Assembly (NCBI RefSeq): GCF_049060185.1 | Contig: NZ_JBMEQO010000002.1 | Length of the DNA stretch: 64,000 bases | Source of the DNA: Nannocystis pusilla | GTDB taxonomy: Bacteria > Myxococcota_A > Polyangia > Nannocystales > Nannocystaceae | Reading direction: 5' to 3' (one strand) | Shown here: positions 1 to 64,000 of the stretch, piece after piece | Layout of the letters: each line of letters begins with the position of its first letter | How positions within the stretch are numbered: the first letter of the stretch is position 1 | Made by a program: the position numbers and the translations under genes | The notes under the pieces: generated by a model | What the model was told of the DNA's origin: nothing | The model's database searches: none | What the model saw: only the letters and a program-made list of their open reading frames with translations

Positions 1-59
1 CGCCGCGGACCAGCCGGCCCAGCCCGCGCCGCAGCGCCCGTCGGCTGTCCTTCAGTCAT
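1..59 (-). CDS. 5' end of an ORF downstream of trpG (possibly trpD); runs off the window
   Basis: An ATG at 59-57 overlaps the trpG TGA at 58-56 (ATGA). It reads [18 protein letters not shown]. Only 59 nt are visible, so no family assignment is possible. Confidence 0.25.
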   Translation of the reverse strand, partial: MTEGQPTGAAARAGPAGPR

Positions 60-762
60 GTCGTCACCGCCATGTTCGAAGGGACAGGTATCTCGAGGAA
101 GTTGCGCAGCATCGCGTGGCCGTGCTCGCTGAGCACCGACTCGGGGTGGAACTGGACCCCGTGCAGCGGCCGCGTCGCGTGGCGCACGCCCATCAGCTCG
201 CCGGCGTCCGTGCGCGCGTTGGGGATCAGCGAAGCCGGCAGCGTGCTCTCGACCGCGACCAGGCTGTGGTAGCGCGTGGCCATGAACGGCGACGGCAGCC
301 CGGCGAACACCCCCGTGGCGTCGTGCAGCATCGGCGACAGCTTGCCGTGCATGATCCGCCCGGCCCGCTCGACCCGCGCGCCCAGCACCTCGCACAGCGT
401 CTGGTGGCCGAGGCACACCCCGAGCACCGGGATCGCCGGCGCGTCGGCCTCGGCCAGCCGGCGGCACAGGTCCTGGCACACCCCGCTCTCGGACGGCGTA
501 CCTGGCCCGGGGACAGGACGATGTGGCTCGGCGCGTCGGCCAGCACCTGCTCGAGCTTGACCGCGTCGTTGCGGTGGACATCGACCACCGCGCCGAGCTG
601 CAGCAGGTACTGCACCAGGTTGAAGGTGAACGAGTCGTAGTTGTCGATCACCAGCACGCGGCAGCCGGGCCGCGACGCGCCGGCGGGTCGCAGGCGCTGG
701 CCGCCCGGCAGCGGCGGGGCCGCGGCGACCGCCGTGACCGCGGAGTTGTCGTTCGCGCTCAC
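56..762 (-). CDS. trpG: Anthranilate synthase component II / glutamine amidotransferase (TrpG/PabA); one frameshift near 505
   Basis: [24 protein letters not shown] and HSL..FHPES are class-I GATase motifs. The GTG start at 762 follows an AGGAGG RBS and overlaps the trpE TGA (GTGA). The frames of ORFs 226..825 and 56..769 join by a 1-nt indel in a C-run near 505 ([11 protein letters not shown]). Confidence 0.85.
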
Positions 763-2371
763 GCTGCACCTCCTTCGGCCGCCGCCGCGATCGCGCGCAG
801 CACCGCGCTCGCCTTGACGTGGCACTCGTTGTCCTCGCCCTCCGGCGACGAGTCGTACACGACCCCCGCGCCGGCCTGGACCCGGAACTCCTCGCCGACG
901 GCGACCAGCGAGCGGATGCAGATGGCGAAGTCGGCCCCGCCGTCGTAGCCGAGGTAGCCGACCGCGCCGCCGTACCAGCCGCGCGGCGCCGGCTCGAGCG
1001 CGTCGATGATCTGCAGCGCGCGGATCTTCGGCGCCCCGCTCAGCGTCCCGGCCGGGAACGTCGCGCGCAGGGCGTCGAGCGCCGTCAGCTCCGGCCGCAG
1101 CTCGCCCTGCACCTCGCTGACGATGTGCATCACCCGGCTGTAGCGCTCGATCGAGAACGACTCCGACACGCGCACGCTGCCGGCCACGCTGACGCGCCCG
1201 AGGTCGTTGCGCCCGAGGTCGACCAGCATGAGATGCTCGGCGCGCTCCTTCGGATCGGCCAGCAGCTCGCTGGCCAGCGCCTCGTCCTCGACCGCATCGA
1301 CGCCGCGCCGCCGCGTGCCCGCGATCGGCCGCACCGTCACGCGCAGGCCCGACTGCGGGGCCGTCTCGCTGCTCGAGGCCCCGTCACCGCCGGCGCCAGC
1401 GCGTCGCGGTCGCAGCGGACCAGCACCTCGGGCGACGCACCCGTCAACGCCGCCGCCGGCAGGTCGAACAAGTACATGTACGGCGCCGGGTTGCCGACCC
1501 GCAGCATGCGATAGACGTCGAGCAGGTCGACCCCGTCGCGCCGGCTGACGAACCGCTGCGACAGCACGACCTGGAAGATGTCGCCGGCCATGATGTGCTC
1601 GCGCGCGGCCGCGATCGACGCGCGGTACTTCTCGCGCGACCACGGCGCCGCCACCTCGGTCGCCGGCGGCGCGATGTCCGGCACCCGCCGCGGCCCCAGC
1701 ACCGAGGGTCCGTGCAGCGCCCGCGCCACCGCGTCGACGCGGGCCCGCGCGGCCGCCTCCGCCGCCTCCGCCCCGCCCTCGCTCTCGGCGCACGCGGTCG
1801 CCAGCACGCGCACGCGGTTCGAGAAGTTGTCGAACACCACCAGAGTGTCGCTCGCCACCAGCTCGACCGCCGGCAGATCGCTCGACATGACCGAAAGGCC
1901 AGGTACGGCCGGGATCGGATCGAACACCCGCGCCGCGTCGTGGCCCCACACGCCGACCAGGCCGCCCCAGAAGCGCGGCAGATCGGGCCGCGGCGGGCTC
2001 TCGTAGGCCCGCTGCAGCGCGGCGATGCCGGCCAGGCCGCGGCTCCGGGTCTCGACCCCGGGCGGCAGCGAGAAGCCGGGCCCCGGGGTGATCGTCACGT
2101 CGAGGTCGTAGCCGTTCCACACCCCGCGCACGTGGGCCCGCGCGCCGACGCCGACCACGCTGTAGCGGGCCCACCGCTCGCCGGCCCCGCCCGCGCTCTC
2201 GAGCAGGAAGCTGACGCCCGGCAGGTCGGGCGGCCCCGAGCCGCCGCCGCGCGCGTAGGCCCGCAAGCGGGCGTAGACCTCGACGGGGGTGATGCCGTCG
2301 CACAGCAGCTCGCGCCACACCGGCACCAGCCGCGGCGACGCCGGCTCAATCAAGGGCGGGCCCGCGATCAT
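759..2371 (-). CDS. trpE: Anthranilate synthase component I (TrpE); frameshift near 1390
   Basis: The N-terminal part (ORF 1337..3181 from [21 protein letters not shown]) joins the C-terminal part (ORF 759..2318: [34 protein letters not shown]). These are chorismate-binding enzyme motifs. The ATG is at 2371. Confidence 0.85.
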
Positions 2372-2523
2372 GCCGTCAAGGATACACCGCGTCGGCCGAC
2401 GCGATCGACGGCGTAGATCGAGCTCCGAGGTAGGACACGCGTCCGCCCCGGCGGGACGCGTCGCGCGGCCGCGCATCGGAGCCTGTCCGCTCGCGCAGCC
2501 GCCGAGGTCCGCCCGCGCCGACG

Positions 2524-3159
2524 CTAACGGCGCCGGAGGTTCGCGCCGGAGTCGGTGTCGACGACCCGGACGTTGCCGAGCGTGTACCCCGCGGACGCCG
2601 TCGTCGAGGTGTCGAAGCGGACGCTGCCCGACACCACCGCGGTGCCGGTGGCGTCGACGAAGGCGTAGTTGACGATCAGGCTGTTGTCGGTCGCCGTGCC
2701 GACGGCCTGATTCACGACGTAGCCGGCCTCGGCCTTGGCCCGGATGTCGATCTTGGCCACGTTGTCGACCACCTGGACCCGCGAGTTGTTGACCGCCTGC
2801 CGCCACACCCGCTCGAAGGTGTCGTCGGCCGGGTCGAGCAGGGTCACGGTGCCGGTGGTGGCCGTCGGATCGGAGGTCTGGCGGGCCGTCTTGGTCACCG
2901 TCGCCGGCACGTCGGGGCACGGGTTGCCGACCAGCTTGATGGTGAGGGCGCCGACGTTCGCGCCGCCGACGTTGAGGAAGGACATCTTGAACTTGGTCTG
3001 CTCCTCGGGATCGCTCGAACTCTCGTCCTCCCATACGGTCGTCGTCCCGGTCAGCGCGGTCGTGAACGACGCGTTCAGGTCGATGTCGAGGTTGGCCACG
3101 GGCCCCGCCGCGACCCCCGTCTTCAGGACCAGATCTCGCCTCAGCTTCGGTGTCGGCAT
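2524..3159 (-). CDS. Hypothetical protein (Thr/Val-rich, ~211 aa)
   Basis: The ORF runs from MPTPKLRRDLVLKTG to the stop at 2524. It has no recognisable motifs. Its codon usage matches the locus. Confidence 0.5.
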   Translation of the reverse strand: MPTPKLRRDLVLKTGVAAGPVANLDIDLNASFTTALTGTTTVWEDESSSDPEEQTKFKMSFLNVGGANVGALTIKLVGNPCPDVPATVTKTARQTSDPTATTGTVTLLDPADDTFERVWRQAVNNSRVQVVDNVAKIDIRAKAEAGYVVNQAVGTATDNSLIVNYAFVDATGTAVVSGSVRFDTSTTASAGYTLGNVRVVDTDSGANLRRR

Positions 3160-3400
3160 GCTGTCTCTCGCCCGGGCGCAAGTTGCCCGGATCCCCCGGC
3201 GAATGAGCGTAGCCCGGGCGGCCAATGGATCAGTCGCAGGTACATACAAACACGTTACATCGCGCGCGTCGGCGCGCCGGCCAGGATCGCTCGCGCGGGT
3301 GCGCCCGATTGCGACGATGTAAGGCGAACCATCGGCCATGTCCGCATGAACATGGCCGAAAGGTCATCTCAAGAGAGAACCTGCCCGCGCCTGCGCCGCT

Positions 3401-6388
<2,988 letters not shown>

Positions 6389-6581
6389 GGGCCGGCGGCG
6401 TTGTGGGCCTGGAGGCGTGCGGCGCCCCTGTTTGCAGGGAGCGGCTGCAGCGCCGCCGCTGCGGGACGCGAAACGGCATTCGCCGTCCGGGCCTGCGGCG
6501 AACTCGGGGCCGCGTCGGGACCCGGCCGACGCGGCGCGCCGGGCTTGACTCCGCGGCCCTTCGAGCAGGAAAACCTCGGGC

Positions 6582-7839
6582 GTGCACGCCCGCGATCCCG
6601 AGCTCTCCGCCGCCGACCCCGAGATCTTCGCGCTGATCGAGCAGGAAGACGCGCGCCAGCGCGACAGCCTGCGCCTCATCGCCAGCGAGAATACGTGTCG
6701 AAGGCCGTGCTCGCCGCGACCGGCACCAGCCTCACCAACAAGTACGCCGAGGGCTACCCGGGCAAGCGCTACTACGAGGGCATGGACTTCGTCGACCCGA
6801 TCGAGTCCCTCGCCATCGCCCGCGCGCGCGAGCTGTTCGGGGCCGATCACGCCAACGTCCAGCCCTACAGCGGCTCGCCGGCCAACCTGGCCGCGCTGCT
6901 CGCCCTGTGCCAGACCGGCGACACCATCATGGGGCTGGCTCTCCCCGCGGGCGGTCACCTCACCCACGGCTGGAAGGTCAGCGCCACCGGCATCTACTAC
7001 AAGGCCGTCCAGTACGGCGTCCGCCGCGACGACCACCGCATCGACCTCGACGAGGTCCGCAGCCTCGCGCTCGCCAACCGGCCCAAGCTCATCTGGGTCG
7101 GTCACTCGGCCTACCCGCGTCAGCTCGACTTCGCCGGCTTCGCCGCGATCGCGCGCGAGGTCGGGGCCTACCTCGCGGCCGACATCGCGCACATCGCCGG
7201 CCTCGTCGCCGGCGGCGCGCACCCGAGCCCCGTGCCGCACGCCGACGTCGTCACCACCACCACGCACAAGACGCTCCGCGGCCCGCGCGGGGCCTCATCC
7301 TCAGCAAGGCCCAGCACGCGGCCGCGATCGACAAGGCGGTGTTCCCCGGCCTGCAGGGCGGCCCGCACTGCCACACCACCGCCGCCAAGGCCGTCGCCTT
7401 CCGCGAGGCGCTGCAGCCGAGCTTCCGCGACTACGCCCACCAGATCGTCGCCAACGCCCAGGCCCTCGCCGAAGCCCTGATCGCCCGCGGCCACGTCCTC
7501 GTGTCGGGCGGCACCGACAACCACCTGCTGCTCCTCGATCTCACGCCCACCGGCCAGGGCGGCCGCCACGTCGCCCGCGTGCTCAACCGCTGCGGCATCG
7601 AGCTCAACGCCAACGCCATCCCGTTCGACCCGCGCAAGCCGTTCGATCCCTCGGGCCTGCGCATCGGCCTGGCCGCCATCACCTCGCGCGGCATCGAGAC
7701 CCATCACATGCCGGTCGTCGCCGACCTCATCGCCGACGGCATCGCCCTCGCCGTCGAGAACGCCGACGAGGCCCGCTGCGAGGTCCACCGCGGCCGCGTG
7801 CGCGAGTTCCTGCGCGCCTTCCCGGCGCCCGGCCTCTGA
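6582..7839 (+). CDS. glyA: Serine hydroxymethyltransferase; two frameshifts (~6690, ~7285)
   Basis: The three frames join through [18 protein letters not shown], then [28 protein letters not shown], then [14 protein letters not shown] and [10 protein letters not shown]. The GTG start is at 6582. Confidence 0.88.
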
Positions 7840-7863
7840 TCGGCCGCGCCGCCCTCGCCGTCA

Positions 7864-9043
7864 TGCAGCCGTACCCCATCACCGCCATGGCCCTGTGCAA
7901 CGGCATGGGCGACAGCACCGCCGCCGTGCTCGCCGCCTTGCGTGCCGGTCGCTCCGGCCTCGGCCCGTGCCCCGCCGAGTTCGAGCTCGACGCCGTCGTC
8001 GGCGCCATCCCGACCCCGCTGCCGCCGCTGCCCGGCTTCCTCGGCACGGTCCGCGACACCCGGCAGGCGCGGATCGCCGCGGTCGCCCTGGCCGAGCTGC
8101 AGGCCCCGCTGGACCGCGCGCGCGCCCGCTGGGGCTCGGACCGCGTCGCCATCGTCCTCGGCACCAGCACCGGCGGCATCGAGGCCAGCGAGACCGCCTA
8201 CGCGCACGCGCAGGCCCACGGCGGCGCCCTCCCGGCCGACTACGACGTCGAGACCTCGCACGCCCTCGACGCAGTCCTGCACGTCGCTCGCGTCCTCGGC
8301 GGCGGCCTCGGCGGCCCGGCCTACGTCGTCTCGACCGCCTGCTCCTCCTCCGCCAAGGTGTTCGCCTCGGCCCAGCGATTGCTGGCCGCCGGCCTGTGCG
8401 ACGCGGTCCTGCTCGGCGGCGTCGACAGCCTGTGCCGCCTCACCGTGCGCGGCTTCGCCGGCCTCGAGGTCCTGTCCTCGCGGCCATGTCGCCCGTTCTC
8501 GAGCGAGCGGGCCGGCATCAACATCGGCGAGGGCGCCGCGCTGCTCCTGGTCGAACGGACAGGTGACGGCCCGGCCCGCCTGCTCGGCGTCGGCGAGAGC
8601 TCCGACGCCTACCACATGACGAGCCCGCACCCCGAGGGCCTCGGCGCGCGCATGGCGATGGAGCGCGCGCTCCGGCACGCGGGCCTCGGCGCCGCCGACG
8701 TCGACCACGTCAACGCCCACGGCACCGGCACCAAGCAGAACGACAGCATGGAGAGCGCGGCGATCCGGGCGGTGTTCGCCGGCGCCCCGCGCCCGCGGTG
8801 GTCGCCACCAAGGGCTACACCGGGCACATGCTCGGAGCCGCGGGCGCCACCGAGGTCGCCTTCGTCGTCGACGCCATCGCCGGCGGCTACCTGCCCGCCA
8901 GCGTCGGCGCCGATCCGCTCGACGACACCCTCGCGATCGACGTGGTCACCGCCCGCCGCGACGTCCCCACCCGCGCCGCGCTCAGCAACTCGTTCGCGTT
9001 CGGCGGCAGCAACTGCAGCGTCCTCGTCGGAGGCCCGGCATGA
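7864..9043 (+). CDS. Beta-ketoacyl-ACP synthase (FabF/FabB-like KS); frameshift near 8790
   Basis: Motifs are VVSTACSSS (active-site Cys), HMTSPHPEG, NAHGTGT, GYTGHMLGAAG and SNSFAFGGSNCSVLV. The TGA at 9041-9043 lies inside the first copy of an 18-bp direct repeat. Confidence 0.85.
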
Positions 9044-9139
9044 GCGCCTGCGCTTCCGGACATGTTCATCGGGACATGTCCCGATGTTCATCCTCCCCGC
9101 TGCCCGCCGCCCGCACCTTCCGAGGCCCGGCATGAGCGC
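9030..9139. mobile_element. 74-bp palindromic MITE/REP-like insert (9048-9121) flanked by a perfect 18-bp direct repeat GAGGCCCGGCATGAGCGC (9030-9047 and 9122-9139)
   Basis: The direct repeat is exact. Copy 1 carries the KS stop (TGA). Copy 2 carries the CLF ATG. The insert contains GGACATGTTC-atc-GGGACATGTCCC-GATGTTCATCC. Confidence 0.7.
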
Positions 9140-9935
9140 GCTCGCCTTCACCGTCCGCGGCCTCGGCTTCTGGACCCCCGGCTACCCCGACCTCGCCGCT
9201 TGGCGGGCCCGGCCCGACACCTGGCCCGAAAGCCAGGCCCCTCCGACCGAGCCGGCCGCCCCCAAGGCCGAGCTGCTGCCGCCGATGATGCGCCGGCGCA
9301 CCAGCCTGCTCACCCGCATGGCCGCCGAGGTCGCAGCCCAGGCGCTGCAGGACGGCGGCCTCGACCGGGCCGCGGCCACCCTCGTGTACGGCTCCGTCTA
9401 CGGCGAGATCCGCACCACCCTCGACCTCCTCGCCGCCTTGCTCGTCGCCGGCGAGCCGCTGTCGCCGACCAAGTTCCACAACAGCGTCCACAACACGGCG
9501 GCCGGCTACGTCTCGATCGCCACCGGCAACCGGGCCGGCAACGCCGCGCTGTCGGCCGGCCGCAGCACCCTCGCCATGGGCCTCGTCGAGTGCGCCGCCC
9601 TCGTGGCCGCCGGCGAGGGCGACGTCGTGCTCGTGATCGCCGAGGAGCCGCTGCCCGAGCCGCTGGCCGCCGGCCGCCGCTGGGACCCGTTCGCCGCCGC
9701 CTTCGCCCTGTCGGCGCCTGTCCCCGGCGACATGCCCGTGAGGACATGTCGCCTCGAACATGGCGCGAATGACATGCTCCCCGCGCCACGCCCGCTCCCG
9801 GCCGCCCTGGCCGCCAACCCCTGCGCCGCCGCGCTCGCGCTGATCGAGGCGCTGGCCGCCGGCGCCCCGGCGCGGATCGCCCTCGAGCCGCACCTCGCGA
9901 GCGGCTGGCAGTGCACGCTCGGAGCCGGGGCATGA
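9132..9935 (+). CDS. KS-like chain-length-factor type protein (beta-ketoacyl synthase N-domain, no active-site Cys seen)
   Basis: It reads MSALAFTVRGLGFWTPGY...TKFHNSVHNTAAGYVSIA. This is typical of the KS partner (CLF) in aryl-polyene/type II systems. Its stop overlaps the DH start (ATGA). It carries an internal GDMPVRTCRLEHGANDML stretch that coincides with a palindromic element. Confidence 0.7.
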   Translation: MSALAFTVRGLGFWTPGYPDLAAWRARPDTWPESQAPPTEPAAPKAELLPPMMRRRTSLLTRMAAEVAAQALQDGGLDRAAATLVYGSVYGEIRTTLDLLAALLVAGEPLSPTKFHNSVHNTAAGYVSIATGNRAGNAALSAGRSTLAMGLVECAALVAAGEGDVVLVIAEEPLPEPLAAGRRWDPFAAAFALSAPVPGDMPVRTCRLEHGANDMLPAPRPLPAALAANPCAAALALIEALAAGAPARIALEPHLASGWQCTLGAGA

Positions 9936-10379
9936 CCGCCGCCTTCCCGCCGGTGGCCGAGTTGGTCCCGCAGCGCCCGCCGATGCTCCTGCTCGACGAG
10001 GTCGTGGCCGCGGGCGACGACGGCATCACCTGCGCCGCAGTGGTCCGCCCCGACAACCTGTTCGTCGTCGACGGCCGGGTCCACGCCTCGGTCCTGCTCG
10101 AGTACATGGCCCAGGCGATCGCCGCGTTCGCCGGCCTGCGCGCGCGCCGACCATCAGCCGCCCGCGCTCGGCCTCATCGCCGCCTGTCGCAACCTCGAGC
10201 TGCACGCCGAGCACCTCGCCGTCGGCGACCCGCTGCAGATCGTCGCCACCCGCGTGTTCGCCGGCGCCATGGCCGAGTACCGCGCCGCGGTCACGCGCCG
10301 CGGCCAGCCGCTGGCCGAGGCCGTGCTCTCCGTCGTCCCCACCGCCCCACCCAGCACCTCCGCAGGGAGCCCCGCATGA
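9932..10379 (+). CDS. Hotdog-fold 3-hydroxyacyl-ACP dehydratase (ApeI/FabA/Z-like); frameshift near 10145
   Basis: It reads PMLLLDEVV...ITCAAVVRPDNLFVVDGRVHASVLLEYMAQAIAAF. After a frame switch it continues LGLIAACRNLELHAEHLAVGDPLQIV. Its stop overlaps the KR ATG. Confidence 0.65.
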
Positions 10380-11097
10380 AGCCACGCGCGCTCGTCACCG
10401 GCGCCAGTCGAGGATCGGCGCCGCGATCGCCGAGGCCCTCGCGGCCGTCGGCCACCCCATCATCCTCAACTACCGCAGCGACGACGCGGCCGCCGAGGCC
10501 GTCGCCGCCCGGATCCGCGCCGCCGGCGGCGAGGTCGTCCTCAGTCGCTTCGACGTCGGCGACGACGCGGCCGCCGACGCGGCGATGAACACCATCCTCG
10601 CCGACCCGCGGCCGCTCGGGGTCCTCGTCAACAACGCCGGGATCGCCCGCGACGCCCCGTTCCCCGCGCTCGAGCGGGCCGACTGGGAAGCTGTCCTTCG
10701 GACCAGCCTGGGCGGCTTCTACAACGTGACCCGCCCGGTGATCATGCCGATGGTGCGGCGCAAATGGGGCCGGATCATCACCATGAGCTCCGTCTCGGCC
10801 CAGCTCGGCAACCGCGGGCAGGTCGCCTACGCCGCGGCCAAGGCCGGCGTCATCGGCGCGACCAAATCACTGGCGCTCGAGCTCGCCCGCAAGGGCGTCA
10901 CCGTCAACGCGGTCTCCCCCGGCCTCGTCGACACCGACATGATCAAGGACGTCCCGCTCGACCACGTGATGCCGCGGATCCCGGCGCAGCGGCTCGGCAC
11001 CGCCCCCGAGGTCGCCGCGCTGGTCGCGTTCCTCGCCAGCGACGCCGCCGCGTACATCACCGGTCAGGTGATCGGCATCAACGGCGGCATGGTATGA
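10376..11097 (+). CDS. fabG: 3-oxoacyl-ACP reductase (FabG-like SDR); frameshift just after start (~10405)
   Basis: It reads MKPRALVTGASRG[IG], then NNAGIARD, then S..YAAAKAG, then PGLVDTDM and ITGQVIGINGG. These are classic SDR motifs. Confidence 0.8.
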
Positions 11098-11104
11098 CCC
11101 GGCC

Positions 11105-12304
11105 ATGCACGACGTCCTGATCGTCGGGGCCGGCCCGGCCGGATCGACCGCCGCCAACTTGCTCGCGCAGGCGGGCGTCCGGGCCGTCACGCTCGACAAG
11201 GACGTGTTCCCGCGCTTCCACATCGGCGAGTCGCTGCTGCCGATCGACCTGCCGATCTTCGCCCGCCTCGGCGTCGCCATGGATCGCACGAGCTGGCAGT
11301 TCAAGCAGGGCGCCGAGTTCATCGACGAGCGCACCGGCGAGTTCGCCTTCTTCAGCTTCGCCGACGGCCTCGAGGGCACGCCTCCGCATGCCTGGCAGGT
11401 CGACCGCGCCGCCTTCGACACCATGCTGTGCGACGTGGCGAAGAGCCGCGGCGCCGACATCCGCTTCGGCGAGCGCGTGCGCGACATCGAGTTCGCCGAC
11501 GATCACGTCCGCGTCGTCACCGACCGCGAGGAGCACCGGGCCCGCTTCCTCCTCGACTGCACCGGCCAGGACGCCATGCTCGGCCGCGGCGCCCGCACCA
11601 TCGCCCCGCTGCACGAGCTCGGGCGCGCCGCCGTCTTCTGCCACTTCGACAACCTCTCGCCCGAGGTCCGCGCCGAGCTCGGCGAGCAGGGCAACATCAA
11701 GGTGCTGATCGTCGAGGACGGCTGGCACTGGCTCATCCCCATGCACGGCGGTCGGCTCAGCGTCGGCCTCGTGAAGTGGCGCGGCAAGCTCGACGACGAC
11801 GCCTTCGAGGCCGCCCTGGTCGCCTCGCCGTTGTGCCGCCGGCTCACCGCCGGGGCCACCCGCAGCGCCTCGCGGACGATCCGCAACTGGAGCTACAAGA
11901 ACACTCGCCCCTCCGGCCCGCGCTGGGCCTGCGTCGGCGACGCCTGCGCATTCCTCGATCCCGTGTTCTCCTCGGGCGTCTCGCTGGCGATGCTGGGCGC
12001 CGAACGCACCGTCGACCTCCTCGTCCCGGCGCTCGCCGAGGGCCGCGAGGCTGCGGCCGATCTCATGGCCCCGGTCCACGCCACCATGCAGGTCGCCTAC
12101 GACAGCTTCGAGCAGCTGATCCGCCGCTTCTATCACACGCGCCTCGTGTCGCACCTGTTCTTCGCCCGCACGCCCGACCCCCGGCTGCGGCGCGGCCTCA
12201 TCAGCATGCTCGCGGGCGACGTCTGGCGCGACGACAATCCGTTCCAGGACATGCTGCGAAGCTCTCGAGTGCAGCCGCAGCGGGTCACCGCCCCGAGCGA
12301 GTGA
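11105..12304 (+). CDS. Flavin-dependent halogenase (tryptophan-halogenase family)
   Basis: It has the FAD-binding motif GAGPAGS and the halogenase signature EDGWHWLIPMHGG (WxWxIP). The ORF is intact. Confidence 0.8.
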   Translation: MHDVLIVGAGPAGSTAANLLAQAGVRAVTLDKDVFPRFHIGESLLPIDLPIFARLGVAMDRTSWQFKQGAEFIDERTGEFAFFSFADGLEGTPPHAWQVDRAAFDTMLCDVAKSRGADIRFGERVRDIEFADDHVRVVTDREEHRARFLLDCTGQDAMLGRGARTIAPLHELGRAAVFCHFDNLSPEVRAELGEQGNIKVLIVEDGWHWLIPMHGGRLSVGLVKWRGKLDDDAFEAALVASPLCRRLTAGATRSASRTIRNWSYKNTRPSGPRWACVGDACAFLDPVFSSGVSLAMLGAERTVDLLVPALAEGREAAADLMAPVHATMQVAYDSFEQLIRRFYHTRLVSHLFFARTPDPRLRRGLISMLAGDVWRDDNPFQDMLRSSRVQPQRVTAPSE

Positions 12305-12395
12305 CTGCAAGCTTTGTAAGCTAGATCGCAATCTGGTCACTCGTCGCCTCCCCGACCTCCGCGAACGGCCGAGGCCGGCGCCCGGTGGTTGCGTG

Positions 12396-12407
12396 TGCAA
12401 CGTTGCA
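12396..12407. promoter_or_regulatory. Perfect 12-bp palindrome TGCAACGTTGCA 45 bp upstream of the lipoprotein start (candidate operator)
   Basis: The sequence is an exact inverted repeat inside the only AT-rich intergenic stretch here. Confidence 0.3.
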
Positions 12408-12452
12408 TTGCCCGCTCCCATTGTTCCCTCATCGGCGTCGGGAACGAGTCGC

Positions 12453-13697
12453 ATGCACGCACGCATCCCTCTTCGCATCCGGGTCGGCGCCGATTGGCGC
12501 GTCGCGGCGGCTCTGATGCTGGCGGGCTGTCTCGATCGCAACGGCGGGCACATCGATCCGACCACGGTCGAGCTCTCGACCGGCAGCGGCACCGCCAGCA
12601 GCACCAGCAGCAGCGGCAGCAGCGGCCCCGGCATCATGACCACCACCGTCGATCCGGGCGGCAGCGACGGCGACAGCGGCTCGACCGGTGACCCGACGCC
12701 CGCGCCGTGCGGCAACGGCAAGATCGACGTGCCCGAGCAGTGCGATCAGGGCGACGCCAACGGCGACGACCGCGAGTGCACGTCCTCCTGCCGCTGGAAC
12801 ATCTGCGGCGACGGCCTGCTCGAGGCCGGCGACGAGGTCTGCGACGACGGCAAGGGCAAGAACGGCACCTACGGCCACTGCGGCAAGTACTGCATGGACT
12901 TCTCCCCCCACTGCGGCGACGGCATGTTGCAGGCGGCCCACGGCGAGGTCTGCGACGACACCAATCCGATGTACGGCTGCCTCCCCGACTGCACGCCGGC
13001 GACCTCGTGCCTCGACATCCGCACCGGCTGGGGCGACGCGGCCCAGACCGGCCTCTTCTCGATCCGTCGCGAGGACAGGCAGGTGACCGTCTGGTGCGAC
13101 ATGCAGGCCGACGGCGGCGGCTACACTCTAAAGTACGCATCGGGCACGCAGGTCCCGAACCCGCCCGAACCGGACAAGTTCATCGGCGAGCCGCTCACCG
13201 CGGCGCAAGCCGAGGAGAAGTGCGCCTCGTGGGGCCTGCGCCTGTTCTCCCCGCGCACCCAGCAGCACCTGCGAGCCGCGGTCACCGCCGCGAGCGCCGC
13301 CGAGTTCGCCCCGGTCCACGCCACCGGCGACTACCCCGCGGGCGTCGCCGCCGACAGCAACGCCGCCGGCTACCTGTCGATCATGGGCATCTATCCCGTC
13401 ACCCCGGGCCTCAGCTGCGAGAGCAAGCCGCTCAACAGCGAGGACTGCCCGCAGTGGGCCGCGAAGCCCGATCCGCAGGACCCCGACGTCGTGATGCCCT
13501 ACTGGGTCACCGACAAGATCTTCCTCGGCCAGCCGGACACGGGCAACTGCGCCGGCTGCTCGCTCCTCTACGACTGGAACCTGCAGGTCCAGCCGCCCGT
13601 CCTCACCGGCTACTTCGCGTTCAACATGATGACGGGCGCGAGCAGCCCGCACTTCCTGTGCGAAGTCGGCGACAAGCTCGGCCCGCCCGAGGGCTGA
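12453..13697 (+). CDS. Secreted lipoprotein with myxococcal Cys-rich repeats and C-terminal fibrinogen-like (FReD) domain
   Basis: It has a signal peptide and lipobox (LMLAGC). It has CGNGKIDVPEQCDQGD...CGDG repeats and the FReD hallmark VTVWCDMQADGGGYTL. The ORF is intact. Confidence 0.7.
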   Translation: MHARIPLRIRVGADWRVAAALMLAGCLDRNGGHIDPTTVELSTGSGTASSTSSSGSSGPGIMTTTVDPGGSDGDSGSTGDPTPAPCGNGKIDVPEQCDQGDANGDDRECTSSCRWNICGDGLLEAGDEVCDDGKGKNGTYGHCGKYCMDFSPHCGDGMLQAAHGEVCDDTNPMYGCLPDCTPATSCLDIRTGWGDAAQTGLFSIRREDRQVTVWCDMQADGGGYTLKYASGTQVPNPPEPDKFIGEPLTAAQAEEKCASWGLRLFSPRTQQHLRAAVTAASAAEFAPVHATGDYPAGVAADSNAAGYLSIMGIYPVTPGLSCESKPLNSEDCPQWAAKPDPQDPDVVMPYWVTDKIFLGQPDTGNCAGCSLLYDWNLQVQPPVLTGYFAFNMMTGASSPHFLCEVGDKLGPPEG

Positions 13698-14054
13698 GGC
13701 CTGCCCCATCGGACATGTCCTGGCGCGCCTGTCCTCGAGGACACCCGGTTCCTCCGCCTGACCGCTCACGCGCCCCCATCGTCAGCCGGGTCGTGCTGAC
13801 CTCCTGGCGTCTACGTCCTCGAGCACACCTGTCGCGGCCATACGCCGGACGCCTCACGCGCTCGCAGCATCTGCTCGGCAACGCCGATGCTGTCCACGCG
13901 AACGGTTCACGAGCACTGGCCACGTCATGGCGTGTCTGCTCGCAAGAGACACCCCGTCGCCCGACGGCTCACGCGCTCGCAGCGTCCGCTCAGCCAGGCC
14001 GACCCCGTCCGGACCCGCTTCTCATCCCCGGTCGCGTGCAGTCGCACGCCTGAC
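13698..14054. repeat. Repeat-rich convergent intergenic region with GGACATGTCC-type palindromes plus direct repeats
   Basis: At 13715-13733 it reads CGGACATGTCCTGGCG. At 13738-13749 it reads GTCCTCGAGGAC. CTCACGCGCTCGCAGC units lie 115 bp apart (13853 and 13968). Confidence 0.7.
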
Positions 14055-14654
14055 TCAGGTGACCCCGAGCGACTCCAGCAGCTCCACCACCTCCGCGAGC
14101 GGCAGGCCGACCACGTTCGTGTAGCTGCCCTCGATCTTGCGCACCAGCCCGGCCGCTGCGCCCTGGATCCCGTAGGCCCCGGCCTTGTCGCGCCACTCCT
14201 CCGTGTCGAGGTAGCGATCGATCTGCGCCGGAGTCAGCGGCCGGAACCACACCGTCGTCGTCACCGCGAACGGGTGCCAGCGGACCTCGGGCCCGCGCAG
14301 GTCCGCGATCGCCACGGCCGTGGTCGTGAAGTGGGAGCGGCCCGCCAGCCGCGTCAGCATCGCCGCCGCCTCCGCGCGGTCGGCCGCCTTCGCCAGCGGT
14401 TCGACCTGTCCTTCGAGCCAGACCGTCGTGTCGGCCGCCAGCACCACCGAACCTGGCCGCAAGGCCAGGTCGGCCTTGGCCCGCGCCACCCGCTCGACGT
14501 ACGCCGGCGGCGGCTCGCCGGGCAGCCAGGTCTCGTCGGCGTCCACCGGCGCGCGCGTACACGCGATCCCGGCCGAGCGCAGCAGTTCGGCCCGCCGCGG
14601 CGACGCCGAGGCGAGGACGAGGACAGGCGGGGTCAGCGGAGCGGGCTCGGTCAT
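14055..14654 (-). CDS. maf: Maf-like nucleoside triphosphate pyrophosphatase
   Basis: It reads VLASASPRR.ELL...AADTTV and AGAYGIQG. The ATG is at 14654. Confidence 0.8.
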   Translation of the reverse strand: MTEPAPLTPPVLVLASASPRRAELLRSAGIACTRAPVDADETWLPGEPPPAYVERVARAKADLALRPGSVVLAADTTVWLEGQVEPLAKAADRAEAAAMLTRLAGRSHFTTTAVAIADLRGPEVRWHPFAVTTTVWFRPLTPAQIDRYLDTEEWRDKAGAYGIQGAAAGLVRKIEGSYTNVVGLPLAEVVELLESLGVT

Positions 14655-14977
14655 GGCCGGCTTTTGCCGGAAAGCGACCCTGCGCGCAACCTCGCCGCGG
14701 CGCCCGCCCGCGGGTACGACGAGGCTCTGCCCGCCACGGCACGGTCGTGCACCTGCGCGTCTGGGCCCCTTCGACGCTGACGCCAGCTCGAGGGCCCCAT
14801 GGTCGCGGTGGCACCCCTGCGAGCCGAGAGTTTCGTGCGCTTCACCTCGCTCGCGCAGCCCTCGCGCCAGACGCCCGGCGCCCGGCTGCGACGCAGCCAC
14901 GGCCGTGCCGGACGAGCCCGCGAACGGCCCGGCGGCGGCCCGGCGGGCCCGGCGGCGGTGCGTGCTACCATCTCGGC

Positions 14978-15943
14978 ATGCGGCGCCCCTTCTGCCTCTC
15001 GAGCGTCTACCTCCTCGCGGTCCTCGCGCTGTCGGCCCCGTTCATCGCCGTCGAGGCGCCCGACGCCGAACCTGTCCCCGAGGACACCTGCGACGCCGAC
15101 GCCGTCGACCCCGACCTGCTGGGCGTCTGGCACCGCTGGGACGCCCTCGCCGAGGGCGACCGCATGCGCTTCTACTTCTTCCACGAGGGCGGCTTCGGCC
15201 TCTACCGCTACGGCAAGGTCGGCCTCACCAACACCCACAGCTTCGACTACCGCGCCGAGGGCGGCCACCTCGAGCTCACCTTCCGCAAGACCGGCGAGCG
15301 GCGGCGCGTCCCCTACCGCCTCGAGGAGCAGGGCGGACGCACCTGGCTGGTCCTCGACGAGGACCCGCGCGAGCCCGGCGGCGCCCGCTACTTCAAGGCC
15401 CCGGCGGCCGCCACCGGCGCGCCCTGCTTCGATCCGGCCGGCGACCTGCCCCAAAAGCCAGGCGTCGGCGACCTGCCCCGAGAGCCAGGCACCCCCGCGC
15501 CCGCACTGCTCGCCGCGGGCCTGCCCCGAGAGCCAGGCGCCCCCGCGCCGCTCGCCGCCGCCGACCTCGCCGCCGCCGAGCGGATCGGCGGGCGCCTGTG
15601 GGGCGAGGAGGTCCGTTACGCCACCGGCGGCATGGGCTTCTCGATCTACCAGCTGCAGCCGCAGGCGATCGACGGCCGCGGCGTCGGCTGGCACCACCGC
15701 GGCGACTACGACGAGTGGACCACCGAGACCCTGACCTACCGCCAGCGCGGCGATCGCCTGGCCCTGTCGTTCCCGCTGCGCCACGACGGCCTCGAGACCG
15801 CGATCCTCGTCAGCGGCAGCGGCGACGACCGCACCCTCCAGCTCGCCGAAGATCCGCGCGACTTCTGGCGCGCCCACACCTACCGCGACATGGGCCCCAC
15901 CTTCGCCGGCGCGGTCGCCCCGAGCGCCTGCCTGCCGCAGTGA
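14978..15943 (+). CDS. Hypothetical secreted protein
   Basis: It has a signal peptide MRRPFCLSSVYLLAVLALSAPF. It has internal LPREPGxPAP repeats. It has no recognised domain. Confidence 0.5.
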   Translation: MRRPFCLSSVYLLAVLALSAPFIAVEAPDAEPVPEDTCDADAVDPDLLGVWHRWDALAEGDRMRFYFFHEGGFGLYRYGKVGLTNTHSFDYRAEGGHLELTFRKTGERRRVPYRLEEQGGRTWLVLDEDPREPGGARYFKAPAAATGAPCFDPAGDLPQKPGVGDLPREPGTPAPALLAAGLPREPGAPAPLAAADLAAAERIGGRLWGEEVRYATGGMGFSIYQLQPQAIDGRGVGWHHRGDYDEWTTETLTYRQRGDRLALSFPLRHDGLETAILVSGSGDDRTLQLAEDPRDFWRAHTYRDMGPTFAGAVAPSACLPQ

Positions 15944-15995
15944 CCCCGCCGTCGACGCCGCCTCCGCCTGTCTCTTCGCGCAGGCCCTTTAGAAC

Positions 15996-16725
<730 letters not shown>

Positions 16726-16960
16726 GGAAGTGCGACGAGAGCCTCGGCCCGCCTCGCGCCGTCGCACGACGTTCCTCGCCGCCGTCCCGACCGTTCAGCC
16801 CGCCGCCCGGCTCGAGCGCTAGCGTCGGACGAGCCTCCGCGGCGGTTCAGCCCGCCAACATCCCTCGCCTGCGTCGGCGCCATGACGTGCGACCGCGTCG
16901 GAAATCTCGCGCTCCGCCAGGGCTCGTGACCGAGGGCAAGCGGCGCGGCCGCGGGCGCCC

Positions 16961-18297
16961 ATGTCCCCGCGCGGCGCGGCGTGCTATCGCAGGCGCGTGC
17001 CCAAGGCACCCCTGCTCGCACCGCCCGGGCCCCCGACGATCTCCTTTCACTGGGACGGCGCCCCGGTCGCCGCGTGCCCCGGCGACACCGTCGCCTCCGC
17101 GCTGATCGCCGCCGGCGAGCTCGCCACCAGCCGCAGCGCCAAGTACCGCCGGCTGCGCGGCTCCGCCTGTCTGCACGGCGGCTGCGGCACCTGCCTCGTG
17201 CGCGTCGACGGCCGGCCCAACCAGCGGGCCTGCCTCACGCCTGTCCGCGAGGACATGCGCGTCGAGCCGCAGAACACCTACGGCGGCCTCGACCCGACCG
17301 CCCTCGTCGACCAAGTGTTCCGCCGCGGCATCGACCACCACCACCTCGTCGTCTACCCGCGAATCGCCAACCAAATGATGCAGGGCGTCGCCCGCGAGCT
17401 GGCCGGCTTCGGCGAGCTGCCCGACGCGCCGCCCGAAGACGTCGCCGGTGTCGTCGACCATGCCCCCGAGGTCCTGGTCATCGGGGCAGGTCGCTCCGGC
17501 CGCGCGCTCGCTACGACTCTGGCCGCCGCCGGCCACCCGCCGCTGGTCGTCGAGCGCCGCCCCGCCGCCGCTCTCGGCGGCAGCGACCTCCCGGCCCGGC
17601 TCCTCGCTGGCGTCGGCGTGTTCGCCTGCTACCCGCAGGAGCGGCTGTGGGCCGCCGCCTCCGAGCAGCCAGCGGTGCTCCACCGCCTGCGCCCGCGCCA
17701 CGTCGTGCTGGCCGTCGGCGCCCACGAGCCGACCATCCCGCTGGCCAACAACGACCTCCCGGGGTCGTGTCCGCACGTGGCCTCGCGGACATGCTCGAAC
17801 AGACAGGTCGCAAGCTCAGCGCGCGCGTCGTCGTCGTCGGCGAGGGCGCCCGCGCCGAGCTGCTGGCGAGCACCCTCGCCGCCGAGCGCGTCCCGCCGGC
17901 GCGCGTGCGCAAGCTGATCGGGGCGCGCCGGGTCAAAGGCGTCCAGCTCGAGGACGGCAAGATCCTCCGCTGCGACCTCGTCGCCCTCGCCCCCGACCCC
18001 GCGCCCGCCTTCGAGCTGGCCGCCCAGGCCGGCGCCCCGATCCACTTCACCGGGGCCGGCTTCGCCCCCGTCGTCGACGCCGACGGCCGGATCGCCGCCG
18101 GCCCGGCCGCGCACCCGCTCGAGGCCGAGGGCGCCCAGACCGCCCCGCCCCGCCGTGGACGCTGTGGGCCGTCGGCGAGCTGGCCGGCGCCACCACCCCC
18201 GCCGAGATCCGCGGCACCGTCGACCGCTGCGCCGCCGCCCTGGTGCGCGCGCTCGCCGAGTCACCTGCCCCGAAGGACAGCCATGCCCGCGCCTGAC
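16961..18297 (+). CDS. HcnB/OoxA/SoxA-like pyridine-nucleotide-disulfide oxidoreductase subunit with N-terminal 2Fe-2S domain; frameshifts (~17775, ~18160)
   Basis: The N-terminus reads [23 protein letters not shown]...[15 protein letters not shown]. It has two GxGxxG-type folds ([20 protein letters not shown]). Confidence 0.6.
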
Positions 18298-18347
18298 CTG
18301 TCCCTGCGGTCGCCGCCGAGCTCCCTCCTGCCCCCGCGAGGCCTGCC

Positions 18348-18641
18348 ATGACCGCGCGCACCTTCGTCTGTCGCTGCGAGGACGTCACTCTGACGGAGAT
18401 CGAGCGGGCCATCGCCGCCGGTCTGTCGGACGTCGAGGAGATCAAGCGCTACACCGGCCTCGGCACCGGGCCGTGCCAGGGCAAGGAGTGCCTGTCGGCG
18501 CTGGGGCGGCTGCTCGTCGCCCGCAACTTGATCGCGCCCGCTGCCCTGCGCCCGTTCACCGCCCGGCCGCCGGTCGAGCCGGTGACCTTCGGCGCCCTCG
18601 CGGCCGGCGCGAGCGAGCACCCGGAGGATCCGTCGCCATGA
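18348..18641 (+). CDS. Small [2Fe-2S]-binding subunit (HcnA/BFD-like)
   Basis: It reads [16 protein letters not shown]...[10 protein letters not shown]. Its stop overlaps the next ATG (ATGA). Confidence 0.65.
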
Positions 18642-19837
18642 CCGTTGCGATGGGCCGCGCCGACACCCCGCTGCCGGCCGAAGTCGACGTCGCGGTGATC
18701 GGCGGCGGCATCATGGGCCTGGGGCTCGCCTACCACCTGGCCCTGCTGTCCGGCGGCAAGGGCAAGCCGCCGCTGTCGGTCGCGGTCATCGAGCGCAGCT
18801 ACCTCGTCAGCGGCGCCTCCGGGCGCAACGGCGGCGGCGTGCGCATGCAGTGGGGCGACGCCGGCAACGTCCGCTTGATGATGGACAGCATCGAGCTGTG
18901 CAAGGACCTCGCGCAGCAGCTCGGCATCAACTTGTGGTTCCGCCAGGGCGGCTACCTGTTCCTCGCTCGCACCGAGGCCGGCGAGCGTCGGCTCGAGCGC
19001 AACGTCCAGCTGCACGGCGAGGTCGGGGCGCCGACCCGCCTGCTCACCGCCGCCGAGGCGCAGGCGATCGTCCCCCAGCTCGACGTCGCCGAGGTCCGGC
19101 TCGCCACCTTCAACCCCGAAGACGGCGTCGTGTTCCCGTGGGCCTTCGTGTGGGGTTACGCCGCCAAGGCCGTCGAGCGCGGCGTCGTCCTGCGCACGCA
19201 CACCAGCGTCGTCCGCGTCGAGCCGCTGGCCCAGGGCTTCGCGCTGCACCTGCACACCGGCGAGGTCGTGCGTGCGCGCCGGGTCGTCAACGCCACCGGC
19301 GCGTGGTCGGGCGCGCTCAACCGCCAGCTCGGCATCGACCTGCCCAACCGCCCGCACCGCCACGAGATCCTCTCGAGCGAGCCGCTCAAGCCGTTCCTCG
19401 ATCCGCTGGTCGTCGATCTCTCGAGCGGCCTCTACTTCTCTCAGAGCACCCGCGGCGAGCTCGTCACCGGCATCAGCCTGCCCGACGCGCCCGACGGCAG
19501 CGACGAGAGCCTCACCCTCCACTCCAGCCTCCGCTTCCTCACCCACCTCAGCGCCACGCTCACGCGCCTGATGCCGATCACCGCGGCGATGAAGGTCCTG
19601 CGGCAGTGGGTCGGTCCTTACGACGTCTCGCCCGACGGCGACGCGATCGTCGGCCCCAGCCCCGGCCACCCCGACTTCATCCAGGTGTGCGGCTTCACCG
19701 GGCACGGCTTCATGATGGCGCCCGCGGTGGGTCGGCTGCTGGCGCGCTGGCTCGCCCTCGGCGAGACCCACCCGATGCTGGAGCGCTGGTCCCCGGGTCG
19801 CTTCACCGCCGGGGCGTCGCCCGCCGCGAGGACATGA
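18638..19837 (+). CDS. FAD-dependent oxidoreductase subunit (HcnC/SoxB/DAO-like)
   Basis: It reads DVAVIGGGIMGL and GASGRNGGGV. It reads H.HGF at the C-terminus. Confidence 0.7.
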   Translation: MTVAMGRADTPLPAEVDVAVIGGGIMGLGLAYHLALLSGGKGKPPLSVAVIERSYLVSGASGRNGGGVRMQWGDAGNVRLMMDSIELCKDLAQQLGINLWFRQGGYLFLARTEAGERRLERNVQLHGEVGAPTRLLTAAEAQAIVPQLDVAEVRLATFNPEDGVVFPWAFVWGYAAKAVERGVVLRTHTSVVRVEPLAQGFALHLHTGEVVRARRVVNATGAWSGALNRQLGIDLPNRPHRHEILSSEPLKPFLDPLVVDLSSGLYFSQSTRGELVTGISLPDAPDGSDESLTLHSSLRFLTHLSATLTRLMPITAAMKVLRQWVGPYDVSPDGDAIVGPSPGHPDFIQVCGFTGHGFMMAPAVGRLLARWLALGETHPMLERWSPGRFTAGASPAART

Positions 19838-20233
19838 TCATCGGCTGACTCGCCGGGATCGGCCCCGCAAATAAACCCGTGCGCCTCGCCATGAACCGGC
19901 AGCCACGCGCGAATTCGGCGGCGCCGCCTCACGCGCCCCGCGCGATGTGGGCCCGGGTCGCCCCCGCCAGGGTCGGCTTCGCAACGGGTCTTATGCCGCT
20001 CCGCCGCGGCTTCCGGGCGATTGGCGACGGAAAACCCCGGCGTTTCCCGACTCCCCGCCGGCCGTCCAGCGCCCCGCGAACCTGGTTGCGACCGCCTGGT
20101 GCGCCTGCCCTCGGCGGCCGGACTGCGATATCATCTCCGTCCGACCTCCGAGGTGCCATGGGCCCGTGCTTGCCAGCCGAATTGTTCTGCCCTATCATCG
20201 GCGAAACATGCAGCCAGCGAAGGATAGCGCCCC

Positions 20234-21049
20234 ATGGAAGTGACTTTCTGGGGCACCCGGGGCAGCATTCCAGTTTCCGGGCCGCGGTACGCAGAGTTCG
20301 GCGGCAACACGCCCTGCCTTCAGATTTCGCTCGAGAGCACGACGGACACCGTCATCCTCGACTCGGGCTCGGGCATCCGTGAGCTCGGCATCCGCCTCGT
20401 GCAGACTCGAGCCGCGCACTCGCGGGTCATTCACCTGTTTCTGACCCACGCTCACTGGGATCACATCCAGGGCTTCCCGTTCTTCCCGCCGGCCTTCATG
20501 CCGGACTTCCGGCTCCACATCTACTGCACGAAGGACGCGCGAGCGGTCCTCGACCGGCAGATGTCGACGCCGTTCTTCCCGGTCGGCCTCGACGTGATGG
20601 GCTCCACCAAGCTCTTCCATCACCTGCTGCCGCAGGAGGTCACGACGATCGCCGAGGCGACGCTGCGGCACATCCCGCTGCCGCACCCGCAGGAGAGCAC
20701 CGCGTTCCGCGTCGACGAGCGCGGCAAGTCGGTCGTGTTCGCCACCGACACCGAGCACGCGCCCGACCACATCAACGAGACCCTGCGGGACCTGGCCGAA
20801 GGGGCAGACGTCCTGATCTACGACGCCCAGTACACCTCCGAGGAGTACAGCGCCGGCAAGCAGGGCTGGGGTCACAGCACCTTCGCCGAGGCCGTCAAGC
20901 TGGCCCGCGCCGCCCACGTCGGCAAGCTCGTCCTCTATAGCCACGACCCGGCCCACGACGACGAGATGCTGCGCAAGATCGAGGCGGCCGCCCAGGAAGC
21001 CTTCCCCGGCACCGTCGCCGCCCGCGACGGCATGAAGCTGAAGCTCTGA
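20234..21049 (+). CDS. MBL-fold metallo-hydrolase
   Basis: It has the HxHxDH motif LTHAHWDHIQG. It reads DSGSG near the N-terminus. The ORF is intact. It is preceded by a 380-bp non-coding leader. Confidence 0.75.
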   Translation: MEVTFWGTRGSIPVSGPRYAEFGGNTPCLQISLESTTDTVILDSGSGIRELGIRLVQTRAAHSRVIHLFLTHAHWDHIQGFPFFPPAFMPDFRLHIYCTKDARAVLDRQMSTPFFPVGLDVMGSTKLFHHLLPQEVTTIAEATLRHIPLPHPQESTAFRVDERGKSVVFATDTEHAPDHINETLRDLAEGADVLIYDAQYTSEEYSAGKQGWGHSTFAEAVKLARAAHVGKLVLYSHDPAHDDEMLRKIEAAAQEAFPGTVAARDGMKLKL

Positions 21050-21054
21050 GCCGA

Positions 21055-21101
21055 CTGGCCGCCAGGACATGTCCTCGCGGCCAGCTCGGTGCCGACGTCC
21101 G
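21055..21101. repeat. 34-bp near-perfect palindrome centred on GGACATGTCC
   Basis: The sequence is CTGGCCGCCAGGACATGTCCTCGCGGCCAG. It lies between the MBL stop and the next start. Confidence 0.7.
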
Positions 21102-21116
21102 TCCGGCTGAGCTCGC

Positions 21117-21902
21117 ATGTCGCAGCACGAGATCGCAGACACCGTCGCCGACTCGGTGCGCGTGCTCCACGAGCACCACGGCGGCGACGACCACCGCGAC
21201 CTGTTCTTCGCGCTCTTCGCCTTCCAGGCCGGCTTCGACTGCGGCTTCACCCACGGGCGCGTGCTCGACATCCTGATCGCGCGGCGCTTCACCTACCGCC
21301 TGCCGATCACCGCGCACCCGCAGTTCGCCGCCAACAACCGCGCATTCAAGGGGGCGCCGCCGAAAGAGTGGCGCTTCGTGGACTCGGAGGTCCTCGGCCG
21401 CGAGCCGCCCGAGGACCGGCCCACTGTCGGTCACGAGAACGGTTACCTCCTGGAGGGCGCCCTGTACTGCGACGCCGGCACGCCGCTGTGGCACGAGCTC
21501 GCCGCCGCCGGGGTGCTGCGAGGCGCCGACGCCGAGCCGCCGCGGCCGCTGCCCCTCGGCAACGTCGCGCTGCAGGTGACGCGGGCGGCCGAGAAGGTCG
21601 ACGACCGCGACCTGATCGCCATGTGGATCAACTTCGGCCCGCGGATGCTGTTCCCGAAGACCCGGCACGTGCGCGAGGGCGAGGTGGTGGCCACGAACCC
21701 GTTTACCGGCAAAGCGATCGTCGCCCCCGAAGACTGCGTCATCCCGACCGACCCGACGGTCGCCGAGCTCACCGCCGTCCCCGACGCGGTCGCGCTGCGC
21801 GAGCTGGCCCGCCGCGTCGACGCCGTCCACGTCCCGGTCCACTACGACTACCGCCCGCCGCGCGAGCTCTGGTCCGAGGCCGACGCCTGGTTCTGGGGCT
21901 GA
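21117..21902 (+). CDS. Hypothetical protein
   Basis: It is an intact 261-aa ORF with locus-typical codon usage and no recognised motifs. Confidence 0.5.
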   Translation: MSQHEIADTVADSVRVLHEHHGGDDHRDLFFALFAFQAGFDCGFTHGRVLDILIARRFTYRLPITAHPQFAANNRAFKGAPPKEWRFVDSEVLGREPPEDRPTVGHENGYLLEGALYCDAGTPLWHELAAAGVLRGADAEPPRPLPLGNVALQVTRAAEKVDDRDLIAMWINFGPRMLFPKTRHVREGEVVATNPFTGKAIVAPEDCVIPTDPTVAELTAVPDAVALRELARRVDAVHVPVHYDYRPPRELWSEADAWFWG

Positions 21903-22089
21903 CCTGCGAGGCGCATTACCTGTCCCGAAGTTCAGGCCCGACGCGAGCGCTCGTGATCATCCTCGCCTCGCCCGCCCTGAACATTGACCGGCAGGCCGAC
22001 GCTGCTCGCAGCGCTCCCCGTCCCAAGGTTCAGGCCGACTCGAACGCTCGCCGAGACTCCTCCGCAGCGAAGTTACGCCTCGCGCCCGC
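21903..22089. repeat. Convergent intergenic region with two 24-bp direct repeats (GTTCAGGCCSGACKCGARCGCTCG) and CTCACGCG motifs
   Basis: The copies lie at 21930 and 22028, 98 bp apart. It shares CGCTCACGCG with 13765/13853/13968. Confidence 0.55.
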
Positions 22090-23397
22090 TCACGCGACCA
22101 GCCGACCGACCGCGAGCGGCCCCTCGGCGCGCTCGACCTCGATCTGCGTCGCCCGGCCGAGCAGCGCGTCGTCGCCGGCCGCCAGCACAGTCAAGCCGTT
22201 GCCGGCCCGACCGACCAGCAGCCCCGTCCGCCGATGTCGCGTCCGGTGCACGACCACCGGCAGGGTGCGCCCGATCTGCGCCGCCGCGAACGCCCGCTGC
22301 TTCGCCGCCGACAGCGCCCGCAACGCTGCCCCGCGCTGTTGCTTGACCGCCGCGTCGACCTGTCCCGAGAGACAGGCGGCATCGGTGCCCGCGCGCGGCG
22401 AGTAGGCGAACACGTGCAGGTACGCCAGCGGCAGCGCGGCCAGCAGCGCGTGCGTGGCCGCGAACGCCTCGTCTGACTCGCCGGGGAAGCCGACGATCAC
22501 GTCGGTGCCGACACCGATCCCCGGCACCGCCTCGGCCAGGCGAGGCACCAGCGCCTGCAGGTCAGCGGCAGTGTGCGCCCGCCGCATGCGCCGCAGCGTG
22601 TCGTCGTCGCCGCTCTGGACCGGCAAGTGGAGGTACGGACACAGCCGCGGATCCGTCGCCAGCAGCGTCACCAGGTGATCGTCGACCTCGTGCGGATCGA
22701 CCGAGCCGAGGCGCAGCCGGGCCGGCCCGAGCTGCGGCAGCAGCTCCGCGACCAGCGACGACAGCGTGCTGCGCGGCCGCAAGTCGCGACCGTAGATGCC
22801 GAGGTGCACCCCGGTGAGCACGACCTCCGGCACCCCGGCAGCGACCAACTCGTCCAGCTGCGCCCGCACCTCCGCGGGCGGCACGCTCACGCTGCGCCCG
22901 CGCACATGCGGCACGATGCAGAAGCTGCAGCGGTAATCGCAGCCGTCCTGGATCTTCAGGTACGCCCGGCTGCGCCGCGGGTCGGCGGCCGGACGCAGCC
23001 GGGCCGCGCGGACGCGCCGCAGCAGGTCGACCGGGGCCACGTGGATCTCCGGGACATGTCCCTCCGAACATGTCTCTCCGAGCACCTCGAACAGCCGCTC
23101 CTTCTCGCGGTTGCCGACCACCAGCGTCACCCCGGGCAGCGCCGCCGCCTCCGCGGGGGCGGCCGTCGCCCAGCAGCCGGTGACGACCACCTTCGCCCCG
23201 GCGCGCGCGGCCCGGCGCACGTGCTGGCGCGCGTCGGCGTCGGCCTCGTGGGTGATCGTGCAGGTGTTGACGATCACGACCTCGGGCGCGGCCTCGGCGT
23301 CGACCACGGTGTGGCCGGCCGCGCGGGCCATCTGCTCGAGGGCGTCGGACTCGAACTGGTTGAGGCGACAGCCGAGCGTGCTGAACGCGACGCGCAT
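22090..23397 (-). CDS. mtaB: MiaB-like tRNA methylthiotransferase (MtaB/RimO family radical SAM)
   Basis: It reads [18 protein letters not shown]...VIVNTCTITHEAD (MTTase N-domain). It has the radical-SAM motif CDYRCSFCIVP. The ORF is intact. Its start overlaps the kinase stop (TGATG). Confidence 0.85.
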   Translation of the reverse strand: MRVAFSTLGCRLNQFESDALEQMARAAGHTVVDAEAAPEVVIVNTCTITHEADADARQHVRRAARAGAKVVVTGCWATAAPAEAAALPGVTLVVGNREKERLFEVLGETCSEGHVPEIHVAPVDLLRRVRAARLRPAADPRRSRAYLKIQDGCDYRCSFCIVPHVRGRSVSVPPAEVRAQLDELVAAGVPEVVLTGVHLGIYGRDLRPRSTLSSLVAELLPQLGPARLRLGSVDPHEVDDHLVTLLATDPRLCPYLHLPVQSGDDDTLRRMRRAHTAADLQALVPRLAEAVPGIGVGTDVIVGFPGESDEAFAATHALLAALPLAYLHVFAYSPRAGTDAACLSGQVDAAVKQQRGAALRALSAAKQRAFAAAQIGRTLPVVVHRTRHRRTGLLVGRAGNGLTVLAAGDDALLGRATQIEVERAEGPLAVGRLVA

Positions 23398-25457
23398 CAG
23401 AGCGGCACGACGATCGTGAACTCTTGCGGCGTCTTGCGGGTGTTGACGAACCGGACCTTGGTCTTGAAGGCCCGCGCCAGGCACTTCGCCTCCGCGCTCG
23501 TGTCGTCGGACGTCGCCTCGGTCACGCGCCCCTTGGGGCCGTCGACCTTGAGCCGCAGCTTGTAAGTCTTGCCCTTCGGCGTGCTGATCGTCCGGCAGGT
23601 CTCGAACTCGGCGCGGTAGCTCTTCAGCGCCTGCGAGCGCTCCATCGGCCCCAGCACCTCGGGCCAGTTGGCCGACACTTCCTCGCCCTTCGGCGCGGCC
23701 GGCTCGCTCTTCTTGACCGTGGTCGTCTTCTTGGGCTCGGTGACCTTCTTGGCCGGGTCCTTCTTCGCGTCGTCGTCGACCACGATCGGCTCGTCGTCGG
23801 CCTTCTTCGGCTCCGGCGTCGGCTCGACCTTGGTCTCCGGCGGCGCGTCGGTCTTCGTCTCCGGCGGCGTCTCGACCGGCTTCGCCGCGTCGGGCGTGCC
23901 CGCCGTGACGGCCGCGACCTCGCTCGGCTTGTCGACCGGCTGCGGCTTCGGATCGTCGCTGCGGCTGAGCGCGCACACCAGGCCGACCACCAGCACCAGC
24001 ACCGCCGCGCCGAGGCCGATGACCAGGCGCGACAACATCTGCGCGTCCATCGTCCCGCCGCGCCACGGCAGCGACAGCGACGTCGGCCGCAGCCCCGACG
24101 CGCTGCTGAGTCCTTGCGTCAGCAACGAATCGTCCGGCGTCACCGGGTTGGGCACGACCACGCCCGCCGGCATGCTGACCCCGACGGCCAGGCGCGCCGC
24201 GTGGGCGGCCGCCTCGAGGTTGGTCGTGGTGGTCCGCCCGGCGTCCCCGGCGGCCCCGCGCGGCGTCGCGACGATGGCTTCGATCAGCTCGCCCATCGTC
24301 TGGTAACGCTGCGTCTTGTCCTTCTCCATCGCCTTCAGGATGACCGCCTCGACCTCGACGGGGATGTCGGCCTCGGGCGCCAGCTGCCGCGGGGGCACCG
24401 GCTTGGCGTTCACCTGCTGCGACAGCACCCCGTACATCGTCTTGTCGGTGAACGGGAGGTTGCCGGTGAGCAGCTGATAGAGGATGCAGCCGACCGCATA
24501 GATGTCCATGCGCTGGTCGGCCGGGTCGCCGTGGATCTGCTCCGGCGCCATGTACTCGGGCGTGCCGATCAGCGCGCCGACCTGCGTCAACGGGTTCGTG
24601 CCGCCGTCGCGGTTCTCCTCGAGGAACTTGGCGATCCCGAAGTCGAGCACCTTGACGAAGTCGCGGATGCCGTTGCGCTGGATCAGGAAGACGTTCTCCG
24701 GCTTCATGTCCCGGTGGATGATCCCGTGCGCGTGGGCGGCCTGCAGCGCGCGGCAGATCTGCAGCAGCACCCGGCGGGCCCGCGCCCACGACATCGGCCC
24801 CTTCTTGAGGATCTTGCCGAGGTCCTCGCCCTGCAGGTGCTCCATGGCGAAGAACACCTGGCCGTTGGGCATCGCGCCGAAGTCGGTGATGTCGATGACG
24901 TTCTCGTGGCCGATCGTCGACGCCGCCCGGGCCTCGCGGAGGAACCGCTTCACCTGGTCGGGGCGGTTGGTGTAGGCCGGGTTCAGGACCTTCACGGCCA
25001 CCCGCTTGCCGAGCGCCACGTGCTCGGCGAGGTAGACCTTGCCCATCCCGCCCTTGCCGATGAGGTCGAGGATCCGGTAGCGGTCGGCCAGCACCTGGCC
25101 GAACAGCGCGTCGCGCTTGGCCGCCGTCGCCTTGGCCTTCAAGCTCTTGGCCGCGGTGCGCTCGACGGTGTCCTCGTCTTCGGCCTGGGGCTCGCCGTCC
25201 ACGCTGGTCGGCTGCCCGTCGAGCTCGACCTCGCCGGACGCCCGTCCGAGCTCGATCGAGAAGTGGGCCGCCGAGACCTGGCCCTCGAGCGCTGCCTCAT
25301 ACTCCTCTGCGAGGTCGTCGTCGCCGCCCACCTCGTGCGAGACCACGGGCGTCGGCGGGAGCGAGTCCGGAGGATCCACGATGACCGCGGTCAACCGCGG
25401 CCCCGATCGATCCTCGCCAGCCTGGCCGGAGTCGCGGCTCCCTTCGTTCGTCGCCAT
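23397..25457 (-). CDS. Ser/Thr protein kinase (intact, 686 aa) with TM helix and Lys/Pro/Glu-rich linker
   Basis: It reads [30 protein letters not shown] and [10 protein letters not shown]. It has a TM helix [17 protein letters not shown]. Confidence 0.85.
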
Positions 25458-26065
25458 CGCGCTCGTCGGACGCTAGCACGGCCGCCGCGGGCGGAAAAGC
25501 TGGCGCTGACCCCGGGCCGCGCTTCGTCGGCCGTCAGCGCCCGCCATTGCCCGGGCGCGAGGCCCTCGAGGGTCCAGGGTCCGATCGCCCAGCGGACCAG
25601 ACGCAGCGTCGGCAACCCGACCGCGGCGGTCATGCGCCGCACCTGGCGGTTTCGGCCCTCGCGCAGGACGAGCTCCAACCAGCAGGTCGGGATCGACAGG
25701 CGCGTGCGAATCGGCGGCGTTCGCTCCCACAGCGGCGGTGGGTCGATGAGCCTCACCTCGGCGGGGGCGGTCGGGCCGTCACGGAGGACCAAACCGGCCC
25801 GCAGGCGCTCCAGCGCCGCTTCCTGAGCCGTCCCCTCGACTTGCACCCAATACGTCTTCGCCAGCTTGTGGCGCGGATCGCTGAGCTGGTGCTGCAGGGC
25901 CCCATCGTCGGTCAGCACCACCAGGCCCTCGCTGTCGAAGTCGAGGCGCCCGGCGGCGTACACGCCGGGCACGTCGATGAAGTTCGCCAGCGTCGGCCGG
26001 CCCTCCCGGTCGGTGAACTGCGTCAGCACCCCGTAGGGCTTGTTGAACAGGAGCACCTGCGCCAC
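25391..26065 (-). CDS. rluE: RluE/RsuA-family rRNA pseudouridine synthase
   Basis: It reads [15 protein letters not shown]...[17 protein letters not shown]...[13 protein letters not shown]. The start is GTG at 26065 or TTG at 26077. The 3' end may be frameshifted. Confidence 0.7.
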
Positions 26066-26274
26066 GCCGGCCAAGTGTGGGCCGCCTCGTCGCTCGCGGG
26101 GCGCGTGACCGACGATTGCATCCTCACGAACGGCGCAGAAGCGACGGCGACGCCCACTGGGGGCGCGATCCCCGGACTTCGGCGCGAGCCCGTGCCTGTG
26201 GCCTGGACGCCCTCGGTTCGAGGAAGTACCACAGTGCGACGGCGCCTGCGCGCCGCGGCCCAAAGCGAGGAATC

Positions 26275-28083
26275 GTGAGCACCACCAGCTTCTCCGTCGA
26301 CCTCCGCGATCTCCACTTCGTCCTCTTCGACCAACTCGCCGCGCACGAGCAGCTCGCCGCGATCCCGCGCTTCGCCGAGCTCGACCGCGAGGTCTACGAG
26401 GCCACGCTCGCGGAGGGCGAGCGCCTGGCGCGGGAGGTCCTGGCCCCGATCAATGCCCCCGGCGATCTCGCGGGCTGCAGCTTCGACGGCCAGGGCAACG
26501 TCACGACCCCGAAGGGCTATCGCGAGGCCTGGGAGGTCCTGCGCGAGGGCGGCTGGCTCGCGCCCTCGGCGCCCAGCGAGCTCGGCGGCAGCGGCCTGCC
26601 CTTCACGATCCACGTCAGCCTGAGCGAGATGCTGTGCGGCGCCTGCATGGCGTTCATGATGTACGCCGGCCTGACCGTCGGCGCCGCGCGCGTGATCCTG
26701 GGCCACGGCCCGGAGGGCACGCGGGAGATGATCGCCCGCAAGATGTTCACCGGCGAGTGGGGCGGGACGATGTGCCTCACCGAGGCCGGCGCCGGCAGTT
26801 CGGTCGGCGACAACCGCTGCCGCGCCACCCCCACGGATGAGCCCGGCGTCTATCTGCTCGAGGGCGAGAAGATCTTCATCAGCGGCGGCGACCAGGACCT
26901 GACCGACAACATCGTCCACCTGGTGCTCGCCCGCACCCCGAACGCCGGCAAGGGCACCAAGGGCCTGTCGCTGTTCATGGTCCCGAAGTACGAGTTCGAC
27001 GCCGGCGGCGCGCTCGGGGCCCGCAACGGCGCCAAGGTGCTGCGCATCGAGGAGAAGATGGGCATCCACGGCTCCTCGACCTGCGTCCTCGGCCTCGGCG
27101 GCGACCTCCCGTGTCGCGGCGTTTTGATCGGCCAGGAGAACCAGGGCATCGAGCTGATGTTCCTGATGATGAACGAGGCGCGGATCGGCGTCGCCGTGCA
27201 GGGCCACGCGATGGCGGCCGCGGCCTACAACTACGCCCGCGGCTACGCGCAGGAGCGGATCCAGGGCCAGTCGATCCGCGAGGCCCGCAGCCAGGACGCG
27301 CCCAGCGTGGCGATCGTCCAGCACCCCGACGTCCGCCGCATGCTGATGACGCAGAAGGTCTACGCCGAGGCGATGCGGTCGCTGCTGCTGCGCATGGCGC
27401 TGGTCGTCGACCGCGAGCACGCTACCGAGGACCCGGCCGAGCGCGAGCGCCTGCGCGGCCGCGTCGACCTGCTCACGCCGATCCTCAAGGCCACCTGCAC
27501 CGACCTCGGCTTCGAGGTCGCCGTCGGTGCGGTCCAGGTCTACGGCGGCTACGGCTACATCGGCGAGTACCCCGTCGAGCAGCTCGTCCGCGACGTCAAG
27601 ATCTGCTCGATCTACGAGGGCACCAACGGCATCCAGGCCATGGACCTGGTCGGCCGCAAGCTGCGAGTCGGCGGCGGCGCGCTGTTCATCGAGTGGATGC
27701 AGGAGGCCCAGAGCCGGCTCGCCGCGGCCGCGGAGGCCGGGCTCGCCGCCCCCGCCGAGGCGATCGGCAAGGCAGTGCAGCTGCTCGCCGCCAGCGCGAT
27801 GCACCTCGCGGGCCTCGGCAAGGCGCGCAAGGTCGAGGCGGCGATGATCCAGGCCGTCCCCTTCACGCGCATGTTCGGCCTGGTCCTGCTCGCCATCGAG
27901 TGCGTCGAGCAGGCGCTGGTCGCCGCCCGCCTCCGCCAGACCCGCGGGGACGAGCCGCTGCTGATCGGCAAGCAGCGCAACCTCGAGTTCTTCGTCGCCG
28001 CGATCCTCCCGCAGGCGATCGCCCTCGGCAAGAGCATCCAGTCGAACGACGAGAGCGCCCTCGACCCCGCGCTGTTCGTCTGA
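26275..28083 (+). CDS. Long (~600 aa) acyl-CoA dehydrogenase
   Basis: The GTG start follows a GAGG RBS. It reads [15 protein letters not shown] and [12 protein letters not shown]. The ORF is intact. Confidence 0.8.
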
Positions 28084-28337
28084 ACTTTCGACATGTCCGC
28101 CAGGACATGTCCGATCATGCAGGGTCGTTCGGACATGTCCGAACGGCCCTCTCGGTTGCCGGGCGCTCGCCGCAGCCTTCACTTGAGAGCCGGGCTCGGC
28201 GCGAAAGCGACACGAGCAACCCGGCGGCCACGCCCCTCGATCGCTCGCGGCCTCCTGGGCGCGCGCCAGGTCGGGCCCCGAAGCAGCATGACCGCCAGGA
28301 CATGTCCTGGCGGTCACGCCTCGCGCGCGGGCGCGGC
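28084..28337. repeat. Cluster of four GGACATGTCC palindromic elements between convergent genes
   Basis: CGACATGTCC lies at 28090 and CCAGGACATGTCCGAT at 28101. A 20-bp perfect palindrome CGTTCGGACATGTCCGAACG lies at 28123-28142. A 28-bp perfect palindrome TGACCGCCAGGACATGTCCTGGCGGTCA lies at 28289-28316. Confidence 0.85.
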
Positions 28338-29901
28338 TCAGGGCGCGGGCGCCCAGGTGCCGGTGGCGCTCGGACAGGCGGGAGTGTACACGGCGGTCTT
28401 CGTCCACCCGCCCTTGTCGTCGAGCGTGTAGGCGGCGATCGGGCTGCACACCTCGCCGCTGGCGTCGAAGTCGAGCGGGCCGGTGATGCCGACGAGGTCG
28501 ATGGTCTTGCTCGACTGGAAGGCGGTGAGCGCGGCGGGCACGAACATCTTGGGACCGACGCCGAAGTCGATCGGCGTGCCGGCCTTGTCGGACAGCTTCT
28601 TGAACGCGTCGGCGACGCGCAGGCCGACCACGATGTCGCCCGACTTCACGGCGGCCATGCCGAACAGCGACGCCATCGTCGCGTCGTAGGCCAGCGCGCC
28701 CTCGGGCGCGAGGTTCGCCTCGCCGAGGCGCGTGCAGCTTGGCCAGCTGCGGCGTCTCGAGGTCGGGCGTGACTGCGACGACGATGCCCGCGAGGTCGGG
28801 GTCTTCGAGCGCCGCGACCGCCGGCATCGCCCGCTTGGTCACGTAGATCTTCTGCGGCAGCGGGGCGCCGGTGGTCTTGTAGTACTTGATGATCTCGGCG
28901 ACCTCGGACCGCCCGAGCAAGATCAGCATCGGCGGCTCGGCGAAGGTCTTGAGCGCCGTGTCGAGCTTGGCCTTGGCGCCCTTGGTGGCGTCGTCGAGCC
29001 CGCGGTACGAGGCGATGAACTGGCTGCCGGGGACCTGCGGGATCTGGCTGGGAGTCGTCTCCTCGGTCGCCACCGCCTTGTACAGGCTGAGCCCGTACGG
29101 GTCCTCCGACAGCAGCAAGATCGCGTTGGCCGTCGGATCGCCGGCGAAGTCGGCCCCGATCCGCTCGCCCAGCGCCGGGCCCTGGAACTTCGCGCCGGCC
29201 ATCGCCTGGAACACCAGGCCGCTGCCGGTCGAGGTGTCGAGCTCGCTCATGTCGGCCGTGATCATCGGCCCCATCGTGAACGCGTTGACGCCCTGGGCGA
29301 ACGTCACTTGATCGACGACCTCGGTGAACTCGACGTCGTCGGCGGGGCCGATGAGCACCGGGATCGTCAGCGTGTCGCCGAGGTGGCGCGCGGCCGACGT
29401 CGCCGACGCGACCTCGCTCTTGGTGTCGCACACCACCAGCGCGATCTTGTCGCCGTTCGGCAGCTCGCCGCTGGCGTTGAACTCCTCGACGGCCGCCAGC
29501 ACGCCCTTCTCCATCTCGAGGCCGAGGTCGGCGTCCGCGCCGGTCTTCGGCAGCATCACGCCGATGAACGCCACGTCGTCGCTGATCTCGCCGCCGGGGT
29601 AGATGGGCGCGCCGCACTCGTCGGACTCGGTCGAGGCGCACTCCCGCGGTGCACTCGAGGTCGCGCAGATGTACGACTCGCCGAGGCCCGCGCACTGCGA
29701 GTTGGCGTCACAGCCCTTCTCGCGGATCTTGCAGACGTTGGCCGCGCAGTACATCGGCTTGTTGTCGTCGAAGAACGCCGCGCAGTCGGCGTCCTCGTAG
29801 CACTCGGTGAAGTCGAGGGTCGCCGAGCACGCGCCCGCGATCACCCCGAGAGCGCCGCACACAGAGAACCGGACAAGCAGATGCGAGAAGACTGACGACA
29901 T
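28338..29901 (-). CDS. Lipoprotein with Cys-rich N-terminal module and LivK-like periplasmic solute-binding domain; frameshift near 28740
   Basis: It has a signal peptide and lipobox (VIAGAC). The binding domain reads VAFIGVMLPKTGADADLG...ALVVCDTKS. The C-terminal frame is ORF 28338..28676. Confidence 0.65.
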
Positions 29902-29927
29902 GGTCGCAAAGCTCCAGCGTTCGCGGC

Positions 29928-30791
29928 TCAGAAGCGATAGACGTAACCGAGGCCGAGCTGGCTCGGCGAGACCTTGGGCTGCATCGCCTGCACGGCCTTG
30001 GACTTGCGGGCCTTCGGCACGAACATGAGCACCAGGCCGACCACGGCGAGCACGCCGCCGGCGACGAACAGCCCGTCGGCGGTCGCCGCCAGCGACTTGC
30101 CCGACCGACCGGCCTCGCGCTGGTCGTCGAGCGTCTCCGCGGCCTCGAACTTGTTCTCCTGGCCCTTGGCCAGCCCGCCCGTGATCCCGCCGCCGATCAG
30201 CAGCGCCGCGCCGACGCCGAGCATCGTGTAGCCGATCGGCTTCATGATCTTGGCCTTGTGCTGCGACTTGTCGTCGGAGGGCGGCGGCTGCGGCCCCGGC
30301 TGCGGCCCGACCTGCTGCCCCGCCTCGGGCTGCTTGTTCGGCTCGGGCTGCTTCGGCTTCGACTTGGCCTCTTCCTTCTCGCGGATCTCGACGATCTTCT
30401 CGAGCGTGGCGAGCCGCTGCAGCGCCGTGTCGCGCAGGCCGATGTCGACCGACTCGTCGGCGATGAACTTCTGGTAGTAGGCGATCGCCGCGTCGACGTT
30501 GTTGGCCTGCTCTTGGATGCGGCCGATGTTGAACAAGATCGCCGGGTCGGGCTGCAGCGCGTAGGCCCGCTCGAACAGCGCCACCGCGCCCGCGTAGTCC
30601 TTCTCGCGGTACTTGGCGCGCGCCTGCTCGGCCAGGCTCTCGAAGGTCTCGCCGTTCGCGTCGGTGGGCGGCGGCTGGGCCAGCGCCGCGCGCACGGCGA
30701 TCGGGACGTACACCGCGGCCGCCGCCGAGCGGGCGGGCATGCTCGAGGCGATAAACGCAGCGGCCACGAGAGTGACGATCGGCTTCTTCAT
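29928..30791 (-). CDS. Secreted TPR-repeat protein with C-terminal membrane anchor
   Basis: It has a signal peptide MKKPIVTLVAAAFIASS. It has a TPR region, a Pro/Gln linker and a TM helix. The ORF is intact. Confidence 0.6.
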   Translation of the reverse strand: MKKPIVTLVAAAFIASSMPARSAAAAVYVPIAVRAALAQPPPTDANGETFESLAEQARAKYREKDYAGAVALFERAYALQPDPAILFNIGRIQEQANNVDAAIAYYQKFIADESVDIGLRDTALQRLATLEKIVEIREKEEAKSKPKQPEPNKQPEAGQQVGPQPGPQPPPSDDKSQHKAKIMKPIGYTMLGVGAALLIGGGITGGLAKGQENKFEAAETLDDQREAGRSGKSLAATADGLFVAGGVLAVVGLVLMFVPKARKSKAVQAMQPKVSPSQLGLGYVYRF

Positions 30792-30849
30792 GGGGGGCCT
30801 TCAGGGCGGGGTCGTCACGCGCGACCCGCACGAACCGAGAGCTAGAGAC

Positions 30850-32918
30850 TAACGCTTTTGCTCGGACCGACCGGCAACAAATCGTCTTCCGGCGCGGGTT
30901 GGGCTTCGGCTTGACCTGCCCGTCAGGCGGTTTTTGGACCCGCCGCCGGTCGGCCGCTTGGTGCCCCCGCCCGTCGGCGTCTTCGGCTGCTCGACCGGCG
31001 GCTGCGGGTTCGCCGGCCCCCGTCCGGGTCAGCAGATAGTCGTAGGGCTGATCCTTGGCCGCGCTGACGCTCAGCGCGGTCTGCATCGGCCCGTAACCCG
31101 GCGCGGTCAGCGAGATGTTGTATTTGCCGGCGTGCAGCGGCACGTCGATCGGGGTCGAGCCGAGCGGTCCGCCGTCCAGCGTGACCTCCGCGGTCACCGG
31201 GGCCGAGCGGATCGTGATGATCGCAAACCCCATGTCCGGGTTGAGGTTGGGGTAAAGCCCCTTGATGCGCTGCTTGGCCTCCTCGTTGCCGGCGTCGAGC
31301 GCCAGCACGTCGCGGTAGCCCTTGACCGCGCTGATGCGGTCGCCGTCGCGCTCGTGCTTGCGCGCGCTGGCCAGCGCCTTCATGACCTCGAGGCGGGACC
31401 GTAGCTCGTCGGCGCGGTCGGACAGCTCCGGGTCGCGGGCGAACTCCTCTTCCGCGCTCTCGAGCTTGCGCTCCGCCTGCGGCAGCTTGCCCTCGTCGAT
31501 GAGCTGCGCGATCTTGTCGAGGTTGCCCTCGAGCTGCTCGCGCCCGCCCTCCTCACGGGTCGCCACCTCGGGCCGCTCGGTCTCCGCCTCGGCCGGGCCG
31601 CTGCCGCTCAGCGCGTAGAACAGCAGCGCGATCACCGTGAGCGCCGCGACCCCGCCGTACACCAGGTTCAGCGTGCGCTGCCGGGCCGCGGCCTCCTGGG
31701 CCTGCGGGCCGACGACGAGCAGGGTGCGCCCGTCCTGGCTCTGCACCAGGCTCCCACCCTCCAGCGGGATGCCCTGCGCCTTGAGCTGGTCGAGCGTCGC
31801 CTGCGGGAACTGAGCCGTGATGGGCATCACCGACGGCGACATCGTCTGCGACCCGCCCGGCGCGCCCGGCATCCCCTGCGCAAGTGGCGCAGCGGCAACG
31901 GCCGGTGCCGAACGCGGCCGGCCGAACGTGCCGACCACGATGTTCTCCGGCGACGGGATCGGCTTGCTGTGCTCGGTGGTGCTCTGCGGCTCCTCCGGCT
32001 CGAGCGGCTCGGTCCGCGGCTGCGCCCGCGGCAGCCGGAACATCGAGAACGGCACCTGATCGATGAGCCCTTCGACGACCTCGTTGGCGTCGCGTGGGCG
32101 CCGCTCCCGGCTCTTCTCGAGGCACCGGCTGATGAGCTCCAGCACCCCTCCGGGGCCCCGCTGTCGGCCGGCAGCAGGTCCTGGATCGGCTGCGGCTTCT
32201 CGTGGACGTGCTTGTACAGGACCGACGCGTCGTTGTCGGCCTGGAACGGCATCACCCCGGTCAGCATGAAGTAGAACAGGATGCCGACCGCGTAAACATC
32301 GACGCGCTGGTCGATCTTCTCGCCCAGGATCTGCTCGGGAGACAGGCAGGTGGGCGTGCCGAGGACGTTCTGCTTGGTGATGTCGGACGAGCCGGAGACC
32401 AGCTTGGCGAGCCCGAAATCGAGGATCTTGACGTAGTTGGCCCGCCCCTGCCGCTCGCACAGCATGATGTTGGCGGGCTTGATGTCGCGGTGGATGATCC
32501 CGCGCGAATGGGCCTCGCCGAGGCCTTTGAGCACCTGCGCCGCGATCGGCACGAAGTCGGCCAGCGTGAGGTGGTTGCGGCGGCGGACGAAGCGGTCGAG
32601 CGTCTCGCCCTGGACGTACTCCATGACGATGAACGCGCGGCCGTCGACCTTGCCGAAGTCGTGGATGGTCACGATGTTGGGGTGCTGCAGGCTGGACAGC
32701 CCGCGGGCCTCGCGTTCGAAGCGGGCCAGGGCCTCCGAGTCGCCGACCCAGTCGGGCGCCAGCACCTTGAGCACCACCGGGCGATTCAAGTCGATCTGCG
32801 TCGCCTGGTACACGACGCCCATCCCACCGCGGCCGAGCCGGCGCTCGATCAAGTAGCGCCGAGCGAAAGTCGTCCCCAGCAGGGGGTCTGCTTGTGCTTG
32901 GTCTTCCGGTTTGCTCAT
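30850..32918 (-). CDS. Ser/Thr protein kinase with TM, coiled coil and C-terminal PEGA domain; frameshift near 32150 and probably one near the 3' end
   Basis: It reads RGGMGVVY, VLK, HRDIKPANIML, DFGLAK and GTPTCLSPEQ (ORF 31827..32918). The PEGA domain IITIRSAPVTAEVTLDGGPLGSTPIDVPLHAGKYNISLTAPGY lies in the adjoining frame. The 3' end is unresolved. Confidence 0.65.
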
Positions 32919-33048
32919 GGCTTCTCGGGGGACCCTGTGACGTTAACACACCTTCCCCGGTGTTGCGCGTCTTCGGCAAAACCCGGCGGCAGTCGCCGCA
33001 ATGGCGCGCGCGTAGAGGCGCAGGACGACGCGGTCGACGGCTTGTGGC

Positions 33049-34516
<1,468 letters not shown>

Positions 34517-34527
34517 GGAGGTGCAGC

Positions 34528-35209
34528 ATGTACGGCTACGGCAACTGGACCCTGCCCGGCAGCTGGCACGCGGCGCTGGCCGAAGAGATGGCCAAGCCAT
34601 ACTTCAAGGACCTCGTCGACTTCGTCGGCTATGAGCGCGAAAACAATACGGTTTACCCGCCCGAAGAAGACGTGTTTCGCGCCTTCGAATGGACCCCGTT
34701 CGAGCAGGTCAAGGTCGTGATCCTCGGCCAGGACCCGTACCACGACGAGGGTCAGGCCCACGGGCTGTGCTTCTCGGTGCTGCCCGGGGTCAAGCCGCCC
34801 GCCTCGCTGGCCAACATCTTCAAGGAGCTCGCGGCCGACCTCGGGTCCGGCATCCCCGCACGGCAACCTGCAGTCGTGGGCCGAGCAGGGGTCCTCCTGC
34901 TCAACACGGTCCTCACCGTCCGCGCCCACACCCCGGCTCGCACAAGAACAAGGGCTGGGAGAAGTTCACCGACGCCGTCATCCGCGCCCTGAGCAGCCGC
35001 GGCGAGCCGGTGGTGTTCGCGCTGTGGGGTGACTTCGCCAGGAAGAAGGCCGCCCTCATCGACGAGCGCCGCCACCGCATCCTGGTCGCCCCCCACCCTC
35101 GCCGATCCTCGGCAAGGGCCCCAAGTTCCTCGGCAGCCGGCCGTTCTCGGCCATCAACGCCGCCCTCGAGGACCTCGGCTACCCGACGATCGACTGGCAA
35201 ATCTCCTGA
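34528..35209 (+). CDS. ung: Uracil-DNA glycosylase (family 1); three frameshifts
   Basis: It reads VKVVILGQDPYH and GQAHGLCFSV. It continues GVLLLNTVLTVRAHT and HPSPLSA..GF in shifted frames. Confidence 0.8.
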
Positions 35210-35214
35210 CAGCC

Positions 35215-35515
35215 GCCGCCGCCACAGCCCCGGCCGTTGCCGGTGATGGCAAAGCGCCACCACCTCGACCCGCCGCCGCTTGCGGTACACGAAGAAGTAC
35301 GGCAGCCCGGCGAGGAACACCGCCGGGTGCCGAACAGATACGGCGGCCAGGCGCGGGGAAATGTGCCATAGCCTCGAGGCCGTGGCGGATGGCCAGTTCG
35401 AGTCGTCGCAGGTGTATGGGGCCGAGTCGGGCGGCGAAGGCGCTGGCCTCCTCGATTTCCCGTTTGGCTTCCGGATGAAGCCCGACTCTTTTCCCAGCTC
35501 ATCATCGCGCGTCAT
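35215..35515 (-). pseudogene. ParE/RelE-family toxin remnant (frameshifted) in a low-GC islet
   Basis: It starts ATGATG at 35515. In two joined frames it reads MSWEK[R]VGLHPEAKREIEEASAFAARLGPIHLRRLELAIRHGLEAMAHFPAPGRR, then LPYFFVYRKRRRVEVVALCHHRQ. This matches the ParE/RelE pattern (PEA..EI..A, P..GR, Y.I.YR...V.V..I.H.R). No clean stop was resolved. Confidence 0.45.
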
Positions 35516-35529
35516 GCTACGAGTTCGAA

Positions 35530-35733
35530 ATGACGAGCGATTCTTTTGCAGACCGCCCGCCGCGATTGCTCACGGACGCTGATGAGGTCACCCTGGGCAA
35601 GGCGCTGAAGCGGCGGATGGCGGAGCTCGACCGCGAAGAGGTCGAGCTCATCCCGGCGGGCCAAGTACTGCGCGAAATCTTCGGCCCTGGCCCGAAGGCG
35701 GAGAAGCGCAAGACCGCGCGCCGTGGGCGTTGA
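35530..35733 (+). CDS. Small basic ORF (67 aa), possible partner of the parE-like gene
   Basis: It is an ATG-initiated ORF in the same low-GC islet, divergent from the parE-like gene. I see no clear antitoxin motif. Confidence 0.3.
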   Translation: MTSDSFADRPPRLLTDADEVTLGKALKRRMAELDREEVELIPAGQVLREIFGPGPKAEKRKTARRGR

Positions 35734-35810
35734 GCCGGCGATCCGCCGAAGTTTGTCCCCGTCGAAGTCGGCAGTTATCCTACATCACCCACACCGGAGT
35801 TTTTGTCGGA

Positions 35811-36192
35811 TGACGCACGAACGACGCCAAGATCGCAGCGAAAACCCCTGGACCGCCGGGGATCTCTACCTTCGGGCCGTTGCCCAGCGGACCGGCCTCG
35901 AGCACCTCACGCTCGCCACCCGCGAGGGCCTGCGCCTCTCCGGCACGGGTGACGAGGACCTCGGCAGCCGCGTCGCCGCGGTCGCTCCCTCTTCGTCGAG
36001 GAGCCCGCGACCCTGCGCGCCGGGATGATCGACGAGCTGACCGACGGCCAGCCGATGCAGGTCTGGCGCGTCACCGTCCGCGACCGCCCCTTCTACCTCA
36101 TCGGCTTCGGCGCCCTCACCGACATGTCCGAGGAGGTCCAGCACGCCTTCGACCGGATCTTCGCTCGTCCAGCCGCGCGCACCTCGAACTGA
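35811..36192 (+). CDS. Hypothetical small protein (~125 aa); one frameshift near 35990
   Basis: It reads MTHERRQDRSENPWTAGDLYLRAV...FYLIGFGALTDMSEEVQHAFDRIF. Confidence 0.4.
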
Positions 36193-36391
36193 GATCGTCA
36201 TCGCGTCACGACGCGCGCTCCGAGAGCCGCGACGATCTTCGTCGCGGCTCTTTGCGTTGGTCGCTGCCCCGCTCGACCTCGCGGGACTTGAGCGATCGAC
36301 CGCGACCTCTCGCGTCCCGCTCGCTCGAGCCCGCATCGCCTCCGAGCAGCGAGCAGCTCTCGCTGCTCCTCGAGCGTGCGACCTCTCGACC

Positions 36392-37290
36392 TCAGGCCGG
36401 GATCACGCACACACCGACGTCGGCGGTGCCCGGCGGTGGGTCGGCGAAGAACGGCACGCAGTCTTCCGAAGGGGCGCAGTCGGCGTCGCCGCCGGACACC
36501 GAGCAGTAGGGCGTGCAGCAGCCCATCGCGCCCATGCAGCCTTCGACCGTCTCGGCGGCCTGGCAGCTGAAGCCGGCCAGGCACGCGTTGGTGTACTCGC
36601 ACGGCGAGTTGTCGTCGCCGACGTTCGCGCCGGGGTCGGGGGTGAAGCAGATGAAGCCGCCGAACGACGAGTCGCCGTAGCAGCCCTGCATGTCTTCGCA
36701 GTCTTGCAGCAGTGGGTCGCACGACTGCAGGCACACCGGCAGCACGCCCTCGTTCGCCGACTCGAGGCAGAGCTCGCCTTCTCCGCACGTGTTGCCTTCG
36801 CCGCAGTACGCCGTGCAGGTCCCGCCCTGCCCGGTGGCGAAGTCGAAGTTCAGGCAGATCGTCCCCTTCGAGCAGTTGTCGAGCCCCGAGAACACCGACT
36901 CGCCCATGTTGATGTTGCACGGGTCCCCGACCGCGCCGGCGTTCATCGGCTCGTCGACGCACTTGTTGGCGTCCCAGTAGTTCGTCGCCATCGAGTCGTA
37001 GGCCACGCACTTCTGGCCTTCGGGACAGTCCTGGATCTTCGGGTTGCACATGCTCTCGCCGCCCTCGGTCGTGGTCGGCGTGTCGGTGCTCGTCTCGCTG
37101 TCGGTCCCGGTGGCGGTCTCGGTGGTGGTCCCGGCGCTCGTCTCGCTGTCGGTCCCGGTGCTCGTCGTCGGCTCCGTGGTCGGAGCGGTCTCGGTCTCTT
37201 TCCCCATCCCGTCGTCGCCGCAGCCTGCGATCAGCAGCGCGCCGACGAGCGCAGTCCTCCCAGCACCTTCGCGCGTCCCGACTTCATCAT
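36392..37290 (-). CDS. Cys-rich secreted lipoprotein; frameshift in signal peptide (~37245)
   Basis: It reads MMKSGRAKVLGGLRSS/ALLIAGCGDDG (lipobox). It has a Thr-rich linker and more than 30 Cys in C..C..C repeats. Confidence 0.6.
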
Positions 37291-37447
37291 GGCGATTTTA
37301 TCGCGAACGGCTCGCGCGGGCGTCAACGCCTGCATCCGCGCCGAGCCGCTTCGTCGCCCGCGCGCGCGGCTCCAGCGCTGTCTTCACTGCAGCGCGGGAA
37401 CGCACGCCTCGGTTTGAGCCACCGTCTCATTCTGATACACTGGCCGA

Positions 37448-38996
37448 ATGGAGCCAGCAGCGCGCAAGAGACCGGCGAAGCCGAGCATCGGGGAGACACC
37501 GCCGCGGCGCACGCGGGTCGATCGCGACAGCGTGCTGTTCGCGCTCGGTGAGCTCGTGCGCCGCGAGGTCGACCTCGACGCCTTGCTGGCGCAGGTCATC
37601 GACACCGTCACCCGGGCCATGGACGCCGACCGCGGCACCTTCTACCTGGTCGATCGGGCCCGCGGCGAGCTGTTCAGCAAGGCCGCGCACTTGCCGGAGC
37701 TGCGCGAGATCCGTCTCAAGGTCGGCCAGGGCATCGCCGGCCACGTCGCGCGCACCGGCGAGGCCATCAACCTCTCGCACACCGAGGGCGACCCGCGGTT
37801 TTACGGCGCCATCGATCGCGCCACCAACTACGCCACGCGCTCGATGCTGTGCGTCCCGGTCCTCGATCGCGCCGGCGAGATCCTCGGCGTCCTCCAGCTC
37901 CTCAACAAGAAGGGCGCCGCCTTCGACGACGACGACGAGGCCTTGCTGCGCGCGCTCGCCAGCCAGGTCGCCATGCTGGTCGAGAGCACCAGTCTTTACG
38001 GCCAGCTGCGGGCCCCCACCGGCGGACCGCTGCGCTACCGCTTCAACGGCGTGGTCGGCGGCGGCGCGCGGATGAGACGCGTCTACGATCTCGTGACACG
38101 GGCGGCGGGCACCGACGCGACCGTCCTCATCACCGGCGAGACCGGCACCGGCAAGGGGCTGATCGCGCGGGCGATCCACTACAACAGCCCGCGCGCCGGG
38201 CGGCCGTTCGTCGCCGTCGACTGCGCCTCGCTGCCGGCCACCTTGATCGAAAACGAGCTCTTCGGCCACGAGCGCGGCGCGTACACCGGGGCCGACCAGC
38301 GCAGCGTCGGCAAGTTCGAGGCCGCCGACGGCGGCACCGTCTTCCTCGACGAGCTCGGCGAGGTCCCGCTCACGCTCCAGAGCAAGCTGCTGCGCGTCCT
38401 GCAGGACCGCGAGTTCGAGCGGGTCGGCGGGCGCAAGACCCTCAAGGTCGACGTCCGGATCCTCGCCGCCACCAACCGCAACCTCGAGGACATGGTCGCC
38501 CGCCAGCGCTTCCGCGAGGACCTCTACTACCGCCTGCGCGTGCTCTCGCTGGCCATGCCGCCGCTGCGCGAGCGCGGCCCCGAGGACCTCGAGCAGCTCG
38601 CCTACCACTTCCTGGCCGGCTTCGCCCAGCGCCACAACAAGCAGGTCGTGCGCTTCTCCCGCCCGCGCTCGCGCGGCTGCACGCCCACAGCTGGCCCGGC
38701 AACATCCGCGAGCTCGAGAACTGCATCGAGGGCGCGGTCGTCCTCAGCGTCGGCGACGCCATCGAAGTCGCCGATCTGCCGCTGCCCGCCGATCCGCGCG
38801 AGCCCCCGGCCGCGGGCCGCAAGGCCGGGCGCGGCGGGCCGACCTCGCCCGGCTGTCTTGGAACGAGATGGAGAAGCTCTACATCGAGGCCGTGCTGGCC
38901 GCCCACGACGGCAACCGCAGCGGCGCCGCCCGGGCCATGGGCATCGGCCGCGCCACCCTCCTGCGCAAGATCAAGACCCTCAAGATCCGCGCCTGA
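37448..38996 (+). CDS. Sigma-54-dependent transcriptional activator (GAF-AAA+-HTH, NtrC family); frameshifts near 38660 and 38850
   Basis: It has a GAF region. Walker A reads GETGTGKG. GAYTG and GGTVFLDE are present, the latter being the ESELFGHEKGAFTGA equivalent. It reads HSWPGNIRELEN. The C-terminal HTH reads AMGIGRATLLRKIK. Confidence 0.85.
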
Positions 38997-39136
38997 CCTC
39001 GGTCCCCGCGGGCCGTTCGCTGCAGGTGCATCGTAACGATCCACCTGCATCGATTTGATACACCTCGCTCCTGTCGCGACCGCGACATCCCTCGTTCACC
39101 CGCGCCACGACTCTGCAGCGGGCCCGTCACGGCGCC

Positions 39137-39152
39137 TGGCACGCCGGCTGCT
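39137..39152 (+). promoter_or_regulatory. Candidate sigma-54 (-24/-12) promoter TGGCACGccggcTGCT upstream of the flotillin gene
   Basis: The GG/GC spacing matches TGGCAC-N5-TTGC. It lies 27 nt upstream of the ATG at 39179. The RBS AGGAG is at 39167-39171. It lies immediately downstream of the sigma54-EBP gene. Confidence 0.5.
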
Positions 39153-39178
39153 AAGGGCTCTCACGCAGGAGTCGAACG

Positions 39179-40747
<1,569 letters not shown>

Positions 40748-40799
40748 GCGACGACCTCGCCGCGACCCACGAGGGCGTCGCTCGCGGCGACGCCCCTCG

Positions 40800-41260
40800 C
40801 GCCGTTCCCCGCGGTCGTTCTCCGACCTGTCTCTCCGGACATCTCGCGCGCTCCGGCCGCGGCTGTATTCAACCTGTCCCTTTGAACATATCGCGCTCCG
40901 ACCGCGCCATATTCGACCTGTCTCTCCGGACATACCGATCGCGCAGATCCACCCGTCATCGTTCAGGTGGATCCCTGCCCCTTCGGACATCCTCGAGGCG
41001 CGGCGCTCACCGGCTCGCCGCCTGTCCCTTCGGACATCCCATCTCCGCTCCCCGGGCGGCGCCTGCGCCTGCGTTCGCGGCTCGCCCGGTCCCTTCGTCG
41101 CCGGACCTGCGACTGTCCCCTCGCCTCGGTCTGCGCGACCTGCCGCGATTGCCGGGCGCGGTCCGGGGTCCAAGTTTGCCTGAACCCTGGATCACCGATG
41201 ACCACGCCAGCTCCGACCTCGGCCGCAGCGCGCTCGACCTGTCTCTACGACATGTCACCA
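40800..41260. repeat. Array of ~7 degenerate ~20-bp units (CGACCTGTCTCTCCGGACAT) plus a hairpin GATCCACC..GGTGGATC in a 490-bp non-coding gap
   Basis: Units lie at about 40826, 40871, 40914, 40982, 41022, 41104 and 41228. Spacing is irregular at 40-120 bp. Confidence 0.7.
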
Positions 41261-41826
41261 TCCTCGTCGCGCTCGCCGCTTGCGACCTCGCGCCGCGGGA
41301 CGGCGACGACCCCGGCACCACCACTGCCGCCTCGACCACCGGCGCCGCGGCCTGCCCGCTCAACGACGCCTGGGAGCCCAACGACGAGCCCGACGATCCG
41401 ACCGACGTCGCCTGGGGCAGCGTCAACGAGTGGTCCGCCTACCACGAGGTCACCGACGCCTACCTCTGCCCCGGCGAGGACGACTGGTACCGCTTCGACA
41501 TCGCCAGCCTCGGCTACGGCCTCCACTACCTCTACGTGCGCGCTCTGGTGAGGGACGCCGGCCTGTGCGGGGCCGCGTGCGGAGAGACGGTGCTCGCGCC
41601 CGGCCCCGACAACGCCATGACCATCGAGGTCTACCGCGCCGACACGCACGAGCCCTTGACCGCGCAGACGGCCGACGGTGGCGTGCTCGCGCTCGGTGGT
41701 TACGGCGACGACTACGCCGGCACCCTGCTGGTCCGCGTCCACAGCGACACCGCGACCGCCGAGTACCCGTATCGCCTGAGCGTCGAGCTCCGCAACTACG
41801 AAGGCGAGGACGAGTGTGAGTGCTGA
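41237..41826 (+). CDS. Lipoprotein with pre-peptidase C-terminal (PPC)-like domain; N-terminus uncertain
   Basis: It reads ILVALAACDLAP (lipobox) ..EPNDEPDDPTDV..DWYRFDI (PPC motif). No clean start codon is found in this frame, so a start-proximal indel is likely. Confidence 0.5.
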
Positions 41827-42842
41827 AGCCTCGCCGGGCGCGTCGCGGCCCTTCTGCTCGCCGGCCTGGCGATCGCCTGCGGCGTCCCGACGCCGACCGG
41901 GACCACCGGCAGCGACGACGAACCCGCCGCGCGCGACCGCGTCGACGTCCACGTCCATCTCGTCGGCGGCGCAGTCGACGAGCTGCTCGCCGCGCTCGAT
42001 CGCAACGCCATCGCCGCCGCCGTCGTGATCGCCTCGCCGCACCTCGATCCCGCGCTCGGCCTCGCTCCCGGCCCCGACGCGCGCATGCACGGCTGGCGCG
42101 AGGCCAACGACGCCCTGCTCGCCGCCACCGCGGCCCACCGCGCGCGCCTGTTCCCGTTCGTCGCCGTCGAGCCGGCCGAGGTCGACATCCCCGCGCTCGA
42201 GGGGTGGTTTCAGGGCGGTGCTCGCGGCGTCAAGCTGTACTTCGGCCACCAGAAGCTGCACGCCCGCCCGCTCGACGACCCAGCCCACGCATCGCTGTTC
42301 GAGTGGCTCGAGCAGCGCTCGGTGCCCGTGCTCGTCCACGTCAACACCGTGCGCTACCGCGACGAGCTCGCCCGCGTGCTGCGGGCCCACCCGCGCCTCG
42401 AGCTGGTCTGCGCCCACCTGTGCGGCAGCCGGACCGACCTCGATCGCCTCGCCGGCCTCCTGCGCGAGTTCCCGCGGCTGCGCGTCGACACCAGCCACGG
42501 CGCCGGCCTGCCCGGCGTCGACGGCTTCACCGCCATCGAAGAGGATCGCGACCGGCTGCGCGCCCTCATCGAGTTCCAGCCCGAGCGGTTCCTGTTCGGC
42601 TCGGACCTCGTGACCGCGCGCGGGCCCCCGGCGACCTCGACGCCGCGCGCGCCTGGGACCTGCAGCTCGCCGCCAACCTCGGCCTGCTCGAGCGCGAGCG
42701 GTTCGAGTTCTGGCGCCACGCCGCCCGGATCGGCGCGCTCACGCCCGGCGTCTACCACGGCCTCGCGCTCCCCGAGCCCGCAGTCTCCCGCGTGCTCGGA
42801 GGCAACGCCCGCGCCTGGCTCGGCGCCTATCGAGCACCGTGA
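41820..42842 (+). CDS. Amidohydrolase-2 (TIM-barrel metal hydrolase) lipoprotein; frameshifts near 41850 and 42620
   Basis: A GTG start overlaps the upstream stop. The signal reads LKPRRARRG/LLLAGLAIACG. The metal motif reads DVHVHL. It also reads GVKLYFGHQ, and its C-terminus lies in the 41820-frame tail. Confidence 0.6.
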   Translation: MLKPRRARRGPSARRPGDRLRRPDADRDHRQRRRTRRARPRRRPRPSRRRRSRRAARRARSQRHRRRRRDRLAAPRSRARPRSRPRRAHARLARGQRRPARRHRGPPRAPVPVRRRRAGRGRHPRARGVVSGRCSRRQAVLRPPEAARPPARRPSPRIAVRVARAALGARARPRQHRALPRRARPRAAGPPAPRAGLRPPVRQPDRPRSPRRPPARVPAAARRHQPRRRPARRRRLHRHRRGSRPAARPHRVPARAVPVRLGPRDRARAPGDLDAARAWDLQLAANLGLLERERFEFWRHAARIGALTPGVYHGLALPEPAVSRVLGGNARAWLGAYRAP

Positions 42843-42845
42843 ACT

Positions 42846-42915
42846 TCAGGACATGTCCCGCGCACTATGCCTGATGGGCCATGCCCTGAAAGAAATGCCC
42901 GATCGGGCATGCCCC
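42846..42915. repeat. Palindromic element trio GGACATGTCC / GGGCCATGCCC / GGGCATGCCC between convergent genes
   Basis: The full motif is exact at 42849-42858. CATG-centred variants lie downstream. Confidence 0.75.
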
Positions 42916-42925
42916 TGAGCGCCGC

Positions 42926-44200
42926 TCACTCGTCGGTCTCTTCGCCCGGATCCGGCTCTTCGGTCCCGAGCTCGAGGTCGACGAGGATCGGGTTGTGGTC
43001 GGACACCAGCTTGCCCTCGGCGACCGGGCGCTCGATCACCTGCGGCTCGCGCGGGCGCAGGCCCTTGCCGGCGAACCAGTCGACGCGCAGCGGCACGCGC
43101 CCGCCCCACGGCGCCAGGCGGCGCTCGAGGTACGTCCACATCACCCGGCGCATCGCCTTGGGCATGTAGTCGAGCGCCTTGCGGAAGATCTCGGGGTCGT
43201 AGATGTCGTAGTAGATGGTCCCGCGGGTGAAGTCGTTGAAGCCGTCGATCTCGAACCCGCCGTCGCGCATCGCCGCGAACACCGCCCGCTCGAAGTGCTC
43301 CTCCGGCTTCATGTACTGGGCCGCCATGCCCTCGATGCCGAAGCGCGTCAGCTTGTAGAAGAAGTTGTAGGCCAGGCCGCGGCCGCTGCTGAGGTCGTAG
43401 GTGTTGGTGTTGAGGTCGCCGCCGAGGAGCATGCGCTCGCCGCCGAACTCGCGCAGGCGGGTGACGATCCCGCGGATGTCGCGGGCGCGGTCGCGGGGTC
43501 CGGCGAACGGATCGAGGTGGACCAGCGCGACCGTCAGCGGCCCGTCGGGCAGCAGCAGCTCGCACAGCAGCGCTCGCTTGTTGCCGATCCGCTTCTCCGT
43601 CGCGTGGAACTTGTCGCGCCGCTCCTGCAGCTCGACCGCCTCGAAGCGGAGCACCGGGAAGCGGGTCAGCAGGGCGCAGCCGTGCATCGCCTTGGTGTTG
43701 GGCACGCCGTGGCCGCGCTCGCCGCGGTCGCCCTCGACCAGCACGAGGTGATAGTTGGCGAACACGTAGCCCATGCCGAGCGCATGGGCGAGCTCCTTCG
43801 GCACGTTGCGGTTGCCCGAGCGGCCCATGCCGATGTCGACCTCGGTCAGCAGCAGCAGGTCGGCCGCCGACAGCTCGGGGTCGGAGGTCAGCAGCGTGTG
43901 GAGGCCGTCGAAGCGCTTGCCGCGCTCGACGTTCCAGGCGACCGCGCGGACGATCCCCGGGCGTCGCGGCGCCAGCGAGTGGCCGAGCGTCGGCTCGAGG
44001 TCCCACTCGAAGCCGCGGAGGACCCGCTCCAGCTGCGGACGGATCGTGCGGAACACCGGGTCTCGCTCCAGGCGGCGGCGGGTGCGGATCCGGGCGATGT
44101 GGGCCAGCGCGTCGGTGAAGTCGTGGTCGAGCTGCGAGCGGAGCGGGAGCGGACCTGGCTCCGAGACCAGGTTAGGATAGGCGAAGGTATTCGTCGGCAC
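42926..44200 (-). CDS. Endonuclease/exonuclease/phosphatase (EEP) family protein
   Basis: It is an intact 424-aa ORF. It reads LLTEVD, GNAILSR-like and SDHNPILVDLEL (C-terminal SDH motif). Confidence 0.7.
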   Translation of the reverse strand: MPTNTFAYPNLVSEPGPLPLRSQLDHDFTDALAHIARIRTRRRLERDPVFRTIRPQLERVLRGFEWDLEPTLGHSLAPRRPGIVRAVAWNVERGKRFDGLHTLLTSDPELSAADLLLLTEVDIGMGRSGNRNVPKELAHALGMGYVFANYHLVLVEGDRGERGHGVPNTKAMHGCALLTRFPVLRFEAVELQERRDKFHATEKRIGNKRALLCELLLPDGPLTVALVHLDPFAGPRDRARDIRGIVTRLREFGGERMLLGGDLNTNTYDLSSGRGLAYNFFYKLTRFGIEGMAAQYMKPEEHFERAVFAAMRDGGFEIDGFNDFTRGTIYYDIYDPEIFRKALDYMPKAMRRVMWTYLERRLAPWGGRVPLRVDWFAGKGLRPREPQVIERPVAEGKLVSDHNPILVDLELGTEEPDPGEETDE

Positions 44201-44361
44201 GCGCCTCCCCGGGTCGGACCTACGCGATCGGTACCAGATCGCAAAGGCGCTGTCCCGGGGTCTGTGCCCGCGCGCCCGGGCATTTTCGATCCGCGGCCCG
44301 TGTGCGCAGTACGCGGGTCGGATCGCCGTGGATCGCCGACGATCGGGGTTATTCTAGTCGC

Positions 44362-45240
44362 ATGTTGCAGCTCGGCCTCGTCGCCCTCCTCGCCTCGCCG
44401 CTCCCGTGGACCGCGCCCGCGCCCGCGCCCGCGCCGATCTACGGCGGCGAGTTGGTCGAGCCGGGCGCGTGGCCGACCGCCGTGGCGATCCTCATGGGCG
44501 ACACCATGTGCACGGGCACGCTCGTCAGCCCGACCGTCGTGCTGACCGCCGCGCACTGCCTCGACAACAACCCCTCGCCCGCGCTCATGCACGTCGTCGT
44601 CGGCGACGACGTGTGGACGAACTACGAGACCTTCGTCTCCGTCGCCTCGCACGGCTCGCACCCCGACTTTTGCGGCACCGACACCGAGGTGTGCAAGGTC
44701 GACATCTGGGACTACGGCTACGTCGTGCTCGAGGAGCCGCTCGTCGGCGTCGAGCCGACGCGGCCGCTCAGCGATCAGGCCGAGTGGGACGCCGCCATGT
44801 ACATCGGCGCCCCGATCACCGTGGTCGGCTTCGGCGACGACGAGAAGAGCCTCAACGGCTTCAAGCGTCAGGTCGACGTCGAGATCGTCCGCTTCAGCCC
44901 GAGCGGCCTCGAGTTCCAGGCCGGCGGCGAGGGCCACGACTCGTGCCAGGGCGACTCCGGCGGCCCTGCGTTCGTCACCCTCCTCTGGCGAGGTCGTGCT
45001 CGCCGGCGTCACCTCGCGCGGCTACACGTGCGGCAAGGGTGGCTTCTACGCCATCCCCTACGCCGCGCTGTGCTGGCTGAACCAAGAGACAGGTGTCGAC
45101 CTGCGCACCGACGCGTGCGAGGCGTGCGACTGCCTGGTGACCGAGCCGAACCGCGACGACGGCTGCGGCTGCGCTGCCGGCGGCGACGCCGGTGGTTCGC
45201 TCGGTCTGATCGTGCTGACGGCGCTGGCCGGGTTCAGAAG
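44362..45240 (+). CDS. Secreted trypsin-like serine protease (S1); frameshift near 44985, 3' end approximate
   Basis: It has a signal peptide. The catalytic residues read TAAHC (His), D and GDSGGP (Ser). Confidence 0.75.
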
Positions 45241-46006
45241 ATCTGGGCGCCGACCCGCACGTACGTCTCGGCGCTGAGGACCTCGAGCAGGCGGTCGTTG
45301 ATCGCCTCGGCGTCGTAGTTCGAGAAGTCGATGCCGCGGAAGAACGCGTCGTAGGTCTTGGCGACCGTCAGCGCCTTGCCGCCCGGCTCCTTGCCGGTGA
45401 TCGTGAGCGGGCGTCCGTCCTCGGCCGTGCTGAGGTCGAGCTCGACGATGCTGGTCTGATTGGTCTGGAACTTCCAGTTGGCGCCTTCGTGGGCGCCGGA
45501 CGGGTCGACCGCCGTACCGGCGAGGTAGACCGTCAGCCCCTCGACCGACGCGTGGCCGTGGAGCTGGTACGGCGTGTCGAACGCCTGCTCGGCCAGCGAC
45601 GACTGGTAGCGGCCGTACTCGACGCGCAGCTTGCAATATGTCCCTTCGGGCAGCTCGACCGAGGCGAAGTCGACGAGGTCCTGATCCTGCGCGAGCTGGT
45701 ACTCGGGGAACGGGCCGTACGGCAGCTCGAAGTCGAAGTCTCGCCGGCGCACGACTCGACCTGCGCCGCGGTCATCACGATCACGCCCTCGGCCAGGTTG
45801 ACCTCCCAGCCCTTGTCGTTGACGAACACGCGGGCGGCGTCGGGCTCGCCGAGGTTGGGCAGGACCCCCTTCTCGTCGCGCGAACCGTGGTGCGAGATGG
45901 CCAGCGAGAGCTTCGTCTTCGGGTCGAGCAGCGCCTCACAGGCCGCCAGGCTCGACATCACAGTGACAGCCGCCAACACTCGCGTCGCGCTCCGCATCAT
46001 CGTCAT
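45234..46006 (-). CDS. Hypothetical lipoprotein; frameshift near 45760
   Basis: It reads MTMMRSATRVLAAVTVMSSLAAC (lipobox). The C-terminal frame is ORF 45234..45752. Confidence 0.5.
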
Positions 46007-46275
46007 AAAGCTGGGGCATCTTATCCATAGATGGCTGTGACGCGGAACTACCGTCCGCGCCCGTGCTCGTGCGCTAGCACGGTGGCGGGGCGAACCTGCA
46101 CCGGCGACGCGAGCGCGGCTGTCGGCGCGGCTACCGGTGCTGCTGGTGATACCGGTTCACGGCCCGGCGGCCCCGAGCCCGCGCCGTGCCCGCCTGGCGC
46201 CCGGGACAGGCGACGCTCCATGTGCGCGTCGCTCCTCCTCCTCCGGCGGCACCAGACACGACGGCCCGTGACCGA

Positions 46276-48096
46276 TCAGCGCAGCGCGCCGGCTCGGCGC
46301 AGCGCCTCGCGAGCGAGGTGGTGCTGCGCCGGATCCCAATAAAGGAGGAGCGACTTCTGCAGCTTCTTCTCGCGCAGCTCTTTCGCCGTGTAGACCGGCT
46401 GGCGCGTGAACGGATCGCGACCCGTGTAGTACATGCAGGTCGCCATGCTCATCGGCGTGGGGATGAAGTCCTGCACCTGCCTGGGTCGTACGCCTCGCGC
46501 CTTCAGCCATAGCGCGAGATCGACCATGTCATCGAGCGTGCTGCCCGGGTGCCCAGAAATGAAGTAGGGCACCAGATGCTGATCTTTGCCCGCGGCCTCG
46601 CTCGCGCACGCGAACTGCTCGGCGAAGCGTTCGTAGCTGGCGACCCCGGGCTTCTTCATTTTGGCGAGCACGTCGTCCTTCACGTGCTCGGGCGCCACGG
46701 ACAATTGTCCGCCGGTGTGATGCGTGGCGAGCTCGCGGATGAACGCCGGAGATCGTTCTGCCAGGTCGTAGCGGACGCCCGAGGCGATGAACACGCGCCG
46801 CACGCCCTCGGACTTGCGCACCTTCTTCAGCAGGTCGACGAGCGGCCCGTGGTCCGTGTCGAGGTTCTCGCACACGCCCGGGTGGACGCACGACAGCTTG
46901 CGGCACGCGCTCTCGATCTGCTCGCTCTTGCAGCGCATGCGGTACATGTTGGCCGTCGGCCCGCCGACGTCCGAGATCACGCCGCGGAAGTCGTCCATGC
47001 GGCGCAGCGCCCGGATCTCCCGCAGCACGCTCTCGGCCGAACGCGACTGGATGATGCGGCCCTCGTGCTCGGTGATCGAGCAGAACGTGCAGCCGCCGAA
47101 GCAGCCGCGCATTGTCACGATCGAGTGCTTGACCGTCTCGAACGCCGGGATCTTGCTGCCCGCGTACGTCCAGTGCGGCCGGCGCACGAACGGCAGGTCG
47201 TACAGCGCGTCCATGTCGCGCATGTCGAGCGGGTGCGCCGGCGGGTTGCAGTAGAGCGCCCGGTCGCCGTGCGGCTGGACCAGCGGCCGCCCGTTGCCCG
47301 GGTTCGTCTCGTGCTGGAACGCCCGCGACATCTCGAGGAACGCGTCCTTGTCGGCGCTCGCCTCCTCGAAGCTGGGCAGGTGCAGCGGCAGCCCGTCGCG
47401 CACGTAGCGGCTCTTCGGCAGGTGCTCCCACTGGCCCTTGGGCAGCATCACCGCCGTGCCGCGGACGTCGCGGATCGTGCTGATGTCTTCGCCGGCCTTG
47501 AGGCGCCGCGCGACCTCCCACACCGGCCGCTCGCCCATGCCGAAGATCAGCAGGTCGGCCTTGCTGTCGACCAGCATGCTGCGGCGCACCTGGTCGCTCC
47601 AGTAGTCGTAGTGGGCGATCCGCCGCAGGCTCGCCTCGATGCCGCCGAGCACCACCGGCAGCCCCGGGAACGCCTGCCGGGCCAGGTTCGAGTAGACGAT
47701 GCTGGCGCGGTTCGGCCGCTGCTCGAGCGCGCCGTCGGGCGAGTATTGATCCTCGCCGCGGATCTTCTTCTGCGCCGTCAGCTTGTTGAGCATCGAGTCG
47801 AGGTTGCCGGCGGTGATGCCGACGAACAGCCGCGGCCGGCCCAGCCGCGAGATGTCCTTCGGGTCATCCCAGCGCGGCTGCGCGATCATCCCGACCCGCA
47901 GCCCGCGGCCCTCGAGGAACCGGCCGATCAGCGCCCCGCCGAACGCCGGGTGGTCGACGTACGCGTCGCCGTTGATGATGAGCACGTCGAGCTCGTCCCA
48001 GCCGCGCGCGTCCATCTCCTCGCGGGTCATCGGCAGGAACGCCCGCAGGTCCCGCGGCGGCGCCGTCTTGCTGGCCCTGAGCTGGACGAGCGACAT
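46276..48096 (-). CDS. ygiQ: YgiQ-family radical SAM protein (UPF0313)
   Basis: It reads FLPMTREEM..GWD..D.LIINGDAYVDHP.FG and the radical-SAM motif CFGGCTFC. The ORF is intact. Confidence 0.8.
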   Translation of the reverse strand: MSLVQLRASKTAPPRDLRAFLPMTREEMDARGWDELDVLIINGDAYVDHPAFGGALIGRFLEGRGLRVGMIAQPRWDDPKDISRLGRPRLFVGITAGNLDSMLNKLTAQKKIRGEDQYSPDGALEQRPNRASIVYSNLARQAFPGLPVVLGGIEASLRRIAHYDYWSDQVRRSMLVDSKADLLIFGMGERPVWEVARRLKAGEDISTIRDVRGTAVMLPKGQWEHLPKSRYVRDGLPLHLPSFEEASADKDAFLEMSRAFQHETNPGNGRPLVQPHGDRALYCNPPAHPLDMRDMDALYDLPFVRRPHWTYAGSKIPAFETVKHSIVTMRGCFGGCTFCSITEHEGRIIQSRSAESVLREIRALRRMDDFRGVISDVGGPTANMYRMRCKSEQIESACRKLSCVHPGVCENLDTDHGPLVDLLKKVRKSEGVRRVFIASGVRYDLAERSPAFIRELATHHTGGQLSVAPEHVKDDVLAKMKKPGVASYERFAEQFACASEAAGKDQHLVPYFISGHPGSTLDDMVDLALWLKARGVRPRQVQDFIPTPMSMATCMYYTGRDPFTRQPVYTAKELREKKLQKSLLLYWDPAQHHLAREALRRAGALR

Positions 48097-48202
48097 GCGG
48101 CGAACACTAGTCGATCCCGCGCCGGCGCGCCCGTGCCTGCGCGTGCGCCACCTCTTGCCCGCGGCTTGCGGCGCCCCCGCCTCTCTCCTATTAATGCCGG
48201 GC

Positions 48203-48974
48203 ATGACCGAGGCGCCCGCCCTCGCCGCTCGCGGCCTGACCTGCCGGCTCGCCGAGCGGTTCCTCTACGAGGCCCTCGACCTCGACCTCCGGCGCGGCCG
48301 GATCTGCGTCGTCGCCGGCCCCAACGGCGCCGGCAAGTCGACCCTCCTGCGCACCCTCGCCGGGCTCGACCGTCCGCAGGCCGGCCACGTCGAGCTGCTC
48401 GGCGACCGCCTCGCCGCCCTCTCGCCCGCCGCGCGCGCCCGCCGGCTGGCCTATTTGCCGCAGCACTGCCCCGTCGAGCCCGACCTCCACGTGCGGGAGG
48501 TCGTCCTCCTCGGCCGGCTGCCCAACCTCCCGCGCTTCGGTCCGCCGCGCGCCGCCGACGCCGACGCCGCCGAAGCCGCCCTCGCGCGCCTCGGCCTCGT
48601 CGCCTTCGCCGAGCGCCCGATCGGCCGGCTCAGCGGCGGCGAGCGCCAGCGCGTCATGCTCGCACGCATGCTCGCGGCCGAGGCCGCCGTCGTCATCCTC
48701 GACGAGCCGGCCGCCGGCCTCGACATCGGCCACGCCCTCGGCCTCTACCGCCACCTGCGGGCCCTCACGCGCGAGGGGTGGCGGTCCTCGTCGCCGAGCA
48801 CGACCTCGACCTCGCCCGCCGCCACGCCGACGACGCGGTCCTGCTCGCCGCCGGCCGCGCCCGCGTCGGCGCCTGCCCCGACGTGTTCAGCCCGCAGCAC
48901 CTCGGCGCGGCCTTCGGCGTCGTCGCCCACGAGCGAGACGGCCGCCTGTTCTTCGAGGCCCCGCCCGCGAGCTG
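48203..48974 (+). CDS. ABC transporter ATP-binding protein (FecE/HmuV-like, orphan); frameshift near 48780
   Basis: It reads GPNGAGKST, LSGGERQR and ILDEPAAGLD. It lies divergent from ygiQ. Confidence 0.75.
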
Positions 48975-48989
48975 ACGCCTCATCGCCTG

Positions 48990-49076
48990 CCCTCACAGAC
49001 AGGTACTCAGGAGCATGTTCGAGAGGACATGTCCTGGCGAGCATGTCTCCGAGAGCATGCCGCCGCGGACATGTCC
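48990..49076. repeat. Five tandem GRRCATGTYY elements between convergent genes
   Basis: The units are GAGCATGTTC, AGGACATGTCCTGGCG, GAGCATGTCTCCGAGAGCATGCC and CGGACATGTCC. Confidence 0.8.
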
Positions 49077-49894
49077 TCAGCGCGGCAGCAGCCCCGCCGC
49101 CTGCCCGCGCGCGCGCAGCTCGGCCAGCGCCGCCGCCCCTTCCGCGCCCATCTCGCGCGAGAACTCGTTGACGTACAGCGCGATGTGCTGCCGGCACACC
49201 TCGTCGCTCAGCTCCTGCGAGTGCGCCTTCACGAACGGCCACGCCGCGGCAGGGTCGTCCTCCGCCGCCGCGATCGAGCGGGCGATCCCTCCTCCACCGC
49301 CCGCAACTGCCCCGCGGGCAGCGAGCGGTGGGCCGCGATCACCCCGAGCGGCAGCGGCAGCCCCGTCGCCGCCTCCCACACCTCGCCGAGGTCCGCCACC
49401 TGCTGCAGCCCGTGGTCGCGGAACACGAACCGCGCCTCGTGGATCACCAGCCCCGCGTCGACCTCGCCCGCGGCCACCGCCGGCATGATGCGATCGAAGC
49501 GCATCGGCACCACGCTCACCGACGCCGGCGCGAAGCAGCGGAGCAGCAGGTGCGCCGTCGTGTACGCCCCCGGGATGGCGATCCTCCGCCCCGCCAGCGC
49601 CGCCAGCTCCGTCGCCTCGCGCGCGACCACCAGCGGCCCGCAGCCGCGGCCCAGCGCCGCGCCTGTCCGCAAGACCAGGTAGTCGCGCTCGACCCAGAAC
49701 AGCCCGTGCGCGCTCAGCTTGGTCACCGGCAGCGGCGCCTCGCCGGCCAGCGTGCGCTCGTTGAGCGCCTCGATGTCGGCCAGCCACGGCAGCGGCCGCA
49801 GCCCCGGCACGAACTCCGGCACGCGCACCAGCGCGTCGAACATCCACGTGTCGTTCGGACACGGCGAGAACCCGATCGGCAGCGGCTCGCTCAT
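49077..49894 (-). CDS. mqnD: 1,4-dihydroxy-6-naphthoate synthase (futalosine pathway MqnD); frameshift near 49270
   Basis: It reads MSEPLPIGFSPCPNDTWMFDAL, which is the MqnD N-terminal signature. Confidence 0.7.
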
Positions 49895-50537
49895 TCGTTC
49901 CCCCAGTTCGCGGCCTGCAGTCGCAGCAGCGCCGCCTGCACCCCGGCCACCGCGCGCGGCAGGTCCCACCCGCCCGCGGCGCGTCGGCCGGTTCGATTGC
50001 TCACGCAGCGCAGCTGCACCACGGCACCCCGAGCGCCCGGCAGGCCCACGCCACCGCCGCCCCCTCCATCGTCTCGACCGTGGCCTCCGTGCCGCTGGCC
50101 AGCGCACGCGAGCGAGCGTCCGTCCCGCTGCAGGTGCTGACCGTCGCCCCGCGCACCACCGGCGCCGCGAGCACTCGCGCCGCCGCGGCGGTGCGCCCCG
50201 CGTCGGCTTCGAACGGCCCGACCGACCCGAGCCCCAGCTGCGCCAGCGGCAGGAAGCCGTCGTCGACCGCGACCCCCTCGTCGCCCAGCCAGTCCTCGCC
50301 GACCAGGCACACGTCGCCGACGTCGAGCCTGCCTCCCGGGCCATGTCCTTCGGGATAGGCGCCGCAGACCCCGAACAGCAGCACCCACGCCGGCCGGCGC
50401 TCGATCAGCGCCTGCGTCATGCTCACCGCCGACGCCACCTTGCCGACGCCGAGGCGCAGCGCCGAGGGCAGCCCGCGGCCCTCGACCTCGGCGGCGCAGA
50501 CGAGCAGCGGCGCGGTCACGGCCACACGATAGCGCAC
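49891..50537 (-). CDS. mqnB: Futalosine hydrolase (MqnB, PNP/MTA nucleosidase fold); frameshift near 50010
   Basis: It reads RLGVGKVASA..TQ.LIE..P..VLLFGVCGAY and VQLRCVSN. Its stop abuts the mqnD ATG. Confidence 0.65.
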
Positions 50538-50624
50538 CTCGCCGCGCGTCCCACCGGTGACACCCCGACCGGTCTCACGCCGGAGGAATTCTTAAACACA
50601 CGAGCAATCGTCCGCGCCAACTAC

Positions 50625-50640
50625 TTACTCGCGCGAGTAA
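50625..50640. promoter_or_regulatory. Perfect 16-bp palindrome TTACTCGCGCGAGTAA in the 290-bp low-GC region upstream of the lipid locus
   Basis: The sequence is an exact inverted repeat. It lies about 190 bp upstream of the HAD-IB ATG. Confidence 0.4.
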
Positions 50641-50761
50641 ACATCTCGCCCGCTCGCGACCGACGCCGGCAAAGCCCCGTGAACCGACGCCAGGCCCCTC
50701 TGCGCTCGATCCTGCGAAGCCCCCTGCACGCGTAAAACGACGTGCGCAGCGGCCTTCGCAG

Positions 50762-50785
50762 GCATTCGCGGCGCCACGCGAATGC
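50762..50785. promoter_or_regulatory. Second inverted repeat GCATTCGCG-N6-CGCGAATGC about 47 bp upstream of the HAD-IB start
   Basis: It has exact 9-bp arms. Confidence 0.4.
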
Positions 50786-50831
50786 TTGTAACGCCGGCCT
50801 CGGGTGCGCTAACTAGGCCGCGAGCCTGGTC

Positions 50832-51510
50832 GATGACACAAACCAACACGGCAGCATTCGTCCGCGTCGAAGGCATCCTGCTCGCCCGCGGCGTGCTCAG
50901 CGCGGCGGCCTATCTGGCCGGCAACGCCAAGAAGTTCGGTGAGCGGGCCGTCCGCCTCGGCCTCGTCGGCCTCGCCGCCCCGGTCCACCGCCTGCTCGGA
51001 CAGACTGACCGCGCGCTGGCCCACCGCCTCGCCCACCTCGCCATCCGTGGCATGAGCCAGGACCGCGTCGAGGTCCTGTGCGAGGAGTACGCCGAGGATG
51101 TCCTGAAGGACACGATCCTCGATCAGGGCCTGGAGCTGCTCAAGCGCCTGCAGGCCGAGGGGCGGCGGGTCGTGCTGCTGTCGGACAGCATCGAGCCGAT
51201 CATGAAGCCGCTCGCGCGCCACCTCAAGCACTACGACGAGCTCGTCTACAACAAGATCGAGTTCGAGGACGGCGAGGCCACCGGCAAGCTGCTCGACCCG
51301 GTCATCGGTTCGAACGTCGGCGGCCGCTGGCTCGACGACTACGCCGCCGCCCACAACTTCGAGCTGTCGCGCTGCGCCGCCTACGGCGCCCACGGCCCGG
51401 ACATGCTGCTGCTCTCGCGCGTCGGCAAGCCGTGCGCCGTCAACCCCGACTTCGTCCTGCGCCGCAGCGCCAAGGACGCCGACTGGCCGATCATCGATTA
51501 TCGCGACTGA
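50832..51510 (+). CDS. HAD-IB family hydrolase (phosphoserine-phosphatase-like)
   Basis: It has an SDS-type motif (VVLLSDS) and a GD..D motif. Confidence 0.65.
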
Positions 51511-51538
51511 CCTTGGGGACAGGAACCGGAGGACACCC

Positions 51539-53223
51539 GTGAACACGCCGATCTCGATCAAGCACAGCTACGCCGGCCGCCATGTCCTGCTCACCGGGGT
51601 CACCGGCTTCCTCGGCAAGGTCTGGCTGGCGATGGTCCTGCAGTACGTGCCGGACGTCGGCAAGATCTACGTGCTCACGCGCAAGAAGGCGCTGCGCCCC
51701 GCCGCCGACCGGTTCGAGCGCCAGGTCCAGACCTCGCCGTGCTTCCGCCCGCTGCACGAGAAGTACGGCGCCGACATGAGCCGCTTCATCAGCGAGCGGA
51801 TCGAGGTCGTCTCCGGCGACGTCTCGCTGCCCGACATGGGCGTCGAGGACCCGGCCGTGCTGGCCCGCCTGCGCCGCGACATCGACCTCGTGATCAACTG
51901 CGCCGGCCTCGTCGACTTCGACCCCGACCTGCGCGAGGCCATGACGACCAACGTCGAGGGCGCCCGCAACGCCGCCAACTTCGTCGCCGCCTGCGACAAG
52001 GCGGTCCTGCTGCACATCTCGACCTGCTACGTCACGGGCAAGAAGAACGGCCTCATCCCCGAGGACATCCGCCCCGACCTCTCGCCCGCCGGCGACCCGT
52101 TCGACGTCGAGGTCGAGTGCGCCGAGGTCCAGGCCAGCATCGACGCCATCCTCGCCGAGCACGAGTCGCCGGAGATGGACAAGCGCGCCCACGACGACGC
52201 GGTCAAGCAGATCCGCGACAAGGGCGGCGACGAGAGCAACGCGATGCTGGTGCGCAACACCGCCCGCCGGATCAAGCGCAACCTCTTGAAGGACGCGATG
52301 GTCGCCGAGGGCCAGCGCCGCGCCGGCCGCTGGGGCTTCACCAACATCTACACGTACACCAAGAACATGGCCGAGGCGTGGATCGCCCGCCGCCTCGATC
52401 CCGGCCGGTGGAGCATGTTCCGCCCCGCCATCGTCGAGAGCTCCATGAGCTACCCGTTCCCCGGGTGGAACCAGGGCTTCAACACCTGCGGCCCGCTGAG
52501 CTACGCGCTCGGCAGCTGGTTCCGCCACCTGCCGTGCAAGCGGGCAACCCGTTCGACATCATCCCCGTCGACTACGTCTGCCGCGGCATGACCGTCGCCG
52601 GCGCCGCGCTGATGCGAGGCGAGCACGCGCCCGTGTATCAGTGCGGCAGCTCGGACCTCAACCTCCTCACCATCGACCGCGCCGTCGAGCTGGTCGCGCT
52701 GGCCCACCGCAAGCACCTGCGCACCCGCGGCGACACCACCCTCGACCGCGTCGTCAAGTCGCGCTGGGACGCGATCGCCGTCACGCCCGACCACCCGATG
52801 CGGATCGAGAACGTGCGCAAGATGACCGAGTCGGTCGACGAGTGGCTGCGCGACCCGCCGAAGGGCTGGCCGGAGTTCATCCGCCGCCGGCTCGGCGACC
52901 TCGTCGAGCACACCGAGGACGCGCTCGAGGCGATCGACAAGATCGAGCGCATGTGCGAGCTCTACCTGCCGTTCATCCACGACAACTACTTCGCGTTCGT
53001 CACCCGCAACCTGCTGCGGCACCCCGTCGTCGAGCCCGAGTGGGACTGCGACCCGCGCAGCATCGACTGGCGCCACTACTGGATCGACGTCCACATCCCC
53101 GGGCTGCGCAAGTGGTGCTTCCCGCTGTTCGAGAACAAGACCCCCGAGAGCTACGCCCCGCGCCACCCCTTCCGCTTGCGCTCGCCCGAGGCCGCGCCCG
53201 CGCCCCACGCCGAGGTCGTCTGA
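51539..53223 (+). CDS. Fatty acyl-CoA/ACP reductase (NAD_binding_4 plus FAR C-terminal domain); frameshift near 52530
   Basis: It reads VLLTGVTGFLGKV, YTYTKNMAE (YxxxK) and a sterile C-terminal domain. Confidence 0.75.
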
Positions 53224-53227
53224 CACC

Positions 53228-54372
<1,145 letters not shown>

Positions 54373-54382
54373 CCCTTCGAAC

Positions 54383-55863
54383 ATGTCCAAGAGCGCACCC
54401 GTCAAGAAGACCACCAGCAAGATCTGGGACAAGGTCAAGGACGTCGTCGACCCCGACCGCGCCCTCCAGGCCACCGTCGCCGCCGCCATCGAGGGCGTCG
54501 CCGTCCGCAACGTCCTCGGCATGGCGCCGGAGACGTGGAAGCCGGGCAAGCCGCTCAAGCTGCTGCTCGCCGGCTACGTCGGCACGCGCAACACCGGCGC
54601 CGACGTCCGCGTCGAGGAGATGATCCGCCAGCTGCGCCACGTCGTCGGCGACGACGAGCTCGAGCTGACGATCATGACCGTCGATCCCAAGTTGACGCGC
54701 GGCTACTTCCGCGCCGTCCACCAGATCGAGCTGCCGGCGGTGTTCCCCAAGTTCATCGCCACCGAGTGCCCGAAGCACCACGGCGTCATCGCTTGCGAGG
54801 GCTCGATGTTCAAGTCGAAGTTCTCGAGCGCGCTGACCTGCTTCATGGCCGGCGCGCTCGGCCTCGCCAACGCCGAGAACAAGGTCAGCGTCGGCTACGG
54901 CGCCGAGGCCGGCAACATGACCCCGGCGCTCCGCGACTTCGTGCGCGACGCCTGCAAGAAGTCGCTGGTCATCTGCCGCAACGAGCCCTCGCGCAAGGTC
55001 CTCGGCGAGCTCGGCATCCGCACCACCTCCGGGGCCGACACCGCCTGGACCTTCGACCCGGCGCCGCTGTCGCGCGGCGCCCAGCTCCTGCGCGACGCCG
55101 GCTGGGACGGCCGCCAGAAGGTCCTCGTCGTCTGCCCGATCAACCCGTTCTGGTGGCCGGTCAAGCCCGACCTGCTCAAGTACGCCGCCTACAAGCTCGG
55201 CGGGCAGTACAAGCACGAGCACTACAGCGCCTTCTACTTCCACCACCACAGCGAAGCGGCCGACAAGAAGTACAACGCGTATATCCAGGCCCTGGCCGAC
55301 GGCGTCAACGCCTTCGCCGCGGAGCGCGAGTTCTTCACCATCCTCGTCGGCATGGAGCAGCTCGACCGCCACGCCTGCGAGGACCTGCAGCCGCGCCTCG
55401 ATCGCGGCGGCGCGCTGTTCGTCAGCGACGAGCACGACATGTACGACCTCGTCAGCGTGCTGCGTAACTGCAGCATGATGGTGAGCTCGCGCTTCCACGC
55501 GATCGTCACCTCGATGCCCGGCCTCGTGCCCTCCGCCGGCGTCACCATGGACGAGCGGATCCGCAACCTCATGAACGACCGCGGCCACCCGGACATGTTC
55601 TTCGAGGTCGACGAGGAGGGCCTCGGCGAGAAGCTGCTGCACACCCTGCGTCGCCTGTGGCGCGACGCCGAGGGCATCAGCGCCGACATCGCCCGCGCCG
55701 TCCCGGCCCAGCTGAAGCTCATGGGTCAGATGGGCATCGACTTCATGGACGAGGTCGTCCGCGTCTACCCCGAGTTCCCGCGGCGCGACCTCCGCGCACC
55801 TGGGAAGCCCACCTGCCGCCGCTGCCGGCCAACGTGCAGCGCCTGCTGGAGCGCCACGCATGA
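54383..55863 (+). CDS. Polysaccharide pyruvyl-transferase-family protein; frameshift near 55800
   Basis: It is about 490 aa. The core reads VSSRFHAIVTSMPGLVPSAGV. The ATG sits inside GAACATGTCC. Confidence 0.55.
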
Positions 55864-57493
55864 GCGACAACTTCCTCGAAGTCATCCACGCCGCGGTCCA
55901 GAAGACCCGCGAGGATCAGCTCCTCATCGAGCTGCACGGCAAGGAGCGCCGGCCCACCTCGGCCGCGCAGCTGCTGCACCTCGTGGCCCACGCGCGCGGC
56001 TTTTTGCGCAGCCGCGGCGTCAAGCCGGGCGACCGCGTCGCCCTGCTCGCGCCCAACTCGGCCCGCTGGGTCGCCGCCGACCTCGCCATCCTGTTCGAGG
56101 GCGCGATCGTCGTCCCGCTCTACAGCCGCCAGGATCCCAAAGAGCTGGCGGTGATGGTCAAGGACTGCACGCCGGTGCTCGTCATCGCCGACGGCCCCGA
56201 GCTCGCCGCCGGCCTGCGCAACGCCTGGCCCGAGCACTCCCCGATCGAGGATCTGGCCGACGTCCTCCGCGGCGAGCCGGTGCACGAGCCGCCGCGCCCG
56301 GTCGCGCCGACCGACCCGGTCACCATCATCTACACCTCCGGCACCAGCGGCGAGCCCAAGGGCGTCGTCCTCACCCGCGCCAACGTCGACTACATGCTGC
56401 CGCAGACCCGCGGCAGCGTCGACCGCATCACCGGCGGCAAGCGGGCCGACAAGGTGTTCCACTTCCTGCCGTTCTGCTTCGCCGGCTCGCGCGTCATGCT
56501 GTGGACGCAGCTGTACCGCGGCAACCCGCTGCTGCTGTCGACCGACCTGCAGAACCTCGTCGCCGAGATGGGCGCCGCCGACCCGCACTACTACCTCAAC
56601 GTGCCGGCGGTGCTCGAGCGGATCAAGAACGGCGTCGGCAAGAAGATCGCGGAGCGCGGCGGCCTCGCCCTCGCGCTGTACGACCGCGGCCAGGCCGCCT
56701 TCCGCGCCGAGCGCGAGGGCAAGGCTGGCCTTTGGACAGGCTGACTCTGGCCGCCGCCAAGAAGCTGGTCTTCAGCAAGATCAAGCAGCAGATCGGCCCC
56801 AGCCTCGAGTTCCTGATCTGCGGCTCGGCGGCGCTGGCCGAGGAGACGCAGTGGTGGTTCGAGCTGGTCGGCGTGCAGGTCTATCAGGTCTACGGCCTGA
56901 CCGAGACCACCGCGATCGTCACCATGGACATCCCCGGCGGCGTGCGCCCCGGCTACGTCGGCCACGCCATCCAGGGCTGCGAGATCAAGATCTCCGACGA
57001 GGGTGAGCTGCTGGTGCGCGGCCCGGGCATCTTCGCCGGCTATTGGGGCCGCGAGCAGGCCACCGCCGAGGCGATAAGGGACGGCTGGTTCCACACCGGC
57101 GACCAGGGCGACCTCGACGCCACCGGCAACGTCCGCATCATCGGCCGCGTCAAGAACATCCTCGTCCCCGAGTCGGGCCACAACATCGCCCCCGAGCCGA
57201 TCGAGGAGAAGTTCCTCGCCGCCTGCCCCAAGGCCGAGCAGTGCATGCTGGTCGGCCACGCGCGGCCGTTCCTCGGCATCATCGTCCCCGGCGACGTGCC
57301 GAAGGACGCCATCGACGCCGCCCTCGAGGTCGTCAACGCCAGCGTCCCGCACTACAAGAAGGTCCGCGCCTTCATCCGCGTCGCCGAGCCGTTCACGATC
57401 GAGAACGGCCTCCTCACCGCCAACCAGAAGCTGCGCCGCCGCGCCGTCGAGCAGCGCTACCGCGCCGAGATCGACAAGGCCTACGCGTCATGA
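55860..57493 (+). CDS. Long-chain acyl-CoA synthetase / AMP-dependent ligase; frameshift near 56740
   Basis: It reads IIYTSGTSGEPKGV, YGLTETT and GW.HTGD. Confidence 0.8.
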
Positions 57494-58261
57494 TCGACTG
57501 GACCTACAGCGAAGGCGTGTACGAGCTGACCCTCGCCACGCCGCCGTGCAACGAGATCGGCACGACCATGCTCGCCGATCTGCGCCGCTTCCTCGACCAG
57601 ATCGATCGCGACGCGCACACGCTGATCCTGCGCAGCGGCCTGCGCCAGGGCTTCTGCGCCGGCGCCGACCTGCGCGAGCTCTACCGCGGCCTCTCCGACG
57701 CGCCGAAGGACCAGCACGGCCCGCAGATCCGCCAGTTCATCGACGCCATCCACGGCGTCATGGACGACCTCGACATGCTGCCGTTGACCACCGTCGGCGT
57801 CGTCCACGGCGTCTGCTTCGGCGGCGGCTTCGAGCTCGCGCTCACCTGCGACGTCCTGATCGCCGAGAAGACCGCGCGCTTCTGCTTCCCCGAGCTGCGC
57901 CTCGGCATCATCCCCGGCTTCGGCGGCATCCCGCGGCTGCGCCGCGACGTCGGCAACGGCCTCATCCGCGACCTCCTGCTCAGCGGCCGCAGCATCAACG
58001 CCAAGAAGGCGCTGGCGGCCGGCCTCGTCAGCCAGGTCCTCGCCAGCGGCGAGGGCATCACCGCCGCGCGCGCTCGCGGCCCAGACCGCCAAGTTCGACA
58101 AGACCGCGCGCGAGGCCGCCAAGGCCTTCATCAAGAAGCTCCCGAAGGACGAGTTGCTCGCCGAGCGCGAGCTGTTCGTCCGCCTCGCCGAGGGCCCGGC
58201 GCTGCTGGCCGCCCTCAAGCGCTTCGTCGAGTCCACCGACCTGAGACCGTACCTGCCATGA
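57490..58261 (+). CDS. Enoyl-CoA hydratase/isomerase (crotonase); frameshift near 58080
   Basis: It reads FCAGADL and VHGVCFGGGFELAL. ATGA overlaps lie at both ends. Confidence 0.75.
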
Positions 58262-58490
58262 GCACCTCCTCGACACCCTCATTCGTCTCGCCGCCAAGCG
58301 CTTCGGCGCCGACCCGGCCCAGCTCCGCGCCGAGGACGACCTGTTCGAGCGCCTCGGCATCGACAGCTTCCAGGCCGTCGAGCTCATCTCGGACGTCGAG
58401 GACGAGTTCGACGTCGAGCTGCCCGACTACGAGCTCCAGGGGATCAAGACCTTCGCCGCCCTGGCGCAGAAGATCGACGCGAGGCGCTAG
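58258..58490 (+). CDS. Acyl carrier protein; 1-nt indel right after the ATG
   Basis: It reads FERLGIDSFQAVELISDVEDEFDVELPD (DSL/F phosphopantetheine site). Confidence 0.65.
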
Positions 58491-60205
58491 ATGCTCGACC
58501 TGGGAAAGCTGTCCTGCCTCGGCGAGGCGCTGCGTGACGCCACCATCACGTACAAGAGCCGGACCGCGCTGATCGAGGCCGATCGCCACCGCGAGAACTC
58601 GCGCCACACCTTCGCCGAGCTGCGGGCGGCGGCCGAGCGGTTCGCCGCCGCCGTCCAGGCCCACGGCTTCGGCCCCGGCGATCGCTGCGCGATCGTCATG
58701 CAGAACCAGTCGAAGTGGCTGATCGGCGCCACCGGGGCCCTGTGGGCCGGCGCAGTGCTGGTCCCGATCGACTACAAGCTGACCGCGCCCGAGCAGCACG
58801 CCCTGCTCGCCCACTGCCGCCCGCGCGTCGTCCTCGCCGAGTGGCCGGCGTGGGACAAGCTGCAGCGCGAAGATCCCTCGATCTTCGAGCGCACCCTCGT
58901 CATCGTCACCGAGGCCCCCGAGGGCGCCGGCATCGGCCGCGCCGTGCGCTGGGAGGACCTGCCCCAAGGAGCAGGTTTCACCTACCACGCCCGCGCCCGC
59001 GAGGACGTCGCCTGCATCGTCTACTCCTCGGGCACCGGCGGGACCGCCAAGGGCTGCCAGCTCACCCACGGCAACTACCTCGCCCAGGCCGAGACCCTCG
59101 GCAACCTCTACCCGCTGAGCGAGGGCGATCGTTACTTCTCGATCCTCCCGACCAACCACGCCATCGACTTCATGTGCGGCTTCCTGCTCGCGCTGATGAT
59201 GGGCGGCGCGGTGGTCCACCAGCGCACCCTGCGGCCGGCTTACCTGGCCAGCACCATGAAGCGCTACGGCATCACCCACATGGCGCTGGTGCCGACGATC
59301 CTCAAGACCCTCGAGAAGAAGATCAAAGAGAAGATCGCCGAGCTGCCCAAGTGGCAGCGGCTCGTGCTCGATGGCCTGATGGACCTCAACGAGTACGCCA
59401 CCCGCCAGGCGCCCGACCACCGGCTCAGCAAGACCCTGCTCGCCCCGATCCACGAGTACTTCGGCGGCAAGCTGCGGCTGATGTTCTGCGGCGGCGCCTT
59501 CGTCGACCGCACGAGCGCCGAGTACTTCAACCGCCTCGGCCTGCCGGTCGCCATCGGCTACGGCCTCACCGAAGCCGGCACCGTCCTCACCGTCAACGAC
59601 CTCAAGCCGTTCCGCGGCGACAGCGTCGGCAAGGCGGTCGAGGGCACCGAGCTCGAGCTGCGCGACGTCAACGACGCCGGCGTCGGCGAGGTGTGGGTGC
59701 GCGGGCCCACGGTCATGCTCGGCTACCTCGACGCGCCCGAGCTGACGCGCGAGGCGATCGTCGACGGCTGGCTGCGCACCGGCGACCTCGGCAGCATCGA
59801 CGCCGCCGGTCACCTCAAGCTGTTCGGCCGCACCAAGAACATGATCGTCACCGAGGGCGGCAAGAACGTCTACCCCGAGGACATCGAGGCCGCCTTCGGC
59901 GACATCGACGACTGCGAGGAGTTCTGCGTGTTCGCGGCCAACTTCATCTGGCCGACCGGCAAGATGACCGACGAGCAGCTCATCGTCGTCGTGCGGCCCA
60001 AGTCGGGCCTCGACGAGGCCGGCCGCGCCGACCTCGTCGACGCCTTCCGCAAGCGCAACCTCCGGCTCGCCGACTACAAGCGGATCTCCGCCTACGTGCT
60101 GTGGGACCGCGAATTCCGCGCACCGCCTCGCAGAAGATCAAGCGCGACCCGCTCGCCCGCGAGCTCAAGCCGCTCGGCCGCGACGGCGCCCTGCGGGAGC
60201 TGTGA
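58491..60205 (+). CDS. AMP-dependent ligase (fatty acyl-AMP/CoA ligase); frameshift near 60120
   Basis: It reads IVYSSGTGGTAKGC, YGLTEAG and GWLRTGD. Confidence 0.8.
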
Positions 60206-60290
60206 ACCGCCGCGGGCTACCGCCGCTCACGCCCCATAACCGCGGCCATCCGCCCCTCCACGGCCCTCCGGGGCCTGATAGCATGCCCGC

Positions 60291-61199
60291 ATGCACGATC
60301 CGGCCACCCTCCTCGCAGTCGTCAACCCAGCCGCCGGCGGCGGCGTGTGCGGCAAGCGGGCGCCCGCGGTCGTCGACCGGTTGCGGCAGTCGGGCATCAA
60401 GGTCGACGTCGTCGAGACGCGGGCCGCCGGTCAGGCCACCGAGCTCGCGCGCGAGGCCGTCGCGGCCGGCCGGCGCCACTTCATCGCCGTCGGCGGCGAC
60501 GGCACCAGCTACGAGCTGATCAACGGCATCTTCTCCGGCGCGCTGCCGGAGGGCGAGCGCCCGTCGCTCGGCATGCTGCCCCTCGGGACAGGTAACTCCT
60601 TCCTGCGCGACTTCACCGATCAGGGGGCCGAGTACGCGATCGAGGCCATCATCGCCGGCAAGACCCGGCCGTGCGACCTCGTTCGTTGCACGCACACCCG
60701 CGGCGCCCTGCACTTCATCAACATCTTCAGCATCGGCTTTGTCGCCGACGTCGGCGCCACCCGCAACCGCAACTTCTCGGCCCTGGGCGAGTTCGGCTAC
60801 ACGCTGAGCACCGTGCTACGGGTGGCCGCGCTGCGGCCCTACACCTTCCCGATGCAGATCGACGGTCACCCCGAGGACCGCGAGCCGCTGACCTTCCTGT
60901 CGTTCAACAACAGCCGCTTCACCGGCGGCAAGATGATGATGGCGCCCGACGCCAACACGCGCGACGGCCTGCTCGACATCATCCGGGTCGGTCGCCTCGG
61001 CCGCGTCGGCCTGCTGCGCACCTTCCCCAAGATCTTCAGCGGCGCGCACGTGCAGCACCCGGCCGTGCGCTGCTACCAGGCCCCCGGCCTCGACCTCCGC
61101 CTCGCCGAGGACATCGACGTCATGGTCGACGGCGAGATGATCAAGATAAACCCGCGCCGGCTGGAGGTCGTCCCCGGCGCGCTCGACGTCCGGACGTGA
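60291..61199 (+). CDS. YegS/DgkA-type lipid kinase (diacylglycerol-kinase catalytic domain)
   Basis: It reads FIAVGGDGTSYE and LPLGTGN. The ORF is intact. Confidence 0.75.
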   Translation: MHDPATLLAVVNPAAGGGVCGKRAPAVVDRLRQSGIKVDVVETRAAGQATELAREAVAAGRRHFIAVGGDGTSYELINGIFSGALPEGERPSLGMLPLGTGNSFLRDFTDQGAEYAIEAIIAGKTRPCDLVRCTHTRGALHFINIFSIGFVADVGATRNRNFSALGEFGYTLSTVLRVAALRPYTFPMQIDGHPEDREPLTFLSFNNSRFTGGKMMMAPDANTRDGLLDIIRVGRLGRVGLLRTFPKIFSGAHVQHPAVRCYQAPGLDLRLAEDIDVMVDGEMIKINPRRLEVVPGALDVRT

Positions 61200-61203
61200 T
61201 GTA

Positions 61204-61998
61204 ATGGTGTTCAAGATCCTCAAGAAGGCAGCTCAGGTCGTCTACTCGGCCGCGGTGTGGACCGTCTCGTTCGCGTGGATGGGCGCCGTCGCCGTCACGT
61301 GGGCCGCGGTGTCGACGGTGGTCCCGTCGCGCAAGACCCACAACTACATCGGCGGGCCCGGCATGGGCGCGGTCCTCAAGATCACCCTGTCGAAGGTCGA
61401 GATCATCTACGACCCCGACTTCGACCCCGAGCGGCGCGGCGTGTTCATGATGAATCACGTCAACCTGCTCGACGCGCACGCCGCCTGCGCCTCGATCCCG
61501 CACGCCTTCTGCGGCCTGATGAACGCCTGGCAGTTCAAGATCCCGATGTACGGCTGGATCATGAAGCTGGCCGACGGCATCCCGGTGCCGGACGGCAAGA
61601 ACCGCTACCGCGCCATCGCCGAGGCCGCGCGCGACCGGGCCAAGAAGGGCATCTCGATCCTCGCCTTCCCGGAGGCCCACCGCACGCTCGACGGCAAGGT
61701 CGCCGAGTTCAAGCGCGGCGTGTTCTGGATGGCCCGCATCGCCGGCCTCCCCGTCATTCCGCTGGCCACGCACGGCATGTACGATCTGATGCAGAAGGGC
61801 TCGTACCTGCTCACGCCGACCAAGATCACGATCTACGTCGGCGCCCCGATCGAGACGAAGGGCCTGTCCGACGCCGAGCTGGCGGAGGTCATGGAGCGGG
61901 CCCACAAGATCATCGCCGACTTCGCGGAGCGCGGCATCGTGCCCGGCCGCGCCGCGCCGATCCCCTCCGACGCCACGCCGATCGCCTCCGGCGCCTGA
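61204..61998 (+). CDS. plsC: 1-acyl-sn-glycerol-3-phosphate acyltransferase (PlsC/LPLAT)
   Basis: It has an N-terminal TM. It reads FMMNHVNLLD (HxxxxD) and AFPEAHRT. The ORF is intact. Confidence 0.8.
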   Translation: MVFKILKKAAQVVYSAAVWTVSFAWMGAVAVTWAAVSTVVPSRKTHNYIGGPGMGAVLKITLSKVEIIYDPDFDPERRGVFMMNHVNLLDAHAACASIPHAFCGLMNAWQFKIPMYGWIMKLADGIPVPDGKNRYRAIAEAARDRAKKGISILAFPEAHRTLDGKVAEFKRGVFWMARIAGLPVIPLATHGMYDLMQKGSYLLTPTKITIYVGAPIETKGLSDAELAEVMERAHKIIADFAERGIVPGRAAPIPSDATPIASGA

Positions 61999-62077
61999 TC
62001 GCCCGAGTCGGCGATCGGGGTCGGTGAATCCTCCGTCTGCAAGTCGCGGCGGCGGAGATGTGGGACCCGGGTCATCG

Positions 62078-62127
62078 CGGCAGTGTGACGGCCATCGCCC
62101 GCGTCACACTGCCGCGATTTCCTTTCG
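62078..62127 (+). terminator. Stem-loop with 13-bp perfect arms CGGCAGTGTGACG/CGTCACACTGCCG and 11-nt loop, followed by a T-rich tail
   Basis: It lies about 80 nt downstream of the plsC stop. The tail reads CGATTTCCTTTCG. Confidence 0.5.
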
Positions 62128-62326
62128 AGATTCCGGCCACGCGCGCGATGCCGCTGCGTGGCATTGCTCGTTCCTGTCCCGGGTGTGTGTGACGGACGTA
62201 CGAACCGTGGAGCCATCGAACGGGCCGCACACGGGGACGGCTGGGTCCGCCCGTCCGCAAGGATTTCGGTCACCTTGCGCGCCCGAAGGACCTCGATCAT
62301 GCCGAGAGGTCAGAGAAGATGGGACC

Positions 62327-63346
62327 ATGACTCGAGGGATTTGGCTGGCACTGGTCTGTTCGGTTGTGGCCTGTGATGTCGTCGATAACGACGTTCAAAC
62401 GGCGGTTACGCTGCGAAGCGACGTCGGTAACGGACTCGAGTTGAACTCCGCCGTGATGAACGGTCAGCAGTTCAACGGCATGCGCATGAACGGCATCAAC
62501 CTCAACGGGATGCGCATGAACGGTTGGACCATCAACGGGATCAACCTCAACGGCATCAACCTCAACGGCAGCAGCTTCTCGGCCACCATGGTCGTCGACG
62601 GCACTCCGGTTCAGGTGAGCGGCGACGACCTCATCGGCTCGCTGCTCACCCTAGAGGCCGGCACCGACACCTACGTCCTGCGCTTCGACGACATCTTCCT
62701 CGACCCGACCGACCCCGACGGCGACGTGTGGTTCTACGACATCGCCGTGCAGGACGTGGAGGCCGGCACCTGGTCCAGCCTCTGCTACGACCACCTCGGT
62801 CAGCCGACCCAGGCGATCGCCATCGGCAACTGGTGGGACGGCGTCACCGGCGACCGCAACGACGACGCCAGCGTCGTCACCTTCGCCTGCCGCGACGCCG
62901 TGCTCGCCAAGTGCGTCGAGTGGGGCTATCGCCCGTGGGCCACCGTCGGCGGCGTCTCCCTCGCCGATCACCACCAGGCGTGCACCCGGCTGGCCCGCGC
63001 CGACTACTGCGGCGACGGCACCCCGCACACCTTCAACGGCACGCCGATCGACGTGTTCGACGGCCTCAGCCCGGCGATCCAGGCCCCGGCCACCCTGACC
63101 ATGCAGAACTGGGGCATCGAGGCCGAGTGGGGCCCGGACGGCGCCGTCTGTGTCGGCGACCAGCGGCGCCTCAAGATGCTCGACGACGCCGGCGTCCCCT
63201 ACGAGTTCCCGACCTGCCTCGACGCCATCGACGACATCAGCACCTGCGGCGACTTCGACAGCGGCCGCGGCGGCCTCCTGGCCGATCGCTACTGCGACAA
63301 GTGGCAGTCCGACCCGGGCTCCTGCGACGGCTCCCAGCCGAACTGA
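62327..63346 (+). CDS. Secreted lipoprotein with pentapeptide-like repeats (xNGxx)x8 and ADYC domain
   Basis: It has a signal peptide and lipobox (VVAC). It has MNGINLNGMRMNGWTINGINLNGINLNG repeats. It reads LARADYCGDGTPHT. Confidence 0.65.
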   Translation: MTRGIWLALVCSVVACDVVDNDVQTAVTLRSDVGNGLELNSAVMNGQQFNGMRMNGINLNGMRMNGWTINGINLNGINLNGSSFSATMVVDGTPVQVSGDDLIGSLLTLEAGTDTYVLRFDDIFLDPTDPDGDVWFYDIAVQDVEAGTWSSLCYDHLGQPTQAIAIGNWWDGVTGDRNDDASVVTFACRDAVLAKCVEWGYRPWATVGGVSLADHHQACTRLARADYCGDGTPHTFNGTPIDVFDGLSPAIQAPATLTMQNWGIEAEWGPDGAVCVGDQRRLKMLDDAGVPYEFPTCLDAIDDISTCGDFDSGRGGLLADRYCDKWQSDPGSCDGSQPN

Positions 63347-63418
63347 ACCGCACGCCTCCGGGAGCCTGGCCCTTCGGCCAGGTTCCCCGCCTGACCGCCT
63401 CCCGTGGTATGGAGGCGC

Positions 63419-63859
63419 ATGAGCCGGATCCGGATCGGCGACACCACCTGGACCTTCCGCAGCGCCTCGCTCGAGCTCTACCATTGCACGAGTCCCGAGG
63501 CCGACTGGAACCTCGCGCTGGACCACGCCGGAGCGACCCTGTGGCTGGCCGGCACCGTCGTCCCCGGGCCGCGCTCGCCCGAGGCGCTGATCGGCGCCGA
63601 GGTGTCGGTCGACCTGCGCTCGCTCGACGAGGTCGCTGGCGCCCTGCTCGGCCGCCACGTGACCCTCTACCCTGGCGGCCAGGACGTGTGCGCGCTCGGC
63701 TTCCGCTTCGCCGCCGCGCCCGGCGGCGTGCGCCTGGCCGCCTCCGCCCGCTGCGACTGGGACCGCTACCTCGAGACCTTCGACCATGACCAGCCGGTCG
63801 ACCTCGAGCTCGAGATCGACGCCGCCGTCGTCGCCCTGCACCCTGGCAGCATGCCCTGA
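63419..63859 (+). CDS. Hypothetical protein
   Basis: A GGAGG RBS lies 5 nt upstream of the ATG. The ORF is 146 aa with no motifs. Confidence 0.45.
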   Translation: MSRIRIGDTTWTFRSASLELYHCTSPEADWNLALDHAGATLWLAGTVVPGPRSPEALIGAEVSVDLRSLDEVAGALLGRHVTLYPGGQDVCALGFRFAAAPGGVRLAASARCDWDRYLETFDHDQPVDLELEIDAAVVALHPGSMP

Positions 63860-63925
63860 CGGACATGCTCCTTCGCGCAGGTCTGTTCGAGCATGTTCGT
63901 ATGGACATGCTCGTAACGAACCCAT
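63860..63925. repeat. Three GRRCATGYTC palindromic units after the last gene
   Basis: The sequence is GGACATGCTCCTTCGCGCAGGTCTGTTCGAGCATGTTCGTATGGACATGCTCG. It shares CTTCGCGCAGG with 15965. Confidence 0.75.
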
Positions 63926-64000
63926 CGAGGTGAGCCGGCCCGGGGTCTGGCAACGTCACGCGCGCGCGCGCCGGCGGGCCTCCGGTTGACGCCCCGCCCC

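Follow-up and report, generated by a model that had tools for sequence, protein, structure and literature searches.

In a 64-kb stretch of Nannocystis pusilla DNA (the window), two genes that overlap by ATGA in relatives are separated by a hairpin-containing insert, and the insert lies between two identical 18-bp copies of their junction. Taking the parts together, we consider it fairly probable that an old insertion of a module from a REP-like palindromic family is seen here, that selection has kept both copies of the junction, and that a mini-ORF running through the insert relays ribosomes from the upstream gene to the downstream one.

The duplicated junction and its empty counterparts

The upstream gene, at 7863–9043 on the + strand like every feature below, encodes a ketosynthase (KS) of an aryl-polyene-type cluster, as read by three-frame translation and from matches to PF00109 and PF02801. 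Compared with strain RBIL2, one nucleotide is missing near 8789 in the window, which breaks the frame, and the Pfam scan, which covered three cluster proteins, was run with the frame-corrected KS protein. The downstream gene at 9132–9935 is chain-length-factor-like (CLF), with a match to PF13723 (Ketoacyl-synt_2, chain-length-factor type), and an exact look-up finds its product identical to WP_421059651.1 of Nannocystis pusilla. An ApeP-like dehydratase gene follows according to Pfam. By analogy, the KS and CLF products probably work as a heterodimer.

The junction sequence GAGGCCCGGCATGAGCGC occurs at 9030–9047 (J1) and 9122–9139 (J2). There is no third exact copy in the 64-kb window, where the next-best matches carry 3 mismatches. 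The exact repeat ends at 18 bp, because the bases preceding the two copies differ (g/c) and so do the bases following them (c/g). J1 contains the last KS codons (GGA GGC CCG GCA) and the KS stop TGA at 9041–9043, overlapped by an ATG at 9040–9042. J2 contains GAGG at 9122–9125, a remnant of a Shine-Dalgarno sequence, the CLF ATG at 9132–9134, and a TGA at 9133–9135 that ends the mini-ORF described below. A full GGAGG Shine-Dalgarno sequence is read at 9029–9033 inside the KS 3′ end, and all empty-site relatives have GGAGG 6 nt upstream of ATGA. This GGAGG was first the CLF ribosome-binding site and would now serve the mini-ORF.

Between the two copies lies the 74-bp insert (9048–9121), delimited by a BLAST break and by comparison with junctions of relatives that lack it. 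It reads ctgcg-cttcc-GGACATGTTC-atcg-GGACATGTCC-cgat-GTTCATCCTC-cccgctgcccgccgcccgcaccttcc, and its 36-nt core has no second occurrence in the window. Bases 9053–9085 make up the hairpin core (CTTCC-GGACATGTTC-atcg-GGACATGTCC-CGAT), in which unit 1 (9058–9067) pairs with unit 2 (9072–9081). An alignment of 10 copies places a third, degenerate unit, GTTCATCCTC, at 9086–9095 in the same 14-nt register. The remaining G+C-rich tail (9096–9121) differs in length and sequence among lineages in a seven-allele alignment. Direct reading thus upholds the first-pass annotation of the window on the perfect 18-bp repeat, on the structure of the 74-bp element, and on the first copy supplying the KS end with TGA and the second the CLF ATG, the gene identities coming from Pfam.

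An empty site with one 18-mer and the ATGA overlap was found in eight contigs from seven other lineages, namely N. radixulma, N. bainbridge, GCA_020073745, and five metagenome or read-set contigs from four more distant lineages. When the window is aligned by BLAST with relatives (L001/L002), the alignment breaks exactly at 9047 and 9119. The empty orthologous sites in other lineages therefore make the insertion real and derived. That the two genes would share a single ATGA junction without the insert had been predicted from the window alone, and comparison of the orthologous KS–CLF junctions returns this arrangement in the eight contigs.

The same site is filled in N. exedens DSM 71, N. punicea FL3, RBIL2/ILAH1, Na p29 and three read-set assemblies, uncultured relatives included. 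These filled junctions share homologous ends and a homologous core, and represent seven alleles. The filled taxa are diverged from one another by 2–7% over 5.9 kb, and for the lineages N. exedens, N. punicea and the N. pusilla group the DNA divergence is about 5–7%. With the same 5.9 kb, 82% of quartet bootstraps group the filled taxa against the empty N. bainbridge and N. radixulma, which favors monophyly of the filled taxa, not decisively. A neighbor-joining tree from 1 kb of the CLF region places the empty N. bainbridge inside the filled group; if this topology is right, one precise loss of the insert is also needed. On these comparisons, a single, old and derived insertion is very likely.

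The insert interior has strongly diverged among lineages, and its length ranges from 74 to 191 bp. In the core, mean column identity is 80%, and the tails are not alignable (seven alleles, 10 copies). The junction copies have hardly changed. Among alleles, J1 departs from the window sequence in Na p29/L003 and nowhere else, with CCG>CCC, which is synonymous, and with one base after the stop; J2 has one change, in N. exedens. Because the 18-mers stay near-identical while the insert between them has diverged, the perfect repeat is best explained by purifying selection acting on both copies of the junction as functional sequence, and not by recency. The left copy would be kept because the KS C-terminus and stop are encoded there, and the right copy because the CLF Shine-Dalgarno sequence, ATG and first codons sit there. 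The first-pass annotation argued that the repeat family is, or recently was, transposable; recency fails, since the insertion is common to several species and strongly diverged inside.

The comparison shows that a hairpin module of ~55 bp entered the 4-nt KS/CLF ATGA overlap in an ancestor shared by N. exedens, N. punicea and the N. pusilla group. The same event duplicated 18 bp or more of the junction, probably ~26 bp. The interior would then have drifted, gained and lost segments, and become tandemly doubled in two lineages. A single hairpin module is present in the inserts of the window, RBIL2, L164 and N. exedens, whereas those of Na p29, L003 and N. punicea contain two.

The mini-ORF between the two genes

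The J1 ATG opens a reading frame of 31 codons plus a stop, MSACASGHVHRDMSRCSSSPLPAARTFRGPA, that ends at the J2 TGA (9040–9135). In all seven alleles this mini-ORF has a 4-nt overlap (ATGA) with the KS stop at its start and another with the CLF start at its end. The ATG-to-ATG periods of the alleles are 89, 92, 92, 122, 149, 179 and 209 nt, all 2 mod 3, and the frame is open in 7/7. Openness itself carries little weight, because the three frames of the G+C-rich insert are mostly stop-free. The lengths imply at least five independent net changes (3, 30, 30, and two of 57–117 nt), each a multiple of 3, as a relay requires. By chance, five multiples of 3 are expected at ~(1/3)^5 = 0.004, and since the alleles share ancestry this argument has about five events behind it.

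The KS stop codon and the CLF ATG are separated by an 88-nt spacer in the window, and by 88–205 nt across alleles. Ribosomes ending KS translation at TGA 9041–9043 could restart at the overlapping ATG 9040 by using the original GGAGG. They would then read a meaningless relay ORF of 30–70 codons through the hairpin, stop at TGA 9133–9135, which overlaps the CLF ATG at 9132, and restart on CLF. Translational coupling of KS and CLF would thus be kept by this hand-over despite the 88-nt spacer. A mini-ORF constrained in frame for such a relay is the reading that we favor from the sequence comparison, with somewhat better than even confidence. Coupling had already been claimed to survive the insertion. 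The part of this claim that stands is that the KS stop and the CLF start with its Shine-Dalgarno sequence are both kept; the coupling itself is plausible.

The bridging ORF could alternatively be a by-product, with CLF translated independently from the Shine-Dalgarno sequence and ATG of J2 and with the common frame arising from coincidence or shared ancestry. In every allele, J2 still has GGAGG or GAGG at a distance of 6 nt before the ATG, and J2 could start CLF alone, so that the relay would be dispensable. Stops are rare in any frame of such a G+C-rich insert, as noted above. Small samples can mislead, as a control spacer at 21047–21117 illustrates: its three lengths agree mod 3 as well, but no open ORF bridges it, and having been considered as a second frame-conserved case it was rejected as a coincidence. 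Against this reading, the period remains 2 mod 3 through six different lengths and at least five net changes, but in two other variable intergenic regions of the same genomes the lengths are random mod 3. Moreover, the relative frame of separate genes needs no conserving unless the gap is translated. We therefore regard the by-product reading as possible, at a distinctly lower probability than the relay.

A scan of ~400 kb for the doubly overlapped architecture returned the KS–CLF locus and one unrelated case. The latter, a relay-like mini-ORF at 2895–2951 of a contig from a distant MAG (L020), has neither junction duplication nor hairpin motif.

The palindromic module and the origin of the duplication

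The window copy of the hairpin folds as RNA at -16.2 kcal/mol (z = -3.6), and 9/9 copies folded give -8 to -16 kcal/mol. Across the 10 homologous copies, pairing is seen in 81% of cells, a share that falls to 50% or less once the partner is slid, and RNAalifold returns the same helix. Covariation is weak, the observed score being reached by 37/500 shuffles. Protection of the mRNA 3′ end, processing, and binding of a protein are candidate roles. With an intrinsic terminator taken as a G+C-rich hairpin plus a T run, no terminator-like site was found in 8700–9400, where GATGTTCATCC follows the hairpin. A promoter scan found no promoter-like site. Rfam gave nothing but one chance miRNA match in 8800–9400 at E up to 1, and no match at gathering score in the whole window.

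The motif to which the module is related consists of palindromes of the GGACATGTCC type in 14-nt register, with 14-nt periodicity present; GGACATGTCC is a perfect 10-bp palindrome. The 64-kb window contains 11 exact and 10 one-mismatch copies, versus 0 and 2 in three shuffles. The motif is ~11-fold enriched when up to one mismatch is allowed, and this enrichment is confined to the cultured Nannocystis clade. Copies usually follow a stop codon by 5–52 nt and run in the same direction as the gene that it ends, and most sit at orthologous positions in seven species. Some modules differ in copy number between closely related strains. Related 14-nt arrays occur in frame inside the CLF gene and one other gene. 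A sub-family marker formed by the end of unit 2 and GTTCATCCTC, TGTCC-N4-GTTCA, occurs 3 times in the window versus 0.03 in shuffles.

The insert module probably belongs to this REP-like family, a membership resting on a core of ~35 nt with ~400 kb of Nannocystis DNA covered. Elsewhere, similarity to the insert is confined to the palindromic core, over ~12–35 nt. No full-length paralogue was found with an nhmmer profile of six copies in about 350 kb, nor with blastn-short; both searches covered the window and all Nannocystis loci. A metagenome scan with CNTGTCCCNNNNTTCATCCTC gave at least 120 matches, and none among those listed fits the element profile; with 16 specified bases, these are chance matches. 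The literature searched contained nothing relevant on a Nannocystis or myxobacterial palindromic repeat family.

How the junction came to be duplicated admits several explanations. First, a tandem duplication across the junction may have decayed in its interior, which later gained or converged on the family hairpin, leaving the 18-mer as a selected remnant. Such a duplication would be neutral, since neither the KS stop nor the ribosome-binding site and start of CLF would be lost. The repeat boundaries match functional constraints. Similarity extends beyond the 18-mer to the left of J2, with 9/14 positions in RBIL2 (CGTCG adjoining J2) and 8/14 in Na p29/L003 (CCTCGTC). Tandem duplications of gene ends or hairpin modules are also seen at other loci (L028 11777–11902, L013 4752–4854 and L011 5557–5737). 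When each insert was locally aligned with the KS 3′ and CLF 5′ flanks, with 2000 window segments as controls, the N. exedens tail resembled the KS 3′ segment (p ~0.001) and so did N. punicea (0.03), but the N. exedens stretch matches 55–104 nt upstream of the junction rather than the adjacent bases, and neither match is collinear. The inserts of the window, L003 and L164 are at background, the hairpin core has no similarity to CLF 5′ or KS 3′ sequence, and G+C-rich low complexity inflates matches. Tandem duplication thus retains a modest share of the probability.

Second, REP-like modules may insert just past stop codons while duplicating a long target of 18–26 bp or more, for example by widely staggered nicks or a template switch. 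The footprint would decay unnoticed in non-coding DNA elsewhere; both junction copies being frozen by selection here, it may be still legible at this locus alone. We put this forward tentatively, as somewhat less probable than tandem duplication. If true, the family could colonize overlapping gene junctions through frame-constrained relay ORFs.

Third, the first-pass annotation took the exact duplication as the signature of insertion by a mobile element. In this reading, a small MITE-like palindromic element would have transposed recently into the junction, its transposase making the 18-bp target-site duplication. The filled site minus the empty site is indeed exactly the insert plus one junction copy, the core motif belongs to a multi-copy, lineage-specific family, and the copy-number differences among close strains would fit mobility. 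However, the insertion is older than the split of several species, and selection alone accounts for the perfect repeat. The insert starts with CTGCGCTTCC and ends with CGCACCTTCC (reverse complement GGAAGGTGCG), which are not complementary, so there are no terminal inverted repeats. A search for exact direct repeats of at least 12 bp around motif arrays (the window and 14 loci) gave no other convincing case; such flanks had been suggested as a place to look. Within ~400 kb of Nannocystis DNA, neither a near-identical copy of the insert nor another family copy flanked in this way was found. The duplication of at least 18 bp, probably ~26 bp, also contrasts with the target duplications of bacterial insertion sequences, which are usually 2–14 bp. 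A classical transposase target duplication is unlikely, and recent transposition as a whole is improbable. A target-site duplication of the transposase type is thus unsupported, as is a transposable family, most of whose copies are conserved at orthologous positions.

Apart from how they arose, the palindromes could be sites for a DNA-binding protein of operator or nucleoid type, the insert then being a regulatory site inside the operon rather than a repeat element or an RNA hairpin. A perfect 10-bp palindrome that is enriched and lineage-specific would suit such a site. A few copies lie in coding sequence and are conserved (9714–9793 and 23044–23075), and the window/RBIL2 allele is shifted towards the family consensus in both units. 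On the other hand, copies follow stop codons rather than preceding genes, the promoter scan was negative, and dimeric operators do not usually have a 14-nt register. The stems vary between loci with hairpin potential kept, including one compensatory change at 28287–28316 in N. exedens. We find the protein-site reading no more probable than recent transposition.

Finally, glyA, the dehydratase and the ketoreductase are broken in the window by 1–2 nt deletions, as KS is, and these many gene-breaking deletions make the window an indel-rich assembly, but eight other genomes or read sets, each assembled independently, contain homologous filled junctions (N. exedens with read set ERR2215890, N. punicea, RBIL2, ILAH1, Na p29 with ERR2215891, and three other read sets), which rules out the assembly artefact that the first-pass annotation had allowed for.

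Significance and relation to known repeat systems

The KS–CLF junction offers a natural multi-allele experiment on translational coupling, in which two genes have been moved 88–205 nt apart with the linking frame kept in seven alleles. It would also place the MIRU type of relay-ORF solution in Myxococcota, and in a family of palindromic repeats. The locus further carries a warning about method: when both copies are under selection, recent transposition is not proven by perfect flanking repeats. If the footprint reflects the insertion mechanism of the family, it bears on how REP-like repeats spread.

[quoted passage not shown] 1997, as summarised in PMC12548453). According to that summary, MIRUs lie between operon genes in the orientation of the genes, and the MIRU ORF ends in a -4 nt coupling with the start codon that follows, so that insertion affects expression little. 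The Nannocystis insert likewise lies between co-directional genes, KS and CLF, in their orientation and at a place where orthologues overlap by ATGA. Its internal ORF overlaps the flanking stop and start in the same way in 7/7 alleles, and the MIRU ORF reportedly overlaps the upstream stop as well. Copy number varies between strains in both systems, here as one or two modules. The host, however, belongs to Myxococcota and not Actinomycetota, a sequence relationship is not expected, and the Nannocystis unit is a hairpin-forming palindrome. At KS–CLF the host junction is clearly duplicated, which gives both overlaps. With a single relay-type insertion found in ~400 kb, the relay is not established as a general habit of the family.

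With REP, BIME and REPIN sequences of Gammaproteobacteria, such as the REP between malE and malF, the family shares short imperfect palindromes in many lineage-specific copies, single or arrayed, mostly just 3′ of stop codons and also within operons. RNA-hairpin potential and mostly conserved orthologous sites are further common features. Unlike in REPs, each Nannocystis unit forms a 10-bp palindrome of its own and the units recur in 14-nt register, and the family has no conserved GTAG-type 5′ tetranucleotide. We know of no REPs with long target duplications, nor of any read as coupled ORFs.

MITEs, for example the Correia elements of Neisseria and ERIC, are similarly small, structured, non-coding inserts that are co-transcribed with their neighbors and have filled and empty sites among relatives. 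The Nannocystis insert differs from them in that its ends are not inverted repeats of each other and its duplication is at least 18 bp rather than short and fixed (such as TA); a set of near-identical full-length copies was not found in about 350–400 kb. Rickettsia palindromic elements (RPEs) provide a last parallel, as palindromic repeats tolerated in translated sequence. Whereas RPEs join the host protein, the Nannocystis insert is predicted to be translated as a separate mini-ORF between two proteins.

An insert at the KS-CLF junction

The 18-mer GAGGCCCGGCATGAGCGC is read directly at 9030-9047 (left copy) and 9122-9139 (right copy) of the window, and the first-pass annotation's perfect 18-bp repeat around a 74-bp element (9048-9121) was verified in coordinates and sequence. 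The exact repeat ends at 18 bp, with unlike bases flanking its two copies, and the 64-kb window contains no further exact copy, the closest others having three mismatches. The insert runs ctgcg, cttcc, GGACATGTTC, atcg, GGACATGTCC, cgat, GTTCATCCTC and then a G+C-rich tail, and its core is found only once within the window (~72% G+C). The ketosynthase (KS) frame ends in ...SNCSVLVGGPA* with TGA at 9041-9043, and the ORF of the chain-length-factor-like (CLF) partner extends from ATG at 9132 to 9935. ATGA is present at both insert ends, so that the stop/start overlap is preserved as claimed.

The KS protein matches PF00109 and PF02801 as a ketosynthase, and the other two cluster proteins match Ketoacyl-synt_2 (chain-length-factor type) and ApeP-like dehydratase. 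The gene cluster is of the aryl-polyene type, and the CLF product is identical to WP_421059651.1 of Nannocystis pusilla. Compared with strain RBIL2, the window has many 1-2 nt deletions, part of which fall in homopolymer or GC-repeat runs. They break glyA (6582-7839, spread over three reading frames), KS (near 8789), and the ApeP-like dehydratase and a ketoreductase (10138 and 10412). These deletions look like errors of an unpolished, indel-rich long-read assembly, not like a series of decayed genes.

Insertion into a single junction had been proposed, together with a comparison of relatives, whose KS-CLF junctions were retrieved via homologues of the CLF-like protein. Empty junctions, with a single 18-mer that varies slightly and with ATGA or GTGA as the overlap, were found in N. 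radixulma, GCA_020073745, N. bainbridge and five contigs of four more distant lineages, which bears out the proposal. When the window is aligned with empty loci by BLAST, the alignment breaks at 9047 and restarts at 9119, and both segments include the junction. Where the ~20 kb common to the window and the empty loci aligns, no other indel exceeds 30 bp.

Age and origin of the insert

The period, or ATG-to-ATG distance across the insert, is 89 nt in RBIL2 and ILAH1, 92 nt in the window strain and in read set SRR26602169 (whose sequence differs from that of the window), 122 nt in N. exedens DSM 71, 149 nt in N. pusilla Na p29, 179 nt in read set SRR28678144 and 209 nt in N. punicea FL3, all of them filled. 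Every insert has three units in a 14-nt register and the duplicated junction, and the left end CTGCRCTTYC is common to all but one module in the lineage of Na p29 and its grouped locus L003. The core module is tandemly doubled in this lineage and in N. punicea. Unit 1 pairs with unit 2, and outer CTTYC with GAAG, into a hairpin that folds alike in nine of nine copies (-8 to -16 kcal/mol). Paired cells amount to 81%, versus at most 50% after sliding the partner; one pair switches between U-A and G-C, covariation being weak overall. Neither an Rfam match nor a promoter or terminator consensus was found.

Over 5.9 kb of neighbouring locus, filled taxa are 2-7% apart, and the empty N. bainbridge and N. 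radixulma stand at 8-13%. A quartet test separates N. exedens and N. punicea from these two in 82% of resamplings. A 1-kb tree conflicts with this grouping, and its topology needs precise loss in N. bainbridge.

The insert interior is strongly diverged between alleles. In the left copy, one lineage alone departs from the rest, by a synonymous change and a post-stop base; in the right copy the only variant is one base in N. exedens. Because the interior diverged heavily while the junction copies barely changed, the window's perfect 18-mers are attributed to selection, explained on the left by KS C-terminal codons and the stop, and on the right by the Shine-Dalgarno sequence, ATG and first CLF codons. 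The insertion is old. The recent transposition with 18-bp target-site duplication that had been claimed is unsupported, since the site is filled across species, the interior has diverged and selection explains the repeat.

Target duplications of bacterial insertion sequences are usually 2-14 bp, and the duplication here, at least 18-26 bp, is beyond that range. The original duplication was probably longer than 18 bp, as judged from alignment. Just outside the right copy, on its left, similarity to the KS end persists in RBIL2 (9 of 14 positions, with CGTCG next to the copy; background probability 0.011) and in Na p29/L003 (8 of 14, with a run of 7; 0.037). Only a duplication of the whole Shine-Dalgarno-to-ATGA segment would be survivable at an overlapping junction, so the observed length need not typify the family. 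A rival account still in play is that the junction was first duplicated in tandem and then decayed: it accords with a repeat reaching past the 18-mer and with the similarity of the N. exedens tail to a KS 3' segment (p ~0.001), but this similarity is not collinear, and a local source for the hairpin core is lacking.

The palindrome family and neighbouring repeats

The window contains 11 exact and 10 one-mismatch copies of GGACATGTCC, versus 0 and 2 in shuffles, with sharp 14-nt periodicity (28, 15 and 10 motif pairs at distances of 14, 28 and 42). Only the cultured Nannocystis clade shows this enrichment (~11-fold), which is missing in other Nannocystaceae and in MAGs at 73-76% protein identity. 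Family copies lie 5-52 nt downstream of stop codons in the orientation of the upstream gene (for example 13711, 21065, 21921, 28089-28154, 28298 and 42840), most at orthologous positions in seven species. The marker TGTCC-N4-RTTCA, common to the insert and a sub-family, occurs 3 times in the window versus 0.03 expected. A hairpin, GACCGCCAGGA-CATG-TCCTGGCGGTC at 28287-28316, lies between two apparently convergent genes, and is kept in seven species; in N. exedens a C>T change is compensated by G>A. The hairpin lacks a T-run, which rules out a classical terminator. After the stop at 21900-21902, module GGCGCATCACCTGTCCCGAAGTTCAG occurs in one to three copies (21903-22085; 5660-5805 and 5550-5815 in relatives' loci L010 and L011), differing in number and position among the window strain, RBIL2 and Na p29, only 2-2.5% diverged; in Na p29 they follow one another in tandem every ~64 bp.

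Palindromic, lineage-restricted and post-stop, the family has a REP-like profile. Unlike MITEs, it has no terminal inverted repeats and no short fixed duplication, and near-identical full-length copies of the insert are absent from the window and the Nannocystis loci searched.

Other repeats were observed. A 14-nt-periodic CATG array of the family motif type inside the CLF-like gene (9714-9793; L001, an empty-site locus, 10572-10635) encodes ...GDMPVRTCRLEHGANDM... and is found in all Nannocystis orthologues. Its peptide (DM..RTCRL) is kept down to ~61% identity within an otherwise variable loop, and the array may have arisen by an old insertion of the repeat in frame. The two-unit array GGACATGTCC ctcc GAACATGTCT at 23044-23075 (orthologues near 6770-6810, L010-L015), kept in all seven species, is apparently coding on the minus strand (...LGETCSEGHVPEIHV...). 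The window/RBIL2 allele of the insert has units much like these, possibly through gene conversion or because the sequences converged on the family consensus. Only in N. punicea (L013, 4752-4854) is the post-stop hairpin of window 21056-21079 an exact 37-bp tandem duplication with a 66-bp period. A 44-bp tandem repeat (40823-40934, 2.5 copies) includes a degenerate form of the motif (GACCTGTCTCTCCGGACAT), and a further copy lies 320 bp downstream (41234-41249). At 15992-16001 and 54379-54388, the ATG within GAACATGTCC is apparently a gene start codon; the products begin M-S-L-T-P-D-D... (aligning with an Ala_racemase_N-family gene of L001) and M-S-K-S-A-P-V-K-K.... A coding repeat at 62456-62583 (15-nt period, ~5.5-8 units, ...AACGGCATCAACCTC...) suggests a pentapeptide-type repeat protein. 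The more distant Nannocystis MAG locus L028, without GGACATGTCC enrichment, has its own array of ~50-bp units (19315-19587; hairpin GCTGTCC-TTCG-GGACAGC, then ATGCCC). At 11777-11902, the last ~26 nt of its acyl-CoA dehydrogenase gene, stop codon included, occur as a threefold tandem repeat, which is either a genuine duplication of the junction type or an artefact of long-read assembly.

A mini-ORF between KS and CLF

The ATG in the left copy is the original CLF start, with the original GGAGG still upstream. It opens a mini-ORF of 31 codons that stops at the right-copy TGA overlapping the CLF ATG, so that both ends are ATGA overlaps. The frame is open, and the period is 2 mod 3, in all seven alleles. 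At least five net length changes are placed on the tree (3, 30, 30 and two of 57-117 nt), every one a multiple of three, with a chance probability of ~0.004. Two other variable intergenic regions of the same genomes have no mod-3 regularity. The spacer at 21047-21117 and its orthologues, between co-directional genes, measure 70, 229 or 199 nt, all 1 mod 3, with no open bridging ORF at any of the three lengths; this agreement is probably fortuitous, and it counsels caution about the mod-3 argument. A scan of ~400 kb for doubly overlapped bridging ORFs gave the KS-CLF junction and one unrelated case only.

The relative frame of two separate genes would be conserved only if the gap is translated, and we infer from the alleles that termination-reinitiation links KS to CLF via the mini-ORF. 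Ribosomes ending KS would reinitiate on the mini-ORF, end there and reinitiate at CLF.

The insert is an old REP-like hairpin module fixed within an operon junction. The junction duplication keeps it viable, and a frame-constrained relay ORF most likely would do so too. MIRUs insert at start codons in such a way that the gene is coupled, at -4 nt, to an ORF carried by the repeat (review PMC12548453); the putative KS-CLF relay resembles this arrangement. Both the MIRU-like relay and the REP-like repeat are known kinds, and the KS-CLF insert is a variation on the two.

Follow-up and report, generated by a model that had tools for sequence, protein, structure and literature searches.

A block of five co-directional genes on the + strand of a 64,000-nt stretch of Nannocystis pusilla DNA (hereafter the window) is very probably the polyketide-synthase and tailoring half of an aryl-polyene (APE) lipid cluster that is split in Nannocystis species. 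The cluster is of a known kind, in a split layout: each protein belongs to the expected family, three related genomes show the split, and contiguous clusters of other taxa are collinear with the block. In order, the genes match those for ApeO (ketosynthase, KS), ApeC (chain-length factor, CLF), ApeP (dehydratase, DH) and ApeQ (ketoreductase, KR), followed by a gene for a flavin-dependent-halogenase-type enzyme. The block spans 7863-12304, so that the co-directional genes reported in a preliminary description are real, with a start that had been placed 1 nt off. The block and its two neighbours consist of the following features.

6582..7839, + strand, glyA (serine hydroxymethyltransferase; frame plot and translation, PF00464 on the orthologue in locus L001)
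7863..9043, + strand, ApeO-type KS, ~392 aa (PRK09185 and PDB ApeO matches)
9048..9139, no strand, 92-bp repeat element between KS and CLF (absent from N. bainbridge and locus L085)
9132..9935, + strand, ApeC-type CLF, 267 aa (PF13723 at 2.8e-41)
9932..10379, + strand, ApeP-type hotdog DH subunit, ~149 aa (PF22817 ApeP-like at 2.5e-10)
10376..11097, + strand, ApeQ-type KR, 240 aa, a FabG-like SDR (FabG NF004200 at 324 bits, cutoff 273)
11105..12304, + strand, flavin-dependent-halogenase-type enzyme, 399 aa, intact (PF04820 Trp_halogenase at 9e-30)
12453..13697, + strand, lipoprotein (lipobox LAGC, myxobacterial Cys-rich repeats, fibrinogen-like YCDxxxxGGGW region)

The gap between the end of glyA and the KS start is only 23 nt, so co-transcription of the two genes is likely; the same gap is 24-34 nt in loci L001, L085 and L088 of the relatives. 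ATGA overlaps had been described throughout KS, CLF, DH and KR. They are present at CLF/DH (9932-9935) and DH/KR (10376-10379), but KS (stop at 9041-9043) and CLF (start at 9132) are set apart by the 92-bp insertion. A 21-nt direct repeat (9027-9047 and 9119-9139) flanks the insertion and doubles the ATGA stop/start junction, a 31-codon ORF (9040-9135) spans both ATGA junctions, and the palindrome CATCGGGACATGTCCCGATG lies within the insertion at 9067-9086. The core motif of the insertion, GGACATGTCC, has 11 copies in the window versus 0.06 expected. At the same junction N. punicea carries a homologous insert of 206 bp (L088:7823-8027), again with this direct repeat.

On the other side, the lipoprotein gene is the only flanking gene that both split lineages keep beside the cassette; downstream of the halogenase gene it is single in L001, L085 and L088 and present twice in L002 and L004. 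The protein scores 27.9 bits against TIGR02232 and NF040941 (cutoff 30), with a faint DUF4215 signal, and its membership in the APE system is uncertain.

Relationship to aryl-polyene enzymes

The nearest solved structures for KS, CLF, DH and KR are ApeO, ApeC, ApeP and ApeQ, respectively (identities of these PDB structures confirmed in PMC8358021 and PMC8041823), which agrees with the aryl-polyene-type assignment first proposed. The KS has the motifs of a Cys-His-His triad (TACSSS, HGTGT, TGH) and scores 439.8 bits against the NCBIfam ApeO-type model PRK09185 (cutoff 407); the KS at the ApeO position of a canonical Shewanella APE cluster reaches 577 bits with this model. The CLF is a truncated protein resembling the KS N-terminus; its region aligned to ApeC reads SVHNTAAG, without the Cys-containing active-site motif of KS proteins (as read off the alignment, in which the KS Cys position was not formally mapped), and its ApeC matches are 7F28_A (6.8e-13; 7F28 is AbApeO-AbApeC, PMC8358021) and 6QSP_B (2.5e-11). 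The DH matches ApeP 6QSR_B at 1e-5. In an alignment of 15 orthologues it keeps the Glu of LLEYMAQ and has no conserved His; the half-sites are complementary, as ApeP-like proteins have the Glu without the His and ApeI-like domains have the His (GHF) without the Glu, so the DH appears to depend on the distal locus that encodes ApeI (see below). The KR scores 232 bits against AbApeQ (7CAW and 6NRP) and 185 bits against E. coli FabG (1I01).

That these genes are instead paralogues of primary fatty-acid synthesis (FabF/FabZ/FabG) is extremely improbable. General family similarity exists (the KS scores 217 bits against FabF TIGR03150, and the KR passes one FabG model), but the FabF score is below its cutoff of 494 and the FabF, FabB and KasA models all remain far under their cutoffs in the NCBIfam profile search, while the ApeO-type model is passed; among PDB entries the KS reaches 250 bits with ApeO (6QSP_A and 7F28_B) and 169 bits with the best FabF. 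The KS partner, moreover, is a truncated CLF (PF13723), the ApeP-like DH has no NCBIfam match, not even to FabZ or FabA models, the cassette contains neither an enoyl reductase nor an ACP, and the block is collinear with APE clusters of other taxa.

The halogenase-type enzyme

The fifth protein had been placed in the tryptophan-halogenase family with an intact WxWxIP motif, and this holds: besides the PF04820 match it has GxGxxG (GAGPAG), a catalytic Lys (K67), WxWxIP (GWHWLIP, residues 206-212) and GDACAFLDPVFSSG. The motifs Lys, WxWxIP and GxGxxG are those defined in PMC5945002, where WxWxIP is thought to prevent monooxygenase chemistry. Alignment A1 shows no variation at K67, W207, W209, I211 or P212; of the 81 homologues aligned at the Lys site, 80 have the Lys, and WxWx(I/V/L)P is found in 83/83. 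The best PDB match is 3NIX (3.5e-47), annotated just as ‘flavoprotein/dehydrogenase’ with no function assigned, followed by the halogenases 8ZOP, CndH 3E1T, 5BUK, PltA 5DBJ and CmlS 3I3L.

Homologues with ~33-60% identity adjoin APE-type KS genes, usually with CLF, DH and KR genes as well, in Myxococcota, Planctomycetota, Gammaproteobacteria, Acetobacteraceae and Mariprofundaceae. The surrounding clusters encode two ACPs, a ligase, ApeI, GT2/Lip_A_acyltransferase, an aromatic lyase, a 4HBT thioesterase, LolA and an MMPL-type exporter.

An unlikely alternative keeps the pathway but makes the enzyme a non-halogenase, a flavin monooxygenase or reductase that would modify the aryl polyene, e.g. 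by ring hydroxylation or double-bond reduction. The enzyme scores 103 bits against the geranylgeranyl-reductase superfamily model TIGR02032 (cutoff 158.8) and also scores against QhpG-type monooxygenases; its length of 399 aa is below that of proven halogenases, its top PDB match has no assigned function, and we found no biochemically tested member of the subfamily in the literature. Against this, the catalytic Lys and WxWxIP are kept in essentially all homologues examined, the PDB relatives with functional names are all halogenases, and xanthomonadin-type clusters place halogenase genes by KS-CLF, with xanthomonadins carrying 0-2 Br (PMC3691225). As the KS is closer to ApeO than to primary FabB/FabF, and the fifth enzyme shares its Lys and WxWxIP with halogenases rather than falling with unrelated FAD monooxygenases, the interpretation in the preliminary description is supported.

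The partner locus and known systems

The cassette had been noted to lack partner genes and to be either partial or reliant on partners elsewhere, and the relatives indeed have a second locus, which encodes an ACP, a ligase::ApeI fusion, a glycosyl- and an acyltransferase, a tyrosine-ammonia-lyase-like enzyme, a thioesterase, LolA-like and MMPL proteins and DUF3261. In the complete genome of N. punicea 297 kb separate the halves, which lie on opposite strands; N. bainbridge carries the cassette on contig 4 and its partner on contig 2; and in the Myxococcales MAG GCA_020633335 (halogenase 62% identical) cassette and partner are on contigs 10 and 4, with the order of genes unchanged and the break again after DUF3261. 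Both halves are contiguous, in the same order, in Enhygromyxa, Shewanella and others. The partner locus in the relatives has no KS, CLF, KR or ApeP of its own, and therefore each half is incomplete without the other. We infer that the N. pusilla genome itself has a partner locus; within the window (7.8 kb upstream and 52 kb downstream of the cassette) the partner proteins have no tblastn match.

An AMP-ligase/ACP set does exist ~45 kb downstream of the cassette (55851-60131), as had been pointed out, but it belongs to an unrelated lipid locus and we reject it as the APE partner: the N. bainbridge partner proteins, including ligase::ApeI and ACP, have no tblastn match in the window at E <= 1e-3, so its ligases and ACP are not orthologues of the partner. 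AMP-binding similarity of the window to ligases of other loci is weak (26-27%).

Another reading is that the cassette became an autonomous mini-PKS after the split, using the housekeeping AcpP or another ACP (e.g. that of the window lipid locus) to make a non-aryl unsaturated acyl chain that may be halogenated and is perhaps tied to the adjacent lipoprotein. The unit kept in both split lineages is the cassette with the Cys-rich lipoprotein, the outer flanks differing on both sides; co-transcription is probably with glyA and not with the partner locus; and E. coli AcpP may partly replace ApeF (PMC8253772). We nevertheless consider this reading quite improbable, given that the partner locus is intact and in the same order in every cassette-bearing genome checked, that the catalytic His lacking in the ApeP-type DH is provided by the distal ApeI domain, and that the lipid locus is no orthologue of the partner.

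The split APE cluster shares with the ApeA-R clusters (Xenorhabdus doucetiae, E. coli CFT073 and Acinetobacter baumannii) the ApeO, ApeC, ApeP and ApeQ types and, in the relatives' distal locus, an ACP, an AasS-like ligase::ApeI DH (as in A. baumannii ApeH), GT2, an LpxL-like acyltransferase, a 4HBT thioesterase, and LolA-like and MMPL proteins. Unlike those clusters, it lies in two loci ~300 kb apart, has the CLF directly after the KS (E. coli apeC is at the opposite cluster end, PMC8253772), shows only one ACP at the relatives' partner locus, and includes the halogenase-type gene; the relatives have a tyrosine-ammonia-lyase-like gene instead of a 4-HBA starter from ubiquinone metabolism. In the relatives examined, neither the cassette nor the surroundings of the partner locus out to ~10 kb include an ApeR-type KS, which should be tolerable since ApeO-ApeC suffices for full-length polyene synthesis in vitro (PMC8358021).

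Among organisms whose APE clusters have been described, the marine Nannocystineae Enhygromyxa salina and Plesiocystis pacifica are the closest (PMC6226438). Their order is LolA-MMPL-DUF3261-KS-CLF-DH-KR-KS2-HAL, with 52-60% identity to the window proteins, but their clusters are contiguous and retain an ApeR-type KS2 (PRK09116); in Nannocystis the break is between DUF3261 and KS, and KS2 is lost at the cassette locus. Xanthomonadin-type clusters (Xanthomonas; Lysobacter enzymogenes ORF16/17) also have a conserved KS-CLF pair with a halogenase gene nearby, and Xanthomonas aryl-polyene products are brominated (PMC3691225); their starter is 3- or 4-hydroxybenzoate made by an XanB2-type chorismate-utilising enzyme (PMC3949708), whereas the Nannocystis relatives have an aromatic ammonia-lyase. 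No KS was found within 10 kb of the Rhodanobacteraceae halogenase homologues (~40% identity).

Chlorinated flexirubins are known, and some features recall the flexirubin clusters of Bacteroidota (FlxA tyrosine ammonia-lyase, FlxB reductase): with the FlxB model the KR reaches 272.8 bits (cutoff 340) and with FlxA the partner-locus lyase reaches 306 bits (cutoff 700), both under the curated cutoffs, and 3NIX, the solved structure nearest to the halogenase-type enzyme, is a Cytophaga hutchinsonii protein. DarA/DarB dialkylresorcinol genes were not seen at the cassette or partner locus, and the Nannocystis export and attachment genes, unlike those of flexirubin clusters, are of the proteobacterial APE type.

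Proposed pathway and state of the cassette

From these gene sets we infer each chemical step as follows. The distal locus would supply the starter, its tyrosine-ammonia-lyase-like enzyme probably making p-coumarate, which the AasS-like ligase fused to the ApeI dehydratase domain would load onto the dedicated ACP. The ApeO/ApeC-type KS-CLF heterodimer of the window would extend it by malonyl units, with each beta-keto group reduced by the ApeQ-type KR and dehydration carried out jointly, the ApeP-type hotdog subunit giving the Glu and the distal ApeI domain the His; because no enoyl reductase is present, the product would be a conjugated polyene. Chlorination or bromination of the phenol ring of the aryl head, ortho to the OH, is probably the task of the halogenase-type enzyme, most likely on an ACP-bound intermediate; no flavin reductase gene adjoins the cassette, and FADH2 would come from a reductase whose gene lies elsewhere. 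The distal thioesterase, glycosyltransferase and LpxL-like acyltransferase would join the acid to a lipid anchor, and the LolA-like, MMPL and DUF3261 proteins would transfer the product to the outer membrane.

KS, DH and KR are not intact ORFs in the N. pusilla sequence: relative to N. bainbridge, 1 nt is missing from the KS near 8788, 2 nt from the DH near 10138 and 1 nt from the KR at 10414, which breaks each frame. The preliminary description had overlooked these frameshifts as well as the KS/CLF insertion. With the KS/CLF overlap broken by the insertion, the cassette could be taken for a decaying APE remnant, a set of pseudogenes in this strain, but we find this very unlikely. Similar deletions affect most genes compared, among them glyA (three 1-nt deletions, at 6583, 6692 and 7291), a Ser/Thr kinase gene (four) and Fer2_4, DAO, Ala_racemase_N-family and chorismate-binding genes, and every frame-changing indel within orthologous genes is a small deletion relative to N. 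bainbridge. Because glyA and most neighbours have the same type of deletion, those in KS, DH and KR look like assembly errors and not decay. Orthologues are intact throughout Nannocystis and in the lineage that is only 62% identical (all five genes in L001, L002, L085 and L088; the L001 KS has 393 aa and 94% identity), and N. punicea KS and CLF are intact in spite of the larger insert at their junction. The dN/dS estimates for CLF (0.71) and DH (0.91) are high but unreliable, as glyA itself gives 0.34 at ~95% GC3. If the deletions were real, the cassette would be dead in this N. pusilla strain.

Gene models of the cassette and the KS/CLF junction

Plain ORF lists are misleading for this window: at ~72% G+C it contains long spurious ORFs, and frameshifts merge or split genes. 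Gene models were therefore settled by a GC3 frame plot, comparison with Nannocystis bainbridge and diagnostic peptides in the three translated frames. The third-position GC plot shows the + strand to be coding throughout 6582-12304, with several abrupt intragenic frame changes.

Five-gene cassette and its immediate neighbours (window coordinates)
6582-7839, + strand, glyA
7863-9043, + strand, KS, ApeO-type
9132-9935, + strand, CLF, ApeC-type, 267 aa
9932-10379, + strand, DH, ApeP-type
10376-11097, + strand, KR, ApeQ-type
11105-12304, + strand, halogenase-type flavoenzyme (HAL), 399 aa, intact
12453-13697, + strand, lipoprotein gene

The genes and motifs listed in the preliminary description were recovered. 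ATGA overlaps are found at the CLF/DH and DH/KR junctions, but the KS/CLF overlap it also listed is absent from the window, where a 92-bp insert separates the two genes, and it had overlooked the frameshifts. Synteny with the N. bainbridge locus is complete, through kinase, glyA, KS (393 aa), CLF (266), DH (151), KR (240), HAL (399), lipoprotein and Maf; all these genes are intact there, with 4-bp overlaps at KS/CLF, CLF/DH and DH/KR. An exact-sequence look-up of the window HAL gave no match, and homologues were used instead: the N. bainbridge HAL is 91% identical, and the nearest 90%-identity cluster (93%) comprises N. exedens, N. pusilla, N. punicea, N. radixulma and two further strains.

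When aligned to N. bainbridge, nearly every window gene compared carries deletions of 1-2 nt, over a span from 1383 to 19811 (e.g. at 1383, 4579, 5355, 5739, 6344, 6583, 6692, 7291, 8788, 10138, 10414, 16519, 17758, 18148 and 19811). The genes affected are those for the chorismate-binding enzyme, the kinase (four deletions), glyA (three), KS (8788), DH (10138), KR (10414), DAO, an Ala_racemase_N-family protein and Fer2_4. All frame-changing indels inside orthologous genes are deletions in the window. Because of this deletion-only pattern, and because a housekeeping gene, glyA, is struck three times, the frameshifts look like a systematic consensus error in the assembly and not like decay of the cluster; pseudogene decay of the cassette was rejected on the window-wide spread of the deletions. 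For the same reason any ORF-based reading of the window needs frameshift-tolerant methods. Two other approaches were of little help: a scan of the + strand for promoter and terminator consensus sequences gave nothing usable, and dN/dS values for N. bainbridge against a metagenomic relative were not informative, since near-saturated GC3 compresses dS (glyA itself gave 0.34). The chorismate-binding enzyme (PF04715 and PF00425, anthranilate/PABA-synthase type) is encoded at ~1024-2400 on the - strand, ~5 kb upstream of the cassette and opposite to it, and this synteny is kept in all Nannocystis loci seen (e.g. 1-1349 of L001, the N. bainbridge cassette locus).

The insertion between KS and CLF is real. 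Compared with N. bainbridge and the metagenomic relative, the window has 92 extra bases (9048-9139), which are bounded by a 21-nt direct repeat duplicating the ATGA stop/start junction and hold a 20-nt perfect palindrome; a 31-codon ORF (9040-9135) runs from one copy of the junction to the other. A homologous insert, here 206 bp long, occupies the KS/CLF junction of N. punicea (7823-8027 of L088, its cassette locus); it contains two tandem units along with the same direct repeat, and leaves KS and CLF intact. Of the palindrome core GGACATGTCC the window has 11 copies, where 0.06 would be expected (positions 5703, 9072, 13711, 21065, 23052, 28103, 28131, 28298, 42849, 49025 and 49067), mostly just downstream of genes and often in arrays, with degenerate ACATGT-containing copies ~14 nt apart. 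The insert resembles a single copy of a small, dispersed repeat; the core itself could be such a repeat or a regulator-binding array.

Family membership of the cassette enzymes

The KS passes the ApeO-type model PRK09185 (439.8 bits; cutoff 407) and scores below the cutoffs of FabF (217 bits; 494), FabB (PRK07967, 126 bits; 630) and the ApeR-type model (PRK09116, 140 bits; 470), and likewise far below those of the KasA models. Among solved structures it is closest to ApeO (250 bits; 6QSP_A of X. doucetiae and 7F28_B of A. baumannii), with 169 bits for the best FabF and 112 bits for ApeR (7F27). In the canonical aryl-polyene (APE) cluster of Shewanella the KS in the ApeO position matches PRK09185 and the one in the ApeR position matches PRK09116, so the window KS is ApeO-type. 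Models and structures thus place the KS with ApeO and apart from primary FabB/FabF, which supports the aryl-polyene interpretation advanced in the preliminary description.

The other three core proteins follow the same pattern. The CLF matches PF13723 (Ketoacyl-synt_2; 2.8e-41) in a 267-aa protein, its closest PDB entries are ApeC (7F28_A and 6QSP_B), and the stretch aligned to ApeC reads SVHNTAAG, without the Cys-containing KS active-site motif, as expected of a truncated, putatively non-catalytic ApeC-type CLF. The DH matches PF22817 (ApeP-like) and the ApeP structure 6QSR_B (1e-5), and no NCBIfam family at all, the FabZ/FabA equivalog models included. Membership of the KS and DH in primary FAS II was rejected, as the FabF/FabB and FabZ/FabA models were not passed. 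For the KR the nearest solved structures are ApeQ (7CAW and 6NRP, 232 bits; E. coli FabG, 185); it passes the generic FabG model, as ApeQ-type reductases probably would too given their similarity to FabG, and falls slightly under the FabG2 and FlxB cutoffs. The identities of the Ape structures are from PMC8358021 and PMC8041823.

HAL matches PF04820 (Trp_halogenase) and contains GAGPAG, K67, GWHWLIP (206-212) and GDACAFLDPVFSSG. The defining motifs of flavin-dependent halogenases are GxGxxG, a lysine and WxWxIP (PMC5945002), and each has its counterpart in HAL: the FAD-binding motif is G8-A-G-P-A-G13, with G8, G10 and G13 invariant in our 14-sequence alignment A1; K67 lies opposite K76 of CndH in a phmmer alignment (the catalytic lysine is K79 in PrnA and K76 in CndH); and WxWxIP reads W207-H-W209-L-I211-P212. 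K67, W207, W209, I211 and P212 are likewise invariant in A1, the catalytic lysine is kept in 80 of the 81 homologues aligned at this position, and WxWx(I/V/L)P is present in all 83 homologues examined. The top PDB match is 3NIX (3.5e-47), a flavoprotein without assigned function, followed by the halogenases 8ZOP, CndH, 5BUK, PltA, ChlB4 and CmlS, several of which act on carrier-bound or small phenolic/pyrrolic substrates. Halogenation is a well-motivated, putative activity for HAL; the literature searched contained no biochemical study of this subfamily or of any APE-associated halogenase.

Distribution of APE genes between two loci

A pattern scan with one genome per species collected 80 loci with HAL homologues. 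Homologues at ~33-60% identity adjoin APE-type KS genes, usually together with CLF, DH and KR, in Myxococcota, Planctomycetota, Chromatiales, Methylococcaceae, Shewanella, Acetobacteraceae and Mariprofundaceae, and these sit within a larger conserved cluster. In an all-versus-all clustering of the ORFs from 27 loci, KS and halogenase ORFs were grouped together and antisense 'families' arose; the result served as a guide only and was confirmed by Pfam searches and tblastn. The Shewanella cluster is a canonical APE cluster: besides two ACPs it encodes an AMP-ligase and ApeI, a GT2/lipid-A-acyltransferase, an aromatic ammonia-lyase, a thioesterase of the 4HBT type, a LolA-like protein and an exporter of 800 aa; in Enhygromyxa and Nannocystaceae ST9 the order is LolA-MMPL-DUF3261-KS-CLF-DH-KR-KS2-HAL, where KS2 is the ApeR-type KS. 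The bare five-gene cassette with unrelated flanks was seen only in the Nannocystis loci and in a group of Myxococcales MAGs (L002-L004).

With the Enhygromyxa exporter as bait, a second, partner locus was located in three relatives.

Cassette and partner locus in three genomes
N. bainbridge: cassette on contig 4; partner locus on contig 2
N. punicea (CP114040, complete): cassette at 4.445-4.450 Mb, - strand; partner locus at 4.747-4.758 Mb, + strand; 297 kb apart
MAG GCA_020633335: cassette on contig 10; partner locus on contig 4; HAL 62% identical

The gene order of the partner locus is identical in all three: ACP, hypothetical protein, ligase::ApeI, GT2, Lip_A_acyltransferase, aromatic lyase, 4HBT thioesterase, LolA, MMPL and DUF3261. 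In N. punicea the stretch from ACP to DUF3261 occupies 2417-13026 of L089, its partner locus. The order matches that of the 5' part of the contiguous clusters, and the partner locus stops exactly where the cassette would start. No KS, CLF, KR or ApeP is encoded at the partner locus, and the cassette for its part lacks an ACP, a ligase, a thioesterase and an exporter; judged by gene content, the two halves would need each other. N. punicea has an extra, divergent short-chain dehydrogenase gene beside the ACP of its partner locus (1464-2243 of L089, - strand), which is absent there in N. bainbridge.

Partner-locus proteins, the dedicated ACP and AasS-like aryl-ACP ligase included, found no match in the 64-kb window, which fits the geometry of N. 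punicea, where the partner lies ~300 kb beyond glyA. GT/acyltransferase, LolA-like and MMPL genes are absent from the window as well; the relatives have them at the distal locus, and other taxa in one stretch with the core. The window does have a lipid locus, as follows.

Lipid locus of the window
50857-61995, + strand, lipid locus, with an ACP at 58251-58487

Its products are a HAD hydrolase, two proteins of the fatty-acyl-reductase type (NAD_binding_4), a pyruvyl-transferase-like protein, two AMP-binding proteins, an enoyl-CoA hydratase, the ACP, a DAG-kinase/YegS-like protein and a PlsC-type acyltransferase. The AMP-ligase/ACP set that had been proposed as a possible partner does exist (55.9-60.1 kb) and belongs to this different locus, which was rejected as the ACP/ligase source: at E <= 1e-3 none of the APE partner proteins resembles anything it encodes.

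Two features bear on how the halves could work together. In an alignment of 15 orthologues ApeP-type subunits keep the hotdog active-site Glu (..LEYMAQ..) and have no conserved His at the canonical position, those of the canonical Shewanella cluster included; ApeI-type domains have the GHF His motif and no Glu (sequences at window 9932-10379, L084:3418-5340 and L054:2764-3135, the last two being loci of our collection). An ApeP-like subunit is encoded in the window, and an ApeI-like domain was found solely at the partner locus of the relatives. The ApeP Glu and the ApeI His may be complementary half-sites, encoded at two loci, of a putative heteromeric dehydratase, which fits the stable heterocomplexes reported for Ape enzymes (PMC8253772) and the ApeH-ApeP dehydratase pairing named in PMC8358021. 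The lack of an ApeR-type KS is tolerable, since ApeO-ApeC alone gives full-length polyene in vitro (PMC8358021) and an E. coli apeR mutant still produces APE lipid (PMC8253772).

The lipoprotein is the sole neighbour conserved in both split lineages, with one or two copies after HAL (e.g. L002:11434-13941, in a Myxococcales MAG), while the outer flanks differ. The window protein (12453-13697, + strand) has a lipobox (LAGC), myxobacterial Cys-rich repeats and a fibrinogen-like region (YCDxxxxGGGW) that scores 27.9 bits (cutoff 30).

Significance of the divided cluster

Halogenase genes beside a KS-CLF pair were noted earlier in xanthomonadin-type clusters, whose products are brominated (PMC3691225), a 'probable halogenase' was reported in APE clusters of Acetobacteraceae (PMC8776678), and Enhygromyxa and Plesiocystis are reported to carry APE clusters (PMC6226438). 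The accessible parts of the literature naming both Nannocystis and arylpolyene describe no Nannocystis APE cluster. As a rule, APE clusters are detected and scored as one contiguous unit. What sets this system apart is that the split is conserved and places the synthase half 23 nt behind glyA: the core synthase and putative halogenase stand stably apart from the carrier, starter, attachment and export genes. The distance is ~300 kb in one complete genome, and in two drafts the halves lie on separate contigs. The split is present in at least two lineages, between which the HALs are only 62% identical.

The split might be non-neutral: the cassette, 23 nt behind glyA and always followed by the lipoprotein gene, would then be a separately regulated module whose polyenoyl or halogenated product also has a second use besides the classical APE lipid, such as modification of, or partnership with, the Cys-rich fibrinogen-like lipoprotein, or supply of another ACP-dependent lipid pathway. 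We regard this as a long shot, and the split leaves the understanding of how APE systems work unchanged. Its practical consequences are more immediate: cluster-mining tools would label the cassette a fragmentary 'arylpolyene' match, the other half would probably be missed or mis-typed, and either locus expressed heterologously alone should fail. The literature searched contains no report of a halogenated aryl-polyene lipid from Nannocystis; the split cluster predicts that a chlorinated or brominated one may be made there, and it serves as a natural test of the tightness of co-expression that the ApeI/ApeP and KS/ACP partnerships need.

What the first reader, a model, noticed from the sequence alone, without database searches (positions are those of the whole stretch)
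23041..23090. Palindromic elements lying in-frame inside protein-coding genes (RPE-like behaviour)
Several element copies lie inside ORFs and are translated in-frame.
- mtaB encodes ...VLGETCSEGHVPEIHV... across GGGACATGTCCCTCCGAACATGTCTCTCCGAG at 23046-23079, between the MTTase and radical-SAM domains.
- The KS-like CLF protein encodes GDMPVRTCRLEHGANDMLPA at 9741-9790.
- The TPR kinase has an ~80-aa extra segment between DFGIAR and [10 protein letters not shown] that contains the element at 5696-5712 (RDMSEN).
- A small protein encodes TDMSEE at 36121.
- In the frames actually used the elements encode recurring peptides such as (G)ETCSEGHV, RTCRLEHG and (R)DMSE.
- yggS (15996) and the pyruvyl-transferase gene (54383) use the ATG inside GAACATGTCC as their start codon (ATG TCC = Met-Ser).

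This mirrors the Rickettsia palindromic elements, which insert into ORFs and add peptide segments. I have not seen it described for Myxococcota.
Basis: partly seen in the sequence, partly recalled or inferred. Interest (0 to 1): 0.65.

Follow-up and report, generated by a model that had tools for sequence, protein, structure and literature searches.

The report
Short hairpin repeats read through inside genes
A Nannocystis genome carries an abundant, apparently undescribed family of 14-base-register hairpin repeats that sit mostly just after genes, but a minority lie in-frame inside genes, where they are translated into small recurring peptides and sometimes lengthen protein loops.

Summary
The motif copies are real. 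The exact core GGACATGTCC occurs 11 times in 64 kb (0.055 expected), in arrays with a strict 14-nt register. The window is Nannocystis, 97% identical to N. pusilla GCA_026626665.

Because 14 mod 3 = 2, successive units are read as D-M-S, T-C and G-H-V, using codons that are rare in this genome. This explains the recurring peptides.

The Rickettsia-like "inserted element adds a peptide" reading is only partly right:
- **MtaB:** the motif pair coincides with a net gain of 4 aa in the interdomain linker of one Nannocystis subclade.
- **CLF-like protein:** no length change. The array overlies a beta-hairpin, and its rare codons are conserved in 9 genomes.
- **Kinase:** the ~80-aa loop predates the motif, and the gene is frame-broken in this window.

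- A hypothetical protein's loop grows from 23 to 31, 60 and 82 aa by 42-nt (14-aa) repeats.
- A 92-bp insertion with an 18-bp target duplication at the KS/CLF junction creates a coupled 31-codon mini-ORF.

Family-wide, perfect pairs lie between convergent genes 41 times and between divergent genes twice. The behaviour is REP/BIME- and MIRU-like, not RPE-like. Function is unproven.

The parts
23052..23075 (-). Two-unit array inside mtaB (GGACATGTCC ctcc GAACATGTCT on the + strand). Read on the - strand as E-T-C-S-E-G-H-V. A degenerate third unit (GAGCACCTCG) lies at 23080-23089.
   Evidence: N. punicea has three intact units. TRF reports period 14.
22090..23397 (-). mtaB gene (435 aa; UPF0004 plus Radical_SAM).
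   Evidence: AF2 model pLDDT 90.2, with the motif residues at the end of helix 97-109 and in the following low-confidence linker.
9714..9779 (+). Five-unit array inside the CLF-like gene (GCGCCTGTCC, CGACATGCCC, GGACATGTCG, GAACATGGCG, TGACATGCTC). Encodes APVPGDMPVRTCRLEHGANDML.
   Evidence: Rare codons retained across 9 genomes. No length change against motif-free homologues.
9132..9935 (+). CLF-like beta-ketoacyl synthase chain-length-factor gene (PF13723).
9030..9139 (+). Junction insertion between KS and CLF. It comprises 18-bp direct duplications GAGGCCCGGCATGAGCGC (9030-9047 and 9122-9139) around a 74-bp insert (9048-9121) that carries units at 9058 and 9072. A mini-ORF at 9040-9135 (31 codons) is ATGA-coupled at both ends.
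   Evidence: Five relatives keep the plain ATGA overlap.
5703..5712 (-). Single exact unit in the hypervariable activation-loop segment of the TPR kinase (gene 3401-6380, frame-broken in this window).
15431..15590 (+). Expanded, drifted array (CCTG/CAGG variants) forming a P/A-rich loop in the hypothetical protein gene 14975-15943. The loop is 60 aa here, against 23 aa in L085, 31 aa in L081/L082 and 82 aa in N. punicea.
   Evidence: TRF hit at 15439-15490.
15964..16001 (+). Three units in 14-nt register (CCTG, CAGG, CATG cores) between the hypothetical gene and yggS. The last unit, GAACATGTCC, supplies the yggS ATG (15996).
   Evidence: L181 lacks the spacer (stop-CC-ATG).
54379..54388 (+). 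Unit GAACATGTCC supplying the ATG (54383) of the pyruvyl-transferase-domain gene.
36120..36129 (+). Isolated 9-of-10 match (CGACATGTCC; TDMSEE). Not distinguishable from chance.
28089..28140 (.). Intergenic array after the acyl-CoA dehydrogenase gene, between convergent genes. Three units; one 14-bp unit is an indel against N. punicea.
   Evidence: RNA fold z = -5.8.
28290..28315 (.). 26-bp perfect palindrome GACCGCCAGGACATGTCCTGGCGGTC. It is 100% conserved in N. punicea inside an otherwise diverged spacer.
   Evidence: RNA fold z = -5.0.
49011..49076 (.). Five-unit intergenic array between convergent genes.
   Evidence: RNA fold z = -5.1.
42849..42914 (.). Intergenic array between convergent genes, starting 7 nt after the stop codon of 41820-42842.
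63847..63912 (.). Four-unit array overlapping and following the stop codon of 63404-63859.
   Evidence: RNA fold z = -4.8.
21055..21084 (.). Near-perfect 30-bp palindrome around one unit, between same-strand genes. It is tandemly duplicated (66 bp) in N. punicea.
   Evidence: RNA fold z = -4.2.
13711..13734 (.). Array just after the stop codon of 12393-13697. It is kept in place in N. punicea, but the individual units differ.
3334..3357 (.). Two-unit array between the kinase 3' end and the next minus-strand gene.
40823..41260 (+). Non-coding stretch with at least six same-orientation composites of the form CGACCTGTCyCT-yCG-GACATnTC (units in 14-nt register).

Best explanation
The sequences in the finding are the intragenic minority of an abundant repeat family restricted to a Nannocystis lineage. 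The unit is the 10-bp palindrome GGACATGTCC plus a free 4-nt spacer. It can equally be read as abutting TGTYC-N4-GRACA hairpins, which gives a 14-nt register.

**Shown**
- The family is about 200-fold over-represented.
- Adjacent units fold on each other, with the spacer as a tetraloop.
- Copies lie mostly within a few nucleotides after stop codons. They are strongly enriched between convergent genes and nearly absent between divergent genes.
- Copy number changes between close genomes in unit steps: a 14-nt indel, a 66-nt duplication, and 42-nt (14-aa) in-frame repeats.
- At least once, a motif-bearing segment was inserted with an 18-bp duplication of its target.
- Inside genes only frame-preserving versions persist. 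Because 14 mod 3 = 2, consecutive units are translated as D-M-S, T-C and G-H-V from otherwise rare codons, so the peptides are by-products of the DNA motif.

**Inferred**
- The arrays spread and resize by hairpin- or slippage-driven replication errors and template switching, not by a classical transposase.
- They are tolerated, or used, as 3'-end hairpins that work in both directions (transcript-end or stability elements without a U-tract).
- Coding copies are mostly neutral passengers in permissive linkers, loops and gene junctions: MtaB +4 aa, the hypothetical protein +8 to +59 aa, and the KS/CLF mini-ORF.
- The CLF copy is an exception. It keeps its rare codons across about 50% protein divergence, so it probably has a nucleotide-level role within that operon.
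For: - **Enrichment and register:**
- **Hairpin folds:** z from -4.2 to -5.8 for intergenic arrays. Stem extension by locus-specific complementary flanks occurs in 14% of 84 metagenomic pairs, against 1.3% in the control. Spacers have no consensus.
- **Position:** 9 of 11 exact units in the window are at gene ends or junctions. Among metagenomic perfect pairs, 41 are convergent, 21 tandem and 2 divergent.
- **Turnover:** a 14-bp unit indel and conserved palindromes inside a diverged spacer; a 66-bp duplication; unit replacement in place.
- **Junction insertion:** 92 bp in the window and 179 bp in L083, flanked by the same 18-mer, while five relatives keep the ATGA overlap. A second junction, at yggS, is expanded relative to L181.
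- **In-frame behaviour:** frame cycling and peptides. 12 of about 89 perfect pairs lie in long ORFs. Loop growth of 23, 31, 60 and 82 aa by 42-nt repeats.
- **MtaB:** +12 nt in the window's subclade only, with later decay.
- **Rare codons:**
- **No mobile-element gene nearby:** no transposase next to the arrays, and no second copy of the 74-bp insert.
Against: - No experimental or transcript data exist, so the 3'-end role rests only on position and folding.
- The arrays lack the U-tract of canonical intrinsic terminators.
- A test for RNA-level selection was negative: mismatches between paired units gave 7 G.U against 15 A.C on the sense strand. The pairs counted are not independent.
- Most pairs (86%) have no stem extension, and some single units can form no stable hairpin, which fits a protein-binding site as well.
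- Retention of ACATGT in the CLF gene over deep divergence is hard to reconcile with purely neutral passengers.
- The 18-bp target duplication is long and unexplained. A dedicated mobilising enzyme elsewhere in the genome cannot be excluded, because no whole genome could be scanned.
Confidence: 0.6

Rival explanations
1. True RPE-like behaviour. Under this view a discrete mobile palindromic element transposes into ORFs in-frame, and each insertion adds a conserved peptide module.
For: - A net +4 aa coincides with the appearance of the motif in MtaB.
- L085 has +12 aa with a new unit in its CLF protein.
- The KS/CLF junction holds a real insertion with an 18-bp target duplication.
- 12 in-ORF perfect pairs occur in metagenomes.
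Against: - There is no element of RPE size. Units are 10 bp, and arrays inside genes are 24-70 bp.
- The only longer insert (74 bp) has no second copy.
- 83 loci share no consensus beyond the units.
- The CLF and kinase segments are not insertions.
- Length changes follow tandem unit arithmetic of 14 and 42 nt.
- The shared peptides are only 2-3 residues long and are frame artefacts.
Confidence: 0.12
2. The units are binding sites for a dimeric DNA-binding protein, either a global regulator or a nucleoid-associated factor. Arrays would be cooperative site clusters, and coding copies would be functional intragenic sites.
For: - The core is a perfect 10-bp palindrome with a free spacer.
- Single units occur without a hairpin-capable context.
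- Nucleotide-level conservation inside the CLF gene reaches down to 49% protein identity.
- There is no sense-strand wobble bias.
- Six same-orientation composites lie in a 600-bp non-coding region upstream of a gene.
Against: - Near-absence from divergent (promoter-containing) spacers, 2 against 41 convergent, argues against operator function.
- Locus-specific complementary arms extending the stems are not explained by a binding consensus.
- Units drift and are replaced in place.
- The mtaB copy decays in several lineages.
Confidence: 0.2
3. Protein-level selection for the peptides (for example TCRL in the CLF protein) produces the DNA similarity, so the motif in genes is convergent coding sequence.
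For: - T-C-R-L is conserved at the protein level even where the Thr codon differs (ACC in L086 and L088).
- It lies in a predicted beta-strand.
Against: - The same nucleotides form the intergenic family.
- Codon choice is the rare one: TGT in 8 of 8 genomes, although it is 10.5% of Cys codons, and ACA in 6 of 8, although it is 1.7% of Thr codons.
- Three unrelated proteins show all three frames of the same motif in 14-nt register.
Confidence: 0.04
4. Chance matches in ordinary coding sequence, or an assembly artefact.
For: - Isolated single-mismatch hits such as 36120, 38488, 50339 and 55591 are within the chance expectation of about 1.8 per pattern.
- The window does carry private frameshifts.
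Against: - Two exact 10-mers lie inside genes, where about 0.05 are expected for the whole window.
- The units are in 14-nt register.
- The same arrays are present in independent assemblies of four or more Nannocystis genomes and in metagenomes.
Confidence: 0.03

Closest known systems
REP / BIME elements (repetitive extragenic palindromes of Enterobacteria, Pseudomonas and Stenotrophomonas)
   Same: - Both are short, G+C-rich, hairpin-forming and present in high copy number.
- Both occur singly or in clusters.
- Both lie after genes, with a bias towards convergent gene pairs (REP data: PMC3184786; here).
   Different: - The unit here is only 10 bp plus a 4-nt spacer, in a strict 14-nt register. 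Each unit is itself a perfect palindrome, so arrays are direct and inverted repeats at the same time.
- No conserved 5' GTAG-type tetranucleotide was seen.
- No RAYT gene was seen in the sequence available.
- A sizeable minority of copies is translated in-frame.
MIRU (mycobacterial interspersed repetitive units)
   Same: - The insertion lies between genes of an operon.
- It has a small ORF whose ends overlap the stop and start codons of the flanking genes.
- Direct repeats flank the filled site.
- Copy number varies between strains (MIRU data: PMC3184786).
- The KS/CLF junction insert behaves exactly this way: 0, 92 or 179 bp, an ATGA overlap at both ends, and an 18-bp duplication.
   Different: - MIRU units are 40-100 bp tandem repeats with about 40-50 loci per genome.
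- Here the repeating unit is 14 nt, and the non-motif part of the 74-bp insert is unique.
Rickettsia palindromic elements (RPE)
   Same: - Both are palindromic repeats found in-frame inside unrelated housekeeping genes.
- Both are translated and are located in structurally permissive parts of the protein (RPE data: PMC10969869; MtaB linker).
   Different: - RPEs are ~150-bp elements in defined families, each encoding a conserved peptide of tens of residues, added as a block.
- Here there are 10-bp units whose 2-3-residue peptides are frame by-products.
- At the named sites the length change is nil or 4 aa.
- Growth is by tandem 42-nt steps.
HIP1, the highly iterated palindrome of cyanobacteria (GCGATCGC)
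   Same: - Both are short perfect palindromes, hyper-abundant in one lineage.
- Both are present in coding and non-coding DNA.
- Both are conserved beyond what codon usage predicts, and their function is unknown (PMC5861425 and PMC4390886).
   Different: - I recall HIP1 being spread through genes at roughly one per gene; that recollection was not checked here.
- HIP1 is linked to orphan methyltransferases.
- The present motif is concentrated at gene 3' ends, forms 14-nt arrays and hairpins, and no link to methylation could be tested.
[quoted passage not shown]
   Same: [quoted passage not shown]
   Different: No U-tract follows the stems here. The unit is much shorter and is repeated in register.

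Membership tests
Rickettsia palindromic elements (RPE) | A discrete element of about 100-150 bp, recurring as a whole at many loci. | tested here: not met
   Units are 10 bp and in-gene arrays are 24-70 bp. The 74-bp junction insert has no second copy in the window or in four relatives. 83 loci share no consensus beyond the units.
Rickettsia palindromic elements (RPE) | In-frame insertion that lengthens the host protein relative to orthologues lacking the element. | tested here: inconclusive
   - MtaB: +4 aa in one subclade.
- Hypothetical protein: +8 to +59 aa.
- L085 CLF: +12 aa.
- Window CLF: 0 aa.
- Kinase loop: predates the motif.
Rickettsia palindromic elements (RPE) | Each family encodes a conserved peptide module. 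| tested here: not met
   Only the di- and tripeptides DMS, TC and GHV recur, and they are the three frames of one 10-mer.
REP / BIME | A short (21-65 bp), G+C-rich imperfect palindrome able to form a stem-loop, in high copy number. | tested here: met
   Fold z-scores from -4.2 to -5.8. 11 exact cores in 64 kb against 0.055 expected.
REP / BIME | Extragenic location with a bias towards convergent gene pairs. | tested here: met
   9 of 11 exact cores are at gene ends or junctions. 41 pairs are convergent against 2 divergent. About 13% of perfect pairs are nevertheless intragenic.
REP / BIME | Association with a REP-associated tyrosine transposase (RAYT) flanked by the repeats. | not testable with these tools
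   No whole Nannocystis genome could be scanned. No transposase-like domain was found among the 20 window proteins scanned.
MIRU | Located between genes of an operon, with an ORF that overlaps the flanking stop and start codons. | tested here: met
   The mini-ORF at 9040-9135 starts at the duplicated ATG that overlaps the KS stop codon (9041-9043). It ends at the TGA that overlaps the CLF ATG (9132).
MIRU | Tandem units of 40-100 bp. | tested here: not met
   The register is 14 nt. Larger periods seen (42, 44 and 66 nt) are local multiples or duplications of it.
HIP1-type highly iterated palindrome | A short perfect palindrome hyper-abundant across the genome, including within genes. | tested here: inconclusive
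   Over-representation is met. The distribution, however, is strongly 3'-intergenic rather than gene-wide.
HIP1-type highly iterated palindrome | A cognate orphan DNA methyltransferase that recognises the core. | not testable with these tools
   No methylome or whole-genome data were available.
Canonical intrinsic terminator | A G+C-rich hairpin followed by a U-tract. | tested here: not met
   None of the arrays in 12000-31900 is among the 5 terminator-like hits, which do not exceed the shuffled expectation of 4.0.

The most novel reading that the evidence does not exclude
The repeats are not just tolerated hairpins. They would be the cis-element of a dedicated, still unknown Nannocystaceae system: a trans-acting factor that recognises GGACATGTCC duplexes or hairpins at transcript or replicon 3' ends. 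Some coding copies, such as the CLF array that keeps ACATGT through about 50% protein divergence, would then be dual-coded functional sites. The 14-nt register, which cycles all three frames and restores frame every 42 nt, would let such sites expand inside ORFs and act as a built-in generator of new protein loop segments, start codons and coupled mini-ORFs.
Probability: 0.2. Interest if true: 0.75.

Novelty: new variant of a known kind. Interest (0 to 1): 0.55.

Why it matters
- **An undescribed repeat family in an important group.** Myxobacteria of the Nannocystis group have very large genomes (12-13 Mb) and are mined for natural products. An abundant, undescribed repeat family affects gene calling, assembly and operon models there. 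Examples are start codons donated by repeats, mini-ORFs at gene junctions, and hypervariable loops.
- **A clear mechanism for protein change.** A non-coding hairpin repeat can enter coding sequence without destroying it. A 14-nt register returns to frame every three units, so proteins gain 14-residue blocks.
- **A likely dual-coded site.** One intragenic copy is conserved at synonymous sites, which suggests overlapping nucleotide-level information inside an aryl-polyene-type biosynthetic operon. That can be tested directly.

Tried and rejected
- **Rfam scan.** A gathering-threshold scan of the whole window gave no hit.
- **Literature.** GGACATGTCC appears only as the p53 half-site, which is a coincidence. 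Nothing was found on Nannocystis or myxobacterial REP-like repeats.
- **Junction insert as a local tandem duplication.** Rejected. The insert shows no similarity to either flank (z about -1).
- **Junction insert as a multi-copy MITE.** Rejected. No other copy exists.
- **RNA-level selection via sense-strand G.U wobble.** Not supported (7 against 15).
- **Canonical intrinsic terminators.** Not met.
- **Kinase ~80-aa loop created by the element.** Rejected, because the loop is present in all relatives.
- **An 18-bp perfect palindrome at the kinase site.** I first read one there. It is only the 10-bp core, with flanks offset by one base.
- **Early MtaB conclusion revised.** The first alignment, with only distant orthologues, suggested no insertion at all. 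Denser sampling changed this to a 4-aa gain in one subclade.
- **Tool limits.** An exact look-up of the window's MtaB found nothing. Pfam scans of 20 window proteins found no transposase.
Full report
**What is at the coordinates**

The window is 72% G+C and comes from Nannocystis.
- Its mtaB locus is 97% identical at the DNA level to N. pusilla GCA_026626665 (L182) and 92% identical to N. punicea FL3 (L001).
- At 23052-23075 two copies of a 10-bp motif (GGACATGTCC, GAACATGTCT) lie 14 nt apart inside mtaB (22090-23397, minus strand).
- They are read as E-T-C-S-E-G-H-V, between the UPF0004 and Radical_SAM domains.

**The motif is a real family**

- GAACATGTCC at <=1 mismatch gives 37 matches against 1.8 expected.
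- The exact palindrome GGACATGTCC occurs 11 times against 0.055 expected.
- Distances between CATG cores peak sharply at 14, 28 and 42 nt.
- The copies therefore form arrays of a 10-bp unit plus a 4-nt spacer. The same arrays can be read as abutting hairpins TGTYC-N4-GRACA.
- Adjacent units fold on each other, with the spacer as the loop. Intergenic arrays have fold z-scores from -4.2 to -5.8. The coding ones are weaker: mtaB -1.9 and CLF -2.8.
- Rfam has no matching family. I found no paper describing the repeats; the only literature hits for the 10-mer are the p53 half-site.

**Where the family lives**

- In the window, 9 of the 11 exact units are at gene ends or junctions, often within 1-15 nt of a stop codon. 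Two are intragenic.
- A scan of public metagenomes for perfect pairs (GGACATGTCC-N4-GGACATGTCC) returned 91 stretches, nearly all about 71% G+C. Their spacers show no consensus.
- Classified by the nearest coding flanks, 41 pairs lie between convergent genes, 21 between or within same-strand genes, and only 2 between divergent genes.
- This is the REP- or terminator-like pattern (PMC3184786), and it argues against promoter operators.
- The arrays lack a U-tract. No transposase-like gene is adjacent to them.
- The 14-nt signal is present in the window, N. punicea, N. radixulma, N. pusilla and two metagenomic relatives. It is absent from three more distant Nannocystaceae loci.

**Why the peptides recur**

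- Because 14 mod 3 = 2, successive units in an ORF are read in the three frames in turn: (G)AC ATG TCC gives D-M-S, ACA TGT gives T-C, and GGA CAT GTC gives G-H-V.
- This reproduces ETCSEGHV in MtaB, DMPVRTCRLEHGANDM in the CLF protein, FDMLAETCSEAHV in N. punicea MtaB (which has three units), and MSKETCSNNHVD in a distant CLF.
- Twelve metagenomic perfect pairs lie inside long high-GC3 ORFs. They encode GHVxxDMS (9 cases), DMSxxTC (2) or TCxxGHV (1).
- The codons used are rare in this genome: ACA is 1.7% of Thr codons, GGA 2.8% of Gly, CAT 8.2% of His and TGT 10.5% of Cys.
- A/T-ending codons are 5.2% overall, but 5 of 10 in the mtaB array and 5 of 18 in the CLF array.
- The DNA motif therefore dictates the peptide, not the reverse.

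**Testing the insertion claim, case by case**

MtaB:
- With only distant orthologues, the linker looked the same length.
- With 37 homologues the picture is clearer. The window's subclade (78-96% identity) has ...ETCSEGHVPE.... Most other Nannocystaceae (62-82% identity) read ...EPAAE----R..., four residues shorter.
- At the DNA level, about 24-28 nt of array replace an unrelated 12-16 nt, a net gain of 12 nt.
- Several members show decay (ACSERHAP, TCAKGQAP), which is consistent with drift after acquisition.
- In a confident model (pLDDT 90.2), T109-C110 end the last helix of the N-terminal domain. G113-H114-V115 begin the lowest-confidence interdomain linker.

CLF-like protein:
- Homologues without the motif have a segment of equal length.
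- In the model (pLDDT 83.6), D-M sits in a turn and TCRLEHGAN forms a beta-strand. This is not an insertion.
- The rare codons are nevertheless kept: TGT in 8 of 8 other genomes and ACA in 6 of 8.
- Overall, rare codons are retained in 20 of 24 comparisons inside the array, against 16 of 34 elsewhere in the gene (Fisher p = 0.006). That indicates a constraint at the nucleotide level.
- L085 has 12 extra codons beside the array, including a new unit.

Kinase:
- The 93-150-aa DFG-to-APE loop is present in all five relatives. L085 has VPQTPPETT where the window has VPRDMSEN. The loop therefore predates the motif.
- In this window the gene is also split into four frames.

TDMSEE at 36120:
- It is an isolated 9-of-10 match and may be chance.

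Start codons:
- The yggS ATG lies in the last unit of a three-unit array that is kept in register in four genomes.
- L181 lacks the whole 45-60-nt spacer and has stop-CC-ATG.

- The hypothetical gene upstream of yggS (14975-15943) has a loop between YFKAP and IGGRLWG of 23 aa in L085 (no motif) and 31 aa in N. radixulma and N. pusilla. In those two it contains EDMSRATGSEGHV, encoded by GGACATGTCC-cggg-CGACAGGCTC-cgaa-GGACATGTTC.
- The same loop is 60 aa in the window and 82 aa in N. punicea. It grows by tandem 14-aa (42-nt) repeats such as ADMSRETGSPAPLL, and the units drift from CATG to CCTG or CAGG.
- The loop differs by further indels even from the 97%-identical L182.
- At the KS/CLF junction, five relatives have the overlapping stop/start ATGA.
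- The window has 92 extra bp there: a 74-bp motif-bearing insert flanked by an 18-bp direct duplication of the junction (GAGGCCCGGCATGAGCGC).
- The duplicated ATG and TGA frame a 31-codon mini-ORF (MSACASGHVHRDMSRCSS...) that is coupled to both neighbouring genes.
- The closest relative (L083) has 179 bp between the same 18-mers, much diverged and with an extra motif copy.
- The insert is not similar to its flanks and has no other copy. This is MIRU-like behaviour (PMC3184786).

**Dynamics**

- Between the window and N. punicea, one indel is exactly one 14-bp unit.
- A 26-bp and a 20-bp palindrome are perfectly conserved within an otherwise scrambled spacer.
- Another palindrome is tandemly duplicated (66 bp) in N. 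punicea.
- Arrays stay in place while individual units are replaced.
- Beyond the units, 83 loci share no consensus. Neighbouring positions in register are unit-like more often than shifted controls.
- 14% of pairs have locus-specific complementary arms extending the stem, against 1.3% in controls.

**Interpretation**

- The intragenic copies are real members of a hairpin-forming, 3'-end-biased repeat family. It behaves like REP/BIME elements in location and like MIRU or minisatellites in dynamics.
- Inside genes the repeats survive where the frame is preserved, in linkers, loops and junctions. There they are translated passively and can lengthen proteins.
- The RPE analogy captures that outcome. 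It fails on the defining features: element size, block insertion and a conserved peptide (PMC10969869).
- I infer that spread is by slippage or template switching, and that the repeats act at 3' ends as hairpins. Neither step is demonstrated.
- A duplex-binding protein remains a serious rival. The wobble test gave no RNA signal, and the CLF site is conserved at synonymous positions.

Noticed in passing
window 3401-6380, 16517-16520, 17761, 18150, 32149, 32955 and others: The window carries single-base (or 2-nt and 11-nt) deletions inside coding regions, and the same ones appear against both N. pusilla L182 and N. punicea L001. They coincide with changes of GC3 phase. The TPR kinase is split into four frames and yggS is truncated, whereas relatives have intact genes. 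These are either assembly errors or pseudogenes private to this genome.
   Followed up: partly
window 40800-41260: A ~600-bp non-coding stretch between two plus-strand genes holds at least six same-orientation composites of the form CGACCTGTCyCT-yCG-GACATnTC. TRF reports period 44 at 40823-40934. It looks like a regulatory or leader region built from the same units.
   Followed up: partly
window 21117-21902 and flanks 21055-21084, 21905-22090: A 261-aa gene with no Pfam match is present in the window, L182 and L001 but absent from L181, where mtaB and the metallo-beta-lactamase-fold gene are adjacent. The gene is bracketed by family repeats, including GCGCATyACCTGTCCCGAAGTTCAG copies: at least one clear copy in the window (21911-21935) and three in L182.
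   Followed up: no
window 28158-28272: The middle of the convergent spacer is completely different from that of the 97%-identical N. pusilla L182, while the motif palindromes at both ends are kept. The sequence between arrays has been replaced.
   Followed up: no
L001 12278-12400 (orthologue of window 21055-21084): N. punicea has a 66-bp tandem duplication of the palindrome-bearing element.
   Followed up: yes
window 7803-12304: The CLF gene belongs to an aryl-polyene-type cluster: KS, CLF-like protein, ApeP-like dehydratase, ketoreductase and an FAD-dependent halogenase-like enzyme. The cluster is syntenic in all relatives that were fetched.
   Followed up: partly
window 62456-62570 and 40021-40200: Two other coding-region tandem repeats turned up. 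One has period 15 or 30 (unit AACGGCATGCGCATG...), inside the ORF 62024-63346 that carries an ADYC domain. The other is a 66-bp (22-aa) repeat inside the gene 39179-40747. Their relation to the motif family is unknown.
   Followed up: no
window 9714, 13725, 15964, 48997, 63875; L083 1430-1560: Arrays often include or end with variant units whose core is CCTG/CAGG (or CCTA/CATA) instead of CATG. Some have a GTTCA/TGAAC pentamer in register, for example TGAACTTyrGGACATGTCC right after two stop codons at 28081 and 42840.
   Followed up: partly

Follow-up and report, generated by a model that had tools for sequence, protein, structure and literature searches.

The 64,000-nt stretch of Nannocystis pusilla DNA analysed here (the window; NZ_JBMEQO010000002.1) carries a run of genes for lipid enzymes with a pyruvyl-transferase-family gene among them. 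It raises the question of whether these genes form one pathway, whether that pathway is a variant of the elb cluster of Myxococcus xanthus, and which lipid it would make.

Gene content and reading frames

The window is about 97% identical in nucleotide sequence to N. pusilla Na p29. The block extends from 50833 to 61998 with all genes on the + strand, a co-directional layout already recognised in the initial annotation, and Pfam searches recovered the domain families named there across the block. That annotation counted eleven genes, where we find ten, and began the first at 50782, whereas the real ATG is at 50833. The genes are, in order:

50833..51510, + strand: G1, HAD-IB-like protein, 225 aa (Pfam HAD, PF12710, E=2e-18)
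51539..53223, + strand: G2, fatty acyl-CoA reductase (FAR; NAD_binding_4 + Sterile), 561 aa after correction; 1-nt deletion at 52542
53228..54372, + strand: G3, stand-alone thioester-reductase-type SDR (NAD_binding_4), 381 aa; 1-nt deletion at 53483
54383..55863, + strand: G4, PS_pyruv_trans-family, predicted GT-B enzyme (PPT), 493 aa; 1-nt deletion at 55792
55860..57493, + strand: G5, long-chain acyl-CoA-synthetase-type ligase (AMP-binding + AMP-binding_C_3), 544 aa; 1-nt deletion at 56731
57490..58261, + strand: G6, crotonase/enoyl-CoA hydratase (ECH_1), ~256 aa, both catalytic Glu present; 2-nt deletion at 58065
58258..58490, + strand: G7, acyl carrier protein (ACP; PP-binding), 77 aa, DS-motif Ser present; 1-nt deletion at 58268
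58491..60204, + strand: G8, second ANL-family ligase (AMP-binding), ~571 aa; 1-nt deletion at 60116
60291..61199, + strand: G9, YegS/Rv2252/BmrU-family lipid kinase (DAGK_cat + YegS_C), 302 aa
61204..61998, + strand: G10, PlsC-type (AGPAT-like) acyltransferase (Acyltransferase), 264 aa

Frameshifts, overlooked in the initial annotation, interrupt seven of the ten genes. All are deletions of 1–2 nt (six of a single base) relative to the intact relative L024, and several sit in short homopolymer runs. If real, they would describe a decaying pseudogene cluster that is being lost in the source strain, and in the sequence as given 7/10 genes are indeed out of frame. Against this, similar deletions and frame switches occur all over the window, including in the adjacent menaquinone and radical-SAM housekeeping genes, and three relatives at 90–97% nucleotide identity are intact at the frameshift sites; L086 is intact at the four sites inside its range. 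Substitutions relative to L024 number 34, 21 and 127 at codon positions 1, 2 and 3, and the third-position bias is strong on both sides of every frameshift. Because the close relatives are intact and substitutions fall mainly at third positions, the seven shifts are almost certainly sequencing or assembly errors, and decay is extremely improbable. Among the four ATGA/TGATG overlaps reported earlier, that at 57490 is a genuine ATGA overlap and those at 55860 and 58258 are valid only after frame correction, but the two genes at 58490 meet end to end (TAG, then ATG), so that the junctions comprise three ATGA overlaps and one TAG-ATG.

Co-conservation of the block

No member of the block is more conserved than PPT, which is present in the genomes of at least 586 GTDB species. 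The HAD-like, FAR and reductase genes lie directly upstream of it in 60 of the 66 loci with enough upstream DNA, the crotonase, ACP, ligase and kinase genes follow in 40/56 loci with enough downstream DNA, and at least eight of the ten genes are colinear in 40 of the 51 loci having both flanks. This synteny speaks decisively for one functional unit, as had been proposed. Independent gene calling recovered all ten in L085 and, in L001 and L086, genes one to five. The block is found across Myxococcota, Bdellovibrionota and Acidobacteriota; nearly all carriers seen are uncultured MAGs, the only named isolates being two Nannocystis strains and Paraliomyxa miuraensis. Some variation is evident: G5 is absent from its position in some Myxococcota loci, a CDP-alcohol phosphatidyltransferase gene adjoins the PlsC gene in seven loci, and many Terriglobia loci lack PlsC and have instead genes for an esterase and a VKOR protein together with a small uncharacterised ORF, with an esterase following the kinase gene in ten. 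The locus is a single ten-gene operon. It belongs to a gene-cluster family for lipid biosynthesis that is tightly syntenic and widespread, reaching hundreds of species of soil bacteria, and of which we found no description in the literature searched.

Enzymes of the block

Catalytic motifs are kept in all block enzymes except G1, which lacks the nucleophile Asp (motif I is F-V/F-R-V-E-G, its R-x-E-G being present in the orthologs inspected) and scores 71.7 against TIGR01490, below the cut-off of 98.3. In 36 loci, nearly all labelled Acidobacteriota, HAD and FAR form a single ORF. The nearest solved structure to G2 is fatty acyl-CoA reductase 7eoz (E=3e-33), and intact 561-aa orthologs are present in L001 and L086. 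G3 matches TIGR01746 (E=3e-39), and the solved structures nearest to it are the reductase domains of MxaA and CAR, which depend on a carrier protein.

The label of fatty acyl-AMP ligase (FAAL) given earlier could not be established, as generic acyl-CoA ligases are the closest match for both proteins; ligases for oxalate, malonate and o-succinylbenzoate are among the nearest solved relatives, and a specificity of G5 and G8 for fatty acids is not demonstrable. G8 always adjoins the ACP gene. G9 scores 151.8 against TIGR00147, above the curated cut-off of 118.65. G10 carries HX4D and FPE..RT motifs, and its N-terminus is hydrophobic; its best 150 relatives among 1.84 billion representatives are all 103–470 aa, mostly of stand-alone PlsC size, and none of these 150 is a fusion of ElbD or FARAT size.

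The PPT protein (an intact protein, P0001, is 99% identical) exceeds the Pfam PF04230 cut-off (42.2 against 25.3 bits) and matches the CsaB model (E=2e-20). Its AlphaFold2 model (pLDDT 88.7) suggests a GT-B fold. The invariant residues are R199, R370, H372, R392 and R394, and the Arg, Arg-x-His, Arg pattern is spaced like the PEP-binding residues of CsaB and Pvg1p (PMC10435577), a likeness of motif spacing and not of superposed structures. PPT thus has Pfam family, predicted fold and PEP-site spacing of basic residues and His in common with the ketal-pyruvyl transferases CsaB, Pvg1p, WcaK and DxpH, but it differs from them in about 100 extra residues and a conserved C-terminal tail, and a sequence search of solved structures gave no sequence-level match. 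Its conserved block consists of lipid enzymes, with no glycosyltransferase or polysaccharide-export gene.

Upstream region and regulation

The spacer before G1, previously given as 290 bp and low in GC, is about 240 nt long and only mildly low (66%; the window has 71.5% and the locus 69.4%). Both exact palindromes reported in it are present, together with a longer hairpin:

50625..50640, unstranded: exact palindrome of 16 nt, TTACTCGCGCGAGTAA, within the divergent spacer and 193 nt before the G1 ATG
50711..50762, + strand: long imperfect hairpin in the 5' leader, 23-nt arms (83% complementary), 6-nt loop
50762..50785, + strand: palindrome/hairpin GCATTCGCG-N6-CGCGAATGC

The window holds nine perfect 16-mer palindromes (5.2 ± 2.1 expected) and 30 with arms of at least 9 nt and a spacer of 0–8 nt (12.4 ± 4.2 expected); each of the two is only modestly above chance, and the joint chance of both in one ~240-nt spacer is roughly 1e-3. 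The right half of TTACTCGCGCGAGTAA is invariant in four Nannocystis-type sequences, and the left half varies (TTACTCAC in L024, TTGCCCGC in L001), so the symmetry is not strictly conserved. In the 50762..50785 element the outer stem (GCATTC/GAATGC) is invariant among relatives, and the inner stem changes yet stays complementary (CGCG/CGCG, GAC/GTC, AAG/CTT); this pattern of compensatory change is that of a hairpin more than of a fixed operator. The 50711..50762 hairpin is highly conserved in L005, L024 and L001 and belongs to a fold of −68.6 kcal/mol (z = −2.9); an Rfam search gave no match at a family's gathering score.

The idea that the palindromes are operators has a counterpart in relatives, where a TetR gene closes the operon and a conserved palindrome, ACTGAC-N2-GTCAGT, stands at its start, and we count TetR control through this predicted operator among the features of those loci. 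Both are absent from the present locus, whose two palindromes are conserved solely within Nannocystis; the TetR of the relatives has no homolog in the window, and no TetR or GntR domain was found in the 20 other window ORFs scanned.

Comparison with known ether-lipid systems

In M. xanthus, elbA-E specify a fused ElbD (reductase-adenylation-ACP-acyltransferase), a HAD protein (ElbB) and two NAD-dependent SDRs (ElbA, ElbE), and the same vocabulary of adenylation, ACP, reductase, acyltransferase, HAD and NAD-dependent reductase domains is given for elb in PMC9131029. Compared by published descriptions rather than protein against protein, the block has the same domain types for fatty-acid activation, ACP tethering, reduction and glycerol-backbone acylation, a HAD-IB-type partner, no need of AGPS, and a distribution that likewise includes Myxococcota and Acidobacteriota. 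The likeness to elb noted earlier therefore stands for domain vocabulary, but not for a split ElbD, which we rejected: the 150 best relatives of the block acyltransferase are short proteins, mostly of stand-alone PlsC size, and the block has its own fixed architecture. A true orthologue of the elbB-E cluster, with ElbD divided and the same AEPE- and TG-1-type lipids made by the same route, would fit the common vocabulary and the split elbD variants reported in Poribacteria and soil Acidobacteria (10.64898/2026.06.23.733905). The reported split sits solely between the reductase and adenylation domains, however, whereas in the block all domains are separate proteins in a different order, with the ACP before the ligase. 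The HAD protein lacks the catalytic Asp, and there are four or five extra conserved genes beyond the published elb descriptions (PPT, crotonase, second ligase, YegS-type lipid kinase and a separate FAR with a Sterile domain). Orthology is therefore very unlikely, and the canonical elb cluster has been reported as not conserved in Nannocystis (PMC12224551).

The elb-like clusters of sponge symbionts adjoin DAG kinase and GPAT genes and resemble the block in combining reductase and adenylation genes with a DAG-kinase-type kinase, an acyltransferase and a CDP-alcohol phosphatidyltransferase; unlike the block, they are recognised by an ElbD that is either fused or in two pieces, and that paper makes no mention of a pyruvyl-transferase-family gene or a hydratase (10.64898/2026.06.23.733905). 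With the eukaryote-type plasmanyl/plasmalogen route (FAR, GNPAT, AGPS, acyl/alkyl-DHAP reductase and alkylglycerol kinase; MXAN_1676-1674 in M. xanthus), the block has in common a FAR whose C-terminal Sterile domain is of the eukaryotic type, a reductase of the SDR family, a glycerolipid acyltransferase and a lipid kinase that might serve as alkylglycerol kinase. It differs in having no AGPS in the block or its conserved neighbours, an acyltransferase of 264-aa AGPAT type that is neither GNPAT nor fused to FAR, and a HAD-like domain as the fusion partner of FAR. G8 adenylation, G7 carrier and G3 reductase also recall the A-T-R modules of CAR and MxaA, but here the three are stand-alone and lie inside a glycerolipid operon, not an NRPS/PKS line.

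Proposed pathway and product

In the scheme we propose, G5 would form long-chain acyl-CoA, which G2, partnered by the non-catalytic G1, would reduce to fatty alcohol. G8 would charge the dedicated ACP with an acid, the crotonase may hydrate or modify the thioester, and G3 would release it reductively as aldehyde or alcohol, the three (G8, G7, G3) acting as a split CAR-like or ElbD-like A-ACP-R module. PPT might carry out a signature step on a lipid hydroxyl, probably with PEP. G9 would then phosphorylate the resulting lipid alcohol, e.g., an alkylglycerol, a kinase step known in the mammalian pathway (PMC9131029), and G10 would acylate it to a phosphatidic-acid analogue feeding phospholipid synthesis. 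The roles given here to PPT, crotonase and the HAD-like protein are guesses.

The pathway might instead make a diol lipid, to which PPT would add a pyruvate ketal from PEP. This could be a long-chain alkane-1,3-diol, formed by crotonase hydration of an enoyl thioester and full reduction by G3 or FAR, or a glycerol with one alkyl or acyl chain and its diol free; the product would be an anionic 1,3-dioxane or dioxolane carboxylate lipid, with kinase and PlsC building or modifying the rest of the molecule. The Pfam assignment and Arg/His spacing of PPT favour this, as do the crotonase and two reductases that would yield a 1,3-diol, and there is a precedent in the family, since DxpH installs a pyruvyl ketal on a lipid-chain diol with PEP in vitro (PMC12964715). 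Nevertheless, the PEP-site correspondence is one of spacing, the block has no acyl-CoA dehydrogenase to supply the enoyl substrate, and no pyruvylated lipid is reported for these phyla in the literature found, which leaves such a product unlikely. TetR-family control is common for fatty-acid degradation genes, and it speaks for a further alternative in which no ether bond is formed: the block would supply fatty alcohols or aldehydes in free form, to be used in wax esters or in signalling, or would degrade and recycle exogenous lipid, with ligases, crotonase and kinase serving salvage. Wax-ester synthesis as a standard begins with a FAR and an acyl-CoA ligase, beta-oxidation typically involves a crotonase and ligases, and the Terriglobia esterase fits too. 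Yet the block lacks wax synthase/DGAT, acyl-CoA dehydrogenase, 3-hydroxyacyl-CoA dehydrogenase and thiolase, and the dedicated ACP, carrier-dependent reductase, PlsC and neighbouring CDP-alcohol phosphatidyltransferase point to phospholipid biosynthesis, so that a neutral-lipid or catabolic role is distinctly unlikely.

An ether-lipid product is plausible, even though the block holds no known ether-bond-forming enzyme (AGPS, PlsA/Ger); the many Terriglobia loci that lack PlsC and the ligases' doubtful fatty-acid specificity also count against it. The phosphatidyltransferase gene adjoining PlsC in seven loci would provide a link to phospholipids, and the TetR gene and conserved operator of relatives suggest lipid-type regulation; we count both for this reading. 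The literature searched makes no statement either way on ether lipids in Nannocystis, and Myxobacteria and Acidobacteria are cited as the aerobic groups in which alkyl ether lipids are known (10.64898/2026.06.23.733905). As a class, the likeliest product would be an alkyl-ether-type (fatty-alcohol-derived) glycerophospholipid made with neither AGPS nor a fused ElbD. Tentatively, we infer that the operon may direct an elb-independent pathway to an unusual fatty-alcohol- or aldehyde-derived, probably ether-type, glycerophospholipid.

A ten-gene operon of lipid enzymes

Because the GC content of the window is about 71.5%, lists of open reading frames are ambiguous by themselves, and coding frames were traced with a GC3 frame plot and a seven-state Viterbi frame path. 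Coding on the plus strand is unbroken from about 50.8 to 62.0 kb, yet the frame switches within genes. Scans of the open frames found, from 5' to 3', the Pfam domains HAD, then NAD_binding_4 with Sterile in a different frame, NAD_binding_4 across two frames, PS_pyruv_trans, AMP-binding across two frames with AMP-binding_C_3, ECH_1, PP-binding, AMP-binding, DAGK_cat with YegS_C, and Acyltransferase. The initial annotation had described a co-directional lipid locus of eleven genes; the locus stands, and reading of the junctions gives ten genes. The observation as a whole is confirmed in part.

Genes of the operon (window coordinates, strand, assignment)
50833-51510, plus: G1, HAD-like protein
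51539-53223, plus: G2, fatty acyl reductase (FAR)
53228-54372, plus: G3, thioester reductase (RED)
54383-55863, plus: G4, pyruvyl-transferase-family enzyme (PPT)
55860-57493, plus: G5, acyl-CoA ligase (ACSL-type)
57490-58261, plus: G6, crotonase (ECH)
58258-58490, plus: G7, ACP
58491-60204, plus: G8, second ligase
60291-61199, plus: G9, lipid kinase
61204-61998, plus: G10, PlsC

Gene spacing is operon-like. At three junctions the genes overlap at ATGA, at one they abut (TAG-ATG), and the others are gaps of 4–28 nt; only the gap ahead of G9 is larger (86 nt). G1–G10 form one conserved lipid-enzyme operon with coupling of HAD and FAR.

Divergent from the operon, on the minus strand at 49229-50591, are menaquinone genes of the futalosine-pathway type (VitK2_biosynth and a PNP_UDP_1 nucleosidase), with a YgiQ-type radical SAM protein beyond them (46276-48264). 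The menaquinone and radical-SAM neighbors also occur in three of the related loci used for comparison (L numbers; L001, L005 and L024), and a PNP_UDP_1 gene lies upstream in L006 and L015 too. The operon is followed by a gene for an ADYC-domain protein (62024-63346; PF20032, E=1.5e-60), which is placed outside the conserved block since it is found downstream in two Nannocystis genomes only (86% identity). Elsewhere in the window, two intergenic regions (28090-28315 and 36225-36368) are dense in perfect palindromes and nested inverted repeats, and genes for a GAF and sigma-54 activator (37436-39058), an acyl-CoA dehydrogenase (26047-28083) and two Ser/Thr protein kinases (23397-25472 and 31827-32942) have no visible link to the lipid block.

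Frameshifts and sequence errors

Seven genes of the operon are out of frame in the window. Its DNA is 97.4–97.5% identical to that of N. pusilla Na p29 (L005) and Nannocystis sp. RBIL2 (L024), and it belongs to Nannocystis. Measured against the intact L024, all frameshifts are deletions in the window, and several sit in short single-base runs:

52542, 53483, 55792, 56731, 58268 and 60116: 1-nt deletions
58065: 2-nt deletion

The metagenome contig L086, assembled from short reads and 97.3% identical, has no deletion at the four sites within its range, and its called genes of 225, 561, 381, 493 and 544 aa equal the frame-corrected lengths in the window exactly; the same five lengths are found in L001. 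The neighboring menaquinone and radical-SAM genes carry the same kind of deletion. Frame switching without stop codons and 1-nt deletions relative to close relatives occur throughout the window, beyond the lipid locus too (for example at 45739, 46289, 48165, 48778, 49287, 50019, 62023 and 62313), with about ten frame changes within 6.5–11.1 kb. Substitutions relative to L024 number 34, 21 and 127 at codon positions 1, 2 and 3, which indicates purifying selection on either side of each frameshift. From the deletions relative to intact relatives, their recurrence in neighboring genes and the position-3 bias of substitutions, we conclude that the seven frameshifts are assembly errors, not gene decay, and that the copy in the window is degraded by sequence errors only. 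The underlying assembly appears to contain many indel errors, so frame correction is needed wherever genes are called in the window.

Distribution and co-conservation

Relatives of the PPT number more than 7,000 proteins at E ≤ 0.001, the best 120 all being at least 65% identical; identity across phyla is 50–70%, and metagenomic copies number in the thousands. When one genome was scanned for each GTDB species, at least 586 species carried a relative. The best 80 of these loci come from Nannocystaceae, Polyangiales, Sandaracinaceae, Bradymonadia and Bdellovibrionota, and about half from Acidobacteriota (Terriglobia, Blastocatellia and 'Acidiferrales'); Myxococcus is not among them. Protein searches for cultured, lipid-profiled carriers, made with acidobacterial and Sandaracinaceae PPT orthologs, returned almost solely MAG and metagenome proteins.

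The ten frame-corrected proteins were compared with the best 80 loci by tblastn, and gene order in the relatives is the same as in the window. HAD, FAR and RED lie immediately 5' of the PPT gene in 60 of the 66 loci with enough upstream DNA, and crotonase, ACP, ligase and kinase lie 3' of it in 40 of the 56 with enough downstream DNA. Separate gene calling with Pfam assignment recovered the full ten-gene operon in L085. The co-conservation by which the proposed grouping was to be judged is borne out by strong synteny, at least eight of the ten genes being colinear in 40 of the 51 loci having both flanks. The core set is HAD, FAR, RED, PPT, crotonase, ACP, the ligase G8 and the kinase; the ligase G5 is gone from its position in several Myxococcota, and PlsC is missing in many Terriglobia. 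A MAG labeled Planctomycetes (L003) retains PPT, ligase, crotonase, ACP, ligase, kinase and PlsC.

Several local variants were seen. In L003, the HAD, FAR and RED genes are missing from the 9 kb upstream, and a small 23S_rRNA_IVP-family gene (10636-11106) separates PPT from the ligase. In L048 (16893-18644) and 9–12 further Terriglobales loci, PlsC is replaced by three co-directional conserved genes after the kinase gene: a small uncharacterized ORF of ~144 aa, a gene for a membrane protein of the VKOR family (~154 aa) and one for a PF00756 esterase. Six Myxococcota loci (L008, L010, L011, L014, L016 and L017) have a 7–9 kb insertion of unrelated genes between PPT and ligase, which also holds a conserved protein of ~1,000 aa on the opposite strand; these insertions were rejected as a functional clue, their contents (e.g., an amino-acid permease) being unrelated. 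A CDP-alcohol phosphatidyltransferase gene adjoins the PlsC gene, in convergent orientation, at the block end in seven loci (L071:17595-18314, minus strand; also L039, L041, L045, L046, L079 and L083).

Upstream region and regulation

Two palindromes upstream of G1 (50625-50640 and 50762-50785) had been proposed as repressor operators. Both are exact and modestly above chance expectation, and both are kept within Nannocystis-type sequences only. L024 and L001 have an imperfect form of the first. In the second, the outer stem is constant and the inner stem varies with complementary changes; it is preceded by a conserved hairpin with 23-nt arms, and it looks more like a leader hairpin. Folding of the 136-nt leader gives z = -2.9. 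An Rfam scan of the leader gave low scores only, reaching the gathering score of no family; a scan for sigma-70 promoters found no promoter-like site, and one for intrinsic terminators found fewer terminator-like sites than in shuffled sequences. A sigma-54 promoter in the leader, judged by eye, was rejected, as its -12 element varies among Nannocystis sequences.

More distant Myxococcota carry another palindrome, (G/T/A)ACTGAC-N2-GTCAGTC (TAGACTGAC-N2-GTCAGTCTA), 28–87 nt 5' of the operon's first gene. Across 1.37 Mb of loci, 16 of the 18 matches are at that position or just 5' of a stand-alone PPT gene:

L018:233, L019:425, L021:6393, L023:6449, L026:6205, L027:1829, L028:6501, L030:1194: operator palindrome
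L034:6444, L036:6274, L037:6363, L043:6645, L055:6141, L062:3558; also L031:269, L038:9876: operator palindrome

The eleventh and final operon gene in 11 relatives encodes a TetR-family regulator (TetR_N and TetR_C_24):

L023:15742-16521, L029:8626-9282, L047:7363-8028, L021:16530-17144, L027:11236-11841, and others: TetR gene

In all eight loci with both ends visible the TetR gene and the operator occur together, which shows a candidate regulator–operator pair, with TetR control, in relatives of the operon. The operator idea is thus right for the family. The copy in the window has neither part of this pair: no homolog of this TetR was found there, the relatives' operator has no match with up to four mismatches in 50501-50900, and the nearby TetR or GntR proteins suggested as binding partners have no counterpart among the 20 other window ORFs scanned, none of which has either domain. 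In 13 of 34 loci labeled Acidobacteriota (e.g., L073, L072, L076 and L077), a conserved motif, ATTGTTTACAAT, lies ~85–110 nt 5' of the HAD-FAR start; the motif forms a near-palindrome (ATTGT-N2-ACAAT), perhaps with a -10-like TACAAT in it.

Predicted activities of the operon proteins

No NCBIfam equivalog model names any protein of the block. G1 passes Pfam HAD and scores 71.7 against TIGR01490, below the cut-off of 98.3. In the window and the orthologs inspected, its motif I reads F-(F/V)-R-V-E-G, with R-x-E-G in place of D-x-D-G, so that the DxDxT nucleophile of HAD phosphatases is lacking. Since the nucleophilic Asp is missing, G1 probably serves FAR as a binding or regulatory partner, not as a phosphatase. 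One ORF carries both HAD and FAR in 36 loci, almost all of them labeled Acidobacteriota, for example a 768-aa protein (L073:6536-8842) with HAD, NAD_binding_4 and Sterile domains; this fusion is strong evidence that the two would work jointly. Loading of glyceryl-ACP by G1 in the manner of FkbH was considered and rejected, FkbH belonging to a HAD subfamily and size class other than those of G1.

G2 has NAD_binding_4 and a C-terminal Sterile domain, and its nearest solved structure is a fatty acyl-CoA reductase (7eoz, E=3e-33). The nearest solved structures to G3 are the carrier-protein-dependent thioester reductases MxaA and CAR, and for this reason G8, G7 and G3 look like a split A-ACP-R (CAR-like) module; the adenylation core motifs, the carrier Ser and the reductase YxxxK are all conserved. 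Both ligases, G5 and G8, are by sequence generic ANL enzymes, and the FAAL label is not established for either. G6 retains both crotonase glutamates. G9 scores 151.8 bits against the YegS/Rv2252/BmrU lipid kinase model TIGR00147 (cut-off 118.65) with its GGDGT conserved, and G10, a short PlsC of AGPAT type, has HX4D.

G4 scores 42.2 bits against Pfam PS_pyruv_trans (PF04230; curated threshold 25.3) and 73 bits against the CsaB equivalog model (cut-off 213), and on these scores is assigned to the PF04230 family yet is not a CsaB. Its predicted structure has the GT-B fold of two Rossmann domains found in that family, and sequence and profile searches of PDB sequences gave no meaningful match. 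The PEP-binding residues are R148, H308 and K328 in CsaB and R217, R337, H339 and K361 in Pvg1p (PMC10435577). At the level of motifs, the spacing of the invariant R199, R370-F-H372 and R392/R394 of G4 matches these, and the residues may correspond to a PEP site. Rather than the polysaccharide or cell-wall gene context that would go with a saccharide acceptor, the conserved block around G4 holds lipid enzymes only, with no glycosyltransferase or export gene. For action of the family on a lipid diol with PEP there is one precedent, DxpH (PMC12964715).

Relation to known ether-lipid systems and the likely product

The elb operon of M. xanthus consists of two NAD-dependent SDRs, a HAD protein, one unknown protein and the fused ElbD, and a second route in that organism relies on AGPS together with a FAR-GNPAT fusion and an SDR (PMC9131029, PMC13012113). 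The initial annotation took the block for ElbD-like machinery split into discrete genes. It does share the domain vocabulary of elb, but where ElbD is multidomain (one or two polypeptides) the block has four separate genes in the order RED...ACP-ligase...PlsC. They are separate in all relatives too, and none of the 80 GTDB loci has a reductase-adenylation-ACP-acyltransferase fusion. Among 1.84 billion representatives G10 has 12,301 matches, and the best 150 are without exception short proteins (103–470 aa, none above 1000 aa), so this PlsC is not nearest to the fused acyltransferase domains of ElbD type, and the split-ElbD reading is not upheld. For an ElbB-type HAD-IB phosphohydrolase the signs from G1 are mixed: it passes Pfam HAD, falls below the TIGR01490 cut-off and has R-x-E-G in motif I. 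The alternative that the block is a true elb ortholog has little probability, and the interpretation as a whole is supported in part. We found no paper, in the literature searched, that ties elbC to a pyruvyl transferase. With the AGPS-dependent eukaryote-type pathway the block has in common a FAR with NAD_binding_4 and Sterile; its AGPS has no counterpart, as an AGPS-type FAD domain is absent from the whole block, from its conserved neighbors and from the 20 other window ORFs scanned. The elb cluster is reported not to be conserved in Nannocystis, Polyangium and Sorangium (PMC12224551), which is compatible with the block as an alternative route and proves nothing. Elb-like clusters of sponge symbionts neighbor genes for DAG kinase, GPAT and CDP-alcohol phosphatidyltransferase (10.64898/2026.06.23.733905), and the last of these neighbors is shared with seven loci of the present block.

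Our favored, still tentative, reading is that the product is an alkyl-ether-type glycerophospholipid. The ligase G5 and FAR would supply a fatty alcohol; G8, ACP, crotonase and G3 would provide a reduced, possibly hydroxylated second building block; the PPT would carry out the signature step on a lipid hydroxyl; and kinase and PlsC would convert the product to a phosphatidic-acid analogue. The main rival, a pyruvate-ketal lipid, has DxpH as its precedent and is rather unlikely. That the block is a fatty-alcohol or salvage module is improbable, and only slightly less so than its being an elb ortholog. Synthesis of ceramide or sphingolipid was rejected, as the block has no serine palmitoyltransferase-type gene.

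There is also a slim chance of a de novo ether lipid made independently of AGPS and oxygen, its glycerol carbons coming from PEP and being built on a fatty alcohol. The PPT would join the FAR-made alcohol to PEP, giving an O-alkyl enolpyruvate (2-alkoxyacrylate); a ligase would form the thioester, with ACP optional; the crotonase would hydrate the acrylyl double bond; the thioester reductase would reduce the product to O-alkylglycerol; and the YegS-type kinase and PlsC would give a plasmanic-acid-like precursor.

Significance

How alkyl ether lipids are formed in aerobic bacteria is an open question. The steps from fatty acid to ether in the ElbD pathway are not known (PMC9131029), and acidobacterial lipids and brGDGTs contain ether bonds without an assigned enzyme (10.64898/2026.06.23.733905). 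The PEP-based route, if true, would give each conserved gene of the block a role and offer candidate ether-bond chemistry for aerobic soil Acidobacteria, including producers of the brGDGT palaeoclimate markers. The block was not described in the literature searched, and it is among the most conserved lipid gene clusters of two dominant soil phyla. It offers a pyruvyl-transferase-family enzyme whose setting is purely lipid and, in relatives, a candidate regulator–operator pair, and its ten genes are an expressible target, with intact copies in Nannocystis sp. RBIL2 and MAGs. Should the product prove to be an ether or pyruvylated lipid, the operon would represent a new biosynthetic route and a genomic marker for soil lipid producers.
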